A DNA stretch of 64,000 bases, from assembly GCF_006345805.1 (NCBI RefSeq), contig NC_042999.1, positions 138,632,001-138,696,000 of the forward strand. Direction: 5' to 3'. Under the pieces are notes generated by a model, which had not been told where the DNA came from, made no database searches, and worked only from the letters and a program-made list of their open reading frames with translations. Below are positions 1 through 64,000 of this stretch, one piece after another (within the stretch, counting starts at the first letter, position 1; each line of letters opens with the position of its first letter). The DNA comes from Octopus sinensis (lineage: Eukaryota). The position numbers and the translations under genes are program-made.

Positions 1-2966
1 GAGTAGAAATTACTTCTTTTTCAGCTCTACAACAATGTCCAGCAAACTGGACTCTCCTACCCTTCACAAGAGATGACACAGGTGGTAATTTCCCATATAT
101 TTGCATTTTAGTTGGATGGCGCCTCCACGAGAGATTTTGAGCTCTCATAAGGAGGCGAGTGTAGGTTCCATCCAACCGCCTCTCAAGCTTCTTTGATAAC
201 GTCCAGGTTTCTGAGCCATATAGTAGGATTGGTTCGACTGTGGCTTTGAATATTTCAAGTTTGAAGTCTCTACTTAGATTTGATGACCAGATCTTATGCA
301 TGTCATTACAGGCTGACCAGGCCAAATCCTTTCTAGTTAGAAAGTCTTTTCCAGATGATGATATGTATGACCCAAGATATTTATAATCAGAAACCATATT
401 TAAAGGTGCACTGTTGAGAGTGTGGATGATGCAATCACTGTTGGACAGGCACTTGTTTATGTATTCAGTTTTGGTCTCATTAAGGTAAAGACCTACACAA
501 TTTGAGGCTTGTTCAAGAGATTGTAAAAGAGACTGGGCATTGGAGAGAGAATCACTGATAAGAGCGATGTCGTCAGCAAAGTCAGTGTCTGTCAAGTACT
601 CAGCTGGGTGTCTGGAACTTCTTCTGGTTTTATTTCAAAGTCCTTGCCAGAGATGGTATCAACTGACATACGTAGCACATAATCAACAACAATGATGAAA
701 AGAAATGGGGCGAGTGTGTCTCCCTGCAGTATTCCGGCCTCGATCGAGAAAGATGATGTTCTCCATCAGGGGTTAAGATGGTTGAAGACGTATCTGTGTA
801 GAGGACCTTGATGGCAGAAATAATTTTGTCTGGTATCCCATAGAGCTTAAGGATTTCAAACATCTTGCACCTATCTACAGAATCGAACGCTTTAGAAAAG
901 TCTACAAATACCATTGCAAGATCGCGATTAAATGCTTTTGATTCTTCAATAAGTCTGCGCAGGCATAGTATCTGGCTCAGCGTTGAGCGCCCATGTCTGA
1001 ATCCATTTTGGTTCTTTCGGAGCAAAGGTTCAACAAAAAGGACAAGACGATTTAGGATCAGTTTGTTGTACAGTTTTGCAGCAATTGACATTAGAGATAT
1101 GCCCCTGTAGTTGGTGACGAGGGACAAATCGCCTTTTTTGGGTATTGGAATGATTTGAGACTGGTGCCAAATCTTTGGAGCGACAAAGGTGGAAAGTGTG
1201 TGGTTGCAGAGGTTAAGCAAAAGTGTGTGAAATCTATCATCCTTCCAAATCACAGCCGGAATGTTGTCGGGACCAAATGCTTTCGAGGCTTTTAGTTGCT
1301 TGGTGGCTGCTGTTAGTTCAAATATGGTAAAAGGGGAGGTGTTGATGTCCAGCGTGTCTGATATAGGCACACTTGGGAGAGTGGGGTTATCAGGGATTTT
1401 GGCATTCTTCCCAAGGAGGTTTTTAAAATGGGTTGACCAATTTTCTAAACGCTTCTTAGCTGATCCCCCTTTAATTCTAATTGATGACCCAGAATTTTTG
1501 CCTGATAGGTCTTTGATGGATTTCCAGGCGAGATGGTGTTTTTTACTAATGTGCTCTTTCGATAGTTTACTAATTTTGCCATTGATAAATTCGACCTCGG
1601 CGTTCAAGTAAGCCTCATCAAGATTCTTCCTGGCAGCTATGAGTTGGATCTTCAGTGACTGGGATGGAGAACGGTGGTAAGCTAGTGATATAGACTTTAG
1701 ATGGTTTCTGGCTTCGATGACATTTGGGGAATTAGAAGGTTTGCTCTGGCCCCTACTCTTCCTTTTGGGAAGAGTAGCCAGTGCAACTTCCTCTGTTGAT
1801 TTGATGAGGCTGCTGTATACTTCCTCAATGTTCTCAGCATCTATTTCAGAAGTAGACAGAGATTGAAATTTGTTATAGACCTCAATAGTAAATTGTTTGG
1901 ACATATCGGGGTTAGATAAGACTTCCTCCCAGTCGATCATTTTGATCGGGTGAGGCTTAGTTTTTTTGGATGAGCGAAGACTAAGCTTAACGGTAGCTGA
2001 TACAATTCTGTGGTCAGAGCCGACAGAACTAAAGGAAGAGTAGGATCTCAAGTCCTTAACACTATTGCGCCATTTCTTTCGAAAGATGAGGTAGTCAATT
2101 TGTGCCCTATCACCAAGTGGGGACTCAAATGTCCAAAGTTGACCTTTTGGTTTCATAAAAGAATTGTTGGAGGTGTAGAGATTAAATTCCTCCAAGAAGT
2201 CTTTGAGCATTTCTCCGTTCCGATTGGTTTTAGAGTTGAAAGTAAACTTGGTCTCATCAGATCCTAGTCTAGCATTCAGATCACCAGCTATAACCAGAAA
2301 ATTATGGAGAGGTACTTGCTCAATGGTTGAACGAAGGGTTGTATAGAAATTTTCAATTTCGTCTGCCACAGACGAATTATGTGGGCTATACACACATACC
2401 AATGTTGTTTTTGGGTTTCCATCTATCTCAAGCACCATAATTCTAGGTGAGATTGACTCTATACTCAAGAGAGTATCACTAGCCTTTGATGAAAGTAGAA
2501 ATCCGATACCTCCAACTGTTGAATTAACAGTATTCTTTGATGCTGAGGAGGTTACAAGTTGATAAGAACCGACTTGATGGTATTTGAGGATGTTGTCAGG
2601 GTGGTAAAATCGGTGTTCTTGGACAGCTATTATATCAATGCCATGTGATTCTGCATTTGCACCAAGTTCTTCTAGACGGCCAAGAGAGCCGAGGGTGCGG
2701 GCATTGAGGGTGCTGAGTATCGTATGATTTTTACAGCTGATGAGGTGTTTGTTTGGTGTTGTTTGGTTGGGGGCTGACTCTTCTCCATCAGGTGATACCC
2801 GTCTGTTAAGATTGAGGGCATCACCGTCAATAGATGCCCTTGGAGGTGCAACATGATCAGAGACAGGACCCGGCACAGCAGGGGCTGGACCTACATCCGC
2901 AGGTATACCATTAGGTCTGGTTCCCTGGGGAAGAGGAACCCTGGTGCAGTTAATTGTAAATTCCAT
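1..2966 (-). pseudogene. EN-RT polyprotein ORF of the RTE LINE, with two -1 frameshifts
   Basis: Provided ORF 630..2966 leaves frame after TPDGE. Adding one base in the TT run at 759-760 gives TSSFSIEAGILQGDTLAPFLF. A second missing base near 626-627 restores KPRRSSRHPAEYLTDTDFADD. The frame is then open with no stop to position 1 (..GRRVQFAGHCCRAEKEVIST). Confidence 0.9.
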
Positions 2967-3170
2967 AGTCTTTTCAAATGGCTAATAATGTGTGCGCGCG
3001 CCACTACTACACACATTGGAAAGCATTGTACAACCAAGTACTAAAGAAGATCTTTCCTCCTCCATGAAACAAAGCTGTTCCCGCTGGACGTCAACCCAGT
3101 ACTTCTAAGCTACACACTTTAGTTGTACACTATGAACATTTGTCCAATGACCTGGAATCCAGGAATTTAT
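1..3170 (-). mobile_element. RTE-clade non-LTR retrotransposon (LINE), 5'-complete or nearly so, 3' end cut by window edge
   Basis: Single ORF. APE endonuclease motifs: LSTLNARTL, IAVQEHR, VYSPH, GDLNARLG, IDYL, SDH. RT motifs: KAFGPDNI, PIPKKGD..NYRGISL, QNGFR, FVDFSKAFDSV, LQGDTLAP, FADD (569-580), YKYLG. RTE-typical C-terminus LLYGSETW...FAGHC. 5' boundary (~3170) is approximate. Confidence 0.93.
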
Positions 3171-3218
3171 GAAAATTTTATACTTGTATATAATTACAAC
3201 AGCTTAAACATATTCTTA

Positions 3219-3445
3219 TTTCTTTATTGCTCACAAGGGGCTAAACACAGAGGGGACGAACAAGGACAGACAAAGGGATTAAGTTGATTATATCGACCCC
3301 AGTGCGTAACTGGTACTTAATTTATTGACCCTGAAAGGATGAAAGGCAAAGTTGACCTCGGCAGAATTTGAACTCAGTGTAGCGGCAGACGAAATACCGC
3401 TAAGCATTTTGCCCGGCGTGCTAACATTTCTGCCAACTCGACGCC
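3219..3445 (-). mobile_element. tRNA-derived SINE (family A), full length with 15-bp TSD
   Basis: Minus-strand head with A-box-like TGGCAGAAATG and B-box GAGTTCAAATTC. Body gtc(g/a)actttgcctttcatcc recurs many times in the window. TTAAACATATTCTTA is repeated at 3204-3218 and 3446-3460. Confidence 0.85.
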
Positions 3446-5479
3446 TTAAACATATTCTTACAATATCATGAATGATTTTATAACTTTATTTAAAATTCTG
3501 AATCCATGTGTATTCTCTGATGAAGGAAATGTGGATTATTGAAATGAAAAGGATTTTCCTACATACTTCTTTGCATATTCCTGGAAACAGCTGTAAGATT
3601 CTTTTGTATTTTGGATTATTTTGAATCGTCACCTCATCAGCTTGAGACTTTTTGATTTGTCTGTATGTCTTTATGCAATCCTCCATCTGACTTTGATTTG
3701 GGCATGGAATTACACTATAATATGTATATATATGTTTTTATGCTATATGTTCACATATCTATAATGGCTTATATATACCCTCTGTGCTCAGATATATGTT
3801 GGCTTTCATGAGAAATATTATCGACCCCGAAATTTGTCTCTAATTGATACTATGTATGTGTGTGTGTATATGTATGTATGTATACATACATATACAGACA
3901 TGTATACACACATATACACACACTTTTTCAGCATATCCAAGAATTACATCACATTACATTGCTGTTTCAATAATTTCACACTTCTACTAGTTAAGAAAAG
4001 AATATCACAGATAATTTTTTTTTTTCTCTAGCTTTACTTTGGTGCAGGTGTTTCACATTAAAAGAGCTCTTCCTAATACCAATTCTTATGATCTTAAAAC
4101 CTATATTAGATAACTAGTTTCTAGACAGAGCTAGGAGTTGCAAACTGGAGCAAATTCTGTACCTTGCAATGCTTTATTACAAATGCAAAAGGGAGACACC
4201 GACATTTGATTTCTGAGTCACATAACAACAATACTTTTAACTACAGCAGCCCTTTGCTTTGTGTGTAGCTAGCAGTGTTTGTGTACGTTTTGATTGGTTA
4301 TTGTCAATAAACAGCACAGACAGAAACATACAGACAATAGCTTTTAAAAACACAAAAAAAATAATTTTCTCCTTTTGTTAGTGCTTATAAAGTATAGAGA
4401 TGGGAGTAGTGACAAAGTATGTGCCGGAGGTGGGAGTGTGAAGGGAGTAGCTTTCGAGGGATTGGGAGATGATTTCTGGCAAACTGGGCTGACTTTCACA
4501 CGCAGCTAAATAAATAAATAAGAGAGGGTGATGATAATGAGAAATAAGATAACTATGTAGAGGGATGAACTTGTGCCAATAGGTACAAATAAGGGAGAGG
4601 AAAGAGGTTCAGAAGGTAAGGAATTACACATCAGTAAAATAGGGGAGCTCTCTTGAAAATGCATTGTGTGTAATCATTCATGTATGCGTCTGTGTGTGTG
4701 CATGCATGCATGTGTGAACTCATGCATAAAATTTTCTTTATATTGTGTGCAGGCTGTAGAGGAAAAAAAAAAAGGATGGAAAAATACGATTACTTATGAA
4801 ATTTGGTAATTGTACTAAAGAACTGAACCAATGAGAAAATTAAGGATTTGAGCAATAAATATATAACGAAAGCATGTCTCATAACATATTTGTTCTAAAC
4901 ATAAGAATGAGTGCTAAGAAGGAAAGTAAGCACGGCAAAGAGATAAAAATAACATATATATACACAAAGAACCAGACAGTAAGGGGAAGAGGAATGACAG
5001 AAGCAGAAAATGAGAAGGCAGCAAGATTAAGAAATGTTGGTATGAGAGGAGGAGAGAGAGAGAGAAAATGGAAACGGGAGGAAGGGAGTTAAATTCTTTT
5101 CTTTTGTTAAATGCCGATAATGGCATTAGAGATAGATTTCTGAATGTTTCTCAAAGAAAGGCCACAGTGAGAGGAAAGAAAGAAGAAAGAACTGTGATAG
5201 GTTCTGAATAAATATCGTTGGTTTAGTTATTCTTTGAAAATGGTGAGATTCTGTAGGAGTCGTTGCTGTTTTTAATTCCTTTTATAAAGTAAACTTCTAT
5301 TTACTTTCAATTTAAAACTGAAACTTTCAGCCAGATTCATTTTCTAAATTCTTCTACCATAAGATGTTTTTGTTTTTAATTCTACCTTTTTTGCTTGTTT
5401 TTTTTTTGTTTTTTTCCAGCCATATTCCAGTTTTCTTAAATGTCTATTTATACACTATTTACTTATTTTTGTTGCTTTT

Positions 5480-5655
5480 TAACCCTTAGTACGTCTTAAT
5501 AGAGCAGACCTATGATCAATTGCATTCCAGCCATGACAATCCCATCTTTTACTCTGTGTAAAATGCACTTCAGATCACATTATTCGATATGTTCTTTGAT
5601 AAGACAAAACGGTGTAATTTGATTGAGTGTTTGGTTGCCGTTTCTAGCAAAACAA
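5480..5655 (-). repeat. Dispersed repeat family B (ctagaaatagcagccaaatctccctcaaatcacacc core), degenerate copy
   Basis: Related blocks at about 6030-6195, 32525-32720, 36525-36630, 45255-45360, 51100-51200, 53560-53740 and 57840-57940. Class not determined. Confidence 0.5.
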
Positions 5656-6204
5656 GAAACAACAGATACACTCGCTGAAATGTTAACAGTGGATATGGTT
5701 GATGCCATTCAACTGCAATGTCTCTTTGTTCTGTTCAATTTTATTTGCTTTCCAGGCACACTTAATCACTTGTCATTGTTGAACAGAGAGTAAGAGAGGA
5801 AGGATGGAGGACAGGATGATAAATAAATAAGGAATCCTTATTTTTAAGTTCAATACAATATCGTGCTCTAAACCACATTGTTTCAACACGGTTTAAATTG
5901 CAGCTTCCATAACGAAATCATGTAAGTGTAGACGTTTAAACGCAAACACTTATATAATAAAATCAAGGAGTTTGCAACATTAAGTTGACCTTGGTGAGCA
6001 CAATTTGTACAATCACCCTCCATTCGGACATAAGAAATAACAGCCAAATCTTCCTCAAATCACAACATGTTTTGGAAAAGGAAAGGTGACATAGAATAAT
6101 AATGTCATCCTAGACACCATTTTGACAGGGTGGTCATGACAATAACATCTATAATCTTAGATCTGATCGCTTAATATTGACCTAGGCTTAAACAATATGA
6201 AACT

Positions 6205-6345
6205 TGAGTCAAATTCCGCCGAGGTCGACTTTGCCTTTCATCCTTCTGGGGTCGATAAATTAAGTACCAGTTGCGTACTGGAGTCGATCTAATCGACTGG
6301 CCCCATCCTACAAAATTTCGGGCCTTGTGCCTAGAGTAGAAAAGA
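6205..6345 (+). mobile_element. SINE family A, 5'-truncated copy
   Basis: gagtcaaattccgccgaggtcgactttgcctttcatcc...gtcgatctaatcgact matches the family A body. Confidence 0.8.
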
Positions 6346-6769
6346 ATATGAAACTTGAGTTTAAAAGGGAACCTCTACATCAGTCATGCGTTACTTTCTG
6401 AATGGTACACACATGAAAATTATATTTTAAGCATGCCTGATAATCAATCAACAATTACTCATGTAGCCTGCTTCTCAAAAGAGGTTGTTTATGCCTGGTT
6501 GCTTAACACAATAGAAACAGAAGCAAAGTCACACTTAATTACAAGTCGACCCTCTTTTTTTCTTTTCTTTTTTTTTTTCTCACAAAAAAGGACACATGAC
6601 AGACTGTAGTCCAAGATACACTGAGAGCAAGCAACAATAACATCAGACAACTACCACACGTGTCTAAACATTACAAAATAATTCCAACAATAGCCATCTG
6701 GAGAGATATAATGATACTTCTGGCAAGGCAGGCACAAAATTACTGTCTGTAGGGAAGGGTAAGGATTTA

Positions 6770-6915
6770 TAGGTGCAAGCATGGCTGTGTGGTTAAGTTT
6801 GTTTTCCAACCACATGGCCTTAGATTCAGGCCTACTGTGCAACTCCTTTGACAAGTGCTTCCCTCGGGTTGACCAATACCTTGTTAGTTGCAGGGAGACC
6901 TATTGTGTGTGTATG
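6770..6915 (+). mobile_element. tRNA-headed SINE with CORE-like segment (family C), degenerate
   Basis: ggctgtgtggttaag...ttccaaccacatgg...gacaagtgctt matches the better copies at 14325-14490 and 37385-37690. Confidence 0.6.
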
Positions 6916-7343
6916 TATCTATTTAATAACCAATATAAAATGTGGGCTATTTGATTTCTCAAGTCAAGCTTTACATGGTATAGAGAGAGGGGAGAAAAGT
7001 AAAAGAGAGATACAGAGTTAACACAACAAGTGTAGGAGGGGTGCACACACTAGGCTTGGTGGTAGGCAATGAGTAAAGGAATACTATACACATATACAGT
7101 AAGAAAGAATCATAGAGATAAAGGAGGAAGAGGGAGCAGATAACTAATAAATATTTTTGTTTTGAAAATGTGTGTTCATTTCATCATTTTGTATGTACAA
7201 GAAATTTAATAAAATTTAGAATAAATGTATGCCATATTTCTTGATATTACCTATAGTAGATAAATATACTTCCAAAGTTAGCCCATCAGATGATGAGTAA
7301 CACTCTAATATATACGTATACTACATATATATATAATATGTAC

Positions 7344-7626
7344 ATAAATTAGAAAAAACCCACTATTACATAATTCAAACAGTGATAGACATAAACCAAA
7401 TCATAAAAACATATATTATAAAACATATAACTAGATCACAAAAAGTACAAAAAATTGAATAAACAATATATAATATATACATACGTAGTCTTTTTACTTA
7501 TTATATATTGTTTTTTTTTTTTTAACTTTTTGTGATCTAGTTCTATGTTTTATAATATATTTTTTATGATTTGGTTTATGTCTATCATTGTTTGAATTAC
7601 ATAATAGTGGTTTTTCTCTAATTTAT
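7344..7626. repeat. Long fold-back inverted repeat (palindromic MITE-like), arms ~130 bp, spacer 27 nt
   Basis: 7344-7473 is the reverse complement of 7501-7626 with few substitutions and one A/T-run indel. Example: gatagacataaaccaaatcataaaaa versus tttttatgatttggtttatgtctatc. Confidence 0.9.
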
Positions 7627-7711
7627 ATATATTATATATTTATATTGTGAAATTTGATTTAATACTAAATTGAATTTTTCCCTGTAAGTTTGGAGTTATA
7701 CTCCCTAATAT

Positions 7712-7765
<54 letters not shown>

Positions 7766-9404
7766 ATATATACATATACACACACACACACACATGCATA
7801 TACATGTGAGTGTGTGCATGACAATTAGCATTTCCATGTCTCACATAAGACTTGTGTGAAGGAAAACAAAGCAGTAGACATGTTTACATTTCCAGTGAAC
7901 ATTACATCTTATAGCTTCATTATCAAAGTGGTGGAATAAAAAACTCACATGGAAAACAGAAAAGAGTTGGCAATAGGAAAAGCATCTGATTGTAAAAATA
8001 CTACCTTGGAATAAGTACCAGTCGAACTCATGCCAACATAGGAAAGCAGACATAAGATAAATAAACAAACAAGCAAGTCTTTTATTACTTTTATAAATTA
8101 AACTTCTATTTACTTTCAATTTAAAACTGAAACTTCCAGCTAGAATCAAGCAAGTCTCCTGTAGAGTAAAGTATGCAATCTGAGTAATCTGGTGAGAGTC
8201 TGTTTTGACAATTAATGCAAAAGAGAATTTGGGGAATGTTGATAAGGTTGAATTGTTGCGAGGAGAGAAAATTCTAACACAAGTAAAACACAAAACTTAT
8301 CATCTTATTAAAAACACAAGTAAAACTTATCAACATTACATAAACTTTATTTTTGGTTCTAATGTATTATATCACTAGTAGTCATTTAATTGACTTTCAT
8401 TGAGGAGTAGAGAGTAGAGGCAACCTCAAGAAGATGGTACTTGGAAAGAAGAGCCATACACAAGACAATCTACCACTTCAAAACATAATTGTCATTTCTT
8501 AAACAGTTGGCACAAGGCTACCAATATGTAACGCATAACGAAGAGTAAGAATAATAGCTTCAGTTGACTCCAAGTACTTATTTTAATGATCCCAGAGGGA
8601 TAAAAGCCAATCCTACTTGAAAAATAAAGAATGATAGTGATCTGTTTTACTACAAGGATACATATTCAATAGTTATCAATTTAATCAACTCACAATTATT
8701 TGGCTGCTATTTTACCAACTCTAAAAGGATAAAATGCAAAAATCAAGCCTAGCAAGTTTCAATTCAAAACATGAAGTAACATAGCTAAAGAGTACAAGAT
8801 ATTTCATCCCTCATTCTGTCAATCCTGACATTTCACTAATAAACATTCCTCACACTACCAAGGGACCAATTTACCTTAGTATATGTCTGGTATACACTTT
8901 ATTGATTCTGAGATTAGAATTAGGGGAGCAGGCATAACTGTAAGGTTAAAATATTCCCCTCACAACTACATGGTTCAAGTTCAATTCCAGTGCATAGCAT
9001 CTCCCATCTCAGACATACCTGCTCCCACAGCTTCAGGTAAAACAAAGTCTTGCAAAGGAAATTCAATAAATGGAATGACATGAAAGACCATAAGAGAGAC
9101 TGCTCCTGTTTTTTAATGCTTAAAACTATCACCTGGTCTCTTAGTGCCTCTTGCTGTGAGTATTCTGGTTAGATCTCCAGTCTGAGGATAACTTCCTCTC
9201 TAAAAAGTAATCTCATGATTCATATTGGATATGTATTTTTGTGTGTTTCAATCACTATAAGAAATATATGATGCTACAGCTTGGCTAGGGATGAGTAATA
9301 AATGACAGTACCAGAAACAAACCACTACATCATGTGATGAATAGAAAACAACATCTGCTCAATAAATAATATTATTTCAAGAGCAGCAAACACAAGAAAC
9401 AGCA

Positions 9405-9840
9405 TCATCATCATTGTCATTTAACATCTGCTTTCCATGCTGGCATGGGTTGGACGGTTTGACTGAGGACTGGTGAGCCAGAAAGCTGCACCAGGCTCAA
9501 TCTGATCTGGCAATGTTTCCACAGTTGGATGCCCTTCCTAATGCCAACCACTCCGAGAGTGTAGTGGGTGCTTTTACGTGACACTGGCACGAGGACCAGT
9601 CAGGCAGTTCTGGCAATGACCACACTCAAAAGGTGTTTTTATATGCTACTTGCACGGGAGCCAGTCCAGTGGCACTGGCAACGACTTCACTTGAATGTTG
9701 TTTTTCATGCATCACTTGAAATGATCACGCTCGAATGGTGCTTATGTTGTTTTTCATGCATCACCGGCACATGTGCCGGTAAGGCAATGCTGGAAATGAT
9801 CACGCTCGAATGGTGCTTTTTACATGCCGCCAGCATGGGA
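9405..9840 (-). mobile_element. 3'-end fragment of an RTE-type LINE, or a SINE sharing its tail: 3'UTR plus (GAT)n tail
   Basis: Reverse complement of ...aacccatgccagcatggaaagcagatgttaaatgacaatgatgatg, the same tail that follows RTE coding remnants at 31140-31765. Contains an internal duplication of gaaatgatcacgctcgaatggtgc. Confidence 0.75.
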
Positions 9841-12377
9841 GCCAATCCATGATATTTTTTTACCTTCTTACATTTTCCCTAAAGCATAGATTTTATCATA
9901 CTTACCAAAGCAGTAACAAGAGAATGTGTGTGTGTGTGTGTGTGTGTATACAGCTAGTTTGTCGTTTTCCCATGCTAGTTTGGGTTGAAATTTTTTGTTT
10001 CTTTTTTGCAGTTGAGTTTTTTCCTATTGCTAATCCTTATCTGCTTTTCAAGGAAGGGCATTCCTTAAAAATTCCATTTATCTTTCAAAGTGCAGACCTG
10101 GAGGACATTCTGTTGACAGAGAATGCTAACATGTCACCATTTCTTTTTTTCTTTTTCATTAATGTTTTCATGTAAGGACACAAAATGTAAACAATCACAT
10201 ACATACATATATACATGTGTGTGTGTGTGTATCAGATAAAATAGAATCTAAAGCTTCCATAGAGTTTTTGTTTATTAATTCTATATGCAAAGTGCTAGTC
10301 AGCTCAAGGCTACAGTAGAAGTCACTTGCCGAAGGTGGCACGCAGTGAAATAGAACTCAAGATAATGAGGTAACAATGTGAATTCTATCCACTCAGCCAT
10401 TTATAGACATAGAACCTGAACACAGTTAAGATTTGGGGGCAGGGAGAGTGACTGAAATGTAGTGTGGAATATAGAAAATATAGTCAAGAAAATCCACACT
10501 ATAGTTTCAATTCTTCTAAAAGTGATTATTTGCATACATGTGCGTGTGATAATCATTGTCATCATGTTAATCTGCACTTTTTCCATGCTTGCCTGAGTTG
10601 GACAGAATTTTTTGAGGCAGATTTTCAACAAGAAGAAGCCTATCACCAACCTTCACCTATTTCCAAGTAAGATAATATTTCCCCCATGGCCCAACAGGTT
10701 TTCACAGAAGATGAAAATGAAGGAGAGTTGCATGTGCATTCATTGCACATTCAAGTAACCCCAGAATCTTTGACATAAATTGCTATTCATTATGCTACAG
10801 AGTAGAAAATGATGCACTAATCCACAGCCAATATTCAGAAAAATTAGTATTTACTACAAACAAGTAACAGCAGAAACTTCAGAAACATAGACACAGTTTA
10901 ATCTTCTTCAACTACACAAAATGACAATCAATGCATGTACCATAGAAACAGTCTTCTGGTTCACTTCCCCTTGTCGTAAGCAAGACATAACAAAAGCCTT
11001 TAAAATCACAACTACTATGCTACACAGTCATTGATGATATTTCCTAGCAATTTCAGTCAAAGCATAGTAAAATCTTTCCAAAGAGTAGTTGTACTTTTCA
11101 GACCATGAAAATACCCAAGCTCCAAACATCTCTCAAAGAGGCTCAAATAAAAATTGCAATGGAAAACTCCCTCCCCGCCATAGAGAATGGTGCTGCTGTT
11201 ACACACAGAGATATTACTGACTGCACCCAAATGAAATACATCAAACAAATTAGCATAAAAACTTTTTCACCAACACACTGCAACAGTCAGAGCAATGATG
11301 TAGTTTCTTTGCCCTAATTCTTCTACCACAACTATAACAGCCTAGCCTTTTAGAGTTAGCTAGTTATTTGCCACCTCAACCCATGAACACTCATCATGCC
11401 CATTTCTCTGCCTCTCATCATCTATTCAGTTTCCTCTTCCAGGTCCTGTAATAACCACTATTTTCAATCTTTTTCTCCCAATACATCAACCTTTTGGAAT
11501 TTCCAACCTACACATGCTGTTCCAATTAGTATCAACTTACTTCTGTTTGAACTGAACATCAGCCACATCAAATAGACCAGTCTCTGTAAAAGTTATATCC
11601 TTCCAACCAAAAGCATAAAATAGAAAAAAAAAACTCTACAAATACTAGGAGAAATATAATATAACCCACAATATAATGATTAAAATGTATTGTAAAATAT
11701 TTTCTCTTCTTGATTAGAAGATAATTTCCAGTTGCTCAAGAACAGCAAAGGTGAAATATGTTAAGGGACATCAAGAGTCCTACTGCAAACAAACACAATT
11801 CAAAAGGCAATAATATGCTTTTGCCAAAATATAAAGTTTTGCCTCTAAAAGGTAAATGTTTAGAAAAATATATTGTATACCATACTGAGGTCCCCACTAA
11901 TATTATGTCAACAAGCTATATAGTACTCGTAGAGCACTCCTTCAAAGATAACATACCCTAGCACAATATAGCTCATTCCATATCACTAAAATAACATCAC
12001 ATGACTTCCAAAATACAGTGGGAAATCAGAAGAGGAAAGATAATTCAACAGTATTTCTTGGAAAAGACTAGATAAGGTTCCAGCATTTAATAATGAATTA
12101 AAATCTTGTGGTCCTAATTATTGCCACCCTACACCAATCCTCAACAACAGAAATAAATTTATTTAATACTGACAACATAATTGCACATTCTTTCTCATGA
12201 ACCTCAAAATAGACCCACTGGTGAATAAAAAAAAAATATTTAATAAAAATTATATTAAATGGCAGTACAGGAAATGGTATTGTAATTCGTCATCAAAATC
12301 AGTTGCTTGTGATTGATTGAATTAAACCATGTTTCAGCTAATATATATTCCTGTATAACACTATACTGTATTCAGTA

Positions 12378-12429
<52 letters not shown>

Positions 12430-12432
<3 letters not shown>

Positions 12433-12740
12433 TCATCATCATTTAGCATCCGCTTTCCATGCTGGCATGAGTTGGACGGTTCAACTCGAGTCTGGGAAGC
12501 CAGAAGGCTGCACCAGGCCCAGTCTGATCTGGCAATGTTTCTACAGCTGGATGCCCTTCCTAATGCCAACCACTCCATGAGTGTAGTGGGTGCTTTTTAC
12601 GTGCCACCAGTACAGGTGCCAGACGAGGCTGGCAAACGACCACGATCGGATGGTGCTTTTTACATGCCACCAGCACGGAGGCCAGGCGAGGCTGGCAATG
12701 GCCACGATCGGATGGTGCTTTTTACATGCCACTGGCACAA
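12430..12740 (-). mobile_element. RTE-type 3'UTR/(GAT)n tail element
   Basis: Same family as 9405-9840. Further short copies at about 13250-13450, 14900-15080, 30420-30650, 31860-31990, 42528-42605 and 50698-50800. Confidence 0.75.
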
Positions 12741-13904
12741 AGGCCAATATATATATATATTGAAATATTTAAAATGAAGCCATCACTCAGAATTAAAGAT
12801 TACTTAGTAGTATAAACCAAACTTACTATTAATTGTTTTAGGTGTCTACATAGTTGCAAACATATATAGACATGCTCTCAACTTCCCACCATTGACCCAG
12901 TTAAATATCCAGAATCTAACAGCCAGAGGGAGAGAATGATGCATCAATACATGATTGATACTCATTTTAGCCAAGTAGACAGAGGCAATGTCAAATGAAA
13001 TGCCTTGCTCAGTCCAGAAATTCAACATATGATATACAGCCAACACCCAAGTCACAAAGCTACACATGCACATACATATAGGCATAGGCATGGCTGCAGA
13101 GTTGAGTGGTTCATCTACCAACAACATGGTTTCAGATTTAGTCCTACTTCATGGCAACTTGAACAAGCCTCTTCTTCTCTAACCTGAAGTCCGCTAATGC
13201 TTTGTGAATGGAATTAATAGACATAAACTGAATGGAAGCTTGTTGTGTATCATCATCATCATCATAGTTTTAACAGCCACTTTTTAAATGCTTGCATGAA
13301 TCAGATGGAATTTGTCAAGGTAGATTTTCTACAGCCAGATGTCCTTCCTATTAACCTTTACCAGCTTCCAAGCAAGGTTATAATTTCCTATATCCAGACA
13401 TGTTTTCACAGAACACTGAAAACAAAGAACACCCCTTGTATGGTACTATCACATGATGCCAAGATAAGGAGATACAAATATATATATATATATATATATA
13501 TACATACATATATAAAAATATACACACACACACAAGGTTTTGAAAAAATATGTGACAGTCACAATACTTAAAGAAAGATGTTTTTAACTATTTAAAAAGA
13601 ATTTTTTTGAAAGAAAACTTCTTTCCAAAAGATTCAAAGACATTCTGTTTTTCAAAAAAGAAAATCTTTTTAAATAGTTAACTAGAACATATTTCTATGA
13701 GTGTGTATAATGTATGTGTTTATGTATGTATACACACACACACACGATGAGTTTCTTACAGTTTCAATCTACAAAATTCATTCCGAAGGCTTTGATCAGC
13801 TTTTGGGCCAATAGTAGAAGACACTTGCACAAGGTATTACACAGTGAAGTTGAACCTGAAACAATATGATTCTTATGTGAAATTCTTAACCACACAACAG
13901 TGAG

Positions 13905-13942
<38 letters not shown>

Positions 13943-14019
13943 TATATATATATATATAGACACACACAGACATACAGATACACATTTTGTAAAGTAAGAG
14001 TTGTAAAATATCTATTTCA

Positions 14020-14224
14020 AATTTTGGCACAAGACCAACAATTTCAGGGGAGGAGTAAATCAATTACATCAACCCCAATTTTCAAGTGCGTGTTCTTTTA
14101 TCAAACCCAAAAAGATGAAAGGTAAAGTCAACCTCAGCAGAATTTGAACCCAGAATGTAAACATGGACAAAATGCTGTCTAACATTTTGCCTGGTGTGCT
14201 AACAATTCTGTCAGCTGCTGCCTT
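14020..14224 (-). mobile_element. SINE family A, decayed
   Basis: aaaggtaaagtcaacctcagcagaatttgaacc matches family A, with many CpG-to-TpG/CpA changes. Confidence 0.75.
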
Positions 14225-14324
14225 AAGAGTTGTAAGATATTGAAATATATCTTATGTAATGCAAACATTGTCTGATACAGAACTCAATATAGACTTTTGA
14301 TGTAATAAATATATCTATATAAAT

Positions 14325-14490
14325 AGGCACAGGAATGGCTGAGAGGTAAGTAGCTTGCTTACCAACCACATGGTTCTGGGTTCAGTTAAACTGCATGGCA
14401 CCTTAGGCAAGCGTCTTCTACTATAGCCTCAAGCCAACCAAAGCCTTGTGAGTGGATTTGGTAGAATGAAATTGAAGGAGGCTGTCGTAT
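14325..14490 (+). mobile_element. tRNA-headed SINE with CORE-like segment (family C)
   Basis: aggcacaggaatggctg...gggttcagtt...ggcaccttaggcaagcgtcttctactatagcc. The ccttgggcaagt-type motif is the hallmark of CORE-SINEs. Confidence 0.7.
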
Positions 14491-14539
14491 ATATATATTA
14501 TATATATATATATACACATATATGTACATATATAAAGTG

Positions 14540-14825
14540 GTGGTGTATGGCCCGTCATGAGGTTTAACATCGATTTCCAGACTTGGCTGTATGTTGTGTT
14601 CTTGAGCAAGATACTCTATTTCATGTTGCTCCAGTTCATTTAGCAGCAGAAATGAGTTGCAATGTCATTGGTGCCAAGCTGCATTGGCTTTTGCCTTTCC
14701 TTTGGACAGCATTAGTAGCATGGAGAGGAGAGACTGATATGCATGAGCAACTGCTGGTCTTCCACAAAATAACTTTGCCTGGATTGTGCCTCAGAGAGGA
14801 ACTTTCCAGGCACAAACCCATGACG
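14540..14825 (+). mobile_element. SINE-like element, distinct family, degenerate
   Basis: B-box-like tcgatttccagac followed by tgttgtgttcttgagcaagatact...gctccagttcatttagc. The 5' part resembles the SINE at 63037-63348. Confidence 0.5.
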
Positions 14826-15339
14826 TAGGTCTTTACTCTTTTATACATATGAAATAACATACACAAATATATACATATAAGTATGCATATATACACAGAT
14901 ATTGACATATGTGTATACATTCATATAAATACATTATGTATCTTCTGTAAAACATGTCAGACCATGGGGAAATATTACGTTACTTAGAAGCTGGTATCAG
15001 GAAGAGCATCCACCCATAAAAATTCTCTTTCAACCAACTTTGTCCAATCCATGGGAGCATAGAAAAATAGACGTTAAAACAATTTATATATTACATATAC
15101 ACAGAGAAATGTATATGATTGTGAAAAGTATGTATATATTATATTTGAGGACACCTATACTAAATTTTTACCTGTCTAATATTACCTATTGTTATCTTAA
15201 ACCCTATGCAAACTTATTATTCTTCATATAGTCCTTATCATTTTTTTTACTTCGTTCGAGTTGCAGGAATCGGACCTCAATTATCTCCCTTATATTGCAT
15301 ATCAACTATCCAGAGTACATGAATCTCCTTGATTTTCCA

Positions 15340-15372
<33 letters not shown>

Positions 15373-17852
15373 GCTATCTTAATTGGTAATTTGCCTGTAG
15401 ATGTAGCTCTCCAGTTTCCACGAAGCTTTCGTTCCTATTTACCTCTGTACATGCTAGAGTTTAGTTGTCTTCAGTTTACTTCATTATGTAATTTCTCTAT
15501 ACCTTGTTGGAGGTTAATATTTAATTTTTTACTGAATGAATACTAATGCTGTAATGGTATTTCTCATTCTTCCAGTCTTTGGATATTGAAAATTTACTCA
15601 ATCATCCACTCAAACTGTTCGAATTTCTTTACATCTAGAACTTAGAATATATCTCAGTTATTCTCTTTGTTAATTCCAGAGGCATTTTGTACTTACTACA
15701 TTCATTGGTTTTATAAGCTCTTAACTCTTACACTTTCAGTTTGACAAACCACCTTCGCCGAGACTTCGAAATCACTGTCGTTCTTTCTGTTTATGATGAA
15801 TTTTTTTTTTGGGGGGGGGGGGGGATTTAATAATTTTTAAAGTTGTTATATTTAAATTTTAAGAACACTGTGTGCATCCTGATACATACTGTCCATGCAT
15901 ATTGTAAAAAGTAACTTATAAGGGTTGGCAACAGGAAGGGCATCAAAAAGGAACCATATGTATGAGACTTTGGCCTGCAAGGCAAGCAATAGTTAACATT
16001 TAAGAATTAACAATCCGGGTGAACTGACGAGACGATTTAGAATGAAAAGACGAGCAATCATCATTGTGTTTTTTTAATTATTGTCATTATCCTCATTTTT
16101 TTTCTTTTTAATCAATAGAAAAATAATAAATGCAAATGCACACATTTGTGTGTGCGTGTGAGTTAAAGTGAGAGATAGAGAGTAAAACAGTACTCATACA
16201 CAGATGCTCATTATTGTTAACCATTTGGAGGCAAGAGAAAGTTGGCAGCGCCGGTTTCATTTCCCGGTGGGTCATGTCGCTTCAGTTAGATAGCAATAAA
16301 TTACTCTATTGGAAGTTGTGACGTCTTACTTTATCCACACTATAAACAGGAGGCACATTGTATATGAAGAAAAAAATTGTTATTCTTCTTTACATAAAAG
16401 AAACAATCGTTTTCATGGAAATTATTATTATTATATTATCATGTAATTTTGATCAATTTTGTCGCTCAGCCTCCCAGAATTATCAAGTATCAACAAAACA
16501 TTTCAATAAGCTGTGTTCTGTTGCAAAAATGTGTAACCATGTGCCAATGTTAGAAACCATTACCAAATAGAACTGATGATAAGGTTGCCTCTACGTGCTC
16601 TCGCGACTTGCTAAGGGCTAAACAACAATGATAACTTATTTTCTTAAAACCCAACTCAGTTAAGAAGGCAACGTGTCTATATTTAAAAAAAAAATCATTA
16701 CTAATAATACTAAGATTTAAAAAAATTCATTGTCGTATATTAAGACAGCTCATAGTTCAAATTTTAGCGGAATTATGTTTAACTTTTAACTCACCAAGGA
16801 TCAATAATGCAATGTAATAGTAACACATACTGGTGTCACATTAACTGATTATTCCCCCACCCTATCTCCACTCCCATTCAAAAATTTGTCGAATGCATAA
16901 TAAACAAATATTTTAAAACAACTCACATTTGACTCAAAGAGATTCATTTAGCGTGCAAATAAGCAGCGAATACCGGTCGCTTGGGTTGATACAAGATGAA
17001 TCGATTAAATATCGTGTTCTTTTAAATATAGGTGCTTGGAGGTGCTAGAGTTCTTTAAGCTAACCATAAAATGACCAGCGATTAGGATCGAAGAGTGAAA
17101 TAGAGCAGGATAGTTGTTTCCATGCTGCCTGAAGCAGTATGTCCAAAGATAGTGGAAACAGCGCAAGCGATTACTTCTTTCCTACTCCCCATCCTTTTCT
17201 GTCTGGTTCCATTAGTTCGCATCGTCTAGCCAGTCGTCTGTGTCTCCTTGTCACTGACACTCCAAACACTCCCCTGTTCAAACACTCTACTCTTCATGTA
17301 GAGCTGCACCAATACAGCATTTTCATCTTTATCGCCATATCATGTTTTTTCCGTATAAACTTTTATCTCTTTTTATGTAACAATTTTTATCCTTTCTTCT
17401 CTTCCGTAAATCACACTAGACACCAATATTTTTAGGCAGCAAATAGAAAAAAACCACAACAATAACAAAAGCACCCGGCTTCTGTCAGTGAAATGAAAAT
17501 AAAGATGCAACTAAGAAAAACGATAATGATTTATCTAACAATTATTAATTAACAACAATAACACTGAGAAAAATAGCACAATATTTTTTCATTAAAATAT
17601 TCATCAAAACCCTTAATATAAACATTGCGTATAAATACACAAGTTGTATGTGTGTGTGTGTATATATATATATACAATGTGTGCATGTACATATCAAACC
17701 AACTTGCCAGTCTAATTAAGAAACAAATATAGGCGAAAAAATATTGACTGGAAAGTTGTTTTAGCTGATTTACACTTTTTGTTGTTATTGTTTTGGAAAG
17801 GAAAGTGGGAAGTGAATAGTTTAAGGAATTTGTTTTTAAAAAAATCTCTTAC

Positions 17853-18050
17853 ATTTCAATGTAGTCGTTGTATGAGTAATCTATAATCTCCGACCGATTC
17901 CTTCCATCTGGACACCGAACGATGCCGGTAATGTTTGTATTCTGATAACAATTACACGATACAAGCAAGGTACTCCAATGTCGCCGTCTATCGCGTTAAG
18001 GTGAAAGCGAGAGACGAGCACTAATCGACAGACACGGTTATCTCCCTTCT
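17853..18050 (-). other. Candidate non-coding first exon (CpG-rich) of an unidentified minus-strand transcript
   Basis: CpG-rich stretch ending in a donor-like GAAAT|GTAAGA (GT at 17852-17851), with a long purine-rich (minus strand) tract at 18060-18750 upstream. No productive ATG found. Confidence 0.25.
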
Positions 18051-20654
18051 ACAGTCATTAATTAGCCTTTCTTTCTCTTTTTAATTTGTTTGCTTTTTTA
18101 TTTCGCTTTTAAAATCTTTTAAATGTATTTTTACTTTTCTCTCATATTCCTTCTTTCATTCGTTTGTTCTTTTTTGTTTACTTTTTTCTCTCATTCTCCC
18201 TCATTACCTATTCCATCCACGCACACGTATGTTTATGCATGTATATGTGTATAAATTTACTCTTCTTTAAATACGGTTTCTTTCGCTACTTAGTTCTTAA
18301 ATGGTTTCACCTTATTCTCTCACTCCCTCGCTCTCACCTTCTTTCTTTCTGTTGTTTTTCTTCTCTCTCTCTCTCTCTCTCATTTTCACATTTATTTCCT
18401 TGTTCTTCATCGATTTCTCATGTTCTCTCCGCCGCTTTCCTCATTATTTTTCTCAGTTAAATTTCACTGACTTTTTTCTTTTCTTAACCCTTCTGTTTTT
18501 CTCCTATTCTCCAAATCTCCCCCCCCCTCCATGTTACTTCCTCTCACATTCCTTCCCTTCCCTTCCCTTCCCACCTTTTCGTTCTAATTACAGATATGTA
18601 GGCCACTTCTTGTTACTCAACACTCCTTTTACTCCTTTAGCAGTGTTTACTTTTGATTCCATCACTGTATTTTTAAAATTACTATTATTCTTTTTTCCTG
18701 ATTTCATTTTTACGGTTTTCCCGACATAAATTGGTTAATGATATACAATTTCGTAGTTTTGTTGTAGCTTATTCTTTACTTTATCTCTTCTTTATTTTAT
18801 CAGAATAAGTAATTCTTGTCTGTAATTTTTATAAACATTTTGTCCGCCTCGCAAAACCAGAAGGAATAAGGGTGCAAGGAGACTTTTGAAGCATGTAGAC
18901 GATTAAAAACTAGGTTTTAAAACTAAATGAATTTATAATTTAGTAATTCTCAAAATGTCTGAAAGCGGTTAACGTTATCGAATGATAGGAATATATATTT
19001 TCGAAACTAAGTGAATAAATGTTGAAAACATAATTTCATCAATGCAGAGTTTCGGAATAAGCACCACCATCACGTAACTTTTATCCCCCTTTTTTTTTAT
19101 ATATATATATATACTCGGATATCTATGTTTTAAACATTGGAGATTATGCTTCTGCAGACAGAAAAATAAAAATTGAAAATTTTAATTTGTTCATTTCCAT
19201 TCTCCTCTTTTGCGTCTGAGAGTGTGCAACCGACCGTAATAGGTCATGAAGTTCTCAGTAATGTTTTTCATTATACATTAAAAAAAGCAAAACCAGTTTT
19301 CAGATTTTTCTTTTAAACATTTACAGATTCAAAATGTGCCGAAAAAATATCCGAGTGGTAATATTTCTTTTACATATTATTTTTAGAATCGAAAAACGTA
19401 TATAAATATGTAGAAGTGTTGTTTGAATTTTTTAAAATTAAAAAACAAAACGTCCAGTTGCGTATTCTGAGATGAAATAGGCAAACAAATCATGACATTT
19501 TGTAAATTTTTTCAGGGGTGTGGAGAAAGAGAGATAGAGAGAGTTACAATCTCTCTTTTTTAAGCAAAAATTCAAAAGATTTTTACAAAAAGTTACGGGA
19601 TGGGGGCTTACTCCGAAACTTCACATTTATCAGAAATATTACTATATCCCATTCAACAACTGATACTCGAAACAAGAGACAAAAAGTTTTTATATCGTTT
19701 CAAATAATCTTACAATCTTTTTCTCACATACAACACTTAATGTCATTGACAAAAAGCATAAGCGTCATTGTTTATCGTTTTCTTAGGGTAAGGGGAAATA
19801 GCAATGATAATCTGTAACGTAAGCAAAGAGGTTGCACGTGAGAATCAAAAGTAGCTGCATACTTGGTCAAATACTGGGATCAATGTAATCGACGAAACAC
19901 TCCTAAAGCGTGCGTCCTGATTCAAGAAATTTTGTATGATATTTAGTTACGGTCTTTTTAACATTCTGAGTTCAAATTCCAATGAAGTCAACTTTTCTTT
20001 TCAAACTTCCAAGGTCAATAAAAAAAATATTGGAGCTCAATATTTGAATGCGGTGATGAGCATGGCCACAATATAAAAAGTCATATGTATGTATGTATGT
20101 ATGAAGAGGGAGGAGAAGAGGTTGTTGGTCAGGAAAGTAAAGGAGGGAGCGGGTGGAACGGATGAGGAGGCGGGAAGTGCGGGCTAGGGTGGGCTCGATA
20201 AGGTGGGAGGAATAGGGAGTGGCGTGGACTTCAAGAGGAAGCCACGGGGTGTGACGTGATGGCTAGAGTGGCGAGTTTTTTTAAAAAGCAAGTGAGAGTT
20301 TTTTTTGCGGGTTGCAAGCATTGTGGGCGGGTGGGAGAGGCAAGAAAACGGCAAAGAAGGGATTGGCGGTGTTGGAGGAAGGGGTGGAGGTCAGGGATGG
20401 TGAAAAGGTGTGAATGTCGGTGTAGGTGTAAATGGTGGCAACAAAAAGAGAAAAGTGGGAGTGGAAAGAAAGAAGGAAGGTAAAAAGAGGACGAGAAAAA
20501 GTGGCAGAGTCACTGACAAATTTTTGATGATTTCCAATCACGATTAGAGTGGCATACTCCGGATGAATAGTAACAGTAATCCGCAGGTGTAAAAATTCCA
20601 GGAATTGGTTATCCAAGTCAGTAAGAAGGCCGGAGTCCGTATGAGCGTGCGGTA

Positions 20655-20810
20655 GTTCAAATTCCGCCGAGGTCGACTTTGCCTTTCATCCTTTCGGGGT
20701 CGATTAAATAAGTACCAGCTATGCACTGGAGTCGATGTAATCGACTTAATACCTATGTCTGTCCTTGTTTGTCCCCTCTATGTTTAGCCCCATCTGGGTA
20801 ATAAAGAAAT
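20655..20810 (+). mobile_element. SINE family A, 5'-truncated
   Basis: gttcaaattccgccgaggtcgactttgcctttcatcctttcggggtcga, with CpGs retained. Confidence 0.8.
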
Positions 20811-20826
20811 AGTTATATATAGTTAA

Positions 20827-21044
<218 letters not shown>

Positions 21045-21129
21045 TAATGGTCATTTTTGCTCAACCGCTAAGTTGCGGGGACGTAAAGACATCAACGAGT
21101 GTCCAGCGGTGGCGGTGTGAGACAAACAT

Positions 21130-21217
21130 AAACACAGACACACACAAACACACACACGCACACACACACATACACACACACACGCACACACACACATACA
21201 CACACACTATATATATA

Positions 21218-21260
<43 letters not shown>

Positions 21261-21356
21261 AATATAAATTAAAAACAGAATACAAAGGATATCGCGGTAC
21301 ACGTGTTTCAAGCTTTATAAACAATCCGTTATTACATCAGTGTATTATTGATATAT

Positions 21357-21430
<74 letters not shown>

Positions 21431-21525
21431 GTATGCATGTATAAATGTATGTATATATATATGTGTATATATATATATGTGTATGTATATATGTATATAT
21501 ATATATATGTAATATGTATGTATAC

Positions 21526-21600
<75 letters not shown>

Positions 21601-21679
21601 GTATATACATTTATGTATGTATATGTATTTATGTATGTATGTATATATACATACATACATATACACACACATACATATA

Positions 21680-21756
<77 letters not shown>

Positions 21757-21792
21757 ATATATATATGTATATATATATATATACACACACAT
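21130..21792. repeat. Compound (CA)n/(TA)n/(TATG)n microsatellite
   Basis: About 660 bp of nearly uninterrupted alternating purine-pyrimidine dinucleotides, broken by a unique insert at ~21260-21350. Explains the YI/HT-repeat ORFs in the ORF track. Confidence 0.95.
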
Positions 21793-22243
21793 CAAAATAA
21801 GCAACATGACATCAAGTAGTGATGCAGTACGACCGTTTCAAGCGACTCCATTTAATTGAACAATGCAATCATTACATCAATTTAAATGCAATGCCATCAT
21901 CAATAGCACAAATAGATAAATAGAATTTTAACTAGTCGGACACATTAAAATAATTTTTCTCAAATATTTTAACAGACCAAGAAGATGGAAGAAAATCTTT
22001 TTGTCACTATTATACCTAAGGATAGACTACACTTCCAAGAATCGCATGAAGCCTATTGGGGTCATAAAATAAAGTTATTAAGGGATTGTAATTCGTGCGA
22101 TTCTTGGAAGTGTAACCGATTATTACCAATTGGTTGATTACCAATGAACAATTAGGGACCTTCTGTGTTTGTCTCCCATCTGGTTGTACACTCAGTATAC
22201 GTTATGTCGTTTGTTTATTTACCATACATTTTTCAATATATAT

Positions 22244-22327
<84 letters not shown>

Positions 22328-22433
22328 TTAAAATAATAAGGGTAAAAAACTGAATATTAATTTGATTAATATCAATTTAAAACCAGTGGTCTAGCATACT
22401 GAAAAATCTGAAGATTCAGAAAATTTATATTCT

Positions 22434-22960
22434 ATACATATAAGAGGGATGACTACTAAGTGTACATCGATTATACTAGAAGTAGACCCCCTATGGTTTT
22501 ACTACTAAGAAAGGATTGTTCTGAAGAAAATTTAGCAAACGCCAGAACGTAAGTGAGTAAGACAAATCAAAAGATACAAAATATAAAGATTAATCACAAA
22601 CCTGATTTCGTTGTTACCACTTACGTAATTGTCCGCATCTCATCAGTGTGATCGTCATAGCAAAATATAATTTGAAGAACTATACACAAAACGTCCGCAT
22701 GAGATTGAACATGTACACAGTTCTACCAATTACATTTGAGGTTATCTTTCAAAAGTCTTCGTTTTGGCGCGACAAAATACCGGAAATAATTCTGCAGAAA
22801 AATATTCTCTACAGTGAATTTTGCCGGTTAGAGAACATAGTTATTTGAATTTAAAATAATAAGGGTGAAAAATTGAATATTAATTTGATTAATATCAATT
22901 TAAAGACCATAGGGTGTCTACTTCTAGCATAAAGGATGTCCACTTAGTGGTCATCCCTCT

Positions 22961-22968
<8 letters not shown>
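22434..22968. mobile_element. Non-autonomous DNA element (MITE) with ~63-bp imperfect TIRs
   Basis: atacatataagagggatgactactaagtgtacatcgattatactagaagtagaccccctatgg (22434-22496) versus the reverse complement of 22906-22968, atacatataagagggatgaccactaagtggacatcctttatgctagaagtagacaccctatgg. TA-rich flanks. Confidence 0.8.
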
Positions 22969-22992
<24 letters not shown>

Positions 22993-23242
22993 TGTATGTA
23001 TGTATGTATGTATGTATATCACGTGACCGACCAGGCTATCAGGTGTTGCTACACATTGCTGGTCACAATGCGCTTCGCATTGTTTTAGCCTTCAAATGAC
23101 TCCATTCCGCTGGCTAAGCGAGCAGGCCAGTATATATATATATTAGTAAATCCAAAAAACGAAGAACAAACACACAAAAAAAAACGCGGGGACATGGTAC
23201 ATGTAAAATATTAGCAGACACTCAGGGATGGTCAGAAAAGTG

Positions 23243-23277
23243 GTTTTACGTTTCGAGCAAAGCTCTTCTTCAGAAAC
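23243..23277 (-). ncRNA. Minimal type I hammerhead ribozyme motif (Penelope-like element type)
   Basis: Minus strand reads GTTT-CTGAAGA-A-GAGC-TTT-GCTC-GAAA-CGT-A/AAAC. Core CUGANGA and GAAA are intact, helix II is GAGC:GCTC, helix III is the palindrome ACGT, the cleavage triplet is GUA, and helix I is GTTT:AAAC. Confidence 0.7.
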
Positions 23278-23439
23278 AGGAAAGTCCAATAGAAAAGGAA
23301 GACGGAGGGAAAAAAATCGTCAACGATTCACACGTGGTTACATTTTGAAATATGTATATATATCCGTAGCGTGCACTCGAGTGAAATTCCTCTTCCCTTT
23401 ATTATATATACGTACATTCAAACGTAGCAGACAACAGCT

Positions 23440-23760
23440 AGCCTTTGGCCGCTATTTGGATCTCGTTGTGTCCACTACTCTGATTGGTTGGTATTGAGCA
23501 ATTTGTCTCTTACTCTGTCGCGCCAATATGCGGGTTCTTCTTTCGCTTTCGTTTTCTCGAGGAGGTGGACTCAAAAAGCAAAAAGTCTTACCTTACAGTA
23601 GAGCGTCTTTCAGTTCAACTTCCGCCAGCTGCATACGAGCGTGACGACTTCAACAGGTGCGTGAAGAACACTGTTTTTGTTCTTTTTTTCTTTTTAGGAC
23701 GGAGCTCAAGGCTAGACGTCTTCTCAGTTTAACCCGGAAGCAAGCTTCTTACCCTACACC
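23440..23760. promoter_or_regulatory. CpG-rich promoter-like region
   Basis: ATTGG at 23483-23487 and CCAAT at 23523-23527. ETS-like ACTTCCGCC at 23618-23626 and CCGGAAG at 23734-23740. E2F-like TTGGCGCG on the minus strand. Splice-donor-like sites on both strands. Confidence 0.45.
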
Positions 23761-23770
23761 CACGCCTGCG

Positions 23771-23807
<37 letters not shown>

Positions 23808-24519
23808 ACGCATTTATATATATAATATTAAGTATGTTATAGAAAATATGGGCTATTTACGGAGTGCTCAATGAGAACCTATGCGAAAAAATATAGAGTA
23901 GAGGAAATTGAAAACGCAAATCATAGGCAAACAGACTTGATTTTATTTATTTTTCTTTGACTTGATATCTTGCGTCATTTCCTAGATGCATAAGGGATTT
24001 TTAGATGATTTAGGCTGTTTGCCATTTTAAAGGTTGACGCTTTTATTCCCATATTTATCAACCATTCATTCGTTTCGCACCTCCTATATTTATCATGCAT
24101 AACTCTTTACATGTAATCTTTATTTATATATAATTTTATATGTATTTTTATGCTTTTATATTTCTTTTATATTTTTATGTATGTTAGATTTTATTATTTA
24201 TACCCTTGGAGAATCTTTACGCCTGTACATGAATGATTTATATTGATGTTTATAAATATATGATTCAGTTACATTGATTAAATATCTTCATTTATGGGTT
24301 CGTGAATGTATTTGACTATCTATGATTTGCGTTTTCAATCTCCTCTACTCTGTATTTTTTCGCATACGCGCGCGCGCGCACACGCACACACACACACACA
24401 CACATACTTGTGTACCCTCGCGCATGAAAAAGTGAACGCTCCAGCTCGGCCATACGTGGATTGGGGCAAGGTTCAGGTCAGGTAATAAGTTATTAAAGAA
24501 GCGATGTGCGCATTCGCTA

Positions 24520-25060
24520 CCATTTTTCAACTTATCAGGGGTAATTTCCTCTCAGCCCATTTCTGAGTGAGACTGACCACTCTGTTTGTAACCTCATCCC
24601 AATTCTTGGCCAAGCTAGACAACGAGAAATTTCACTGGTCCGTCTGTCCATCGACCTACTATGCTTGTTCATTGGCATTATTTTGCCTCTCAAGTTGCTG
24701 AGCCGCAGGCCTACTGACTTGTTCGACTTATCTTGTATTCTTTTAAAATGGAGTCGACTACCTGAACTTCCGCGGTATCTGACACTATGAGTGTGATGTC
24801 ATCCGCACCGCATATACTGACCCAACTCTCCCGCATCCCAGTTCGAAGGGGATGCCCCTCAAGAGTTCTAGCTTCTGCGGCAAAGGCTCTGGCGCCAAAA
24901 CGTGTAGAAGAGATTAGAGAGGACACCCTGGCGGATCGAGAATGAGATATGAAACGGTTCTAAGAAGGGCCTGATTACTTTTACCATTATGCAAGCACCA
25001 GTGTCCATTGCTGCGATCCAGCATACTCATACACCATATTAGCTTGGACGCATTTTCCAT
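24520..25060 (-). mobile_element. Tx1-like (L1 clade) LINE reverse transcriptase fragment, degenerate
   Basis: Across frameshifts: SIRQG(CP)LS..L at ~24925-24940, ADDITLIVSD at ~24780-24806, and RWTDGPVKF...KNWDEVTNRVVSLTQKWAERKL at ~24545-24660. These are typical Tx1/L1 RT and thumb motifs. Confidence 0.75.
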
Positions 25061-25651
25061 CAAAGGGACACTTTTTTCCCAGGTTTGCTATTACACCTGT
25101 GTCCTAGTGAATGGGTTGTTGATGGTTGTATAGGAGGTCCGTTATCTATAGTTTCTGGTAGTAGTAGGTGAGTATTTGGCTCAGTTTTGGCGGTTGTGGT
25201 AGTATCAGAGTCAGCGGTAGCATGATCTGTCCCTGATTGCCCAATGGAAAGCTCAGTCTTTGCGACTGTTAGTACACGACATGGAGGTTGGGACTTTAAT
25301 ATTCTCGCGCTGGTTAACATTGAGAGATTTCCGATTATAATTTTTAGCTTGTTCTTATTATATACAGCGATAGTGGCTTCTAAATTCAGTCGTTGAGTAG
25401 GATAATTTAAAGATTTTTCTATTAAATATTACATGGTACCTATGATGAGATATGGGTGGAATTTTTCTTTACAGATTTCAAAAGGCCTTCGGAATATAGA
25501 TTTTCGGTGTTATTAGCGAAGGGAGGAAGGGAAAGATATACCAACATATTTGGTGCTTCCTTGGTTTGTTGATGCTTGTATGCCTGCAGCAGGTTCCAGG
25601 GTTTTATGTAGCTATGGTAATAATACTTTATTAAATTATATATGCATATTA

Positions 25652-25802
25652 CTGGGGAAGACCGGTTTATGGGATTACCCTGGGTTTCCCGATTTTGAAG
25701 AGGTCTTAGGCCAACAGGTTTTGGGGTCTGACGATACGCCATAAAGTTAAACCCTTTGTGAACGGGAAACCCAGGGTAATCTCATAAACCGGCTTTTCGC
25801 AG
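25652..25802. mobile_element. MITE with ~40-bp TIRs and TA target duplication
   Basis: TA-ctggggaagaccggtttatgggattaccctgggtttcccg versus the reverse complement of the right end, TA-ctgcgaaaagccggtttatgagattaccctgggtttcccg. Confidence 0.85.
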
Positions 25803-27297
25803 TAAAAAATATATACTGCTCTACATCTTAGAGTGTGCTTCTCCGGATTTATGTTTTCTACAAACGATATATATATATGTATGTGTGCGTGTGTGTGTGT
25901 GTGGAGAGAGAGAGGGGGGGAGAAAGCATGTTTCGCTGAAGTGGTCTAAAAATAGCAAAATATATCCGCCGCTTTCACTACATAGATTTAAATACCAAAT
26001 CCACTGCAATCCACATGATCTGGATTGTCTAAAAAAAATATAAACAAGCTCATCTTATTGTTTTTATTTATGTTGCTTGTTGTTTTAGATAATCGCCATA
26101 GAGGAAGTTTTGTCCGTAACAGTTTCGATAATTTCATCGAATTCTTTTCAGTTCATTATGTTGCATATGTGAAGTTATACAGTATTTGCACTAAGTTTGC
26201 AGAAGGCTCCCCTGAGACATCTACACCCCCCACCCCCACCCCCGCTGTCATATATTTACTTTACGACAGACAATCAATTCTCTTTCGCTTCTTGTGTCCG
26301 TGCTAACAAAGGCTCGATATTTTAGTAGCCTTTCAGTGACGTAGCTGTGGTCGGATTTCATTGTGAAATGTTTGAAATTGAAAGTATTAATGGTACGATG
26401 AGATCAGAGTAAAATAAATAACACTATTGAGTTTGAACTTGCTTTACTTGAAGCGATTCACTTTATCTCTCTCTCCATTTCTCTCTTTCTTTCTCCTACG
26501 TTTCCAACGCTCTCCCACTCTTTCTCCCGTTTACTCTTTCTGCTTCCGCCTCCTCCTCCACTCTATTTCTTTTTCTATTTGTCAGCTCTAAGTGTGTCAA
26601 GATCCACAAGTTCAGGGTCAAGCCTCACGATACGACTTTCAATTCATAACTTTTTTGAGTTTATCATATTTTTTTTCTTCCATTTGTTTCCTTACTTTTT
26701 GTTTTTATTTTATTTTAATTTCTACTTCTCTTTTTAATTTTCTGTTTCTTTTTCGTCGTTGTTTATATGGCGGAAGAATAAATTTGCGTTTACTATTATA
26801 ATCGATTCCGCTTAATTACATATAACAAAACAACAACAAAAAAAACTATACAATTCAGTTAATCGCTTAACTGTTCAAAACAACCATATAGCAAGGAAGT
26901 CAATCAGTCTAATTGCACATACAAAAGAAGTCAATTTCAGTTATAGTAGAAGATATTTTCCAATTTTGAAGAAGCAAATTGGAAAAATATAGCCATAAAT
27001 TTAAACAATTATTTAATTTGATATCTATATTCTTTTATGTACTTTATGTGATAAACAAAGTTGTTAATTAATGTTAGAACTATTTAGCTTTTACTTAAAG
27101 AAAGCAATTATTAAGGTCTAGAATGCCTTGAAAATCTTATTAATACCAGTGTGTGTATGTGTGTGTGTGTGTGTGTGTGCGTGCATGTGTGTGTGTGTAC
27201 ACTGTTCAAACGCACAAGAAGAAAATACAAGACAGAGACAAGTGAGGGAACTACACATATGGTGTGTTAGTTTGATGTTCAGGTAAAATGGAGAAGT

Positions 27298-27333
27298 CTT
27301 TGACGTTTCGAGCCTATGCTCTTCCATAGAAAG
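27298..27333 (-). other. Decayed hammerhead ribozyme motif, paralog of 23243-23277
   Basis: CTTT-CTATGGA-A-GAGC-ATAG-GCTC-GAAA-CGTC/AAAG. Helices I (CTTT:AAAG), II and III and the GUC triplet are intact, but the CUGANGA box is mutated. Confidence 0.55.
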
Positions 27334-27662
27334 GGATGAGGAAGAAAATGGAAAGAAAGAAAATGCAATTTCTGCTGAGGTCGACTGTACCTTTCATTCT
27401 TTTGGGGGGAGGGTTAAAACTTTGGGTTAATACGTGAGAGTGACCACTGATTTCGCGGAGATCAACAGGTAAGGCCTTTTGTATTTCTTTCTCCCGTTTG
27501 CTTCTTTTTTTCTGTTGACCTTTTCCTCTATCACACTACACCACTAAAACAAGTATTTTCTTCCACCTTTTCTGTTGAGATTCAACTTCCATTCAGGGCT
27601 GATGCCTGGGTATTCAACATCCTAAACCAGTCTCCTACAGTGTATACTAACTTCTCCCAATC

Positions 27663-27892
27663 CTATAATGTAAATCCATTTCTCCCAGGACTATAAAATA
27701 TGAATTCTCCCATTCCTTCAATATGTTCCCCTTCTCCCAACTCTGCAATGTGTGTCATTTCTCCCAACTTTACAACATGATTCTTTTGTCCCAGATTTTC
27801 AATATTCGCTCTTTTACCCAACCCTACAATGTGTTCCACCTTCTTCGATTTTTTCCTGCAGCTTTCTCCAGCCCTTAATCTTTCTACTCCAG
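27663..27892 (-). CDS. Candidate phase-1 terminal coding exon with five 9-aa xxHIxxLGE repeats
   Basis: Acceptor ttcaactgcatttttcAG| (AG at 27894-27893). 230 nt open to TAG at 27665-27663. Unit variation at conserved positions is synonymous or conservative. No partner exon proven. Confidence 0.35.
27705..27839. repeat. 27-bp degenerate tandem repeat, 5 indel-free units
   Basis: Units start at 27705, 27732, 27759, 27786 and 27813 (consensus about ttctcccaacYYtRcaatRtgttcYY). One or two more units with indels lie at ~27650-27704. Confidence 0.85.
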
Positions 27893-29223
27893 CTGAAAAA
27901 TGCAGTTGAAAACTTATAGTTTTGATAATGCATAAATCTGTTATCTGGTAAATTTTGAAATGTTGCATGTCAAATAATGTGACATGTCATTACAGCACAT
28001 AACTCTCTTATCTCCTTCCCTCTATTCTTTTCTGAGAGTCCTTTCATTTGCTTTCTTTTTATTAATTTTTGTTGAATGGAAAATTGAAAAAAATTTTTTC
28101 TTTGTATCTTGTTTTTAAATTTGTTTCCCACCGACCTTATTTTTTCTTTCAAAGAATTCTGGTCCCCATTGTTATAAGTGGACAGGCTGGTTCTGCTTTG
28201 AGTGGGTACTTCCTGGTTATTTCATATTAGCTGTTATTGGCCATGGGTGACTTTACTTGTCTTTGTCAGTTGTGGCTGGCGGATGTGGTCTTTGATTCTT
28301 GTGGGCTCCTGATAATGAGGATGGGGCAGTTTTATTTGCCAATTCATGAGTTGTCTGTCACCTTAAGACCAACAACCTTAGTATTTGTTGTTTTGATAGA
28401 AACTTTGAGCAGAAAACTTTTAAATAAATGGCTTTTGTTTCTGAATGTGTAACAACTGGGTTGTCTACCTTAGATGGTGAGTTTTAAGGTCTTCTTCTGA
28501 GCAGCCTGTTCAGGATACAGTTCTGGAATTGTTTTGTAGTTTTGTGGGGTGAAGGTGACTTATATGTTTGTAATGATCTCACCTGACCACATATCACCAA
28601 TTGTTACAGCTGCACTGACCACTTACCCATATTTTACCATAAAGATGACATCTAGCCAGAGGTTGGTATCGTCATCATTATCCCTAATGATGACTCTTGT
28701 GTTTCTTCTTCCCAAATACAGCAGAACCAGCTCATGGGCAAATGTGTTGCATTGTATTTGGGACTTTTGCCCTATCCTCCAATTTTAGATATAACATATA
28801 TAATGTCATATGCCCTTCCTCTCACAATGAAGGTGATTTCACTTAAAATATCTGCTAGGGCTATCTACAACTCTTACTTGGATGGAACAAAAGCCTGTTG
28901 TGTTCTTGGCAAAGCAGAAGTACATTACTTTTCACCTTTTGTGGGCTTCTATGACTGATAGACAAAAATGATGCCAAGCTTCTGATCTTTCAGCAAAATG
29001 TTCATATTAAAGGTTTTTTTGTTTAGAAGTATGTTTACAATGGACAACTTATCAGTATTCATGTTTACACCTAAAACAGTACATACATGTATCCTGTTGT
29101 AGTTGTCGCTGTAAAAGATTTGATTTATTATGCTGTATTGTTTTTCTTATAGTGTTATATTTTCAAAAAATTTTCAGCAACTGTTTGCATGCTCATTAAA
29201 AAAACTTTTGACAGTTTCGTTTC

Positions 29224-29255
<32 letters not shown>

Positions 29256-29519
29256 TTTTTGTTCTGTTCCTGCAATCTTTCTAAGGTACAAATCTGAGGA
29301 AAGAAACTATTTTTTACCTTTGCATGAAATAGCAGAAAAAAAAAAAAACGACCTTGTTGTCTAACTCCAGTGAGAGTTGACCCTCCAAAATATACAATAA
29401 GGGTCCCTGTGTGAAATGAAAACCAAAATGAAAATGACTACCTTTAGTTACACATGAAAAACATTGAGCAAAGATGGGGTCAGATTTTTTCACATCTGAC
29501 GATCTTCACAACAAATGAT

Positions 29520-29730
29520 CCTTTCTACGGAAGGCACAAGGCCTGGAATTTTGGGGGAGGAGGTAAGTCGATTATATCGACTCCAGTGCTTGACTGGTAC
29601 CTATTTTAAACCATAAAAGGCTGAAAGGCAAAGTCAACCTCAGTGAAATTTGAACTCAAAACAAAGACAGACAAAATGCCACTAAGCATTTTGTCCAACA
29701 TGCTAATGATTCAGCCAGCTCACACTTTCT
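29520..29730 (-). mobile_element. SINE family A, decayed
   Basis: aaaggcaaagtcaacctcagtgaaatttgaactc...ctaagcattttgtccaacatgctaatgattcagccagctc matches family A. Confidence 0.75.
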
Positions 29731-31139
29731 TCACAACAATAAATAGTAATAATAATAATAAATAATTCTTTCAAATTATGATATAAGACCAGAAATTTTT
29801 AGTGGGATGAGAGGGGTATATTTACGCCCCCCCCTCCTCAATCCCCAACTGGTACTTATTTTATTGATTCTAAAAGGATGAAAAGCAGAATTTGAACTCA
29901 GGATGTAAAAAGTTGGGAGAAATGATTATGCCAGCTTGCCACCATAAAAATATTATAGTACCCCATAAAACTTGTGAACTCTAGTGATGTTGTTATAGTG
30001 ATTTGTTCCTACCCTGTAATACCTATGTGCAGTTAAGTGGCTCCACTTGTACACTTGAGATTTAAGTGTTTTGTTACAGACAACACTTTGCCAGTAGAGG
30101 AAGATATATACTACTGACATTTTGTCAGCCACTGTCAGCTCTGCCATTTATGGTTTACAAATATTTTACTTTCACCCAAAAAGTATATAATCCTCTCTTT
30201 AGTCAATGCAAAGGCATCTACATTGTCACTCTACTTGTTAGAAATAGCAGCCAAGTCTTTTTCAAATTAACCATCTTTAAGAAGGAAAAGCAGAAGAGGA
30301 GTGTCATAGAATGTTTGTGATCGTAAGTTTGCATGATCAGGACTGAGATGGGATGACACCACGACATCTGATTCTTTTGTACAGAACAAACATTTAAAAG
30401 ACAATTCATATTATTATGAAGGGTATCCAGTGCTGGTGGCATGGAAAAGCACCTCTGCTAGTGACATGTAAAAGACACCCTGTACACTCTGTAAAGTGGT
30501 TGACATTTCTATGGAAGGGCATCCAGCTATAGAAAACAAACCAAAACAGCTGACTGGAGCCTGGTACAGCTCTCCAGTTAACCAGTTCCAGTTAAACCAT
30601 CTAACCCATGTCAGCATGAGAAACAGATGCTAAATGATGATGATGACTTTTAAATAATTAACTAATAAGAGTTGTATTAGGAAATTTATCTAACAACCTA
30701 AACATTCACATATCTATTACATTAGTAATGGTCCAACCCATGCTAACATGGAACATAGATATTAAACGATGATGATGAAGTAATTATGTAACTATTAAAT
30801 AATTATTACTTTGTTTTTGTATTTGTCCTGCATGATTCTTGATGTGAATTTGTGTTGAAAGAAATCTTGTCATGTGTTGGGAGAGCCATTATGCCAATAA
30901 TAATAAACATATGCACAGATAAATATATATTGGGTCCAACCCATGCCAGCATGGAAAACGGTTGTTAAAAGATGATGATGATGATAATATATATAGAAGG
31001 TGCAGGTGTGTTCAATCCCACTGCATGGCACCTTGGGCAAGTGTCTTCTATTCTTCTATAGCCTTGGCCAAAGCCTTGTGAGTGGATTTAGTAGACAAAA
31101 ACTGAAAGAAGCCCATTGTGGTGTGCAAGACAGATGAAT

Positions 31140-31765
31140 GAACTGGCATGGTCATGTGATGCATGTAGATGAGAAAAACTGTGTAAAGAAGTGCCGATCT
31201 CTAACTGTGAAGGGAACTGTAGAAGAGGTAGACCCAAGAAGACATGAGACAAGGTCATGAAGCATGATCTTTAAATGTTGGCCCTCACGGAGGCGATGAT
31301 TAGTGGCTGAGACCTTTGGCAATATGCTGTGCATGAGAAGACTTGTCAAGCCAAGTGAAATCACAGTTGTGGCCATTGCCAGTGTCATGTGAATGGCACC
31401 CATGAAAACGTAAATTGTGGCCATTGCCAGTTGCATGATCTTCAGATGTCGGCCCTCACAGAAGCAATGACAAATGACCAAGACCTTTGGCAATATGCTG
31501 TGCTTGAGAAAACTCATCAAGTGAAATCATGGCCATGGCCATTGTCGGTGTCATGTAAATGGTACTCATGTCAGTGGCACATAAAAAACATCCATTACAC
31601 TCTCAGAGTGATTGGCATTAGGAAGGGCATCCAAGCCATAGAAACCATGCCAAATCAGACTGGAACCTGGTGCAGCCCTCTGACTTACCAGTTCCAGGCA
31701 AACTGTCTAACCCATGCCAGCATAGAAAGTGGACTTCATTTGATGATGATGATGATGATGATGAT
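31140..31765 (+). mobile_element. 5'-truncated RTE LINE 3' end with internal tandem duplication and (GAT)n tail
   Basis: Encodes remnants NWHGHVMHVDEKNCVKKCRSLTV.GT.RRGRPKKT, then HDLQM.ALTEAMT.D.DLWQYAV.EKT twice (~31260 and ~31433), then 3'UTR and gatgatgat. Confidence 0.8.
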
Positions 31766-32159
31766 ATATGTGTGTTTGTGTCTCCTTGATAAGTGTCACT
31801 GTCATACAAATAGTATCATTCATTTTCAATATTCTGTGAAAACATATCTGGCCATGAGCATAGAAACAAGTGAGAGTTGGCAACTAGAAGGGCATCTGGC
31901 TATAGAAAATCTTCCTTAATAAACTCAATTTGCCCCACGTGAGTATGGAAAAGTGGATGTTGAAAGGATGATGATGATGATGATGATGAAAATAGTACTA
32001 GGCTGATATAAATCCTGGGATTGATAAGATAAACTAAATCATTTAAAAGCACTGTCCTATCATGGCTGAAGTTCAATGACTGAAGCTAATAAAAGAACAC
32101 AAATAAAAAGACTAAGTTTTCTTCTTGTAGCAGATCCTGTTGTAGCAGTTTCTGTTATC

Positions 32160-32485
32160 TAGGTGACCAAATTAGCAGTGGTGAAGGATGTTCTGAAAGT
32201 ATTGTTACTTGAATAAGAATAAGATGGAGGAAGCTCAAAGAGCTTATTACCTCTGTTGGTAACAAAAGAACGCTCTCTCAGCAGATTGTATGATGCTTGT
32301 GTATGATAGCAAGATATGGGCTCTGAATGAAGAAGACATGCATAAAATAGTATGCTCTGATGGAGATGCAGCCTCAGAGTGCATGTATGAGAAATTGTAA
32401 ATATGCTAAGAGAAAAGTTAGACATAAGAGGAATCACATGCAGATGTTAAGTGATGGAAGACAGATGTTAAACGATGATGATGAA
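32160..32485 (+). mobile_element. RTE LINE RT C-terminal fragment joined to (GAT)n tail
   Basis: Remnants WRKLKELI...LYDACV...KIWALNEEDM...MLREKLDIRGITC, followed by gttaaacgatgatgatg. Confidence 0.65.
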
Positions 32486-33019
32486 TAGTTAATAGTAAAA
32501 AATTTTATATCATTGTTGCAGAACTTTTACCAACTGATGTTGTTTAGCATCAGGTTAATTTTAATTGAAATAGCCTATGATTAAAATCATTCCAGCCATG
32601 ATCATTTCATCCGTGGAGCTGCCTAGAATTATATCGTTGAATGTAGACTTTACTTAAGATGTTGGGGTTTGAGGTGAGGAAAATGTGACTGCCTTTTGTA
32701 GTAGGTTGACATTTATGTAGAAACTCCTTTTTATTAGATGCTTTACATGCTCTTTGATATAATTTTGCTATTTGGCATCAAATTCCAACTGCTGTTCTGT
32801 TGTTAATGCTACTCAAGAAAACAGATGTTAAAAGGGGAATGTCCTACAAAGTGTACTCTTCCTAGAGATGCTATATGATACCAAGCTACATTTGGAACCA
32901 GTATTAAGAGATGAAGACAGTTATCATTTGTATATAACCAAAACATGTGTGCTTGTTTGTGCATGCACATGTGCACATATTTATTTTACAAATAAAATTT
33001 TATCAATTACTATTATATT

Positions 33020-33219
33020 CTTTTCTACTCTGGGCACAAAGTCTGAAATTTTGGGGGAGGGGGCCAATCGATTAGATCAACCCTAGTATGCAACTGGTAC
33101 TTAATTTATCGACCCCAAAAGGATGAAAGGCAAAGTCGACCTTGGCGGAATTTGAACTCAAACTGTGTAGACAGATGAAATACCCGGCATGCTAATGTTT
33201 CTGCCAGCTTGCCGCCTTA
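33020..33219 (-). mobile_element. SINE family A, full length with 16-bp TSD
   Basis: CAATTACTATTATATT (33004-33019) versus CAATTGCTATTATATT (33220-33235) flanking a family A body. Confidence 0.85.
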
Positions 33220-34149
33220 CAATTGCTATTATATTACAAAGTCAGTTTGGCTGATTCATAAGTGTGCTCAACTGATATCTCCACATTGTGAGTTCAAATT
33301 TCAGTAAGGTCAGCTTTACCTTCTATTATGTGGCCTTGTACCAGTGTTAGAAATCTTAAATCTTCTTTTTTTTATCTTTTACTTGTTACTGTCACTGGAC
33401 TGCATCCATGCTGTGGCATTGTCTTGAAGGTTTAATTGACCAAATTGACTCCAGAACTTTTTTTTAAGCCTGGTACAAACACTTTGGTTGGCCCAGGGAT
33501 ACAGTAGAGGACACCTGAACCCAAGATGACATGGTTGGGAAATAAGCTTCCTAGTCAAAAAGCCATACCTGCACCTATACACAACCATGTCTGCACCTAT
33601 ATCAGCCACACCTGGAGAGACAATTACTTTGACCTACTTATCTTATCTTAGTTCCTTGATATTCATGGATGGCAGAAATGTTTAAAATGTTTTAGTTCAA
33701 CCAAGGATGGAGTATTGTGAAATGGATTTTGAATTTATGAATATATATAAATATCTATCTATCTATCTATCTACACACACACACACAAAATACTTTCTAT
33801 TGGCAAAGTAAAAGGAAGGTCATTGGTTTTTAAAAAGGTAGAGGATATGAACAGTCAACTGAATAAACTTTCACTTTTATTTCTTTAACACAGGATATTT
33901 GGGCTAAATTTGATTTTTTTATGTCTCCTTTTCCAAGAATAGCTTGATGTATTGGTGAACATTTGGCAATGTTGGCGAACATAAAGATTAAAGATGTAGT
34001 TAAGAAAAAGTTAGCTGACATGAAGGACTTGAATATTAGAAAAGAGTTACCTTCACCATAATGATTTACACTCGGTATCAAAATGCCAACATTATGACTG
34101 TTGCTCAATACTCTGTGAACACTGCAAAGACTGTATGATATGACACGGA

Positions 34150-34612
34150 CATCATGAAAAGCAAGTTCCCCCAAACTGTGATGGTCTTTGCATGTGTCTC
34201 CAGTGTGAGTGACATCATACCATCCCACACTTTTCAATAGGGCCTTAGGGTCAGTTCAGACAGTTCTATGAAGCTGCTAGAGATTCTGGCTAGAGAAGGT
34301 TGCTGCTGGAAGGCCATATATATGGCAGCAGATTTTGGCTCTTTGCCATATGTTCAGAAAGGGTCAGAAGTGATTGTCAAAGAACTTCCATAACTTTGCC
34401 AGCCCCAATTTCTAGCCTCCAAGTTTCCCTAATTGTAATCTCATAGATAACTATGTGTTGGGGTTGCAGTTGAGAAAGACACTAACTACTCTGTCTACAA
34501 TACTACAATACTAAGGCCAATGAGGTATTGAAGATCTTCTCAGGGATACAGTGAGGAGCACATGCACCAGGTTCTGGAGCTGTCTTGAGGCTGTGGTGGC
34601 TATTTTGAATAA
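34150..34612 (+). pseudogene. Tc1/mariner-superfamily (maT/DD37D-like) transposase remnant
   Basis: KFPQTVMVFACVSS, WLEKVAAGRPYIWQQ, PNF*PPS.P.CN.IDNYV (WPPSSPDxNPxDY motif), VEKDTN and CTRFWSCLEAVV, broken by stops and frameshifts. Confidence 0.75.
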
Positions 34613-34915
34613 ACTGCTATCTCCCAGTCATAATTTAGGTGATATATTTTGATCTTTTAAAATACTATTATTTCTGGATGAGATATTGTACTTTTTTCAC
34701 AAGTCAACTTTTGAAACTCTTTCCATCTAAATTTTTCACCTCAAACTTCTGATTTGTAATTACCCAAACTTACTATAAACTTCACTAACCTCACCCAACT
34801 ACTCACACTTCATCTATGAACATCTCAACAATAATATAAGTGTGTTTCTTCACTCTTAGACTACAGAATAAGTGAAGAATTCCATATGGAGTTAAAATAT
34901 TTAACGTAGAAAGGC

Positions 34916-35462
34916 TACATGAGGGTAAGCTGAAAAGTTCATAGGCTGACTATGAATGAGTGATGCTAGAGTTGTGAAATCTTGCATGGATTAATTTCAC
35001 TTATTAAATAACTGCATTGTTTCTTTCCAGGTAAACTGACATCTGACTGTTTAGAGAAGACTTCAAAAGTGACTAGTAGCAACTTCTCTTGAAAATACAT
35101 AAAATTTGGCATCACGATGTTATCAAGTACTTACAGAGTTTAGCCCAAAAGGGCATTCATGTTGACATGGTTGCTACATTAGGGGATGATGCTCCAGTTT
35201 TATCAACAGTGCCAAAGCAGGCAGCTGAATTTAGGAGGGGAAAGGAGAGTCTTAAAGATGACCCAAAGTCTGGACATTCTGTAACTGCCACCTGGACGAC
35301 ATGATGAAAGTTTCTGCTTGGTGGGTCCCACATCTGACACCTGATCAAAAGCACACCAGGTAGATCACCTAACTAGAAAATCTAACATTGTTCGAGGTGG
35401 ATCCAGATGGTTCCCATGAACATTTCCTAATCCAGAATGAGTGTTGGGTTCATCACTATAAA
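34916..35462 (+). pseudogene. mariner transposase remnant with 5' TIR
   Basis: TIR-like ta-catgagggtaagctgaaaagttc. HTH region IHVDMVATLGDDAP..STV.K.AAEFRRGKESLKDDPKSG. WVPH..PDQK at 35322-35351 and NE.WVHHY (first catalytic D region) at 35436-35459. Internally deleted. Confidence 0.85.
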
Positions 35463-36706
35463 CATTATAGTTGCAGTAAAGTACAGACCCCTCTCAGTAT
35501 AAATAATAGTTAGGCAGTAACTTAGAGGTAAAACATCATCATTTTAATGTCTTCTTTTCCATGATTGCATGGGTTAGACAAAATTAGTTCGAGACTATTT
35601 TCTATAGCCAAATGTTCTTGCCAGCCCTCACCTGCTTTCAAGCAAGGTAATATTTTTCCTTAATCTAGATAGATTTACAAGGAAAATTGGAAACATGACA
35701 CTGCTTGTATGATAGTGTTGTTGGTTTCACAGTTGCTGTGAGATATTAAGACAAGCTTCCACACACAATAGGTATTTTATTTTTCAGTTTCTACATCCCA
35801 GATTCACTAACAAGGATCAGTCTGAGGCTCTAGAAAACACTTACCCAAAGTTTGCATTGTGGGATGAAACCCAGAATTAGTAGTTGCAAAGCAAACTTTT
35901 GTGTCACATTACCATCTACTTGAACAAGCTTTTGCTTTCAAGCATCTTTCAGAAACCATTTTACTAATGTCTGCATTAAAAATAAATAGTAAACAGCAAA
36001 ATATGATAAATAGAAAACCCTTGATGAACAAAGAGAAGATATTTTGAAATAATCTAATAATAATATATCTACAAACCAAACAGGTCAATAAATAAATAAA
36101 TAATGAATTTGTTTAAATATAACTGCTAGTTAAATGATATTGAACAACTCGTTTCTATAAGACAAAAAATCAAGAAGTATATTATTAATGATTAATTCAT
36201 GATTGTCAAGCCATCCATACAGACTGCAGATAAGTAATAAATAATGGACAACAATAGGCAATAGCTTGTCCTCTGGGAAAAATAATTTATAATAAAACAC
36301 CCAATGAGAATTTGGGGAAAACCTATGACTAAAACAAAAGTTCGTTTGTAATAGTATCACCAGGACAGGAAGTTTTCCAAAACAGGATTAAAATAGATAA
36401 CATAAGTTTACATTGAAATTAATCATTTCAAGCCACAATGACTAGAGAAACAAAATTTTTCCTAACCTTCAGTAAATAGCGATTAGCTTAAATTTGAACA
36501 AAAAGCTGGGCCAATGAGGAAGTATCTATATGGTTGCATGAATTGCTAGAAATAGTAACTAAAGGTTTCTCAAATTACACCTTACTCTTTCAAATATATG
36601 AAAGACACATTGGATAGTATGTCAAATATGTGAGCTACCCAGGAGCATTTTTTCCTGGCTCTCTCCTCTTCCCTGGACTTTTCTTTGTGTATTGGACAAA
36701 GGCTTA

Positions 36707-36933
36707 CAGTAATCCCTTCGACTATCGTGGGGGTTATGTTCCACCCCACCCTCGTGATAGGTGAAAATCCACAAAGTAGAAACGGGACTGTATTGTATAA
36801 TTTTTCAAAACAATTTTTATAATTGGTATATATTTATTTTATTATAAATGCAAAACAACACCACAGAGGAAATTGACATAAGCTTAAATAATAAGCCAAG
36901 ATAAGTGAACCACAATATGGCGAGGGATTAATG
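36707..36933. mobile_element. pogo/Tigger-type MITE
   Basis: TA-CAGTAATCCCTTCG at the left end and CGAGGGATTAATG at the right end, forming imperfect TIRs of the CAGTAxxCCTCG type. Confidence 0.7.
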
Positions 36934-37138
36934 TGTCTGAAACTTTTTACAAAGTAAAAATCTCAGAGTAAAAGTCTAACTTCTACTTTATGTTATTTTC
37001 CCCCCTTTTTTAAGCATTAACCTTATATTACTGTGAACATATTTTTATTGCTCTCTCTCTCATACACACACACATAAATATATGTGTGTGTGTGTGTGTG
37101 TGTGATGTAGTTTTGGTGAAGTATTGTGAAGTAAAACT

Positions 37139-37318
37139 TTAAAGAATATAGTTGTGTAAAGCCAGAACAATGCAATAAGGTACAAGGTAAACTACAAAAG
37201 GGAAAGGAAACAAAGTTGCTGTCTTTAAAAACTGCAACTTTGTTGATTTCTTTCCCTTTTGTAGTTTACCTTGTACCTTATCACATTGTTCTGGCTTTAC
37301 ACAACTATATTCTTTTAA
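37139..37318. repeat. Near-perfect fold-back palindrome, ~80-bp arms, 14-nt loop, TTAA-flanked
   Basis: 37141-37219 is the reverse complement of 37234-37316 except for two substitutions and one small indel. Loop is tgtctttaaaaact. Confidence 0.92.
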
Positions 37319-37384
37319 ACACACATATACATATACACATACATACATATACACACACACATATACACATACATACATACATAC

Positions 37385-37690
37385 AACACTCAGGAGTGGC
37401 TGTGTGGTAAGTATCTTGCTTACCAACCACATGGTTCTGGGTTCAGTCCCACTGCATGGCACCTTGGGCAAGTGTTTTCTACTATAGCCTCGGGCCAACC
37501 AAAGCCTTGTGAGTGGATTTGGTAGATGGAAACTGAAAGAAGCCCATCGTATATATATGTATGTGTGTGTGGTGGGGGAGAGTCTTGTCTGAACATTGCA
37601 TGATAGCTGTGACAGACCATCACCAACATATAAGCTGTATCCATTTCCAATCTTCCATGAAAACATCTCAGACCATAAAGAAATATTACA
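37385..37690 (+). mobile_element. tRNA-headed CORE-like SINE (family C)
   Basis: caggagtggctgtgtggtaagtatcttgcttaccaaccacatggttctgggttcagtcccactgcatggcaccttgggcaagtg. Other copies at about 10260-10420(-), 13080-13250, 13740-13900(-), 30990-31120, 35770-35900(-) and 51380-51520. Confidence 0.8.
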
Positions 37691-38601
37691 TCACCTGGTA
37701 ACAGAAGGTTGCCTCAATGTATGCAAGCATAGAAAAATTGACATTAAAATGTTGAAACAAACAACCTGAAGTGAGGGACATGCACAACTAATATAGTAAC
37801 ACACACCCATAAAATTAATGTACCCCAATTTTTTTTTGCCTCACTATATTTCTGCAATCATGGTGAGCTGATTTATCTTTTTGCATATGAACAATTGCAT
37901 ACTCTTCAATGTAATTAGTTTTCAGGATTAACGCTGAACTGTAAATAAGCTTTAACTAGCAGTGAACAGAAATTTTCTTGCTAATCAGTGTTACAATAAT
38001 TACTTTGTAAGCAACCATTATACAAGGTTAGTAGATTTCAAAATGAGTTGAGGATCAGGATTGCCAGGATTTATATATTACAAACTTTTTCTTTAGAAAC
38101 ATTATGATGTACACCACTGTTTCTACTCAATTCGCCACAACATACTCTTTTTAATTGGAAATCGTTAAAAAGGTACAAGCAACCAGCAGTAAAACAGGCC
38201 TTAAGCAACAATTTATGCTGATTGTGGTAAACTGGGGAGGCCAAATGTATTGTTAGACAATAACCATACAAAAAAAAATGTCTTGAAGTGGATACAGTTT
38301 CAAGAAATATTTTGAACAATTTTTAACCATATAAAGCAAGCTTCTGCAGAATGTGAAAAGCTAAAAAGGAATTTAAATTAAGATCTGACAAGGAGAAATA
38401 CATAAAAGTCACTCTGAAATCATTACTATCTGATGATTACAGATCAACATTTTGATTTCCTTCTATAACCCACTGAGTAGCAAGCACATGAAAACTGGTC
38501 TACATTTACTATAAGTCTAGCATTAAGTCATTGTAGTAAAGCCTTTGGCTTACCACACAAAACTGAAAGGATAAGTTGAATTTGGCACTATTTGATAAAA
38601 A

Positions 38602-38641
<40 letters not shown>

Positions 38642-41600
38642 AATCTACTTTAAGTAATTTAAAAGTCAATTGAGACTTTAGTGTCTTTGTTAGGCATCAA
38701 ACAATATCAATAACACTAATATAAATCGCCTATAAAACAATTGTTTATAAGCAAGAAAATTAGTTTTACAGTTGCTTTGCAAGATTTGTGATGCATAATA
38801 TATACATGAGATTGTCAATCAAATTTATCAATTGAATTAAATTGTTTTATCAATTTATATTTTTAGGTCAGTCATCGATTTTTAGCTCTACAAATAAAAG
38901 CATTTTGATAAGAAAAAGGAAACAAAACATTTTACTGCTATTAATCTGAATCAAGTACAGATCCTATCATGTTGATGGTAGAATTGGTTAAAACAGGATT
39001 GCAATGTGAACTGTTACCATATAGGAGAATTTGAACTCAGTATTGTAATTAAATAAAAACTGAACACATAAACTGCTGTTTTAATAATGTACCATCAAAT
39101 CATTTGTAAATTTGCTATGATCAATTATTTGAAATCTACCAGGAAATAAAATTTATTTTTCTCAGAACCCCATTAGTAGCATAACTGTTACTAATGTGTT
39201 TTTACTGTGAAATTGTCCAATATTTTGACATACACAAAATATTCTAATTGGAATAAGCAAAAGTCTTACAATGGAGACTGGGAAAGAGAAACTATAATTG
39301 AAGTTACTAGCCCACTAGATATGATTTCAACTAGTTAGCAAACAGTAAAAAATATTGATGGATTTGCCATTTTAGAAGTAGTAACTTCTATATCCCAAAG
39401 GTTACAATACCCTCCAGCACATTGAAAGATCAATAATAAAATGAATGAATAGCTTAATGTATACAGTGCTCGGGTGTATTACATCTCATTGGAAAAGTGC
39501 AAAGGAAGGGACAAAAAGCAGCAATAAGTTAAGATAGCAATGATAGTGAGAAGTGCATGCATAGCACACAGGATATGACAACAATGTAAACAGTAAAAGA
39601 GCCATAAAAAGGGAAATGGGCACAGGCATATCAGGAGATGTGGTGGTAGATTTTAGGATGTATGGAATTTTTGAAGGAAACTGTCCTGACAACTATCAAT
39701 GCAGGTAATTTATTCTCTGCTTAAGTAATACTGAGCTTGTAAATAAGGTTTCCAGAAGTCATGGGTACCGTTTATTGATTTTATAAGCATGTCCAAAGAT
39801 GGTAGAGATATAGAATTTAAAAAAAGTGGCCAAAGTTCTTTATGGAATGGTAGTGGATAATCTTGGATGCTCTATCAAGTCAGTTGTGAGACTGGAGTTT
39901 TAGTGTGTTGATGCCCAGAAAAGAAAAATAAATATTCAAGATATAGTGACTGACAGAGTATTCATCTAGTTGTACATCTCTGAACAGCTTCCAGTAGAAT
40001 GATATTCAGAACAAGATGGCGGGGAAAGGGAAGAGTGGAGATGCATACAGTAGTGTGGACATACTACAGCCATATATAACTTTAAATAGATAGTATGCTA
40101 ACGGTCCACGAAGATCTTGCTGAATGATGCTAAGACCCCTTCAATCTTCTATCTGTTGCTTAATTATAGAAGACTCTTAAGTTATTTTTAGTTAGATTGA
40201 AAAATATCTCCACAGTTTGAATGTTAATTTGTAATGTAGCAATGGAAATATTTAAAATTTAAGTCAGAATGTGACTTTTGTTGCCTGTATTTCAACAATA
40301 AAATTTACTTGGACTAAAAAGAGACTGTGTTCCATTCTATAGCAAAGAATCTGAAGAAAATACCTACATACCAATGCTAGATACCAAATCATCAAATCCT
40401 CCAATAAAAAAAAAAAATCCATATCTAATCGCATTTTTAATATTGAACATAATATATTTTGAAACCTATGTTTGGGTCACAAGAGAAATGTCCAGCACTC
40501 TTCATCAAAAAGAAAGTAAACACCTTTGAAATTTCACTTAAATATGTAACATAGATAAAGAAAAAAATGCATTTATAAATGAAGAAAATATTTTATTTTT
40601 AGTGTAATGATTAATCCAATTCTGTCAGTTTTATTTTTTTTATTTATTCTTAATTTTTGGCACAATTCCAAACCAAATAGTTCAAGCAATACTCTTCTAG
40701 ACAGAATGAAGATTGAAGCTACTTTAAAAATAATATCAAATTAAAAATAATACACAGTAGAGAAGAAAGGGTCAAAGTGTTACATTACCAAAATGAATAG
40801 TTATATATTTTACAACAGAAATGTTCATTTTTGTCATTATCAAATATCAAACTTAAATAATTATACTTTCATTTTGTGTGTGCCTGTATTTCTGTTGAGA
40901 GTAGATTATTGGCAAGGAAAATTAATAAAAATAGTTTTACAAGAATATAAGTACTTTGTTTCGTTTTGGCAAGTTTTTTAAAAAATTTTTTATTCAAAAA
41001 CATTCAGTAAAAAACAGATATGAAAATAAAATGAATAGAGTTGAAAAAAATACCCAAGAAACTTGTAGTTTCGAAAATAAATATTTTAAAAATTTCAGTA
41101 AATCCATCCCACTCACTCGCAATCTTTTCTATCAAAGTACAAAAATGTATAAAACCTTTGATATTGTGTATGATGGTTTATAAAATAAAAATTGTTTTAA
41201 GGCAGATCTAAATGTTTTACTAATTTTTTTGTACAGGGAAATAATTTAACAGACTCGAAGCCAGTCTTGGGGGTGGGTATAAGCAATTAGATCAACCCTA
41301 CTACTTGACTAATACTTATTGACCATAAGGGATTTGAACAACAAAGGTTGTTAGAAGGGATGTAACTCAGTATTGCAAGGAGTTTGAAACAACACTATCA
41401 ACCATCTTTTAAGAAATTATTCAACAGAAAAATGTAAAGATTTGAGAAATTCTAAAATATCAAAACTAAAATTTCATAGTATGTATATGATTTCCTCTCC
41501 TGTGTTTTTTTCTATGAGTTTATTTTTTTTCCTTTCTAAAGAAAGCAATGGTTAACATTCCAAGAATCGAAGATCAAAACTTTAACTGTTCAATAGTTCA

Positions 41601-42221
41601 AAGTAAATCCATGATTCCTATCACATAACTAGTTGGGTGATAGGCACGATTCCGTTCCTAACAATGGTAAATTTACTCCTTATACTTGAAAAAAATTTTA
41701 AAGGCACTGCTGGGCTGGCTTTGGATTTAATGCGATCTCATCCTGGTCATTGTTAGATTTTAGTATGTTAAAAAAATTATAACGTTTCATAGATATGTAC
41801 ACATACATTGTGTGCACAGGTATCTTGCCTTTAAAAATATATGCTCTGTTTTTGTGTTGCAAGAAGTGACTAAAAGGATTGGCAACAGGAAGGGTACTGC
41901 CTCAAAAAGTAGAACAATAATGGGTAGAAAGAATGTCACAGGACACACAAAGCTAACTTCCTATTTAGCTGAGAAGCAGCTTAATATATGTGTGTATGTG
42001 TGTGCGTGCATGTGTGCACACGTGTATGAGAGAGAGGGGAAAGAAAAATGTTTAATAAAGAAGAATGCAAGCCCAAAAGTTCAAAGTAAAGGAGTCGAAA
42101 GTAATTTCAAACAGTGAAAAATGCAAATATTTTTTTACCCATTTAAATTTTTTTTTAAAGATAAATAATAATAATTAGACATAGAAAGATTGAAATCTAG
42201 TTCCTACATAGCAACTCAAGG

Positions 42222-42340
42222 TTAGAAATCTGTGCATCCAGAATCTTCAGGTACTTTAGCTTTCTGGATGACTCTCATAGACCGAGATTGGCGTGGTAAA
42301 GACTTTGTTGATCTATCCTCATCTTCACTTGGGTTTTCAC
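42222..42340 (-). CDS. Terminal coding exon (E) of the repeat-motif gene: (S)ENPSEDEDRSTKSLPRQSRSMRVIQKAKVPEDSGCTDF*
   Basis: Acceptor tctctttatatctgctgcAG|GT. Phase 1, 119 nt to TAA (42224-42222). Carries the motif variant QSRSMRVIQ. Confidence 0.8.
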
Positions 42341-43499
42341 CTGCAGCAGATATAAAGAGAAAAACAATCAGAAACATGATTAATCAAAGATTAGCCTTTA
42401 AAGCTCTAATTGTTGAATTACCTTCTACAAGAAAGCCATAGCATCATGACACAAAAATGAAGTTTAAAGTGGTAGTCAGAAAACTTAATTTTAAGACCAT
42501 AGTGAGAAATTTTAGACTAAGTTTCATCATCATCGTTTAACGTCTGCTTTCCACGCTAGCATGGATTGGACGATTTAACTGAGGACTGGTGAACCAGATG
42601 GCTGCATCAAATATATTTTAATGACAAATGTACCAAGTGACCACATTCATCCATATATGCAGTAGTATCTAATTTTTGTTTTTGATCTAAACAAGTCAAT
42701 ATTTTAAGCATCAAAGGGCTTTTAAAGACTAGATTTGGCTCTGCTTTCATGTCATCTAAACCAGGTACTTATGTCATTCTCTTTGATGAGAAACCAATTT
42801 ATTATAGATAATATTCTAGAGATGACATGGATATCTCGAAAGTTGAGCTGGTCCTGCAAAATTAAATGTGTTCCCCAAATACATAAAATGTTTTGGTTGT
42901 CCATTATTAGGCTACACAGTCATTTTTCAACAACAAATGAATCCATGAAAGAGCATGTACATGGCTACTTGTCCTGCTAGAGCCAAATCTCTACCAAATA
43001 AAATTATTGTCTCCCAAAAGGTACATATCTGATATCAGTTCTATAGCTCTAGGAAATAAATAATAAAGAATGGCCATAAAATAACTTCTATTTGATATTC
43101 AGGCTGATCTGGAGCTGAACAACAAAGGGCTTCGAGGTTTGTTTAGACTATCCATGCTTACTATTTTACTGCCTTCTGTGTTGAGGGCACCAACCCTTTG
43201 TGATAGAAGTCCTACATTAAGTTTAAAAGTACTGGTGGGTGGATATTTATTGATAAAAAGGAATGGTAACACACCATAGAACTGATGAGAATTTCATTGC
43301 CTTGTGCTGAATTCAGATATTTGTGTTAAATCTACTTCATTATAAAACTTGTCAAATTACCAATGCCAACTAAAAGATGGAGCAGTTTTGATTTTGTCTA
43401 ATTCTTAAATTAAGCAATGGACAGATTTTTACCAATGAATAATATTTCTAATAGGTCTTATATTTCTATAAACGAATAACTTGTGAAAATGTCATCATT

Positions 43500-43728
43500 C
43501 ATAACGGATACAAGGAGGTACTGCAATGTTTCTGGCTTTAAGGATATTGCAAAAAGCCTGGTTTGAGGCCCAACCTTCTGAGTTCCTTTACAGGGCTTAG
43601 AAAAACCAAAGGACTGCTGCAATAAGTGTGAATCTGAGAGGGAAAAGTGTTGAATAAAATCATAATTAACTGATCCTCCTGTATTTTCTTTTACCCAAAC
43701 CCAGGAACTTTTCAAGACACCCCTCATA
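43500..43728 (-). mobile_element. mariner-family non-autonomous fragment (one TIR)
   Basis: Minus strand tatgaggggtgtcttgaaaagttcc resembles the mariner end at 34916-34940. No second TIR found. Confidence 0.45.
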
Positions 43729-43782
43729 ATTACGGCAATATTAAAAACAGTGTATATCAAATAATAAACTTTAATTACTTAC

Positions 43783-43947
43783 TGCTTGTTGGTTCAATAG
43801 GATCTGATCCTCCAACACTCATTTGTAGTACTTTGAAGACACGTGAAGGGATATGACCACCCGAGTATCGTACCTCTACTGGACCATCACTTTTGTCCTC
43901 ATCCTCCTCTATTGGTGGGCGTTTGGGTTTTGATCTAGATTTCCTCA
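43783..43947 (-). CDS. Coding exon D: (M)RKSRSKPKRPPIEEDEDKSDGPVEVRYSGGHIPSRVFKVLQMSVGGSDPIEPTS
   Basis: tatcttcatttAG| acceptor and |GTAAGT donor. 165 nt, phase 1-1, open frame, contains the motif. Confidence 0.88.
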
Positions 43948-46055
43948 CTAAATGAAGATAACAGAAGGTTTCTAATAAACAAAATGTACAATTTAAAACC
44001 TGATCATAGGTCAACAAACAATACCTATGAATATTCCTTTTTCACTTTCAAATTACTCTTTTCCTTTTATATTTTCTTTCTCTGAAAAACTTTAAAAAAA
44101 AATGTAAAGAAGCAACTTGGGTAAGAATGTACAATCAAGAGAACTTGTAGAAGGAAATAAAATAATTATTGATTATAGTGTGCGTATAAGGGCTCACAAC
44201 ATACTTATTGGTGCAAGATATTAGAGTTATATCAAGAACAAATAAGAACACTGCCAGAAGGCACAGCGATTTCTCATTCCAATAAATTTTATGAAGACAT
44301 CAGAAAAAGATTTAAGAATATCATAAAGAAAAGCAACAAAAATGTAACAAAACCCTTTAAGTTCAAACCCTACAGGATAATTTTTCCTTTGTAGCATCAT
44401 ACCTTCATTTTGTTACTGACATGTTCCACCAAAATGGGGTTTACCAATATTTTGAAGATTCTGAAAACTTATCTGCCATGAGAAGACTAAACCAGAAAAG
44501 ATTTTACTGAAAAAAACCACCATGTTAATTTTCTGCAAATATATAAATACTGAAAGTTGAAACTGTCACATCTCCCATATTTTATTTTTACCATTACTAC
44601 AATGGCTTTGGCTCTTTCAACTAAATGCACTGCCTAGCTTATCAATTGGCCCAAATGTTTCTGAATCCTTGACCAAACATTTTTATCAGTCTTTCCTCAT
44701 CCAAAGTGCATCTGCTTGAAACTTCCTAACCAACTTTTTGCTCAATAAATAATATACCATTATTTAAACTGAACAAAGCACTGATTTAAAACAGAAAATG
44801 AATAATTTAATAATTATATATAACTCCATGCTTGAGTTTTCCCATCCTAAAATTCAAATTTAACAGTAATATATTACCTAAGTCACTTAGATTTGGGTAT
44901 ACATTTTATTATGTACAAATGTTACTCCACCTTCTCAGGCTAATTTTAAAGATGCTTATTACAAGTAGTTTGTATATTACATAACCAACCCCAGATATGT
45001 ATAAAATTGAATATAAATAACTTTTAGTGAATTCAATTACTGAGACAATTCAAACTATTTTATAAAAAGAATTATGGACAGTAGGCTCTAAATCAGTTAT
45101 GGTAATAAAATCTGGCAATATCACAAATATCTGGATTCTTCAGTGTGAAATATTACCAATCACTTATTTAATTTTAATTTGACCAAGTTATTGTTAGTCA
45201 TCGAGAGATTTTAATTGATACCTAAGCAGTCAAGTTCCATCATAATAAAGCTTCTACATGTTTATATTGACTACTAGAAATAGCTGGCAAATCTCCCTCA
45301 AATCAAACTAAAAAGTAGGGATGGATATATTGGATAATGCAGTTTTAAATATGTTATGAGATAGCAATGACACTGATCATAGATCTGTGCAGATAAGGAT
45401 GATCTGTGACTATACTTTAACTAGCTTTTGTCATAAAGAGGTTTGGGCAAGGTTATGAAATGCAGTGCTATTACAGCTTGTGTCACTTAACTATTTCAAG
45501 AAATATCAGTTTTCTTGCAAGAATGATGATAAAGGTTAGCAAACTTAGTTTCACATTCTTTGTTAGAGATTTTCCCCAAACCTCAAAGAATTCCTATTTA
45601 AATGCCTGAACTTTAAATCAGTGTCTAAGTATTGTACATGTTGCAGAAACAAGCAGCAATACCTTTTAGCAAAAAAAAAACTGTTACAGATAATATTTAA
45701 TTATAGCCAGCTATGACTGTCCTTAAAAAGCAAACATTCTTCATATAAATGCCTTGTAGCTGTTACAGATGTGATAGGTTTTAATTTATATTGTCAACTG
45801 CAACCTCATCAATACTATCAGTGAGTGCCAACAATTATGTTGATAGTTACTGACATGTAGTCTCAAGACATTTTAATTTTTCCCCACTTCTAGCATCATC
45901 TAACACATTAGCTTCAGATTTTACCAATACCTTTATTTTTTCTGACTAAAAGCTTTACTGAGGAGTTGATGAAATAGCCTTTTAAGAAATAGCACCTAAA
46001 TCTTTCTAGAATTATGCACCATATCATCTTAAAACAGTGCAGGAGATTAGAAAAT

Positions 46056-46460
46056 TTCTTTATTGCCTACAGGGTGCTAAACATGGAGAGGATAAATAAG
46101 GACAGACAAAGGGATTAAGTCGATTACATCGATCCCAGTGCATAACTGGTACTTAATTTATCGACTCCGAAAGGATGAAAGGCAAAGTCGACCTCGGCGG
46201 AATTTGAACTCAGAACGTAATGGCAGACGAAATACCTATTTCTTTACTACCCACAAGGGACTAAACACAGAGGACAAACAAGGACAGACAAACGGAATAA
46301 GTCGATTATATCGATCCCAGTGCATAACTGGTACTTATTTAATCGACCCCAAAAGGATGAAAGGCAAAGTCGACCTCAGCAGAATTTGAACTCAGAATGT
46401 AATGGCAGATGAAATACTGCTAAGCATTTCGCCCGCATGCTAACGTTTGTACCACCACTC
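46056..46460 (-). mobile_element. Head-to-tail dimer of SINE family A with one 18-bp TSD
   Basis: Two family A bodies, the second lacking its 5' head. TGCAGGAGATTAGAAAAT (46038-46055) versus TGCAGGACATTAGAAAAT (46461-46478). Confidence 0.85.
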
Positions 46461-46599
46461 TGCAGGACATTAGAAAATGAAGACCTAAAAACAATGAGTA
46501 GAAAATTAGGCTAACATATTCAGGCTGATTTGAGGATAAACTAGCCACTTATTTGGATGTACATTCAACTCCATAGCTCCTTATGAAACTGATTTTCAA

Positions 46600-47520
46600 C
46601 TGATCACAAGATTTAGCAAAAATCTCTGATAGACTTGTGAATACCAAGTTAAAACCATAATTATTGAACAAAACAATGAATGAGAAGCACTTGTTACTTT
46701 GAAAATGCTCTCAAACAGAAATACTACAACAGGGTCAGGGGAAAGAAAGGTACCTATGGTTATTTCTATTTCCTTCCTGAATTGAAGGAGGTGCCCCTTC
46801 AGGGCCACTTGCCACAGTTTAATGACAAGAACCAGTAAAAGAATAGAGTCCACACATTGCAAGTTTATAGCATTGTTTAGTATGCTGAGTTAATAGCAGA
46901 ATTTTCAACAGTGGTTGCACAAGTTTTGGATGGAAGACTTGATCCATTGCCCGTTTACCACCACTTAACGCAATGTACAGTTAGAACATTTAAGTGGAGT
47001 TTACTCTGTTGCAAGCATTTGGGTTAGGTTTAAATATAACTTGCACCCTTCCAATAGTCTCAGAGGACCTGAAAAATATAGGCACTGCCCTTCTTCTGGT
47101 TTAGCTATTGAAAAGTCTTAATATATGCAGTCCTGGATTGTGGACTTCCTAAGTATAACAACCATGCAACATTTAGCTTGTTATTGACTATTTGATCAAT
47201 GTTTTCACATTGATCTGAAATTCAATTCCGTTTGTTTTCCCTATTCTTCCATTTATCCTTAAGATACAGCCAGACTTACTTAACAGCAGATTTCCTACTG
47301 CTCTGATATTTTTATTTTATATTTCAACTTTAGGTTATTTTGAGTATCACAAGGATCGATGATATTGTCTATGCCTCATTGCTCAATATGCTGTCTTCTC
47401 TTCTCCAATAATATCTGTAGCTTTCCAAGTTATAAGTGGATTAATATCATCTATCAGTAGGTTGAAAACTACAAACACTACAAATAATGCCTTAAAGCTG
47501 TTGCAAATGTGATTTTTCAT
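46600..47520 (-). mobile_element. Highly degenerate CR1/L2-like LINE RT remnant
   Basis: Faint motifs: VFNLLIDDINP (cf. LFNIFINDL) near 47440-47470 and ETIGRVQ (cf. LERVQ) near 47045-47065. Confidence 0.35.
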
Positions 47521-48016
47521 TTTTTTTTTTAACTTCAGTTAAAACTTCAATAGTCTTGCTTTGAATGCCAACAACAATCATATTGACTTAATTGCTAGCT
47601 TTATGGCTTCAATTTGAAAAGTTTGAAGTGCATCCTGCTGTGATGGATGATGAATAACCTAGTCACAGCAGATGGACAAAAATCATGTTACAAAAAGAAT
47701 CAGGTTAGAAAAAAATTTATAACTTCAGTAAGAAAACACGATCTGTGTGGCACAAATAAGAAACTTGGACTTTCCTAAACGAAGTATTTACATAAAGCTA
47801 CACAAAACTACAACCTAAAACAAAAAATGATATCCACACAGATACACATACACAGATGTATATGTGCATATGCCTTCATGTGTATGTATATAGATATGTG
47901 TGTGCATAGATAAATACAGGTATATCAAATATACACCAATTTATTTATTTTAAATTATCTCTGCTTTTAAAGAATGTGTCATAATTCTTAAATGGCAATT
48001 AAGGCCAACTCCATAA

Positions 48017-48495
48017 GAAAAGAGGAGATAATCTCAAGAATCAATCTCCAATGTTGAAAATCCACAAAGGAAAAGGACAAGTTTGTCGGGAGACAACAAC
48101 TGTGAACATGTTTCTGCTTCTGTAAACATCATCAGCACAACAACTGTGTCCTGCACTAGCTCCAGCAGCATAAAAAAAAAAAAAAAAAAAAAAAAAGAGC
48201 AGTACACATTTACGGCTTATGTTAATATACATAATTTTAAACAAGAATGAGCTAAGAAAAACAACTCAGGATGGCTAGTGCATGTGCTTGAACAATATAG
48301 AGATGTTCTGCTTTTTTTGTATATGTCCACGTCTCTTGGCTATTGGAGAAAAGGTAAGATACTTGTCATACTGATGGTTATTAGGATAGAAAAATAATCA
48401 CAACTGTCCTCTTTTCTCCAGACAATAATCTTGTCTTTTACATTATGGCATGTCAACATTAGAGAATTTGATTCTCAAGATTATCTCCCCTTCTC
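48017..48495. mobile_element. Old MITE-like element with long imperfect TIRs
   Basis: gaaaagaggagataatctcaagaatcaatctccaatgttga (48017-48058) versus the reverse complement of 48452-48495, gagaaggggagataatcttgagaatcaaattctctaatgttgac. Weaker pairing extends ~40 bp inward. Confidence 0.65.
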
Positions 48496-49261
48496 ACAAA
48501 GTACTCATTTTGATTGTCATTTGGCAGTTTCTGTTAGCTCATTTTTAAAGATATATCTGCAATAACGATATATTTTCTTTTAAAAAGACAACTGTAAGCT
48601 TAACAAATTGTACAGCAAATGACATCTGCAGTCAAACTATTTTATGTGACTGCAAAAACACACACACACACAACTACTTTACATAGACTATTCGGATCTA
48701 GCTAATTCCTCACATACATTACAGTTAACTGGTCAAAAATAGAAAGAATATCCATTTGCAAAAGCAACTCATCCAACAATATGCAAATTGTTCAAATAAT
48801 CATTCTTTTATGAAAAATGATCTCTCACATATACAAGACAGTTTGAAAACTAAAAAGATTAGAAATGTAAAAATACATATCTAAGCCATCTTAAATGGAG
48901 ATGCACTTCAATTCTTCATAAAAAAATGTTATAGATTGGTTTCTGATCGGAACTAGCTGGTAAAAACAGAATTAATAATAGTTATTTATAACTAATCCAT
49001 GTGTAACATTAGTTACATACTAAACTATAATCTGTCATTAACAAAATGTTACTAGGTAGAAATTAACAAAGGTAAAATGACTAGTTCCTGACTATTTTGC
49101 TCTTGTTGGTTTAAGAACTTGGGCAGTACTTATAATATGAATTTCACATCAAGACTAGACATGTTTTAAACAACATTTGAAATTCTGACACAAACGATTT
49201 TTACACATGAAAGTCTAAGATAATAAACTTATTGCTTGAGGAAAGGCAAGCATTACAGGGG

Positions 49262-49490
49262 CGGGGGTCATATTTAAGATGGTAAGCTGGCAAAAATCAT
49301 TAGCATGCTGGACAGAATGCTTAAAAGCATTTTGTCTGTCTTTACATTCTGAGTTCAAATTCTACTTAGGCCAACTTTGCTTTTCATTCTTTTGAGGTTG
49401 ATAAATTAAGTACCGGTTGAGCATGGGGTTAGTGTAAGCAACTCCCTTCTACATAATTTCAAGCCTTGTGCCTGCAGTAAGAAGGATTAA
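49262..49490 (+). mobile_element. SINE family A, decayed
   Basis: taagctggcaaaaatcattagcatgctgg...gagttcaaattctacttaggccaactttgcttttcattc matches family A. Confidence 0.7.
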
Positions 49491-50042
49491 GATTTTGGGT
49501 GCAAAACGTCAAAGAAGTAAATATAATAAACTGCTACCATAACTTTGCTTATGCTACATTGCTGAGTAGACAATTCATTGCCCAGTTTATCTCTTACAAC
49601 CTGGTCTTGAGGACTAACAAACTCCTCTTTGTTGCAAGCATTTAGGCCAAATACTTGATCTATAGATCATTTGCTCCCTTCCTTCCACTAATCTCAGAAC
49701 CCTTGTAAAGTATCACTGGTGTTGCTCTTCCTCTTCTAATTAAACCATAAAAAGCAAAGAACTGGTTTTAAGGTGGTAACGAGGGGAAAGGGAAATCAAG
49801 ACGGGACTGGCATCATATTACTAAAAGGTCCAATTCCTAATCCTGACAGAAAGGTGGAGTAAGATGTATAGAATTAAAAGTACTTTTCTCAGAATAAAAT
49901 CATACGCACGTGTGTACAGAATGGAAATATTCAACATCTCAGAGAGAAAGAGTGACAGAAAGAGAGAGATTCAGATTCTTTGAAATTCATCAATACTGTG
50001 GTGTTAGAATATTGCATATTGTTCAACAGTTGCATCACTTAC

Positions 50043-50186
50043 TTTTAGGACTAGGGAGTACATCTTTGTCAGCCCAAGCTTTCAATACCTGGAATGTTGG
50101 GGATGGAATGCATTTGCCTGTATAGCGGATTGAAGTATTCATAACAGAGTTGCCTACAGTTTCTTCTTCAGTATCCAAGCCAGAAT
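50043..50186 (-). CDS. Coding exon C: (D)SGLDTEEETVGNSVMNTSIRYTGKCIPSPTFQVLKAWADKDVLPSPK
   Basis: ataccatttAG| acceptor and |GTAAGT donor. 144 nt, phase 1-1, open frame, contains the motif. Too short for the ORF track. Confidence 0.88.
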
Positions 50187-53100
50187 CTAAATGGTATTTT
50201 GATCAATTAATTATAAAAAAAATTAACTAACTTTTTTTTTACTCGATTTCTTTAGTACAAAACTGAGTTGTTGATTGGTTAGAATCAGTTCACTTTGTCT
50301 AACGAAGTTTGATAAGTTGAAAGTTACATTATTGAGATTTAGTATTTTTGTGTTATAGAAGTAATAGAGTAAAGAGGTTTCAAATTCTAGGAAATCTTGA
50401 GAGAATGTTGAGAAAATACTTCTCAACAGTTTTAGCAATCATTGTTATTGATAAAAATAAGTTTGTGGCATTCAGAAATGGAACACTGATTAATAAACAA
50501 CTTTCATGCATTGGTAAAAACATTTTATAAGCGTTTCCATGAACATAAATTATATACACATACATATGTATATACATGTATGTTTGCATGGATGATGAGA
50601 GTGTATTTGTGAGTATATAATTTGTTGGTTAACTGAAGATTGAGTGGTTTACATTCTAAATTTGAAAAATAAACTTAAATATGATCAAACACAGACTATC
50701 ATCATCATTGTTTAACGTCTGCTTTCCATGCTAGCATGGGTTGGACGATTTGACTGAGGTCTGGCAAACCAGATGGCTGCACCAGACTGATCTGATCTGA
50801 ATGAGATTAGTCATATAGAGTGATCATTATTAAAAATATTTTCCCATTAATTATTGGCTAGTCACAGTCCAAAAAGGAAAAGTGAATGAAACAGATTTCT
50901 TATTGTACACATGTTAGAAATAAGTGTGGTTAGTTGCAGATGGGTATAGAGTATAAGAGGCATAAACATGATGTAAAATATCCTTCATCTGCCTACTGTG
51001 TGAAATCAATAAGCAATAAAAGATTGAATCATATTATGAAATAGATCAATAATTGAGCAGACTTATAATTAAATGCGCTCCATCAGTCATCACCTCACTT
51101 GTTTAGCTAAGAATGTCCAATGTTATTTCTCTAAGATAAGGTGTAAATGGAAAAAATTGGTTGTTATTTCTAGCAGCTTGAGCGACCACATAGGGGATCC
51201 TTTGGTCTGATGAGAGCTTTGTTTTTTTTTAGTTTGTGGTATTGATTACTTTGTCACAAATGCCATTATTCAACCCTCTGGCTAATGGTGTGAATCAGCA
51301 ATTGAGAACAACGTAGAAATTTTCCCAATTTGGAATTTAAGTTCTTTTAAGCATGACTAAACATTGTATAGGTAAGCTATGGCTAGAGACGTTCACTTTG
51401 CAATAATGTTAACAGTCTGTTCCTACTGCATGGTACCTTGGGCAAGTATCTTTTGCTATAACCTTGGGATGACTTGTGTCATGGGAATAAAATTTAGTAG
51501 ATGGAAACTGCAGAAGCCCAACATCTATGTGCATGTACACAATATGCACATTATGCAACTCTGTTTAAAAATTAATTTGATGAAGAAATATCATTAAAAT
51601 AATTATCAGACTGAAATAAGCACAAGTTAATAATGATTAAAATGCTTGAAAGTGGTACTTAAGCATGGCTGCAGGTAAGGACTGAAAACAGAAAAGACTA
51701 TATATGGATTTAAATAACAGGAATGTAAAACTAATAAATCTCAACAAAATACCTTATCAATAAAAGCAAAATCCACTCTGCAATATTCCAGGCAAGTAAA
51801 AGGACATTAAGTAAAAATCAATAAGTGTTCTTTAAAAGAAGATGCTTCTTTTGGATAAGGTGCTATCTATTGTCTGATGGTCAACTAACTCTTCCCAATA
51901 GCTTGGATGAATTCAAGTATTGACCCCAAATGCAAGGGAATGCCAGCAACAAATTTTGAATTACTACTACCAGCTAGTAGCCCAATATCATGACTTGACT
52001 ATTGTAACTACTTTAGCATTTTACATCTGTTTATTTTTTAGTCAATATACAACTGAAAAATACTGTCTGCAATAAAAGAAATGCAATAAATAAATAGTCA
52101 CATAAGCTGGAAATAAGCTAGCAGTTTCCAAATTCAGTTCGTCAAATTTCGTTCCTGAATTCAAGAAATTAAATAATACTTTTAGTTCACTTCAAATATA
52201 TTTTCCCCTGGTGGATCTACTCTTTCAAATTGTGGCAATCTTTCAAAAGCTGAGTTTAAGAAATCTGTTCTTTACATAATTTTGAGGAAACCAGTATACA
52301 AAATACTGAAATTTCATGAAGCTTCAGGTTTAACCGATTTTCAACTCAAGATTTCAAACGAAACAATGACATCAAGTATTACTGATGAGTTATCTTTGTT
52401 GAGTTAATAGAATCTGTCACACCATTATTCAGAAATTCTGTACTATCTAAGTGGTTATTTAATAAGTTTGTCATCATTACATAAGTATTTTAATATATAT
52501 ATATATTCATGAAATGCAAGTTTATTGAATACATCATACTTAATCATTTTTGTCTCTAAAATAATGTTATTAATATTTATAAACTTTTCGAAAAAAAAAT
52601 TCTGACAATGATGGAACAAAACTATATGAGAATAGCCAATAATTCAATATACTCAATACAAATTTGAATTTTTCTGAATTACATTTTTAATTTTAGTTAA
52701 AACCCTGTCAAATGTCTTCATTCCATAGATTGCCACCAAAAGATCTTGTGTTAACTTTCATATTCTTCCACCATCAAACTTTAAATGCCAATTCTTAATT
52801 GAACTAGATCATCTATTTTATTCCTGATTATTTCAGTTGTGATATGTTGTACAAATTAGGGCTTCTAAATACCTGTTTGTTTGAAGGTCCAGGTGTTTGT
52901 GTGAAAAATTAAAGTGACTTGCATGTAAGACCCCTCATTAGCTTATATTGTTTCACATTCCAATAACAAATTTCAAAATACTGGATATTGGAATTTCTCC
53001 TGGAAATTTTTATAACCATTGGAAACATTTCAAACCCCTTGACAATAAATCACCTGTTTCTGGTTATTAGTCAAATACTTTCAGAAGCTATTGATAAAAA

Positions 53101-54841
53101 ACATACTGTACATAATGCATTGTAAATCCTTCCACCACATATTTATTTAGAGATGAGCATGCAAGTACACACACTCGTTCACAGATATGAAACAGTGCAT
53201 GCAAATTGGTACAACTCCTCCTGTTACACAAATTTCGTTACAGTAGATTAATGATTTGTTGGTTATTTTATTAGTATTGAACAAATACATTAAAACTTGT
53301 AAACATTAAAAATAACATATTTCCATTTTTTGACAATTGTAGAATCCTGATCATTTTGTCCAGTTCATGGAAACAATTTTGATAAAAACAATTAACATAA
53401 AAACAACAGCAACAACAATTTTTAAAATGGAAAATTTTGTTTTTTCTTCCATAAAAACATTAACAATAGTCAAACAGTTTCAACATGGTTACAGATATGG
53501 TTTGCCAAGATTTTATCTTTGTGCTATCTTGCTTTGAACAAGAGGAATCACCAAATGCTCCTCAACAGGGTCACTTGGCTTGCTAAAAATAGCAGCCAAA
53601 TCTCGCTCAAATTACTGTCAGAGACAAGCACATAACCTAATGTAATTAAAAATACATGAGAATGGCAATAGTTATAGCTGAATGCCTTAATTCATAGGCC
53701 TGTTCATTTAAGGATAAGCTGTGGCTAAACAACATCAGTAGTTTAATTGCTAAAAATTTTAATGTAAATTATTTTAGATTTTACAAGCACCAATTTGAAA
53801 CAGGAAAGAGGCTCACTGAAAAAAAAAGCTTGAACCATGTAACTATCACTATTATTTCTTGGGGCAAACATTGAATCAATATAGGATACATTACTAGAGT
53901 AGCTTATCCAGCTAATAGCAAGTGCTTGATGAATTATTCAATTAGAACTGCAAGATCAATTGATACCTAATTTGAAAAGAAATGACAAGTGGTCTGTCAT
54001 GTAATTAGTATCAGTCATCTGGTGAGTAATCGGAGATGCATAAAGACTAGAATTCCCTCTCTGAATGTTGTGGCTTTATTACTTTTTGTCTTAAATTGAT
54101 CTAATTTTAAAAAATTAGCAGGGTCAGGATACAAATGATTGAATTAACTTTCCTCCAAATAAAGAGGATTCTAGCAAGATCTGAACTCAGACAAGTAGAA
54201 GAGTGGAACTAAATAGTTCCATTTTTAGCTTAATACATTTTTGCTCAAGGTGCAGTCAATTATATTAGTTTTATTTTTATTGACCTCAGTGCGATTTGAA
54301 CTCAGAATAGAAAGGGACATAACCAAATACTACAAAGAAATTAATCCAACAGTCTGCTGAATCTGGTACACCAGAATCCAAATACTATCCTAAGTTTATT
54401 ACATTGTAAGGGACTTAGTTTAGATGCCATTTACTACAACGCCAGTCTCATAATACAGCTTTAGCAAGCTACATGGCAGTTTACTTTACTCAACTAAGAA
54501 AATAAAAATATCATTGCTTGATTGGAGAATAGTTGGCAATAATTAAGAAAATCTTTCTAGGAAATAGCTATCCAAATAATTTATGTGTTGAGATATGATT
54601 GTGGGGAAAACAAGGCTTTTAGCCAAATTTCATCATAAAAAAGTGAATCAGTTGTAAAATATTCTCAGATATTGCACAGAGTAAATAGTGGACCATTATT
54701 AAAACTATTTCTCCTCAATTTTAACTTTGAAAGTTAAGACTATAGGTGCGATTGATATTTTTGCTTTACCCCAAGGTATACCTAAAAATATCAGTTGAGT
54801 TTACTTCTTATTGTCAATAGTTAACAAGTATAAACACTTAC

Positions 54842-54955
54842 CTGGAGTTGGGTCAGTGTCTGTATCTGCCCAGTTCTGCAAGACACGGAAAGATGGTGAT
54901 GGAATGTGCTTTCCTTTATATCGGATCGATGCTTCACAATAATTACCAACACCAT
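54842..54955 (-). CDS. Coding exon B: (D)GVGNYCEASIRYKGKHIPSPSFRVLQNWADTDTDPTP
   Basis: Long poly-T tract then cttctctcatttcAG| acceptor, and |GTAAGT donor. 114 nt, phase 1-1, contains the motif. Confidence 0.9.
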
Positions 54956-54971
54956 CTGAAATGAGAGAAGA

Positions 54972-55007
<36 letters not shown>

Positions 55008-55225
55008 TATAATTCCCAGAATTATAATTTTTCAACTAGATAGATACAATACATAAATTCAAAAGGTTCTAAGATAAAATTAATATAAATTAATAAAAAG
55101 GATCAATAAAAATATTATAAGAGGTAATACTTTCAACAAATATCACCTACAAAAAGAATGTGATTGTCAATATATTATGACAGTTTAAGGCTGTTCAAAT
55201 ATCAGTAAAACCAGACCTATGGATA

Positions 55226-55953
55226 GTTAGTTAGTTAATTTGGCTCAAAAGCAAATAGCAAGGCCATGTAGGGGGACATGGAGTTAAGTACAGGGTGGTG
55301 TTCATGTAAAGAGTTCAGGCCACTTGAGGTCCAGGGAGGCTTTGAACAAAGCGGTCGTCGGCATCTTCACCATCTCGTCTGGCAGCTTGTTCCACGGATC
55401 CGCAACCCGGACGGAGAAAGCTCCTCTCCTTCGATTGAGATGAAATCGTCGCAGGTAGAGCTTTTCGGAATGACCCTGCAGCCGACGCTCTGGAGCAGGA
55501 GTGAAGAACAGCTCTTTCGAGATGTTACACTTTCCGCTTATGATGTTGTGGGCGAGAATGAGATCACCACGGCGGCGGCGTTTTTCAAGAGAATAAAGGT
55601 CGAGCGTCCTCAGCCTTTCTTCGTAGGACAAATTTTTGAGACCATGAACCATGCGGGTAGCCAGCTTCTGGACTCTTTCGAGATGCTGTATGTCTTTGAG
55701 GAGATAAGGAGAAGAGGCTTGAATCCCATACTCCAATATGGGTCTCACCAGCGTGACAGAGTGGTAGGAATATGGCTGCTGTGAGCATTCCGAATGACCG
55801 TCGAATCAAGAACAGAATTCCGCGTGCTTTGTTGGCAGCATGGACGCACTGGGCCGAAGGCGAAAAGGAGGAATCCACCAAGATACTCAGGTCCTTTACC
55901 TGATCGGTCCTCTCCAGCAGCAGACGACCCGGCTCGAAATCAAGTGAGTTGCA
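55226..55953 (-). mobile_element. 5'-truncated CR1-clade LINE (RT thumb/C-terminus plus short 3'UTR with (TAAC)n tail)
   Basis: RPILEYGIQASSPYLLKDIQHLERVQKLATRMV..LSYEERL..L.LYSLEKRRRRGDLI..RLQGHS.KL...FSVRVADPWNKLP. One frameshift near 55750. GC-rich relative to flanks. Possible 5-bp TSD GGATA at 55221-55225 and 55954-55958. Confidence 0.92.
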
Positions 55954-58001
55954 GGATAAATACATATATTTATTCATTCTATGAAAGCATTAAACAAATG
56001 CTAGTTCCAGTGGAGCAGCATTTTTGAAATGGAATGGAATGTAAATTGCTCTACTAAGCTTTGTTTAAAGCACAGTCCTTGTGGCCAAATTCTCTGCAAA
56101 AGTTTTAAATCTCAGGCTACATTAAGTTGAAGCCATTCTGCTATTAACTTGAATTGTAACACTAAATTTCTGATGGGACAACCACAGCAACAAAAGTCTT
56201 AGAACATTTTGTGAATCCAGAAGCTATGTGCATTACAAGCATTACATGCTTTCACAGTTATAACTTATGAAATTACATAAAATTAGAATTTATTGTATTC
56301 TCTCCCTCCCTCCATCTCATCCAATGTGTCCTTCCTTTTTTTAAACTGGATGATGTTATTTGAAGGAGATTTGAGTGCTGTTTCTAGAAGGTTGAGCCCT
56401 TACACAAAGGCTCCAATGTTGGCCCAGTCATATGTATATATAAAAAAGTTGTTTGTATATTTGTCAATGAGGTGATGGTGACTGTTGCAAATACAGCATA
56501 TGTGGTGAATGCAGGGTTGTAGTGGCACTATGTAGTGGAACTGAACTATTAGTAGGCATAGGTTATTATCAAATCATCTAATTTACTTTCTTTTCATTTC
56601 TTCCTATGATTGTCATGTGTCAGATATATGAATGTCAGCAGAAAATAACCAAGAGACATTTGTTGAAATTCTCACATTGTTTATTCCTCATATCAACTGA
56701 TCCATCTATTCTACTATCAAACAGTTCTGCTGTCATCATTATCCAGTCTTGTTCAAAATTTAAGTGAGAGTATATCATCCAATGTGTCTTTCCTTTATGG
56801 TAGTGAAGTGAAATTTCAAATATTTGGCTTTGATTTCTAACCATTTGATTGATTTCACAGAAGCTCCCTCATGGTTTGTAGTTAAAGACATTGATATGAT
56901 CAATGCAAAACTGTTTTTTTCATCATTCTTATCTATATCCAAGTATGATGGTCAGCTAAGATCAAACCAGCTCTCCTCAAGCCTGCTTTTGCCTCCTCGC
57001 CTAACCCTTTACCACTTAAAAGAATTTTATTCCATTACCTGGCCTTACAAGTGTAGGTTTTTTGGTTTTTGTGAAAGACTTTGACACATAGTTGCAGCTT
57101 AATTTATCATGGCTAAGATAAATTTCCAGACTAGTAATCTTATATTTAGAATTTATATTTACAATATATCTAAACCGGATTTTAATTGACCTGATTTCTG
57201 TTATCAAGTTTTACTTTCTGCATGATCCCAGACTGGATTAGAACTTTCTCCATATCTACGGTCAATCTGGTCTTTCTACTTCATTAATGTCAACCTCTAT
57301 ATAAATTAGTGAAAAGGTCGTTAATCAATATTTCTAGATTACAAGAGTGGTAGATATGCAAGTGATTATGTGAATGGATACTACAGTGTAAATGTGAGCA
57401 AACGTGTGAATGAGCAAATATAAATGTACATAGGAATTTTTGTGCGAAGGGACATAACTCTTTTCTATTCCTAAACTAAAGTTACAAGTCGATTTGATTC
57501 CATAATCCCAATACCAATTTAGCTGCAAATGATCAGTTGTCCGACGACAGCTTTAAAGAAAGAAAAGGAGATTAACACCACCATGTGGTACCAGGGGTCA
57601 TTATCAAACTTTCATTCTCTCCTTCTGCATTCTTTCCTGCCAATGTCAGGCTGGGCAGTTTGCAACATTAATCCCACCAGCCAATGGTGATCTGCCCTAT
57701 CCCTCTTTACCTGATTAATTTAAAAGAAATGGAAATTATTTGCTTTGTGCAGTTAAAAAGTCATTAAAAAATGCAATTTATTCGAAATTATTTTAATCTG
57801 TTCTTATCTCAGAATCAACAAATTGTAGGCAAGCCAATGAGGCAAGATTGATCCTCCAATCTACTAGAAATAGCAACTAATTCTCCCTCAAACTCTTACT
57901 AAAGAATAGAGCATAATGTGGTCTGAGATAAAAGGAAAAGATGATGATCAAGATGAGAATGGGCTGAGGTAGGGAAAAAAAAAAATGTAGTTAACACTAA
58001 C

Positions 58002-58178
58002 CTTCATCTTGAGTGTCTTGTGATGAGACTTCATCTTGACTATCTGATACAGTTAAATTCTGCAACATTTTAAAAGACTTGGACGGAATATCACGCTTAC
58101 TATGGAGACCAGAGAATCTCATTTCATCATCTTCAGAGTTGTGACGCAGTAGTGGGTTCTTCTGTTTCTTACGAGACA
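58002..58178 (-). CDS. Coding exon A: xSRKKQKNPLLRHNSEDDEMRFSGLHSKRDIPSKSFKMLQNLTVSDSQDEVSSQDTQDE
   Basis: ataccattttcttTAG| acceptor and G|GTTAGT donor. 177 nt, phase 1-1, contains the motif with a 4-aa insertion. Confidence 0.85.
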
Positions 58179-59505
58179 CTAAAGAAAATGGTATAAATCA
58201 TTAATATCACCCATAAGAACTTGTTTTCACACAGTAAAAAGGCACTTTATGGAGGATGAAAGAGCTATCATCAATTGACTCAACACTAATATATTACCAT
58301 AAGCTATTTTATCAATGGATCAGCTACTAGTAAGATTGAAGTGGTACAGAGAAAACCAAATTCTGTAGGCAAGATTTTTAATCCTATATAATAAATGATT
58401 GTTATATAGTAGCACCAGGCTACATTTGTAAGAGAGGAGTATACTTAATTGAATGTACCTCAAATATTACACAACTTAATATCTCCTCACACATAATAAT
58501 CAAAAAGCCATGCTTTTTATGGGAGAAGTATTGTTGATTAAACTGATCTAGAAAGGATAAAATGCAAAGCTGATTTTGAAGACAAACTTGAGGCATATAT
58601 TTTTCCAATACTAATTCTGGCACCTTATAGACTTGCAATAATAATTAGGATTTCTGTTTTATTTTGATCAGTGATTATAGTCAATGAAATCAAAACTTAT
58701 TTTTTCAACAACAAAAGTATGAAACCCAGATATAAAGTGAAGCTTGAAGTTAAAGGTAATTAAATTTATCAGGCAATTTTGTTCATCACTGTATTGACCA
58801 AGTCTGCCACTCATTACCCTAATAACAATTTCTAACATTACTATAAAGCTAAACAATTGACTAGAAAATTAAAAGCCAGAATCAACTGCAAAATTATGAA
58901 ATGTGTAGTACAAAGCTAACAAACACAAACAAAAAGATCTTCACTGATTGTACAAACTTACCCAGCTTACTGTTTTTAAAAAATAAATTTCCATTTCTAT
59001 ATACACAAAAGATGATATTTTAAGATAATTACGATTTTCTTGAGAGAATGTTAATAATGCTGAAATTAAAATGCAGTTAATTCAGCTTGCCAGGAGCCTT
59101 CTCAACTCTAGGAACTAAGAAACACATCGTGTACATTTTAGTAGAATATGAATACAGATAGGAGTTTAAATGTTACTATGCCCTGTGTTCCATCCTGTAG
59201 CAAGGCACATTGCCTGTTAGAAAAGTTTCACATCAGTTTCAGATAGGTGCTAAATGTTAAGTGCATCCAACATAAAGAAAAATGACAATTCCTCCAACAA
59301 AATCAGAACCTATATCATACAATGCCATTCATGGTAATACAGAAAACAGTGAAAAACAGGAAACATCCTTGCAAGAATGATTTCTTAAACAAGATGAAAT
59401 AGACAAACTAAAAAAATACATAAAAATAAAAGAAAAACTGATGCAGGAAATAAAAATTTAAATAAAAAAATGCATGCAAATATTCAATTAGAATTTACAC
59501 TTTAA

Positions 59506-59702
59506 CCCTTTAGCATTTAAACTGGTCATATCCAGTCCAAATATTCTGTTTTGTATTAAAACCAGCTAGATCTGGCCTCTCTACAATCATTCTAAAAATA
59601 TACAAAATTTAAATCTCAAAGCTACAAGATAATGTATGATAAATTCAAACAATGTGAATAAATAATCATTCCATTTGACAGAATAATTTGAATGCTAAAG
59701 GG
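59506..59702. mobile_element. piggyBac-type MITE with TTAA TSD
   Basis: TTAA-CCCTTTAGCATT...AATGCTAAAGGG-TTAA. Confidence 0.88.
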
Positions 59703-60732
59703 TTAAAATAAGCAAACTGACAATCTTTCAAAAGAGGTTTCAGTCATTGGACTGTGGCTATCTTTCGTCACAGACCATAGAAACCCAATATAAAAACAAA
59801 TGGTTTTTAGAGCAGTGAAAAAACAAACACTATATGGTAGGTGAAAAAAATTCTGAAGGAATTCAAATATATTTCTAGAAATCAAGTGGCTTATCATAAG
59901 GGATTAACTATTTCAAGAATCTAATAAAATGAAATATGATCAGAGAGCATCTAAAATTTAAAAACGTTTTATATTGGTCATGAAAACTATATAGGAAGTG
60001 GTATAAGGTTTATGACAAAAATTAAGATACAAAGTTTTGTATAAAAAAGCTCGAGTTTTTTGGTAATGAACTAAAATTAGTTTAGCCAATTAATATAAAA
60101 TCTCCAAAAACAAGAGCAAATTATACAATACAAAATATTTGATTGCAATTAATTGTACAATAAAAATTAAATTTTAGCATTAAAGAGTTAACGACATACT
60201 AAGCTATATAGTGTGCTAATATTGATTTCCATTTGCCACACAAAACAATTTAAATTAATTTAAGTGGTAACTGGTGATAAAAATATAGACTCAAAAACCA
60301 AAGAACTAAACTTAGAATTTTTAAAATCCTATCGCAGTAACACCCATATAAAGTAACAAGTTGTTTCAATGTTGTATGTATGGTGTGATGTTATGTGATA
60401 CATTATATCGCATAAGGGATAGTGAGTGATGGAATTAAAGAAAAATCATGACGAGCGCGAAGGTTATAGTGGTACTGATTAAATCAAGTTTGCTACCAAA
60501 GCATAATATCACAACTTTTTTTTTTTTTGTGTGTATGTATTTTATTTCTCCAAATGAATGAAGAGGTTACACAAGTTGATATATCAGGGAGCTAAAGTAA
60601 AAACTGAAAAGGCTATTTTGATGTGATGAAACTAGGTTCAAGAAATTTTGTCTCTTGCTATACCTTCACAAAAACAGCAAATAACTAAATTTTGTCTAGG
60701 CAATATTAAAGTCATCTCCCTTGGTTATGGTT

Positions 60733-60770
<38 letters not shown>

Positions 60771-63036
60771 AATCATTAGAGGGAATTTTGACTAGGAATT
60801 AATCTAGGTTAAGTTTTTTTTTTTAAAACTATATAAGTTGGAGCCCTTACACTGTAACAGAAGTTGAAAAGCACTGAGGTTTACCAGTTTTAGCACAAAG
60901 ATTTGGAAGAATTAGTTCTCTGGTAATTTTCTTCCATGAAAATAAATATTTGTGGCAAACTCTTATAAAATGACAATGTTCTAAAAGATGTACATTTAGA
61001 TGTAAACTAGCAGTCACAGAATTCAAATATGGGTAAGGTGCGTCTTAGCATTAAGCACTCATCTGCTGATGGATGCTATTATTTACGTATATAGTCATTG
61101 CAACATTATTTTCAAAACAGGACACCCTTCTTACCTCTAACTACCTAACTTATAAGTTATGAGGGGAAACAGGTTTATCATCCAGGTAAACTGAAACTTG
61201 CAATAATGGATAAGTAAGTAGTAGAATTTGAACTCATGACTATAGAGTCAAAAGTTTTTCATCATAACTAATTGCTTTATTAACTTTAAATGAAGTAAAA
61301 TAAAAATTAACTGACAACAGCAAATAATAAAAAAAGCTGTTTCAAAATAAAACAGTCAAAACAAAACAGCATGACTATAAAAGAGATGAAAATTTGTCAA
61401 GGGACAATAGAAAACAAAAATCCTAAAGACAACTACTTCTAGTATAAGGCTTAAATTACATAAGTGTTGGGTTTTTAGAAACTGTTTAAGCAATCATTAT
61501 GAAATGCCTCAATGAAGGAAAAAAAAATGTACAATCACAACCCTGTTTGACAGAATTGGTATAAAGGAATTAAAGGGCAAGGAAGGTAGATAGTCCCAGA
61601 CTAAGAATGCAGTTTTAAAAAAGCTTTAAAAATACTCAGAAACTGCTTTAAGCAGAAACTGACACCCATGCAAAATCCTGGCAAATTAATCTGCAGGAGG
61701 AAAAGGATTACTTATGTTTAAGTCGCCCATTAGACCTCCCATTCACATCACCAGGGAATGTTTAGAAATGAAATGGTTGGAGAGTAGCGTATTGTGGTGT
61801 CATGTCTCACATGTATGTATATGGGATTTTAGGAAAACAGCCCACAGTGGTCTGGAGTAATACAGTTTGAAATGGCTGGTGTTAAGTAGCATAGGAATAA
61901 AAGCAAGTAGTCTAGAATATAGTGGCTGAGTGCAGTCTGAAATGGAATATTACAGACTGGAATGATCTGGTATGTAATGGTAAAATAAAAATTATTGGTG
62001 TAGAATTATCTGGAGAAATGTTAACTGAAGCAGGAGTTAGTAAGTGGCGTGGCTTGATATTGACTGAAGTTTATAACTGAAAAGTATTAAGTGCTTAAGT
62101 TCAATGAAGCATATCAGTGTGGTATAGTCTTGGCATATATGTTCTGGTATGATATAAAGTTATACATATGAATGCCTTTATTTTTAAATTGCAAGATGCT
62201 TTCTGAGTATATTTTATAGTAAGTATGCAGTGTGGATATTCAGGGCACACAGAGGGAATATGCAATAGAGCTACCTCTACTGCATTATATAAGTGTTACA
62301 TGAGTGATTTGGTGGTAGATAATATGGGTGTGTATGTAGATGCTAATAGTACTGTAGAATATGATACATGATATGAAGATGTTAGAAAAAATGAGGCGAA
62401 AACTGAATGAGAGATAGCAAAAACAAAATATGGAACAAAGCTGAAAAGCACAAGCTTTTCCTCCACCTAAATATAACACGAAATAAATCTAAAAATTGTG
62501 GAGGTAAATATGGAAAAGCAAAAGTATCACCATATTGATCTGATGGTCTTAAATGTAATAAATATCAAAATAAATCTTTTTAACAAACATTGTAAAGGAA
62601 GGAAAAAATGAATTACAGATCTGGATTGTGTTGAAGTGTGTTAATACATCAACGTATCACAGATTTTCCAGTAATTTTCATTATAACCAGTACCAATCAA
62701 TTATTCTTGTTGAGATCATAAACTTAACACCACCACCTGATCCTTAAATAGTAATAACGTATTATATGATCTTTGAGGACCTTTACAAGCACTTTTCCAG
62801 CTAACACTGACCTTTAGATGCCCCCCATCATCATAGTGAATCTAGTGCAACATTAATCATCTTGATACCTTTCAGACATAGGGATAAAGCTGGAATGCCA
62901 TAACTATGCATTGTTATGGATCTGATTAGTCAGGAATGACTTGGTACTAAACGATTTCACGCCAATCTCGTAACTATATTCAACATTAATGCACATTTTC
63001 ATCACCTCATAAAAACATTGCTTAGACATAGTATAA

Positions 63037-63348
63037 AAAAACGATAAACGTCACCCTTTTCAAGCCTAGCCAGGTTCATGGGCCTGGTTTCCCGGTTTCT
63101 GTGGCATATGTGTTCCCGCCAGCTGAATGGGACACCAGTCCATCGCAGCATTACTCAAGAAACAAGAAGAAAGAGAGAAAGTTGTGGCAAAAGAGTACAA
63201 CAAGGGTCGCCACCACCCCCTGCTAGAGCCTCGTGGAGCTTTTTAGGTGTTTTTGCTCAAGACACACACACAACACCCGGTCTGGGAATCGAAACCACGA
63301 TCCTCCAACCGTGAATCACCTCTAACTACTGGGCCATTGCACCTCCAC
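63037..63348 (-). mobile_element. tRNA-headed SINE with V-SINE-like central motif and 14-bp TSD
   Basis: Head gtggaggtgcaatggcccagtagttag...ggtttcgattccc, central gctgcgatggactggtgtccc. TAGACATAGTATAA at 63023-63036 and 63349-63362. Confidence 0.8.
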
Positions 63349-64000
63349 TAGACATAGTATAATCCACTATAATATGTCCACTATTACTATTTTTCTTCTA
63401 CCTCATTTCACATAGAACTACATTCTATGCATATAGCAGTGATAAACCACTTTATACACACACACACAGGAATACACCAGCATGGCTTCAGCCAAGATAG
63501 CGAAAACACTAAAGAACCAGAATATGCTTCTACATTAATATTACTATGCTTACCATCATAACTGTACCAACATTATACTCTTGTACATAGTGATGGTAAT
63601 AGTTGGTGTCTCAGCAAAACTTGACCTTTGTAGACTCCCACACTAATGTACTAATAATATTAAAATATAGAAAAGAAAGGGCAGGACAGAAAACATCAAG
63701 GCTGTAAATCTCTCTGATCATCATCTCCAGTTACATTAAAATTAATACGAGGTTGTGTGAAACAAACAGCAAAACTTTAGGTAAGAGTGATGGTAGGGGT
63801 AAAAGGGAAGAAGGCTATCAAATATATAATTCCATCATAACAGCAATTATAATATCTCATTCTGCACCATATATGTAAATAATCTGTAACAAAGGTATCA
63901 AAATATTTAATATTTTGGTATCTTAATATTTTTTGTTGACTAAACACAAAATTGTTTTTTGTGTGATACTTTTTATATTACTCGTCATATCTGTTTGAAT

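What the first reader, a model, noticed from the sequence alone, without database searches (positions are those of the whole stretch)
42222..58178. Unrecognised gene built as one short linear motif per symmetric phase-1 exon
Seen: five GT-AG exons of 177, 114, 144, 165 and 119 nt splice in frame into ~239 aa. The four internal exons are multiples of 3 with phase 1 at both ends. Each exon carries one motif copy in an acidic or Pro-rich disordered linker: MRFSGLHSKRDIPSKSFKMLQ, IRYKGKHIPSPSFRVLQ, IRYTGKCIPSPTFQVLK, VRYSGGHIPSRVFKVLQ and LPRQSRSMRVIQ. Recalled knowledge: the S-x-S-F-R-x-L-Q core resembles the QSxSFRxL box of ALP/Enigma PDZ-LIM proteins (PDLIM/ZASP, DUF4749 region), which act at actin/alpha-actinin structures. 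Inference: a multivalent cytoskeletal or muscle scaffold whose number of binding motifs could be tuned by skipping any internal exon without frameshift. I do not recognise the gene, and its 5' exons probably lie beyond 64000.
Basis: partly seen in the sequence, partly recalled or inferred. Interest (0 to 1): 0.78.

Follow-up and report, generated by a model that had tools for sequence, protein, structure and literature searches.

The report
Octopus Zasp-like gene's repeat-motif tail exons
The five exons are real. They are the 3' half of an already-predicted octopus "Zasp-like motif" gene, a LIM-less relative of the PDZ-LIM (ZASP/Enigma) muscle scaffold proteins. Its disordered tail repeats the old, still unexplained ZASP/Enigma box, one copy per exon, a layout shared by molluscs and arthropods.

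Summary
Observation confirmed. Five minus-strand exons (177, 114, 144, 165 and 119 nt) have AG/GT borders, all in phase 1, and each carries one RYxGxHIPSxxFxVLQ-type motif.

The gene is not unrecognised. Its product matches exon for exon the Octopus bimaculoides UniProt entry A0A0L8GUQ2, "Zasp-like motif domain-containing protein", 474 aa.

- **Upstream exons.** Exons beyond the window encode a true ZM/DUF4749 domain. PDZ exons lie further upstream on the same strand.
- **No LIM exon.** None was found at the locus. A separate PDZ-ZM-LIM gene sits on another contig.
- **Splicing evidence.** A processed pseudogene elsewhere in this genome holds exon 1 fused to exon 2. O. bimaculoides isoforms with and without exon 3 show it is a cassette, and it is an octopus-lineage copy of exon 2.
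- **Conservation.** The other repeats are individually conserved across molluscs. The one-motif-per-phase-1-exon layout recurs in oyster, horseshoe crab and aphid.
- **The motif.** It is a multiplied version of the 15-residue ZASP/Enigma box noted in 1999.

The function is inferred: a disordered, multivalent, LIM-less Z-line adaptor. Its conserved C-terminal T-D-F may dock in a PDZ domain, but the modelling support is weak. I file it as a new member of a known kind, of moderate interest, because the protostome-wide family is essentially unstudied.

The parts
58002..58178 (-). Exon e1, 177 nt, phase 1-1. Repeat 1: DDEMRFSGLH...IPSKSFKMLQ.
   Evidence: AG/GT borders. 100% identical over 59 aa to O. 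bimaculoides P0164. Joined to e2 in retrocopy L003. The DDEMRFSGL...IPSK core is conserved across molluscs and Lingula. AF2 predicts a helix at the SKSFKMLQ core.
54842..54955 (-). Exon e2, 114 nt, phase 1-1. Repeat 2: VGNYCEASIRYKGKHIPSPSFRVLQNWAD.
   Evidence: AG/GT borders. Its first 35 nt follow e1 directly in retrocopy L003. It is the most conserved repeat in molluscs. The Pinctada orthologous exon has the same phase.
50043..50186 (-). Exon e3, 144 nt, phase 1-1. A cassette exon and a lineage-specific duplicate of e2 (IRYTGKCIPSPTFQVLKAWAD).
   Evidence: AG/GT borders. About 70% nt identity to the e2 core. Absent from O. bimaculoides isoforms P0165 and P0166 and from another cephalopod transcript, P0167; the junction residue V is as predicted for e2-e4 splicing. 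No second IPSP[ST]F copy occurs outside Octopus among the retrieved relatives.
43783..43947 (-). Exon e4, 165 nt, phase 1-1. Last full repeat: VEVRYSGGHIPSRVFKVLQ.
   Evidence: AG/GT borders. RY.GG.IPS..F..LQ is invariant in a 14-sequence mollusc/brachiopod alignment. The Pinctada orthologous exon has the same phase. AF2 predicts a helix at RVFKVLQ.
42222..42340 (-). Terminal coding exon e5, 119 nt including TAA. Degenerate box (QSRSMRVIQ) and conserved C-terminus ...CTDF.
   Evidence: AG acceptor and stop codon. The C-terminal [ST][DE]F is conserved in molluscs and in many arthropod members, where the last residue varies (F, Y, L or M). The Pinctada terminal exon enters in phase 1 too. PDZ-tail model: weak support.

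Best explanation
**Shown**
- The five exons are the 3' coding half of the octopus member of a protostome-wide, LIM-less branch of the Zasp/ALP-Enigma (ZM/DUF4749) proteins.
- A short isoform starts at an internal first exon about 47 kb upstream of e1. It runs through a ZM-motif exon, a 42-nt exon and the exon holding the classical DUF4749 box, then e1-e5, and ends at TAA (474 aa in O. bimaculoides).
- The tail is predicted disordered. It carries four full copies and one degenerate copy of an extended version of that box (RYxGxxIPSxSFxxLQ), one per phase-1 exon.
- This exon layout is shared with a bivalve, a horseshoe crab and an aphid, so it is ancestral to the family.
- e3 is a later duplicate of e2 and a true cassette exon.

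**Inferred**
- PDZ exons further upstream on the same strand probably give a long PDZ-ZM-repeat isoform, as in other molluscs.
- The protein is a muscle Z-line or dense-body adaptor. Its ZM motif and repeated boxes make several weak contacts with the alpha-actinin/actin/PDZ-LIM network.
- Having no LIM domains, it would act like the fly "blocking" Zasp isoforms, which join the lattice but cannot recruit further molecules.
- The conserved C-terminal T-D-F may occupy an ALP/Enigma-type PDZ pocket.
- Including e3 changes the number of boxes from four to five.
For: **Exon anatomy**
- Borders, phases and motifs read directly.

**Identity**
- P0001 is UniRef A0A0L8GUQ2, O. bimaculoides "Zasp-like motif domain-containing protein". 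It matches the exons in order, with the predicted junction residues.
- DUF4749 scores 65.7 bits on P0001. In this genome the ZM exon scores 28.8 bits and the box exon 24.8 bits.

**Splicing**
- Retrocopy L003 joins the upstream exons A, B, C and D, e1 and the start of e2 without introns.
- Isoforms with and without e3, and with and without a 20-aa exon, exist in O. bimaculoides.

**Family**
- A profile of the repeats finds 250 proteins at E<=1e-3 and 77 at E<=1e-10. They come from molluscs, a brachiopod, chelicerates, crustaceans and insects.
- Most carry 3-6 copies, many have an N-terminal PDZ, and none of those scanned has a LIM domain.
- Phase-1 motif exons occur in Pinctada, Tachypleus and Cinara.

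**This locus**
- PDZ exons lie upstream on the same strand. A conserved intermediate exon ends in the phase that fits the ZM exon.
- No LIM exon was found from 60 kb below the window to 120 kb above it, or among genome-wide LIM hits on this contig. A PDZ-ZM-LIM gene lies on contig C7.

**Structure and binding**
- AF2 mean pLDDT is 50.7, with helices only at two box cores.
- PDZ plus C-terminal tail of the Pinctada orthologue: score 0.37, best of 3 controls 0.02. The tool rates this as weak support.

**Literature**
- The box QSRSFRILAQMTGTE was noted in ZASP, ENH and Enigma (PMC3206570).
- ZM binds LIM domains, and LIM-less isoforms block Z-disc growth (PMC6910826).
- Mussel PDCP-1 (PDZ+ZM) is muscle-enriched and binds actin (PMC7573561).
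Against: - No expression data for this genome were available. The long PDZ isoform rests on homology and collinearity only.
- No partner of the repeated box is known in any species. The single octopus repeat exons get no Pfam hit. Isolated arthropod repeats hit DUF4749 positions about 60-88 only below threshold (12.7-18.1 bits).
- No Drosophila member appeared, and no hit carried a Zasp66 or Zasp67 name. The "blocking isoform" analogy is therefore by architecture, not by orthology.
- The PDZ-tail model is only a weak pass. It is of a kind (a disordered peptide) that the test was not calibrated on, and it may reflect memory of solved PDZ-peptide complexes.
- Octopus muscle is obliquely striated, so fly Z-disc rules may not transfer.
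Confidence: 0.7

Rival explanations
1. One reading: a previously unrecognised gene in which any internal exon can be skipped freely to set the number of equivalent binding motifs.
For: All internal exons are phase 1-1 and multiples of 3. One of them, e3, is skipped in public isoforms.
Against: - The gene model is in UniProt.
- e1, e2 and e4 are present in all five cephalopod sequences.
- Each has its own conserved flanks across molluscs: DDEMRFSGL, VGNY.E.SIRYKGK, LPDTL...RYKGG. This argues for position-specific roles rather than interchangeable units.
Confidence: 0.1
2. The repeated boxes are mainly regulatory sites. They would be serine phospho-acceptors in basic or hydrophobic contexts, read by kinases or phospho-binding proteins, rather than direct cytoskeletal binding modules.
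For: - The invariant P-S and a frequent second serine lie next to R/K and F in every copy.
- The tail is disordered.
- The vertebrate DUF4749 region is known to be phosphorylated (PMC11312917 for Y251).
Against: - No kinase motif was tested here.
- I could not place the published PDLIM5 Ser177 site in the box from the text available.
- The strictly conserved hydrophobic F-x-x-L-Q face and its helical propensity fit a docking helix at least as well.
- The two readings are not exclusive.
Confidence: 0.2
3. The exons are an alternative 3' end of a canonical PDZ-LIM gene whose LIM exons lie further downstream than I looked.
For: Fly Zasp52 and vertebrate ZASP have LIM-less alternative ends (PMC6910826, PMC3206570). 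I scanned only 60 kb beyond e5 by pattern and tblastn.
Against: - The stop and the T-D-F end are conserved as the true C-terminus in molluscs, a brachiopod and arthropods.
- None of the relatives scanned has a LIM domain.
- None of the 94 reported genome-wide LIM hits falls on contig C3.
- A separate ZM exon with a LIM exon next to it sits on C7.
Confidence: 0.05
4. The protein works outside the cell as a matrix or biomineralisation factor, as proposed for the mussel PDZ-ZM protein PDCP-1.
For: PDCP-1 was recovered from shell myostracum and alters calcite growth in vitro (PMC7573561). It is probably in the same family, since its listed BLAST relatives include "extensin-like" proteins, as does our Lingula hit.
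Against: - The short isoform's N-terminal exon shows no obvious hydrophobic signal peptide by eye; no predictor was run.
- Octopuses lack a mineralised shell.
- PDCP-1 itself is most expressed in muscle and binds actin (PMC7573561).
- The family also occurs in insects and ticks.
Confidence: 0.05

Closest known systems
Octopus bimaculoides 'Zasp-like motif domain-containing protein' (UniRef A0A0L8GUQ2 and three isoform entries; P0001, P0164-P0166)
   Same: Same gene in a sister species. The exon order and junction residues are identical, e1 is 100% identical, and the end is ...CTDF.
   Different: There are small substitutions, and the Gln-rich stretch in the ZM exon differs, so the window comes from another Octopus species or a divergent haplotype. 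The entries are automatic predictions without functional study.
Vertebrate ZASP/LDB3, ENH/PDLIM5 and Enigma/PDLIM7: the internal box QSRSFRILAQMTGTE (C-terminal part of Pfam DUF4749)
   Same: The core S-x-S-F-[RK]-x-L-Q followed by an M/I-T-acidic stretch is the same. The octopus gene carries one canonical copy inside a true DUF4749 domain, and the tail repeats are variations of it (PMC3206570).
   Different: Vertebrate proteins have one copy and end in one or three LIM domains. Here there are five or six copies, an added RYxGxxIP prefix, no LIM domain, and a T-D-F end.
Drosophila LIM-less 'blocking' Zasp isoforms (Zasp52-PP, Zasp66, Zasp67, ZM-only Zasp66-PH)
   Same: The architecture is ZM without LIM, and the octopus short isoform also lacks PDZ, like Zasp66-PH. 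The fly proteins join the Z-disc through ZM-LIM binding and stop its growth (PMC6910826).
   Different: No orthology was shown. No Drosophila protein, and no hit named Zasp66 or Zasp67, appeared in two searches seeded with insect members. I could not check whether the fly proteins carry the repeated box.
Mytilus coruscus PDCP-1 (PDZ-domain-containing protein 1, AKS48171.1)
   Same: It is a mollusc PDZ + ZM protein without LIM, about 78% disordered and Gln-rich. It is most expressed in adductor, foot and mantle, and binds actin at sub-micromolar KD (PMC7573561). The domain plan matches the Mytilus and Pinctada members found here.
   Different: I could not fetch its sequence, so membership is probable but not tested. 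The paper stresses a shell-matrix role and does not describe the repeated box.

Membership tests
Pfam DUF4749 / ZM-motif proteins | ZM motif (..QYNSP.GLYS..) matching the N-terminal part of the DUF4749 model | tested here: met
   The upstream exon B (L006 6149-5793) scores 28.8 bits against a cut-off of 28.7, on model positions 2-30. The orthologous whole protein P0001 scores 65.7 bits over positions 2-88.
Pfam DUF4749 / ZM-motif proteins | C-terminal box (SEVYK..., QS.SF..LQ..T.TE) matching model positions about 49-89 | tested here: met
   Exon D (L005 7390-7164) scores 24.8 bits, E 3.9e-5, on positions 49-89. It lies within the single 65.7-bit domain of P0001.
Pfam DUF4749 / ZM-motif proteins | The five tail repeats (e1-e5) themselves match the DUF4749 box | tested here: inconclusive
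   - The single octopus exons give no hit.
- Six of nine isolated arthropod-type repeats give DUF4749 positions about 60-88 as a Pfam hit (the only hit for five of them), but at 12.7-18.1 bits, below the cut-off.
- A profile built from the repeats plus the box retrieves both kinds of copy in relatives.
ALP/Enigma (PDZ-LIM) family | N-terminal PDZ domain | tested here: inconclusive
   Two PDZ-coding exons, 58-62% identical to the Pinctada orthologue, lie upstream on the same strand and in the right order (C3:138943944-138944054 and 138865606-138865764). No transcript evidence links them to these exons. The documented isoforms start without a PDZ domain.
ALP/Enigma (PDZ-LIM) family | One or more C-terminal LIM domains | tested here: not met
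   - e5 ends in a stop that is conserved as the C-terminus.
- No LIM pattern or tblastn hit was found from -60 kb to +184 kb in window coordinates.
- No LIM domain is seen in any relative scanned.
- No genome-wide LIM hit falls near this locus.
Protostome LIM-less PDZ-ZM-box-repeat family (unnamed; probably includes mussel PDCP-1) | Ordered repeats: box, then DDEMRFSGL...IPSK.F, then IRY.GK.IPSPSF..LQ, then RY.GG.IPS..F..LQ, then a C-terminal [ST][DE]F | tested here: met
   All elements are present in order in the window and aligned with 13 relatives.
Protostome LIM-less PDZ-ZM-box-repeat family (unnamed; probably includes mussel PDCP-1) | One motif per exon, with phase-1 borders | tested here: met
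   Seen in the window, in Pinctada L022, and in Tachypleus L023 and Cinara L024.
Drosophila Zasp66/Zasp67 (blocking Zasp paralogues) | Sequence orthology to Zasp66 or Zasp67 | tested here: not met
   Word-index searches seeded with an aphid member and a mosquito member returned 74 and 80 relatives. None was from Drosophila or named Zasp66 or Zasp67. The length limits of that tool mean short fly isoforms could have been missed.

The most novel reading that the evidence does not exclude
The RYxGxxIPSxSFxxLQ unit may be an autonomous, still undescribed docking motif. It would be the same one that occurs once in human ZASP, ENH and Enigma. The protostome-wide LIM-less family that multiplies it 3-6 times, ending in a PDZ-ligand-like tail, would then be an unstudied class of Z-line regulators. 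Finding its partner in octopus or mussel muscle would also explain the function of the conserved box in the human cardiomyopathy gene LDB3.
Probability: 0.4. Interest if true: 0.6.

Novelty: new member of a known kind. Interest (0 to 1): 0.4.

Why it matters
The gene itself is ordinary in that it is already predicted and belongs to a known superfamily. Following it up showed three things that the literature I could search does not describe.

- The 15-residue ZASP/Enigma box, unexplained since 1999, exists as a tandem array in a LIM-less family found in molluscs, a brachiopod, chelicerates, crustaceans and insects.
- Nearly every member of that family is labelled "uncharacterized" or carries a misleading automatic name such as trichohyalin-like, extensin-like or WAS-interacting.
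- The one-box-per-phase-1-exon layout is ancestral, and the octopus lineage has used it to add a copy that is optionally spliced.

A motif that evolution multiplies is likely to be a binding unit in its own right. This gives a practical handle, in the form of peptide arrays and pull-downs, on a conserved part of human disease genes (LDB3, PDLIM5) whose role is unknown.

Tried and rejected
- **Pfam on the exons one by one.** No meaningful hit. One sub-threshold Enolase_C match came from a wrong frame that I had entered by mistake.
- **Simple LIM and PDZ patterns.** Over 244 kb they returned only low-complexity noise. The PDZ exons were found only with a relative's PDZ as query.
- **The look-up of encoding contigs.** It failed for non-longest isoforms. 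The longest products worked.
- **Bacterial promoter/terminator scan.** Run downstream of the stop, it is meaningless for a eukaryotic gene. Poly(A) hexamers are listed, but the real 3' end is unknown.
- **AMPK site idea.** I considered that the box holds the AMPK site Ser177 of PDLIM5. The paper's text does not give the local sequence and says the site is conserved only in mammals, so I dropped it.
- **Search for a characterised fly orthologue.** None was found.
- **Te Velthuis "ALP-like motif".** I checked whether it is the same box. That paper describes it as specific to the ALP subfamily and 34 aa long, so I do not equate them.
- **The joined spliced model.** It was deliberately not built or searched. 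Joins were checked by phase arithmetic, by the public protein and by the retrocopy.
- **Human-contig rule.** The contig is cephalopod, not human, so the rule did not apply.

Full report
**1.

Reading the minus strand at the five sites gives these exons:

| Exon | Coordinates | Length |
|---|---|---|
| e1 | 58178-58002 | 177 nt |
| e2 | 54955-54842 | 114 nt |
| e3 | 50186-50043 | 144 nt |
| e4 | 43947-43783 | 165 nt |
| e5 | 42340-42222 | 119 nt, ends in TAA |

- Each acceptor is a pyrimidine tract plus AG. Each donor is GTAAGT or GTTAGT.
- Every border is phase 1, and the split codons read D, D, M and S.
- A loose motif pattern applied to all six frames of the window hits only these five places.
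The joins rest on phase arithmetic and on the two independent lines of evidence below.

**2. Where the window comes from**

- The window is G000:C3:138632001-138696000 of a 2.72-Gb assembly.
- Its closest protein match is from Octopus bimaculoides, but with small differences.
- It is therefore an Octopus genome and not human, so the rule about human contigs does not apply.

**3. A processed pseudogene in the same genome proves part of the splicing**

- Exon e1 recurs at 99% identity on contig C17, with a duplicate on unplaced contig C10262.
- There it is followed directly by the first 35 nt of e2, with no intron.
- Upstream of e1 the copy continues, again without introns, into sequence that maps back to four more exons on C3 beyond the window:
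  - Exon A (L008 1521-1185): 5' leader and ATG.
  - Exon B (L006 6149-5793).
  - Exon C (L006 3981-3940).
  - Exon D (L005 7390-7164).
- All four have proper splice sites and compatible phases.
- The copy has an in-frame stop and a deletion, so it is a dead retrocopy. It records five real splice junctions of the parent mRNA.

**4. The upstream exons identify the gene**

- Exon B encodes GQYNSPLGLYS, the ZASP-like (ZM) motif. It reaches the Pfam DUF4749 threshold (28.8 bits, model positions 2-30).
- Exon D encodes SEVFKLINE...KQSLSFKVLQWMTDTE and matches DUF4749 positions 49-89 (24.8 bits, E 3.9e-5).

**5. The gene is already in public databases**

- A profile of the five exons plus the exon-D box (alignment A3) was searched against 1.84 billion representative proteins. 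It gave 250 hits at E<=1e-3 and 77 at E<=1e-10.
- The top hit, P0001 (333 bits, six matched stretches), is UniRef A0A0L8GUQ2, "Zasp-like motif domain-containing protein", O. bimaculoides, 474 aa.
- It consists of exons A-D and e1-e5 in order, with exactly the predicted junction residues, and it ends in ...CTDF.
- Pfam gives it one DUF4749 domain (65.7 bits) and nothing else.

**6. Alternative splicing**

Four O. bimaculoides entries differ in two ways:

- **Presence or absence of e3.** The 48 residues drop out cleanly. The new junction codon V is what e2 plus e4 would give.
- **Presence or absence of a 20-aa exon between exon D and e1.** I found this exon in this genome at L005 2804-2745. It is 60 nt, phase 1-1, and has no motif.

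A transcript-derived protein from another cephalopod (P0167) also lacks e3.

- e3 resembles e2 far more than any other repeat, with about 70% nt identity in the core and shared IPSP and WAD.
- Only Octopus has a second copy of that type among all retrieved relatives.
- e3 is therefore a lineage-specific exon duplicate used as a cassette.
- By contrast, e1, e2 and e4 are in every cephalopod sequence. Each has its own conserved flanks across molluscs and Lingula.

**7. The family**

- **Taxa.** Named members come from gastropods, bivalves, a brachiopod, horseshoe crabs, ticks, crabs and many insect orders.
- **Names.** Almost all are "uncharacterized" or carry misleading automatic names.
- **Typical plan**:
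  - an N-terminal PDZ domain in many models;
  - a long low-complexity linker;
  - ZM/DUF4749;
  - the canonical box (QSRSFRVLQKITDTD in arthropods);
  - three or more repeats of RYxGxxIPSRSFRxLQxMT;
  - in many members a C-terminal [ST][DE][FYLM].
- **No LIM.** None of the 25 relatives scanned with Pfam has a LIM domain.
- **No fly member.** No Drosophila protein appeared in two follow-up searches seeded with insect members.

**8. The exon design is ancestral**

- In the pearl oyster gene (L022), repeats 1, 2 and 3 and the terminal segment each occupy one exon, with phase-1 borders.
- The same holds for motif exons in the horseshoe crab (L023) and an aphid (L024).
- Symmetric phase-1 exons are what one expects if the array grew by exon duplication. 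They allowed the octopus lineage to add e3 without disturbing the frame.

**9. The rest of the locus**

- With the oyster PDZ as query, two PDZ-coding exons appear on C3, on the same strand, upstream and in the right order.
- A further conserved exon (L009 4827-4652) matches the mid-part of the PDZ-bearing mollusc proteins. It ends in the phase that fits exon B.
- A long PDZ-ZM-repeat isoform from a distal promoter is therefore likely, giving a gene span of about 270 kb. This is inference.
- LIM exons were not found within 60 kb downstream or 120 kb upstream. No genome-wide LIM hit lies on this part of C3.
- On contig C7 a ZM exon, PDZ-like exons and a LIM exon cluster together. That is presumably the canonical PDZ-LIM gene.

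**10. What the motif is**

- Faulkner et al. (PMC3206570) noted a conserved 15-residue stretch, QSRSFRILAQMTGTE, shared by ZASP, ENH and Enigma. No function has been assigned to it.
- The tail repeats share its S-F-[RK]-x-L-Q core and, in arthropods, the following M-T-G/D.
- Isolated arthropod repeats pick out DUF4749 positions about 60-88 as their top Pfam hit, but only below threshold.
- AF2 on the tail with a 14-sequence alignment gives mean pLDDT 50.7 and pTM 0.15. The only helices are at SKSFKMLQNLTV and RVFKVLQMSV. The picture is short helix-prone motifs in disorder.

**11. How it probably works (inferred)**

- In flies the ZM motif binds LIM domains. LIM-less isoforms, including a ZM-only one, join the Z-disc and terminate its growth (PMC6910826).
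- The ALP internal region binds the alpha-actinin rod (PMC2670261, abstract).
- The mussel PDZ-ZM protein PDCP-1 is muscle-enriched and binds actin (PMC7573561).
- By architecture, the octopus protein should be a LIM-less adaptor at Z-lines or dense bodies, with several weak docking sites.
- The conserved T-D-F end looks like a class I PDZ ligand. From my own recollection, not checked here, it resembles the alpha-actinin tail that ALP/Enigma PDZ domains bind.
- I tested the oyster PDZ (P0013 residues 1-95) against its own last 40 residues:
  - Score 0.37, best of 3 controls 0.02.
  - The runs agree in at least 88% of contacts, and the partner pLDDT is at least 52.
  - The tool rates this as weak support. 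The mark was reached by 51 of 78 solved complexes and 2 of 108 mismatched pairs. Scores of 0.60 or under were seen for only 5 of those 78 solved complexes and for all 4 mismatches that passed.
  - Peptides and disordered chains were not part of the calibration, and PDZ-peptide complexes are common among solved structures.
  - I treat this as a hint only.

**12. Verdict**

The claim of an unrecognised gene is wrong. Free cassette tuning is only partly supported.
- Identity of the locus: about 0.95. The proposed mechanism: about 0.45.
- This is a new member of a known kind. It gains some interest because the wider family and its multiplied box are unstudied.

Noticed in passing
L003 1466-2622 (G000:C17, about 13614138-13615294), duplicate on L002 (C10262); further fragment at G000:C2:138506736-138506860: This is a processed, intron-less partial copy of the gene's mRNA: exon A leader through the first 35 nt of e2, 92-100% identical per segment. 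It has an in-frame stop and a 14-nt deletion. Unusually for a retrocopy it keeps the 5' end and is cut at the 3' end, where unrelated sequence follows.
   Followed up: partly
window 630-2966 (-): A 778-aa ORF with an AP-endonuclease domain followed by a reverse transcriptase. It is a non-LTR (LINE) retrotransposon copy, and the RT part is truncated.
   Followed up: partly
window 55278-55977, both strands (intron between e1 and e2): Overlapping ORFs of 130-168 aa without a Pfam hit. A near-identical peptide recurs at window-extended coordinate about 160404. This is probably a dispersed repeat fragment.
   Followed up: no
window 21047-21859: A long TA/CA-rich microsatellite block that produces spurious ORFs of up to 270 aa on both strands.
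   Followed up: no
G000:C7:90471445-90617633 and C7:90965835-90965939: A ZM exon (33 bits), a LIM exon 11 kb downstream of it and weak PDZ-like exons upstream, all on the minus strand. This is presumably the canonical octopus PDZ-ZM-LIM (ALP/Enigma) gene. A second, better-scoring ZM exon lies 0.5 Mb away.
   Followed up: partly
G000:C8851:101975-103461 (-): A complete PDZ match without introns, followed within 1.5 kb by three LIM matches. This is a compact, possibly retroposed, Enigma-type PDZ-LIM gene on an unplaced contig.
   Followed up: no
L009 4652-4827 (-), equal to window-extended coordinates 118652-118827: A conserved upstream exon encoding ...LLNTMLKNKDQKPFAYIPSGIDLKELAEKRK. It is shared with oyster, mussel and sea-slug relatives (KPFSYG.DL.ELKKK), has no Pfam match, and its role is unknown.
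   Followed up: partly
window 54855-54872 and 50062-50079 (-): Directly after the box in e2 and e3 comes a Trp-acidic stretch (NWADTDTD, AWADKD), conserved as TWAE.DP in gastropods. From memory it resembles kinesin light-chain W-acidic motifs. This was not tested.
   Followed up: no
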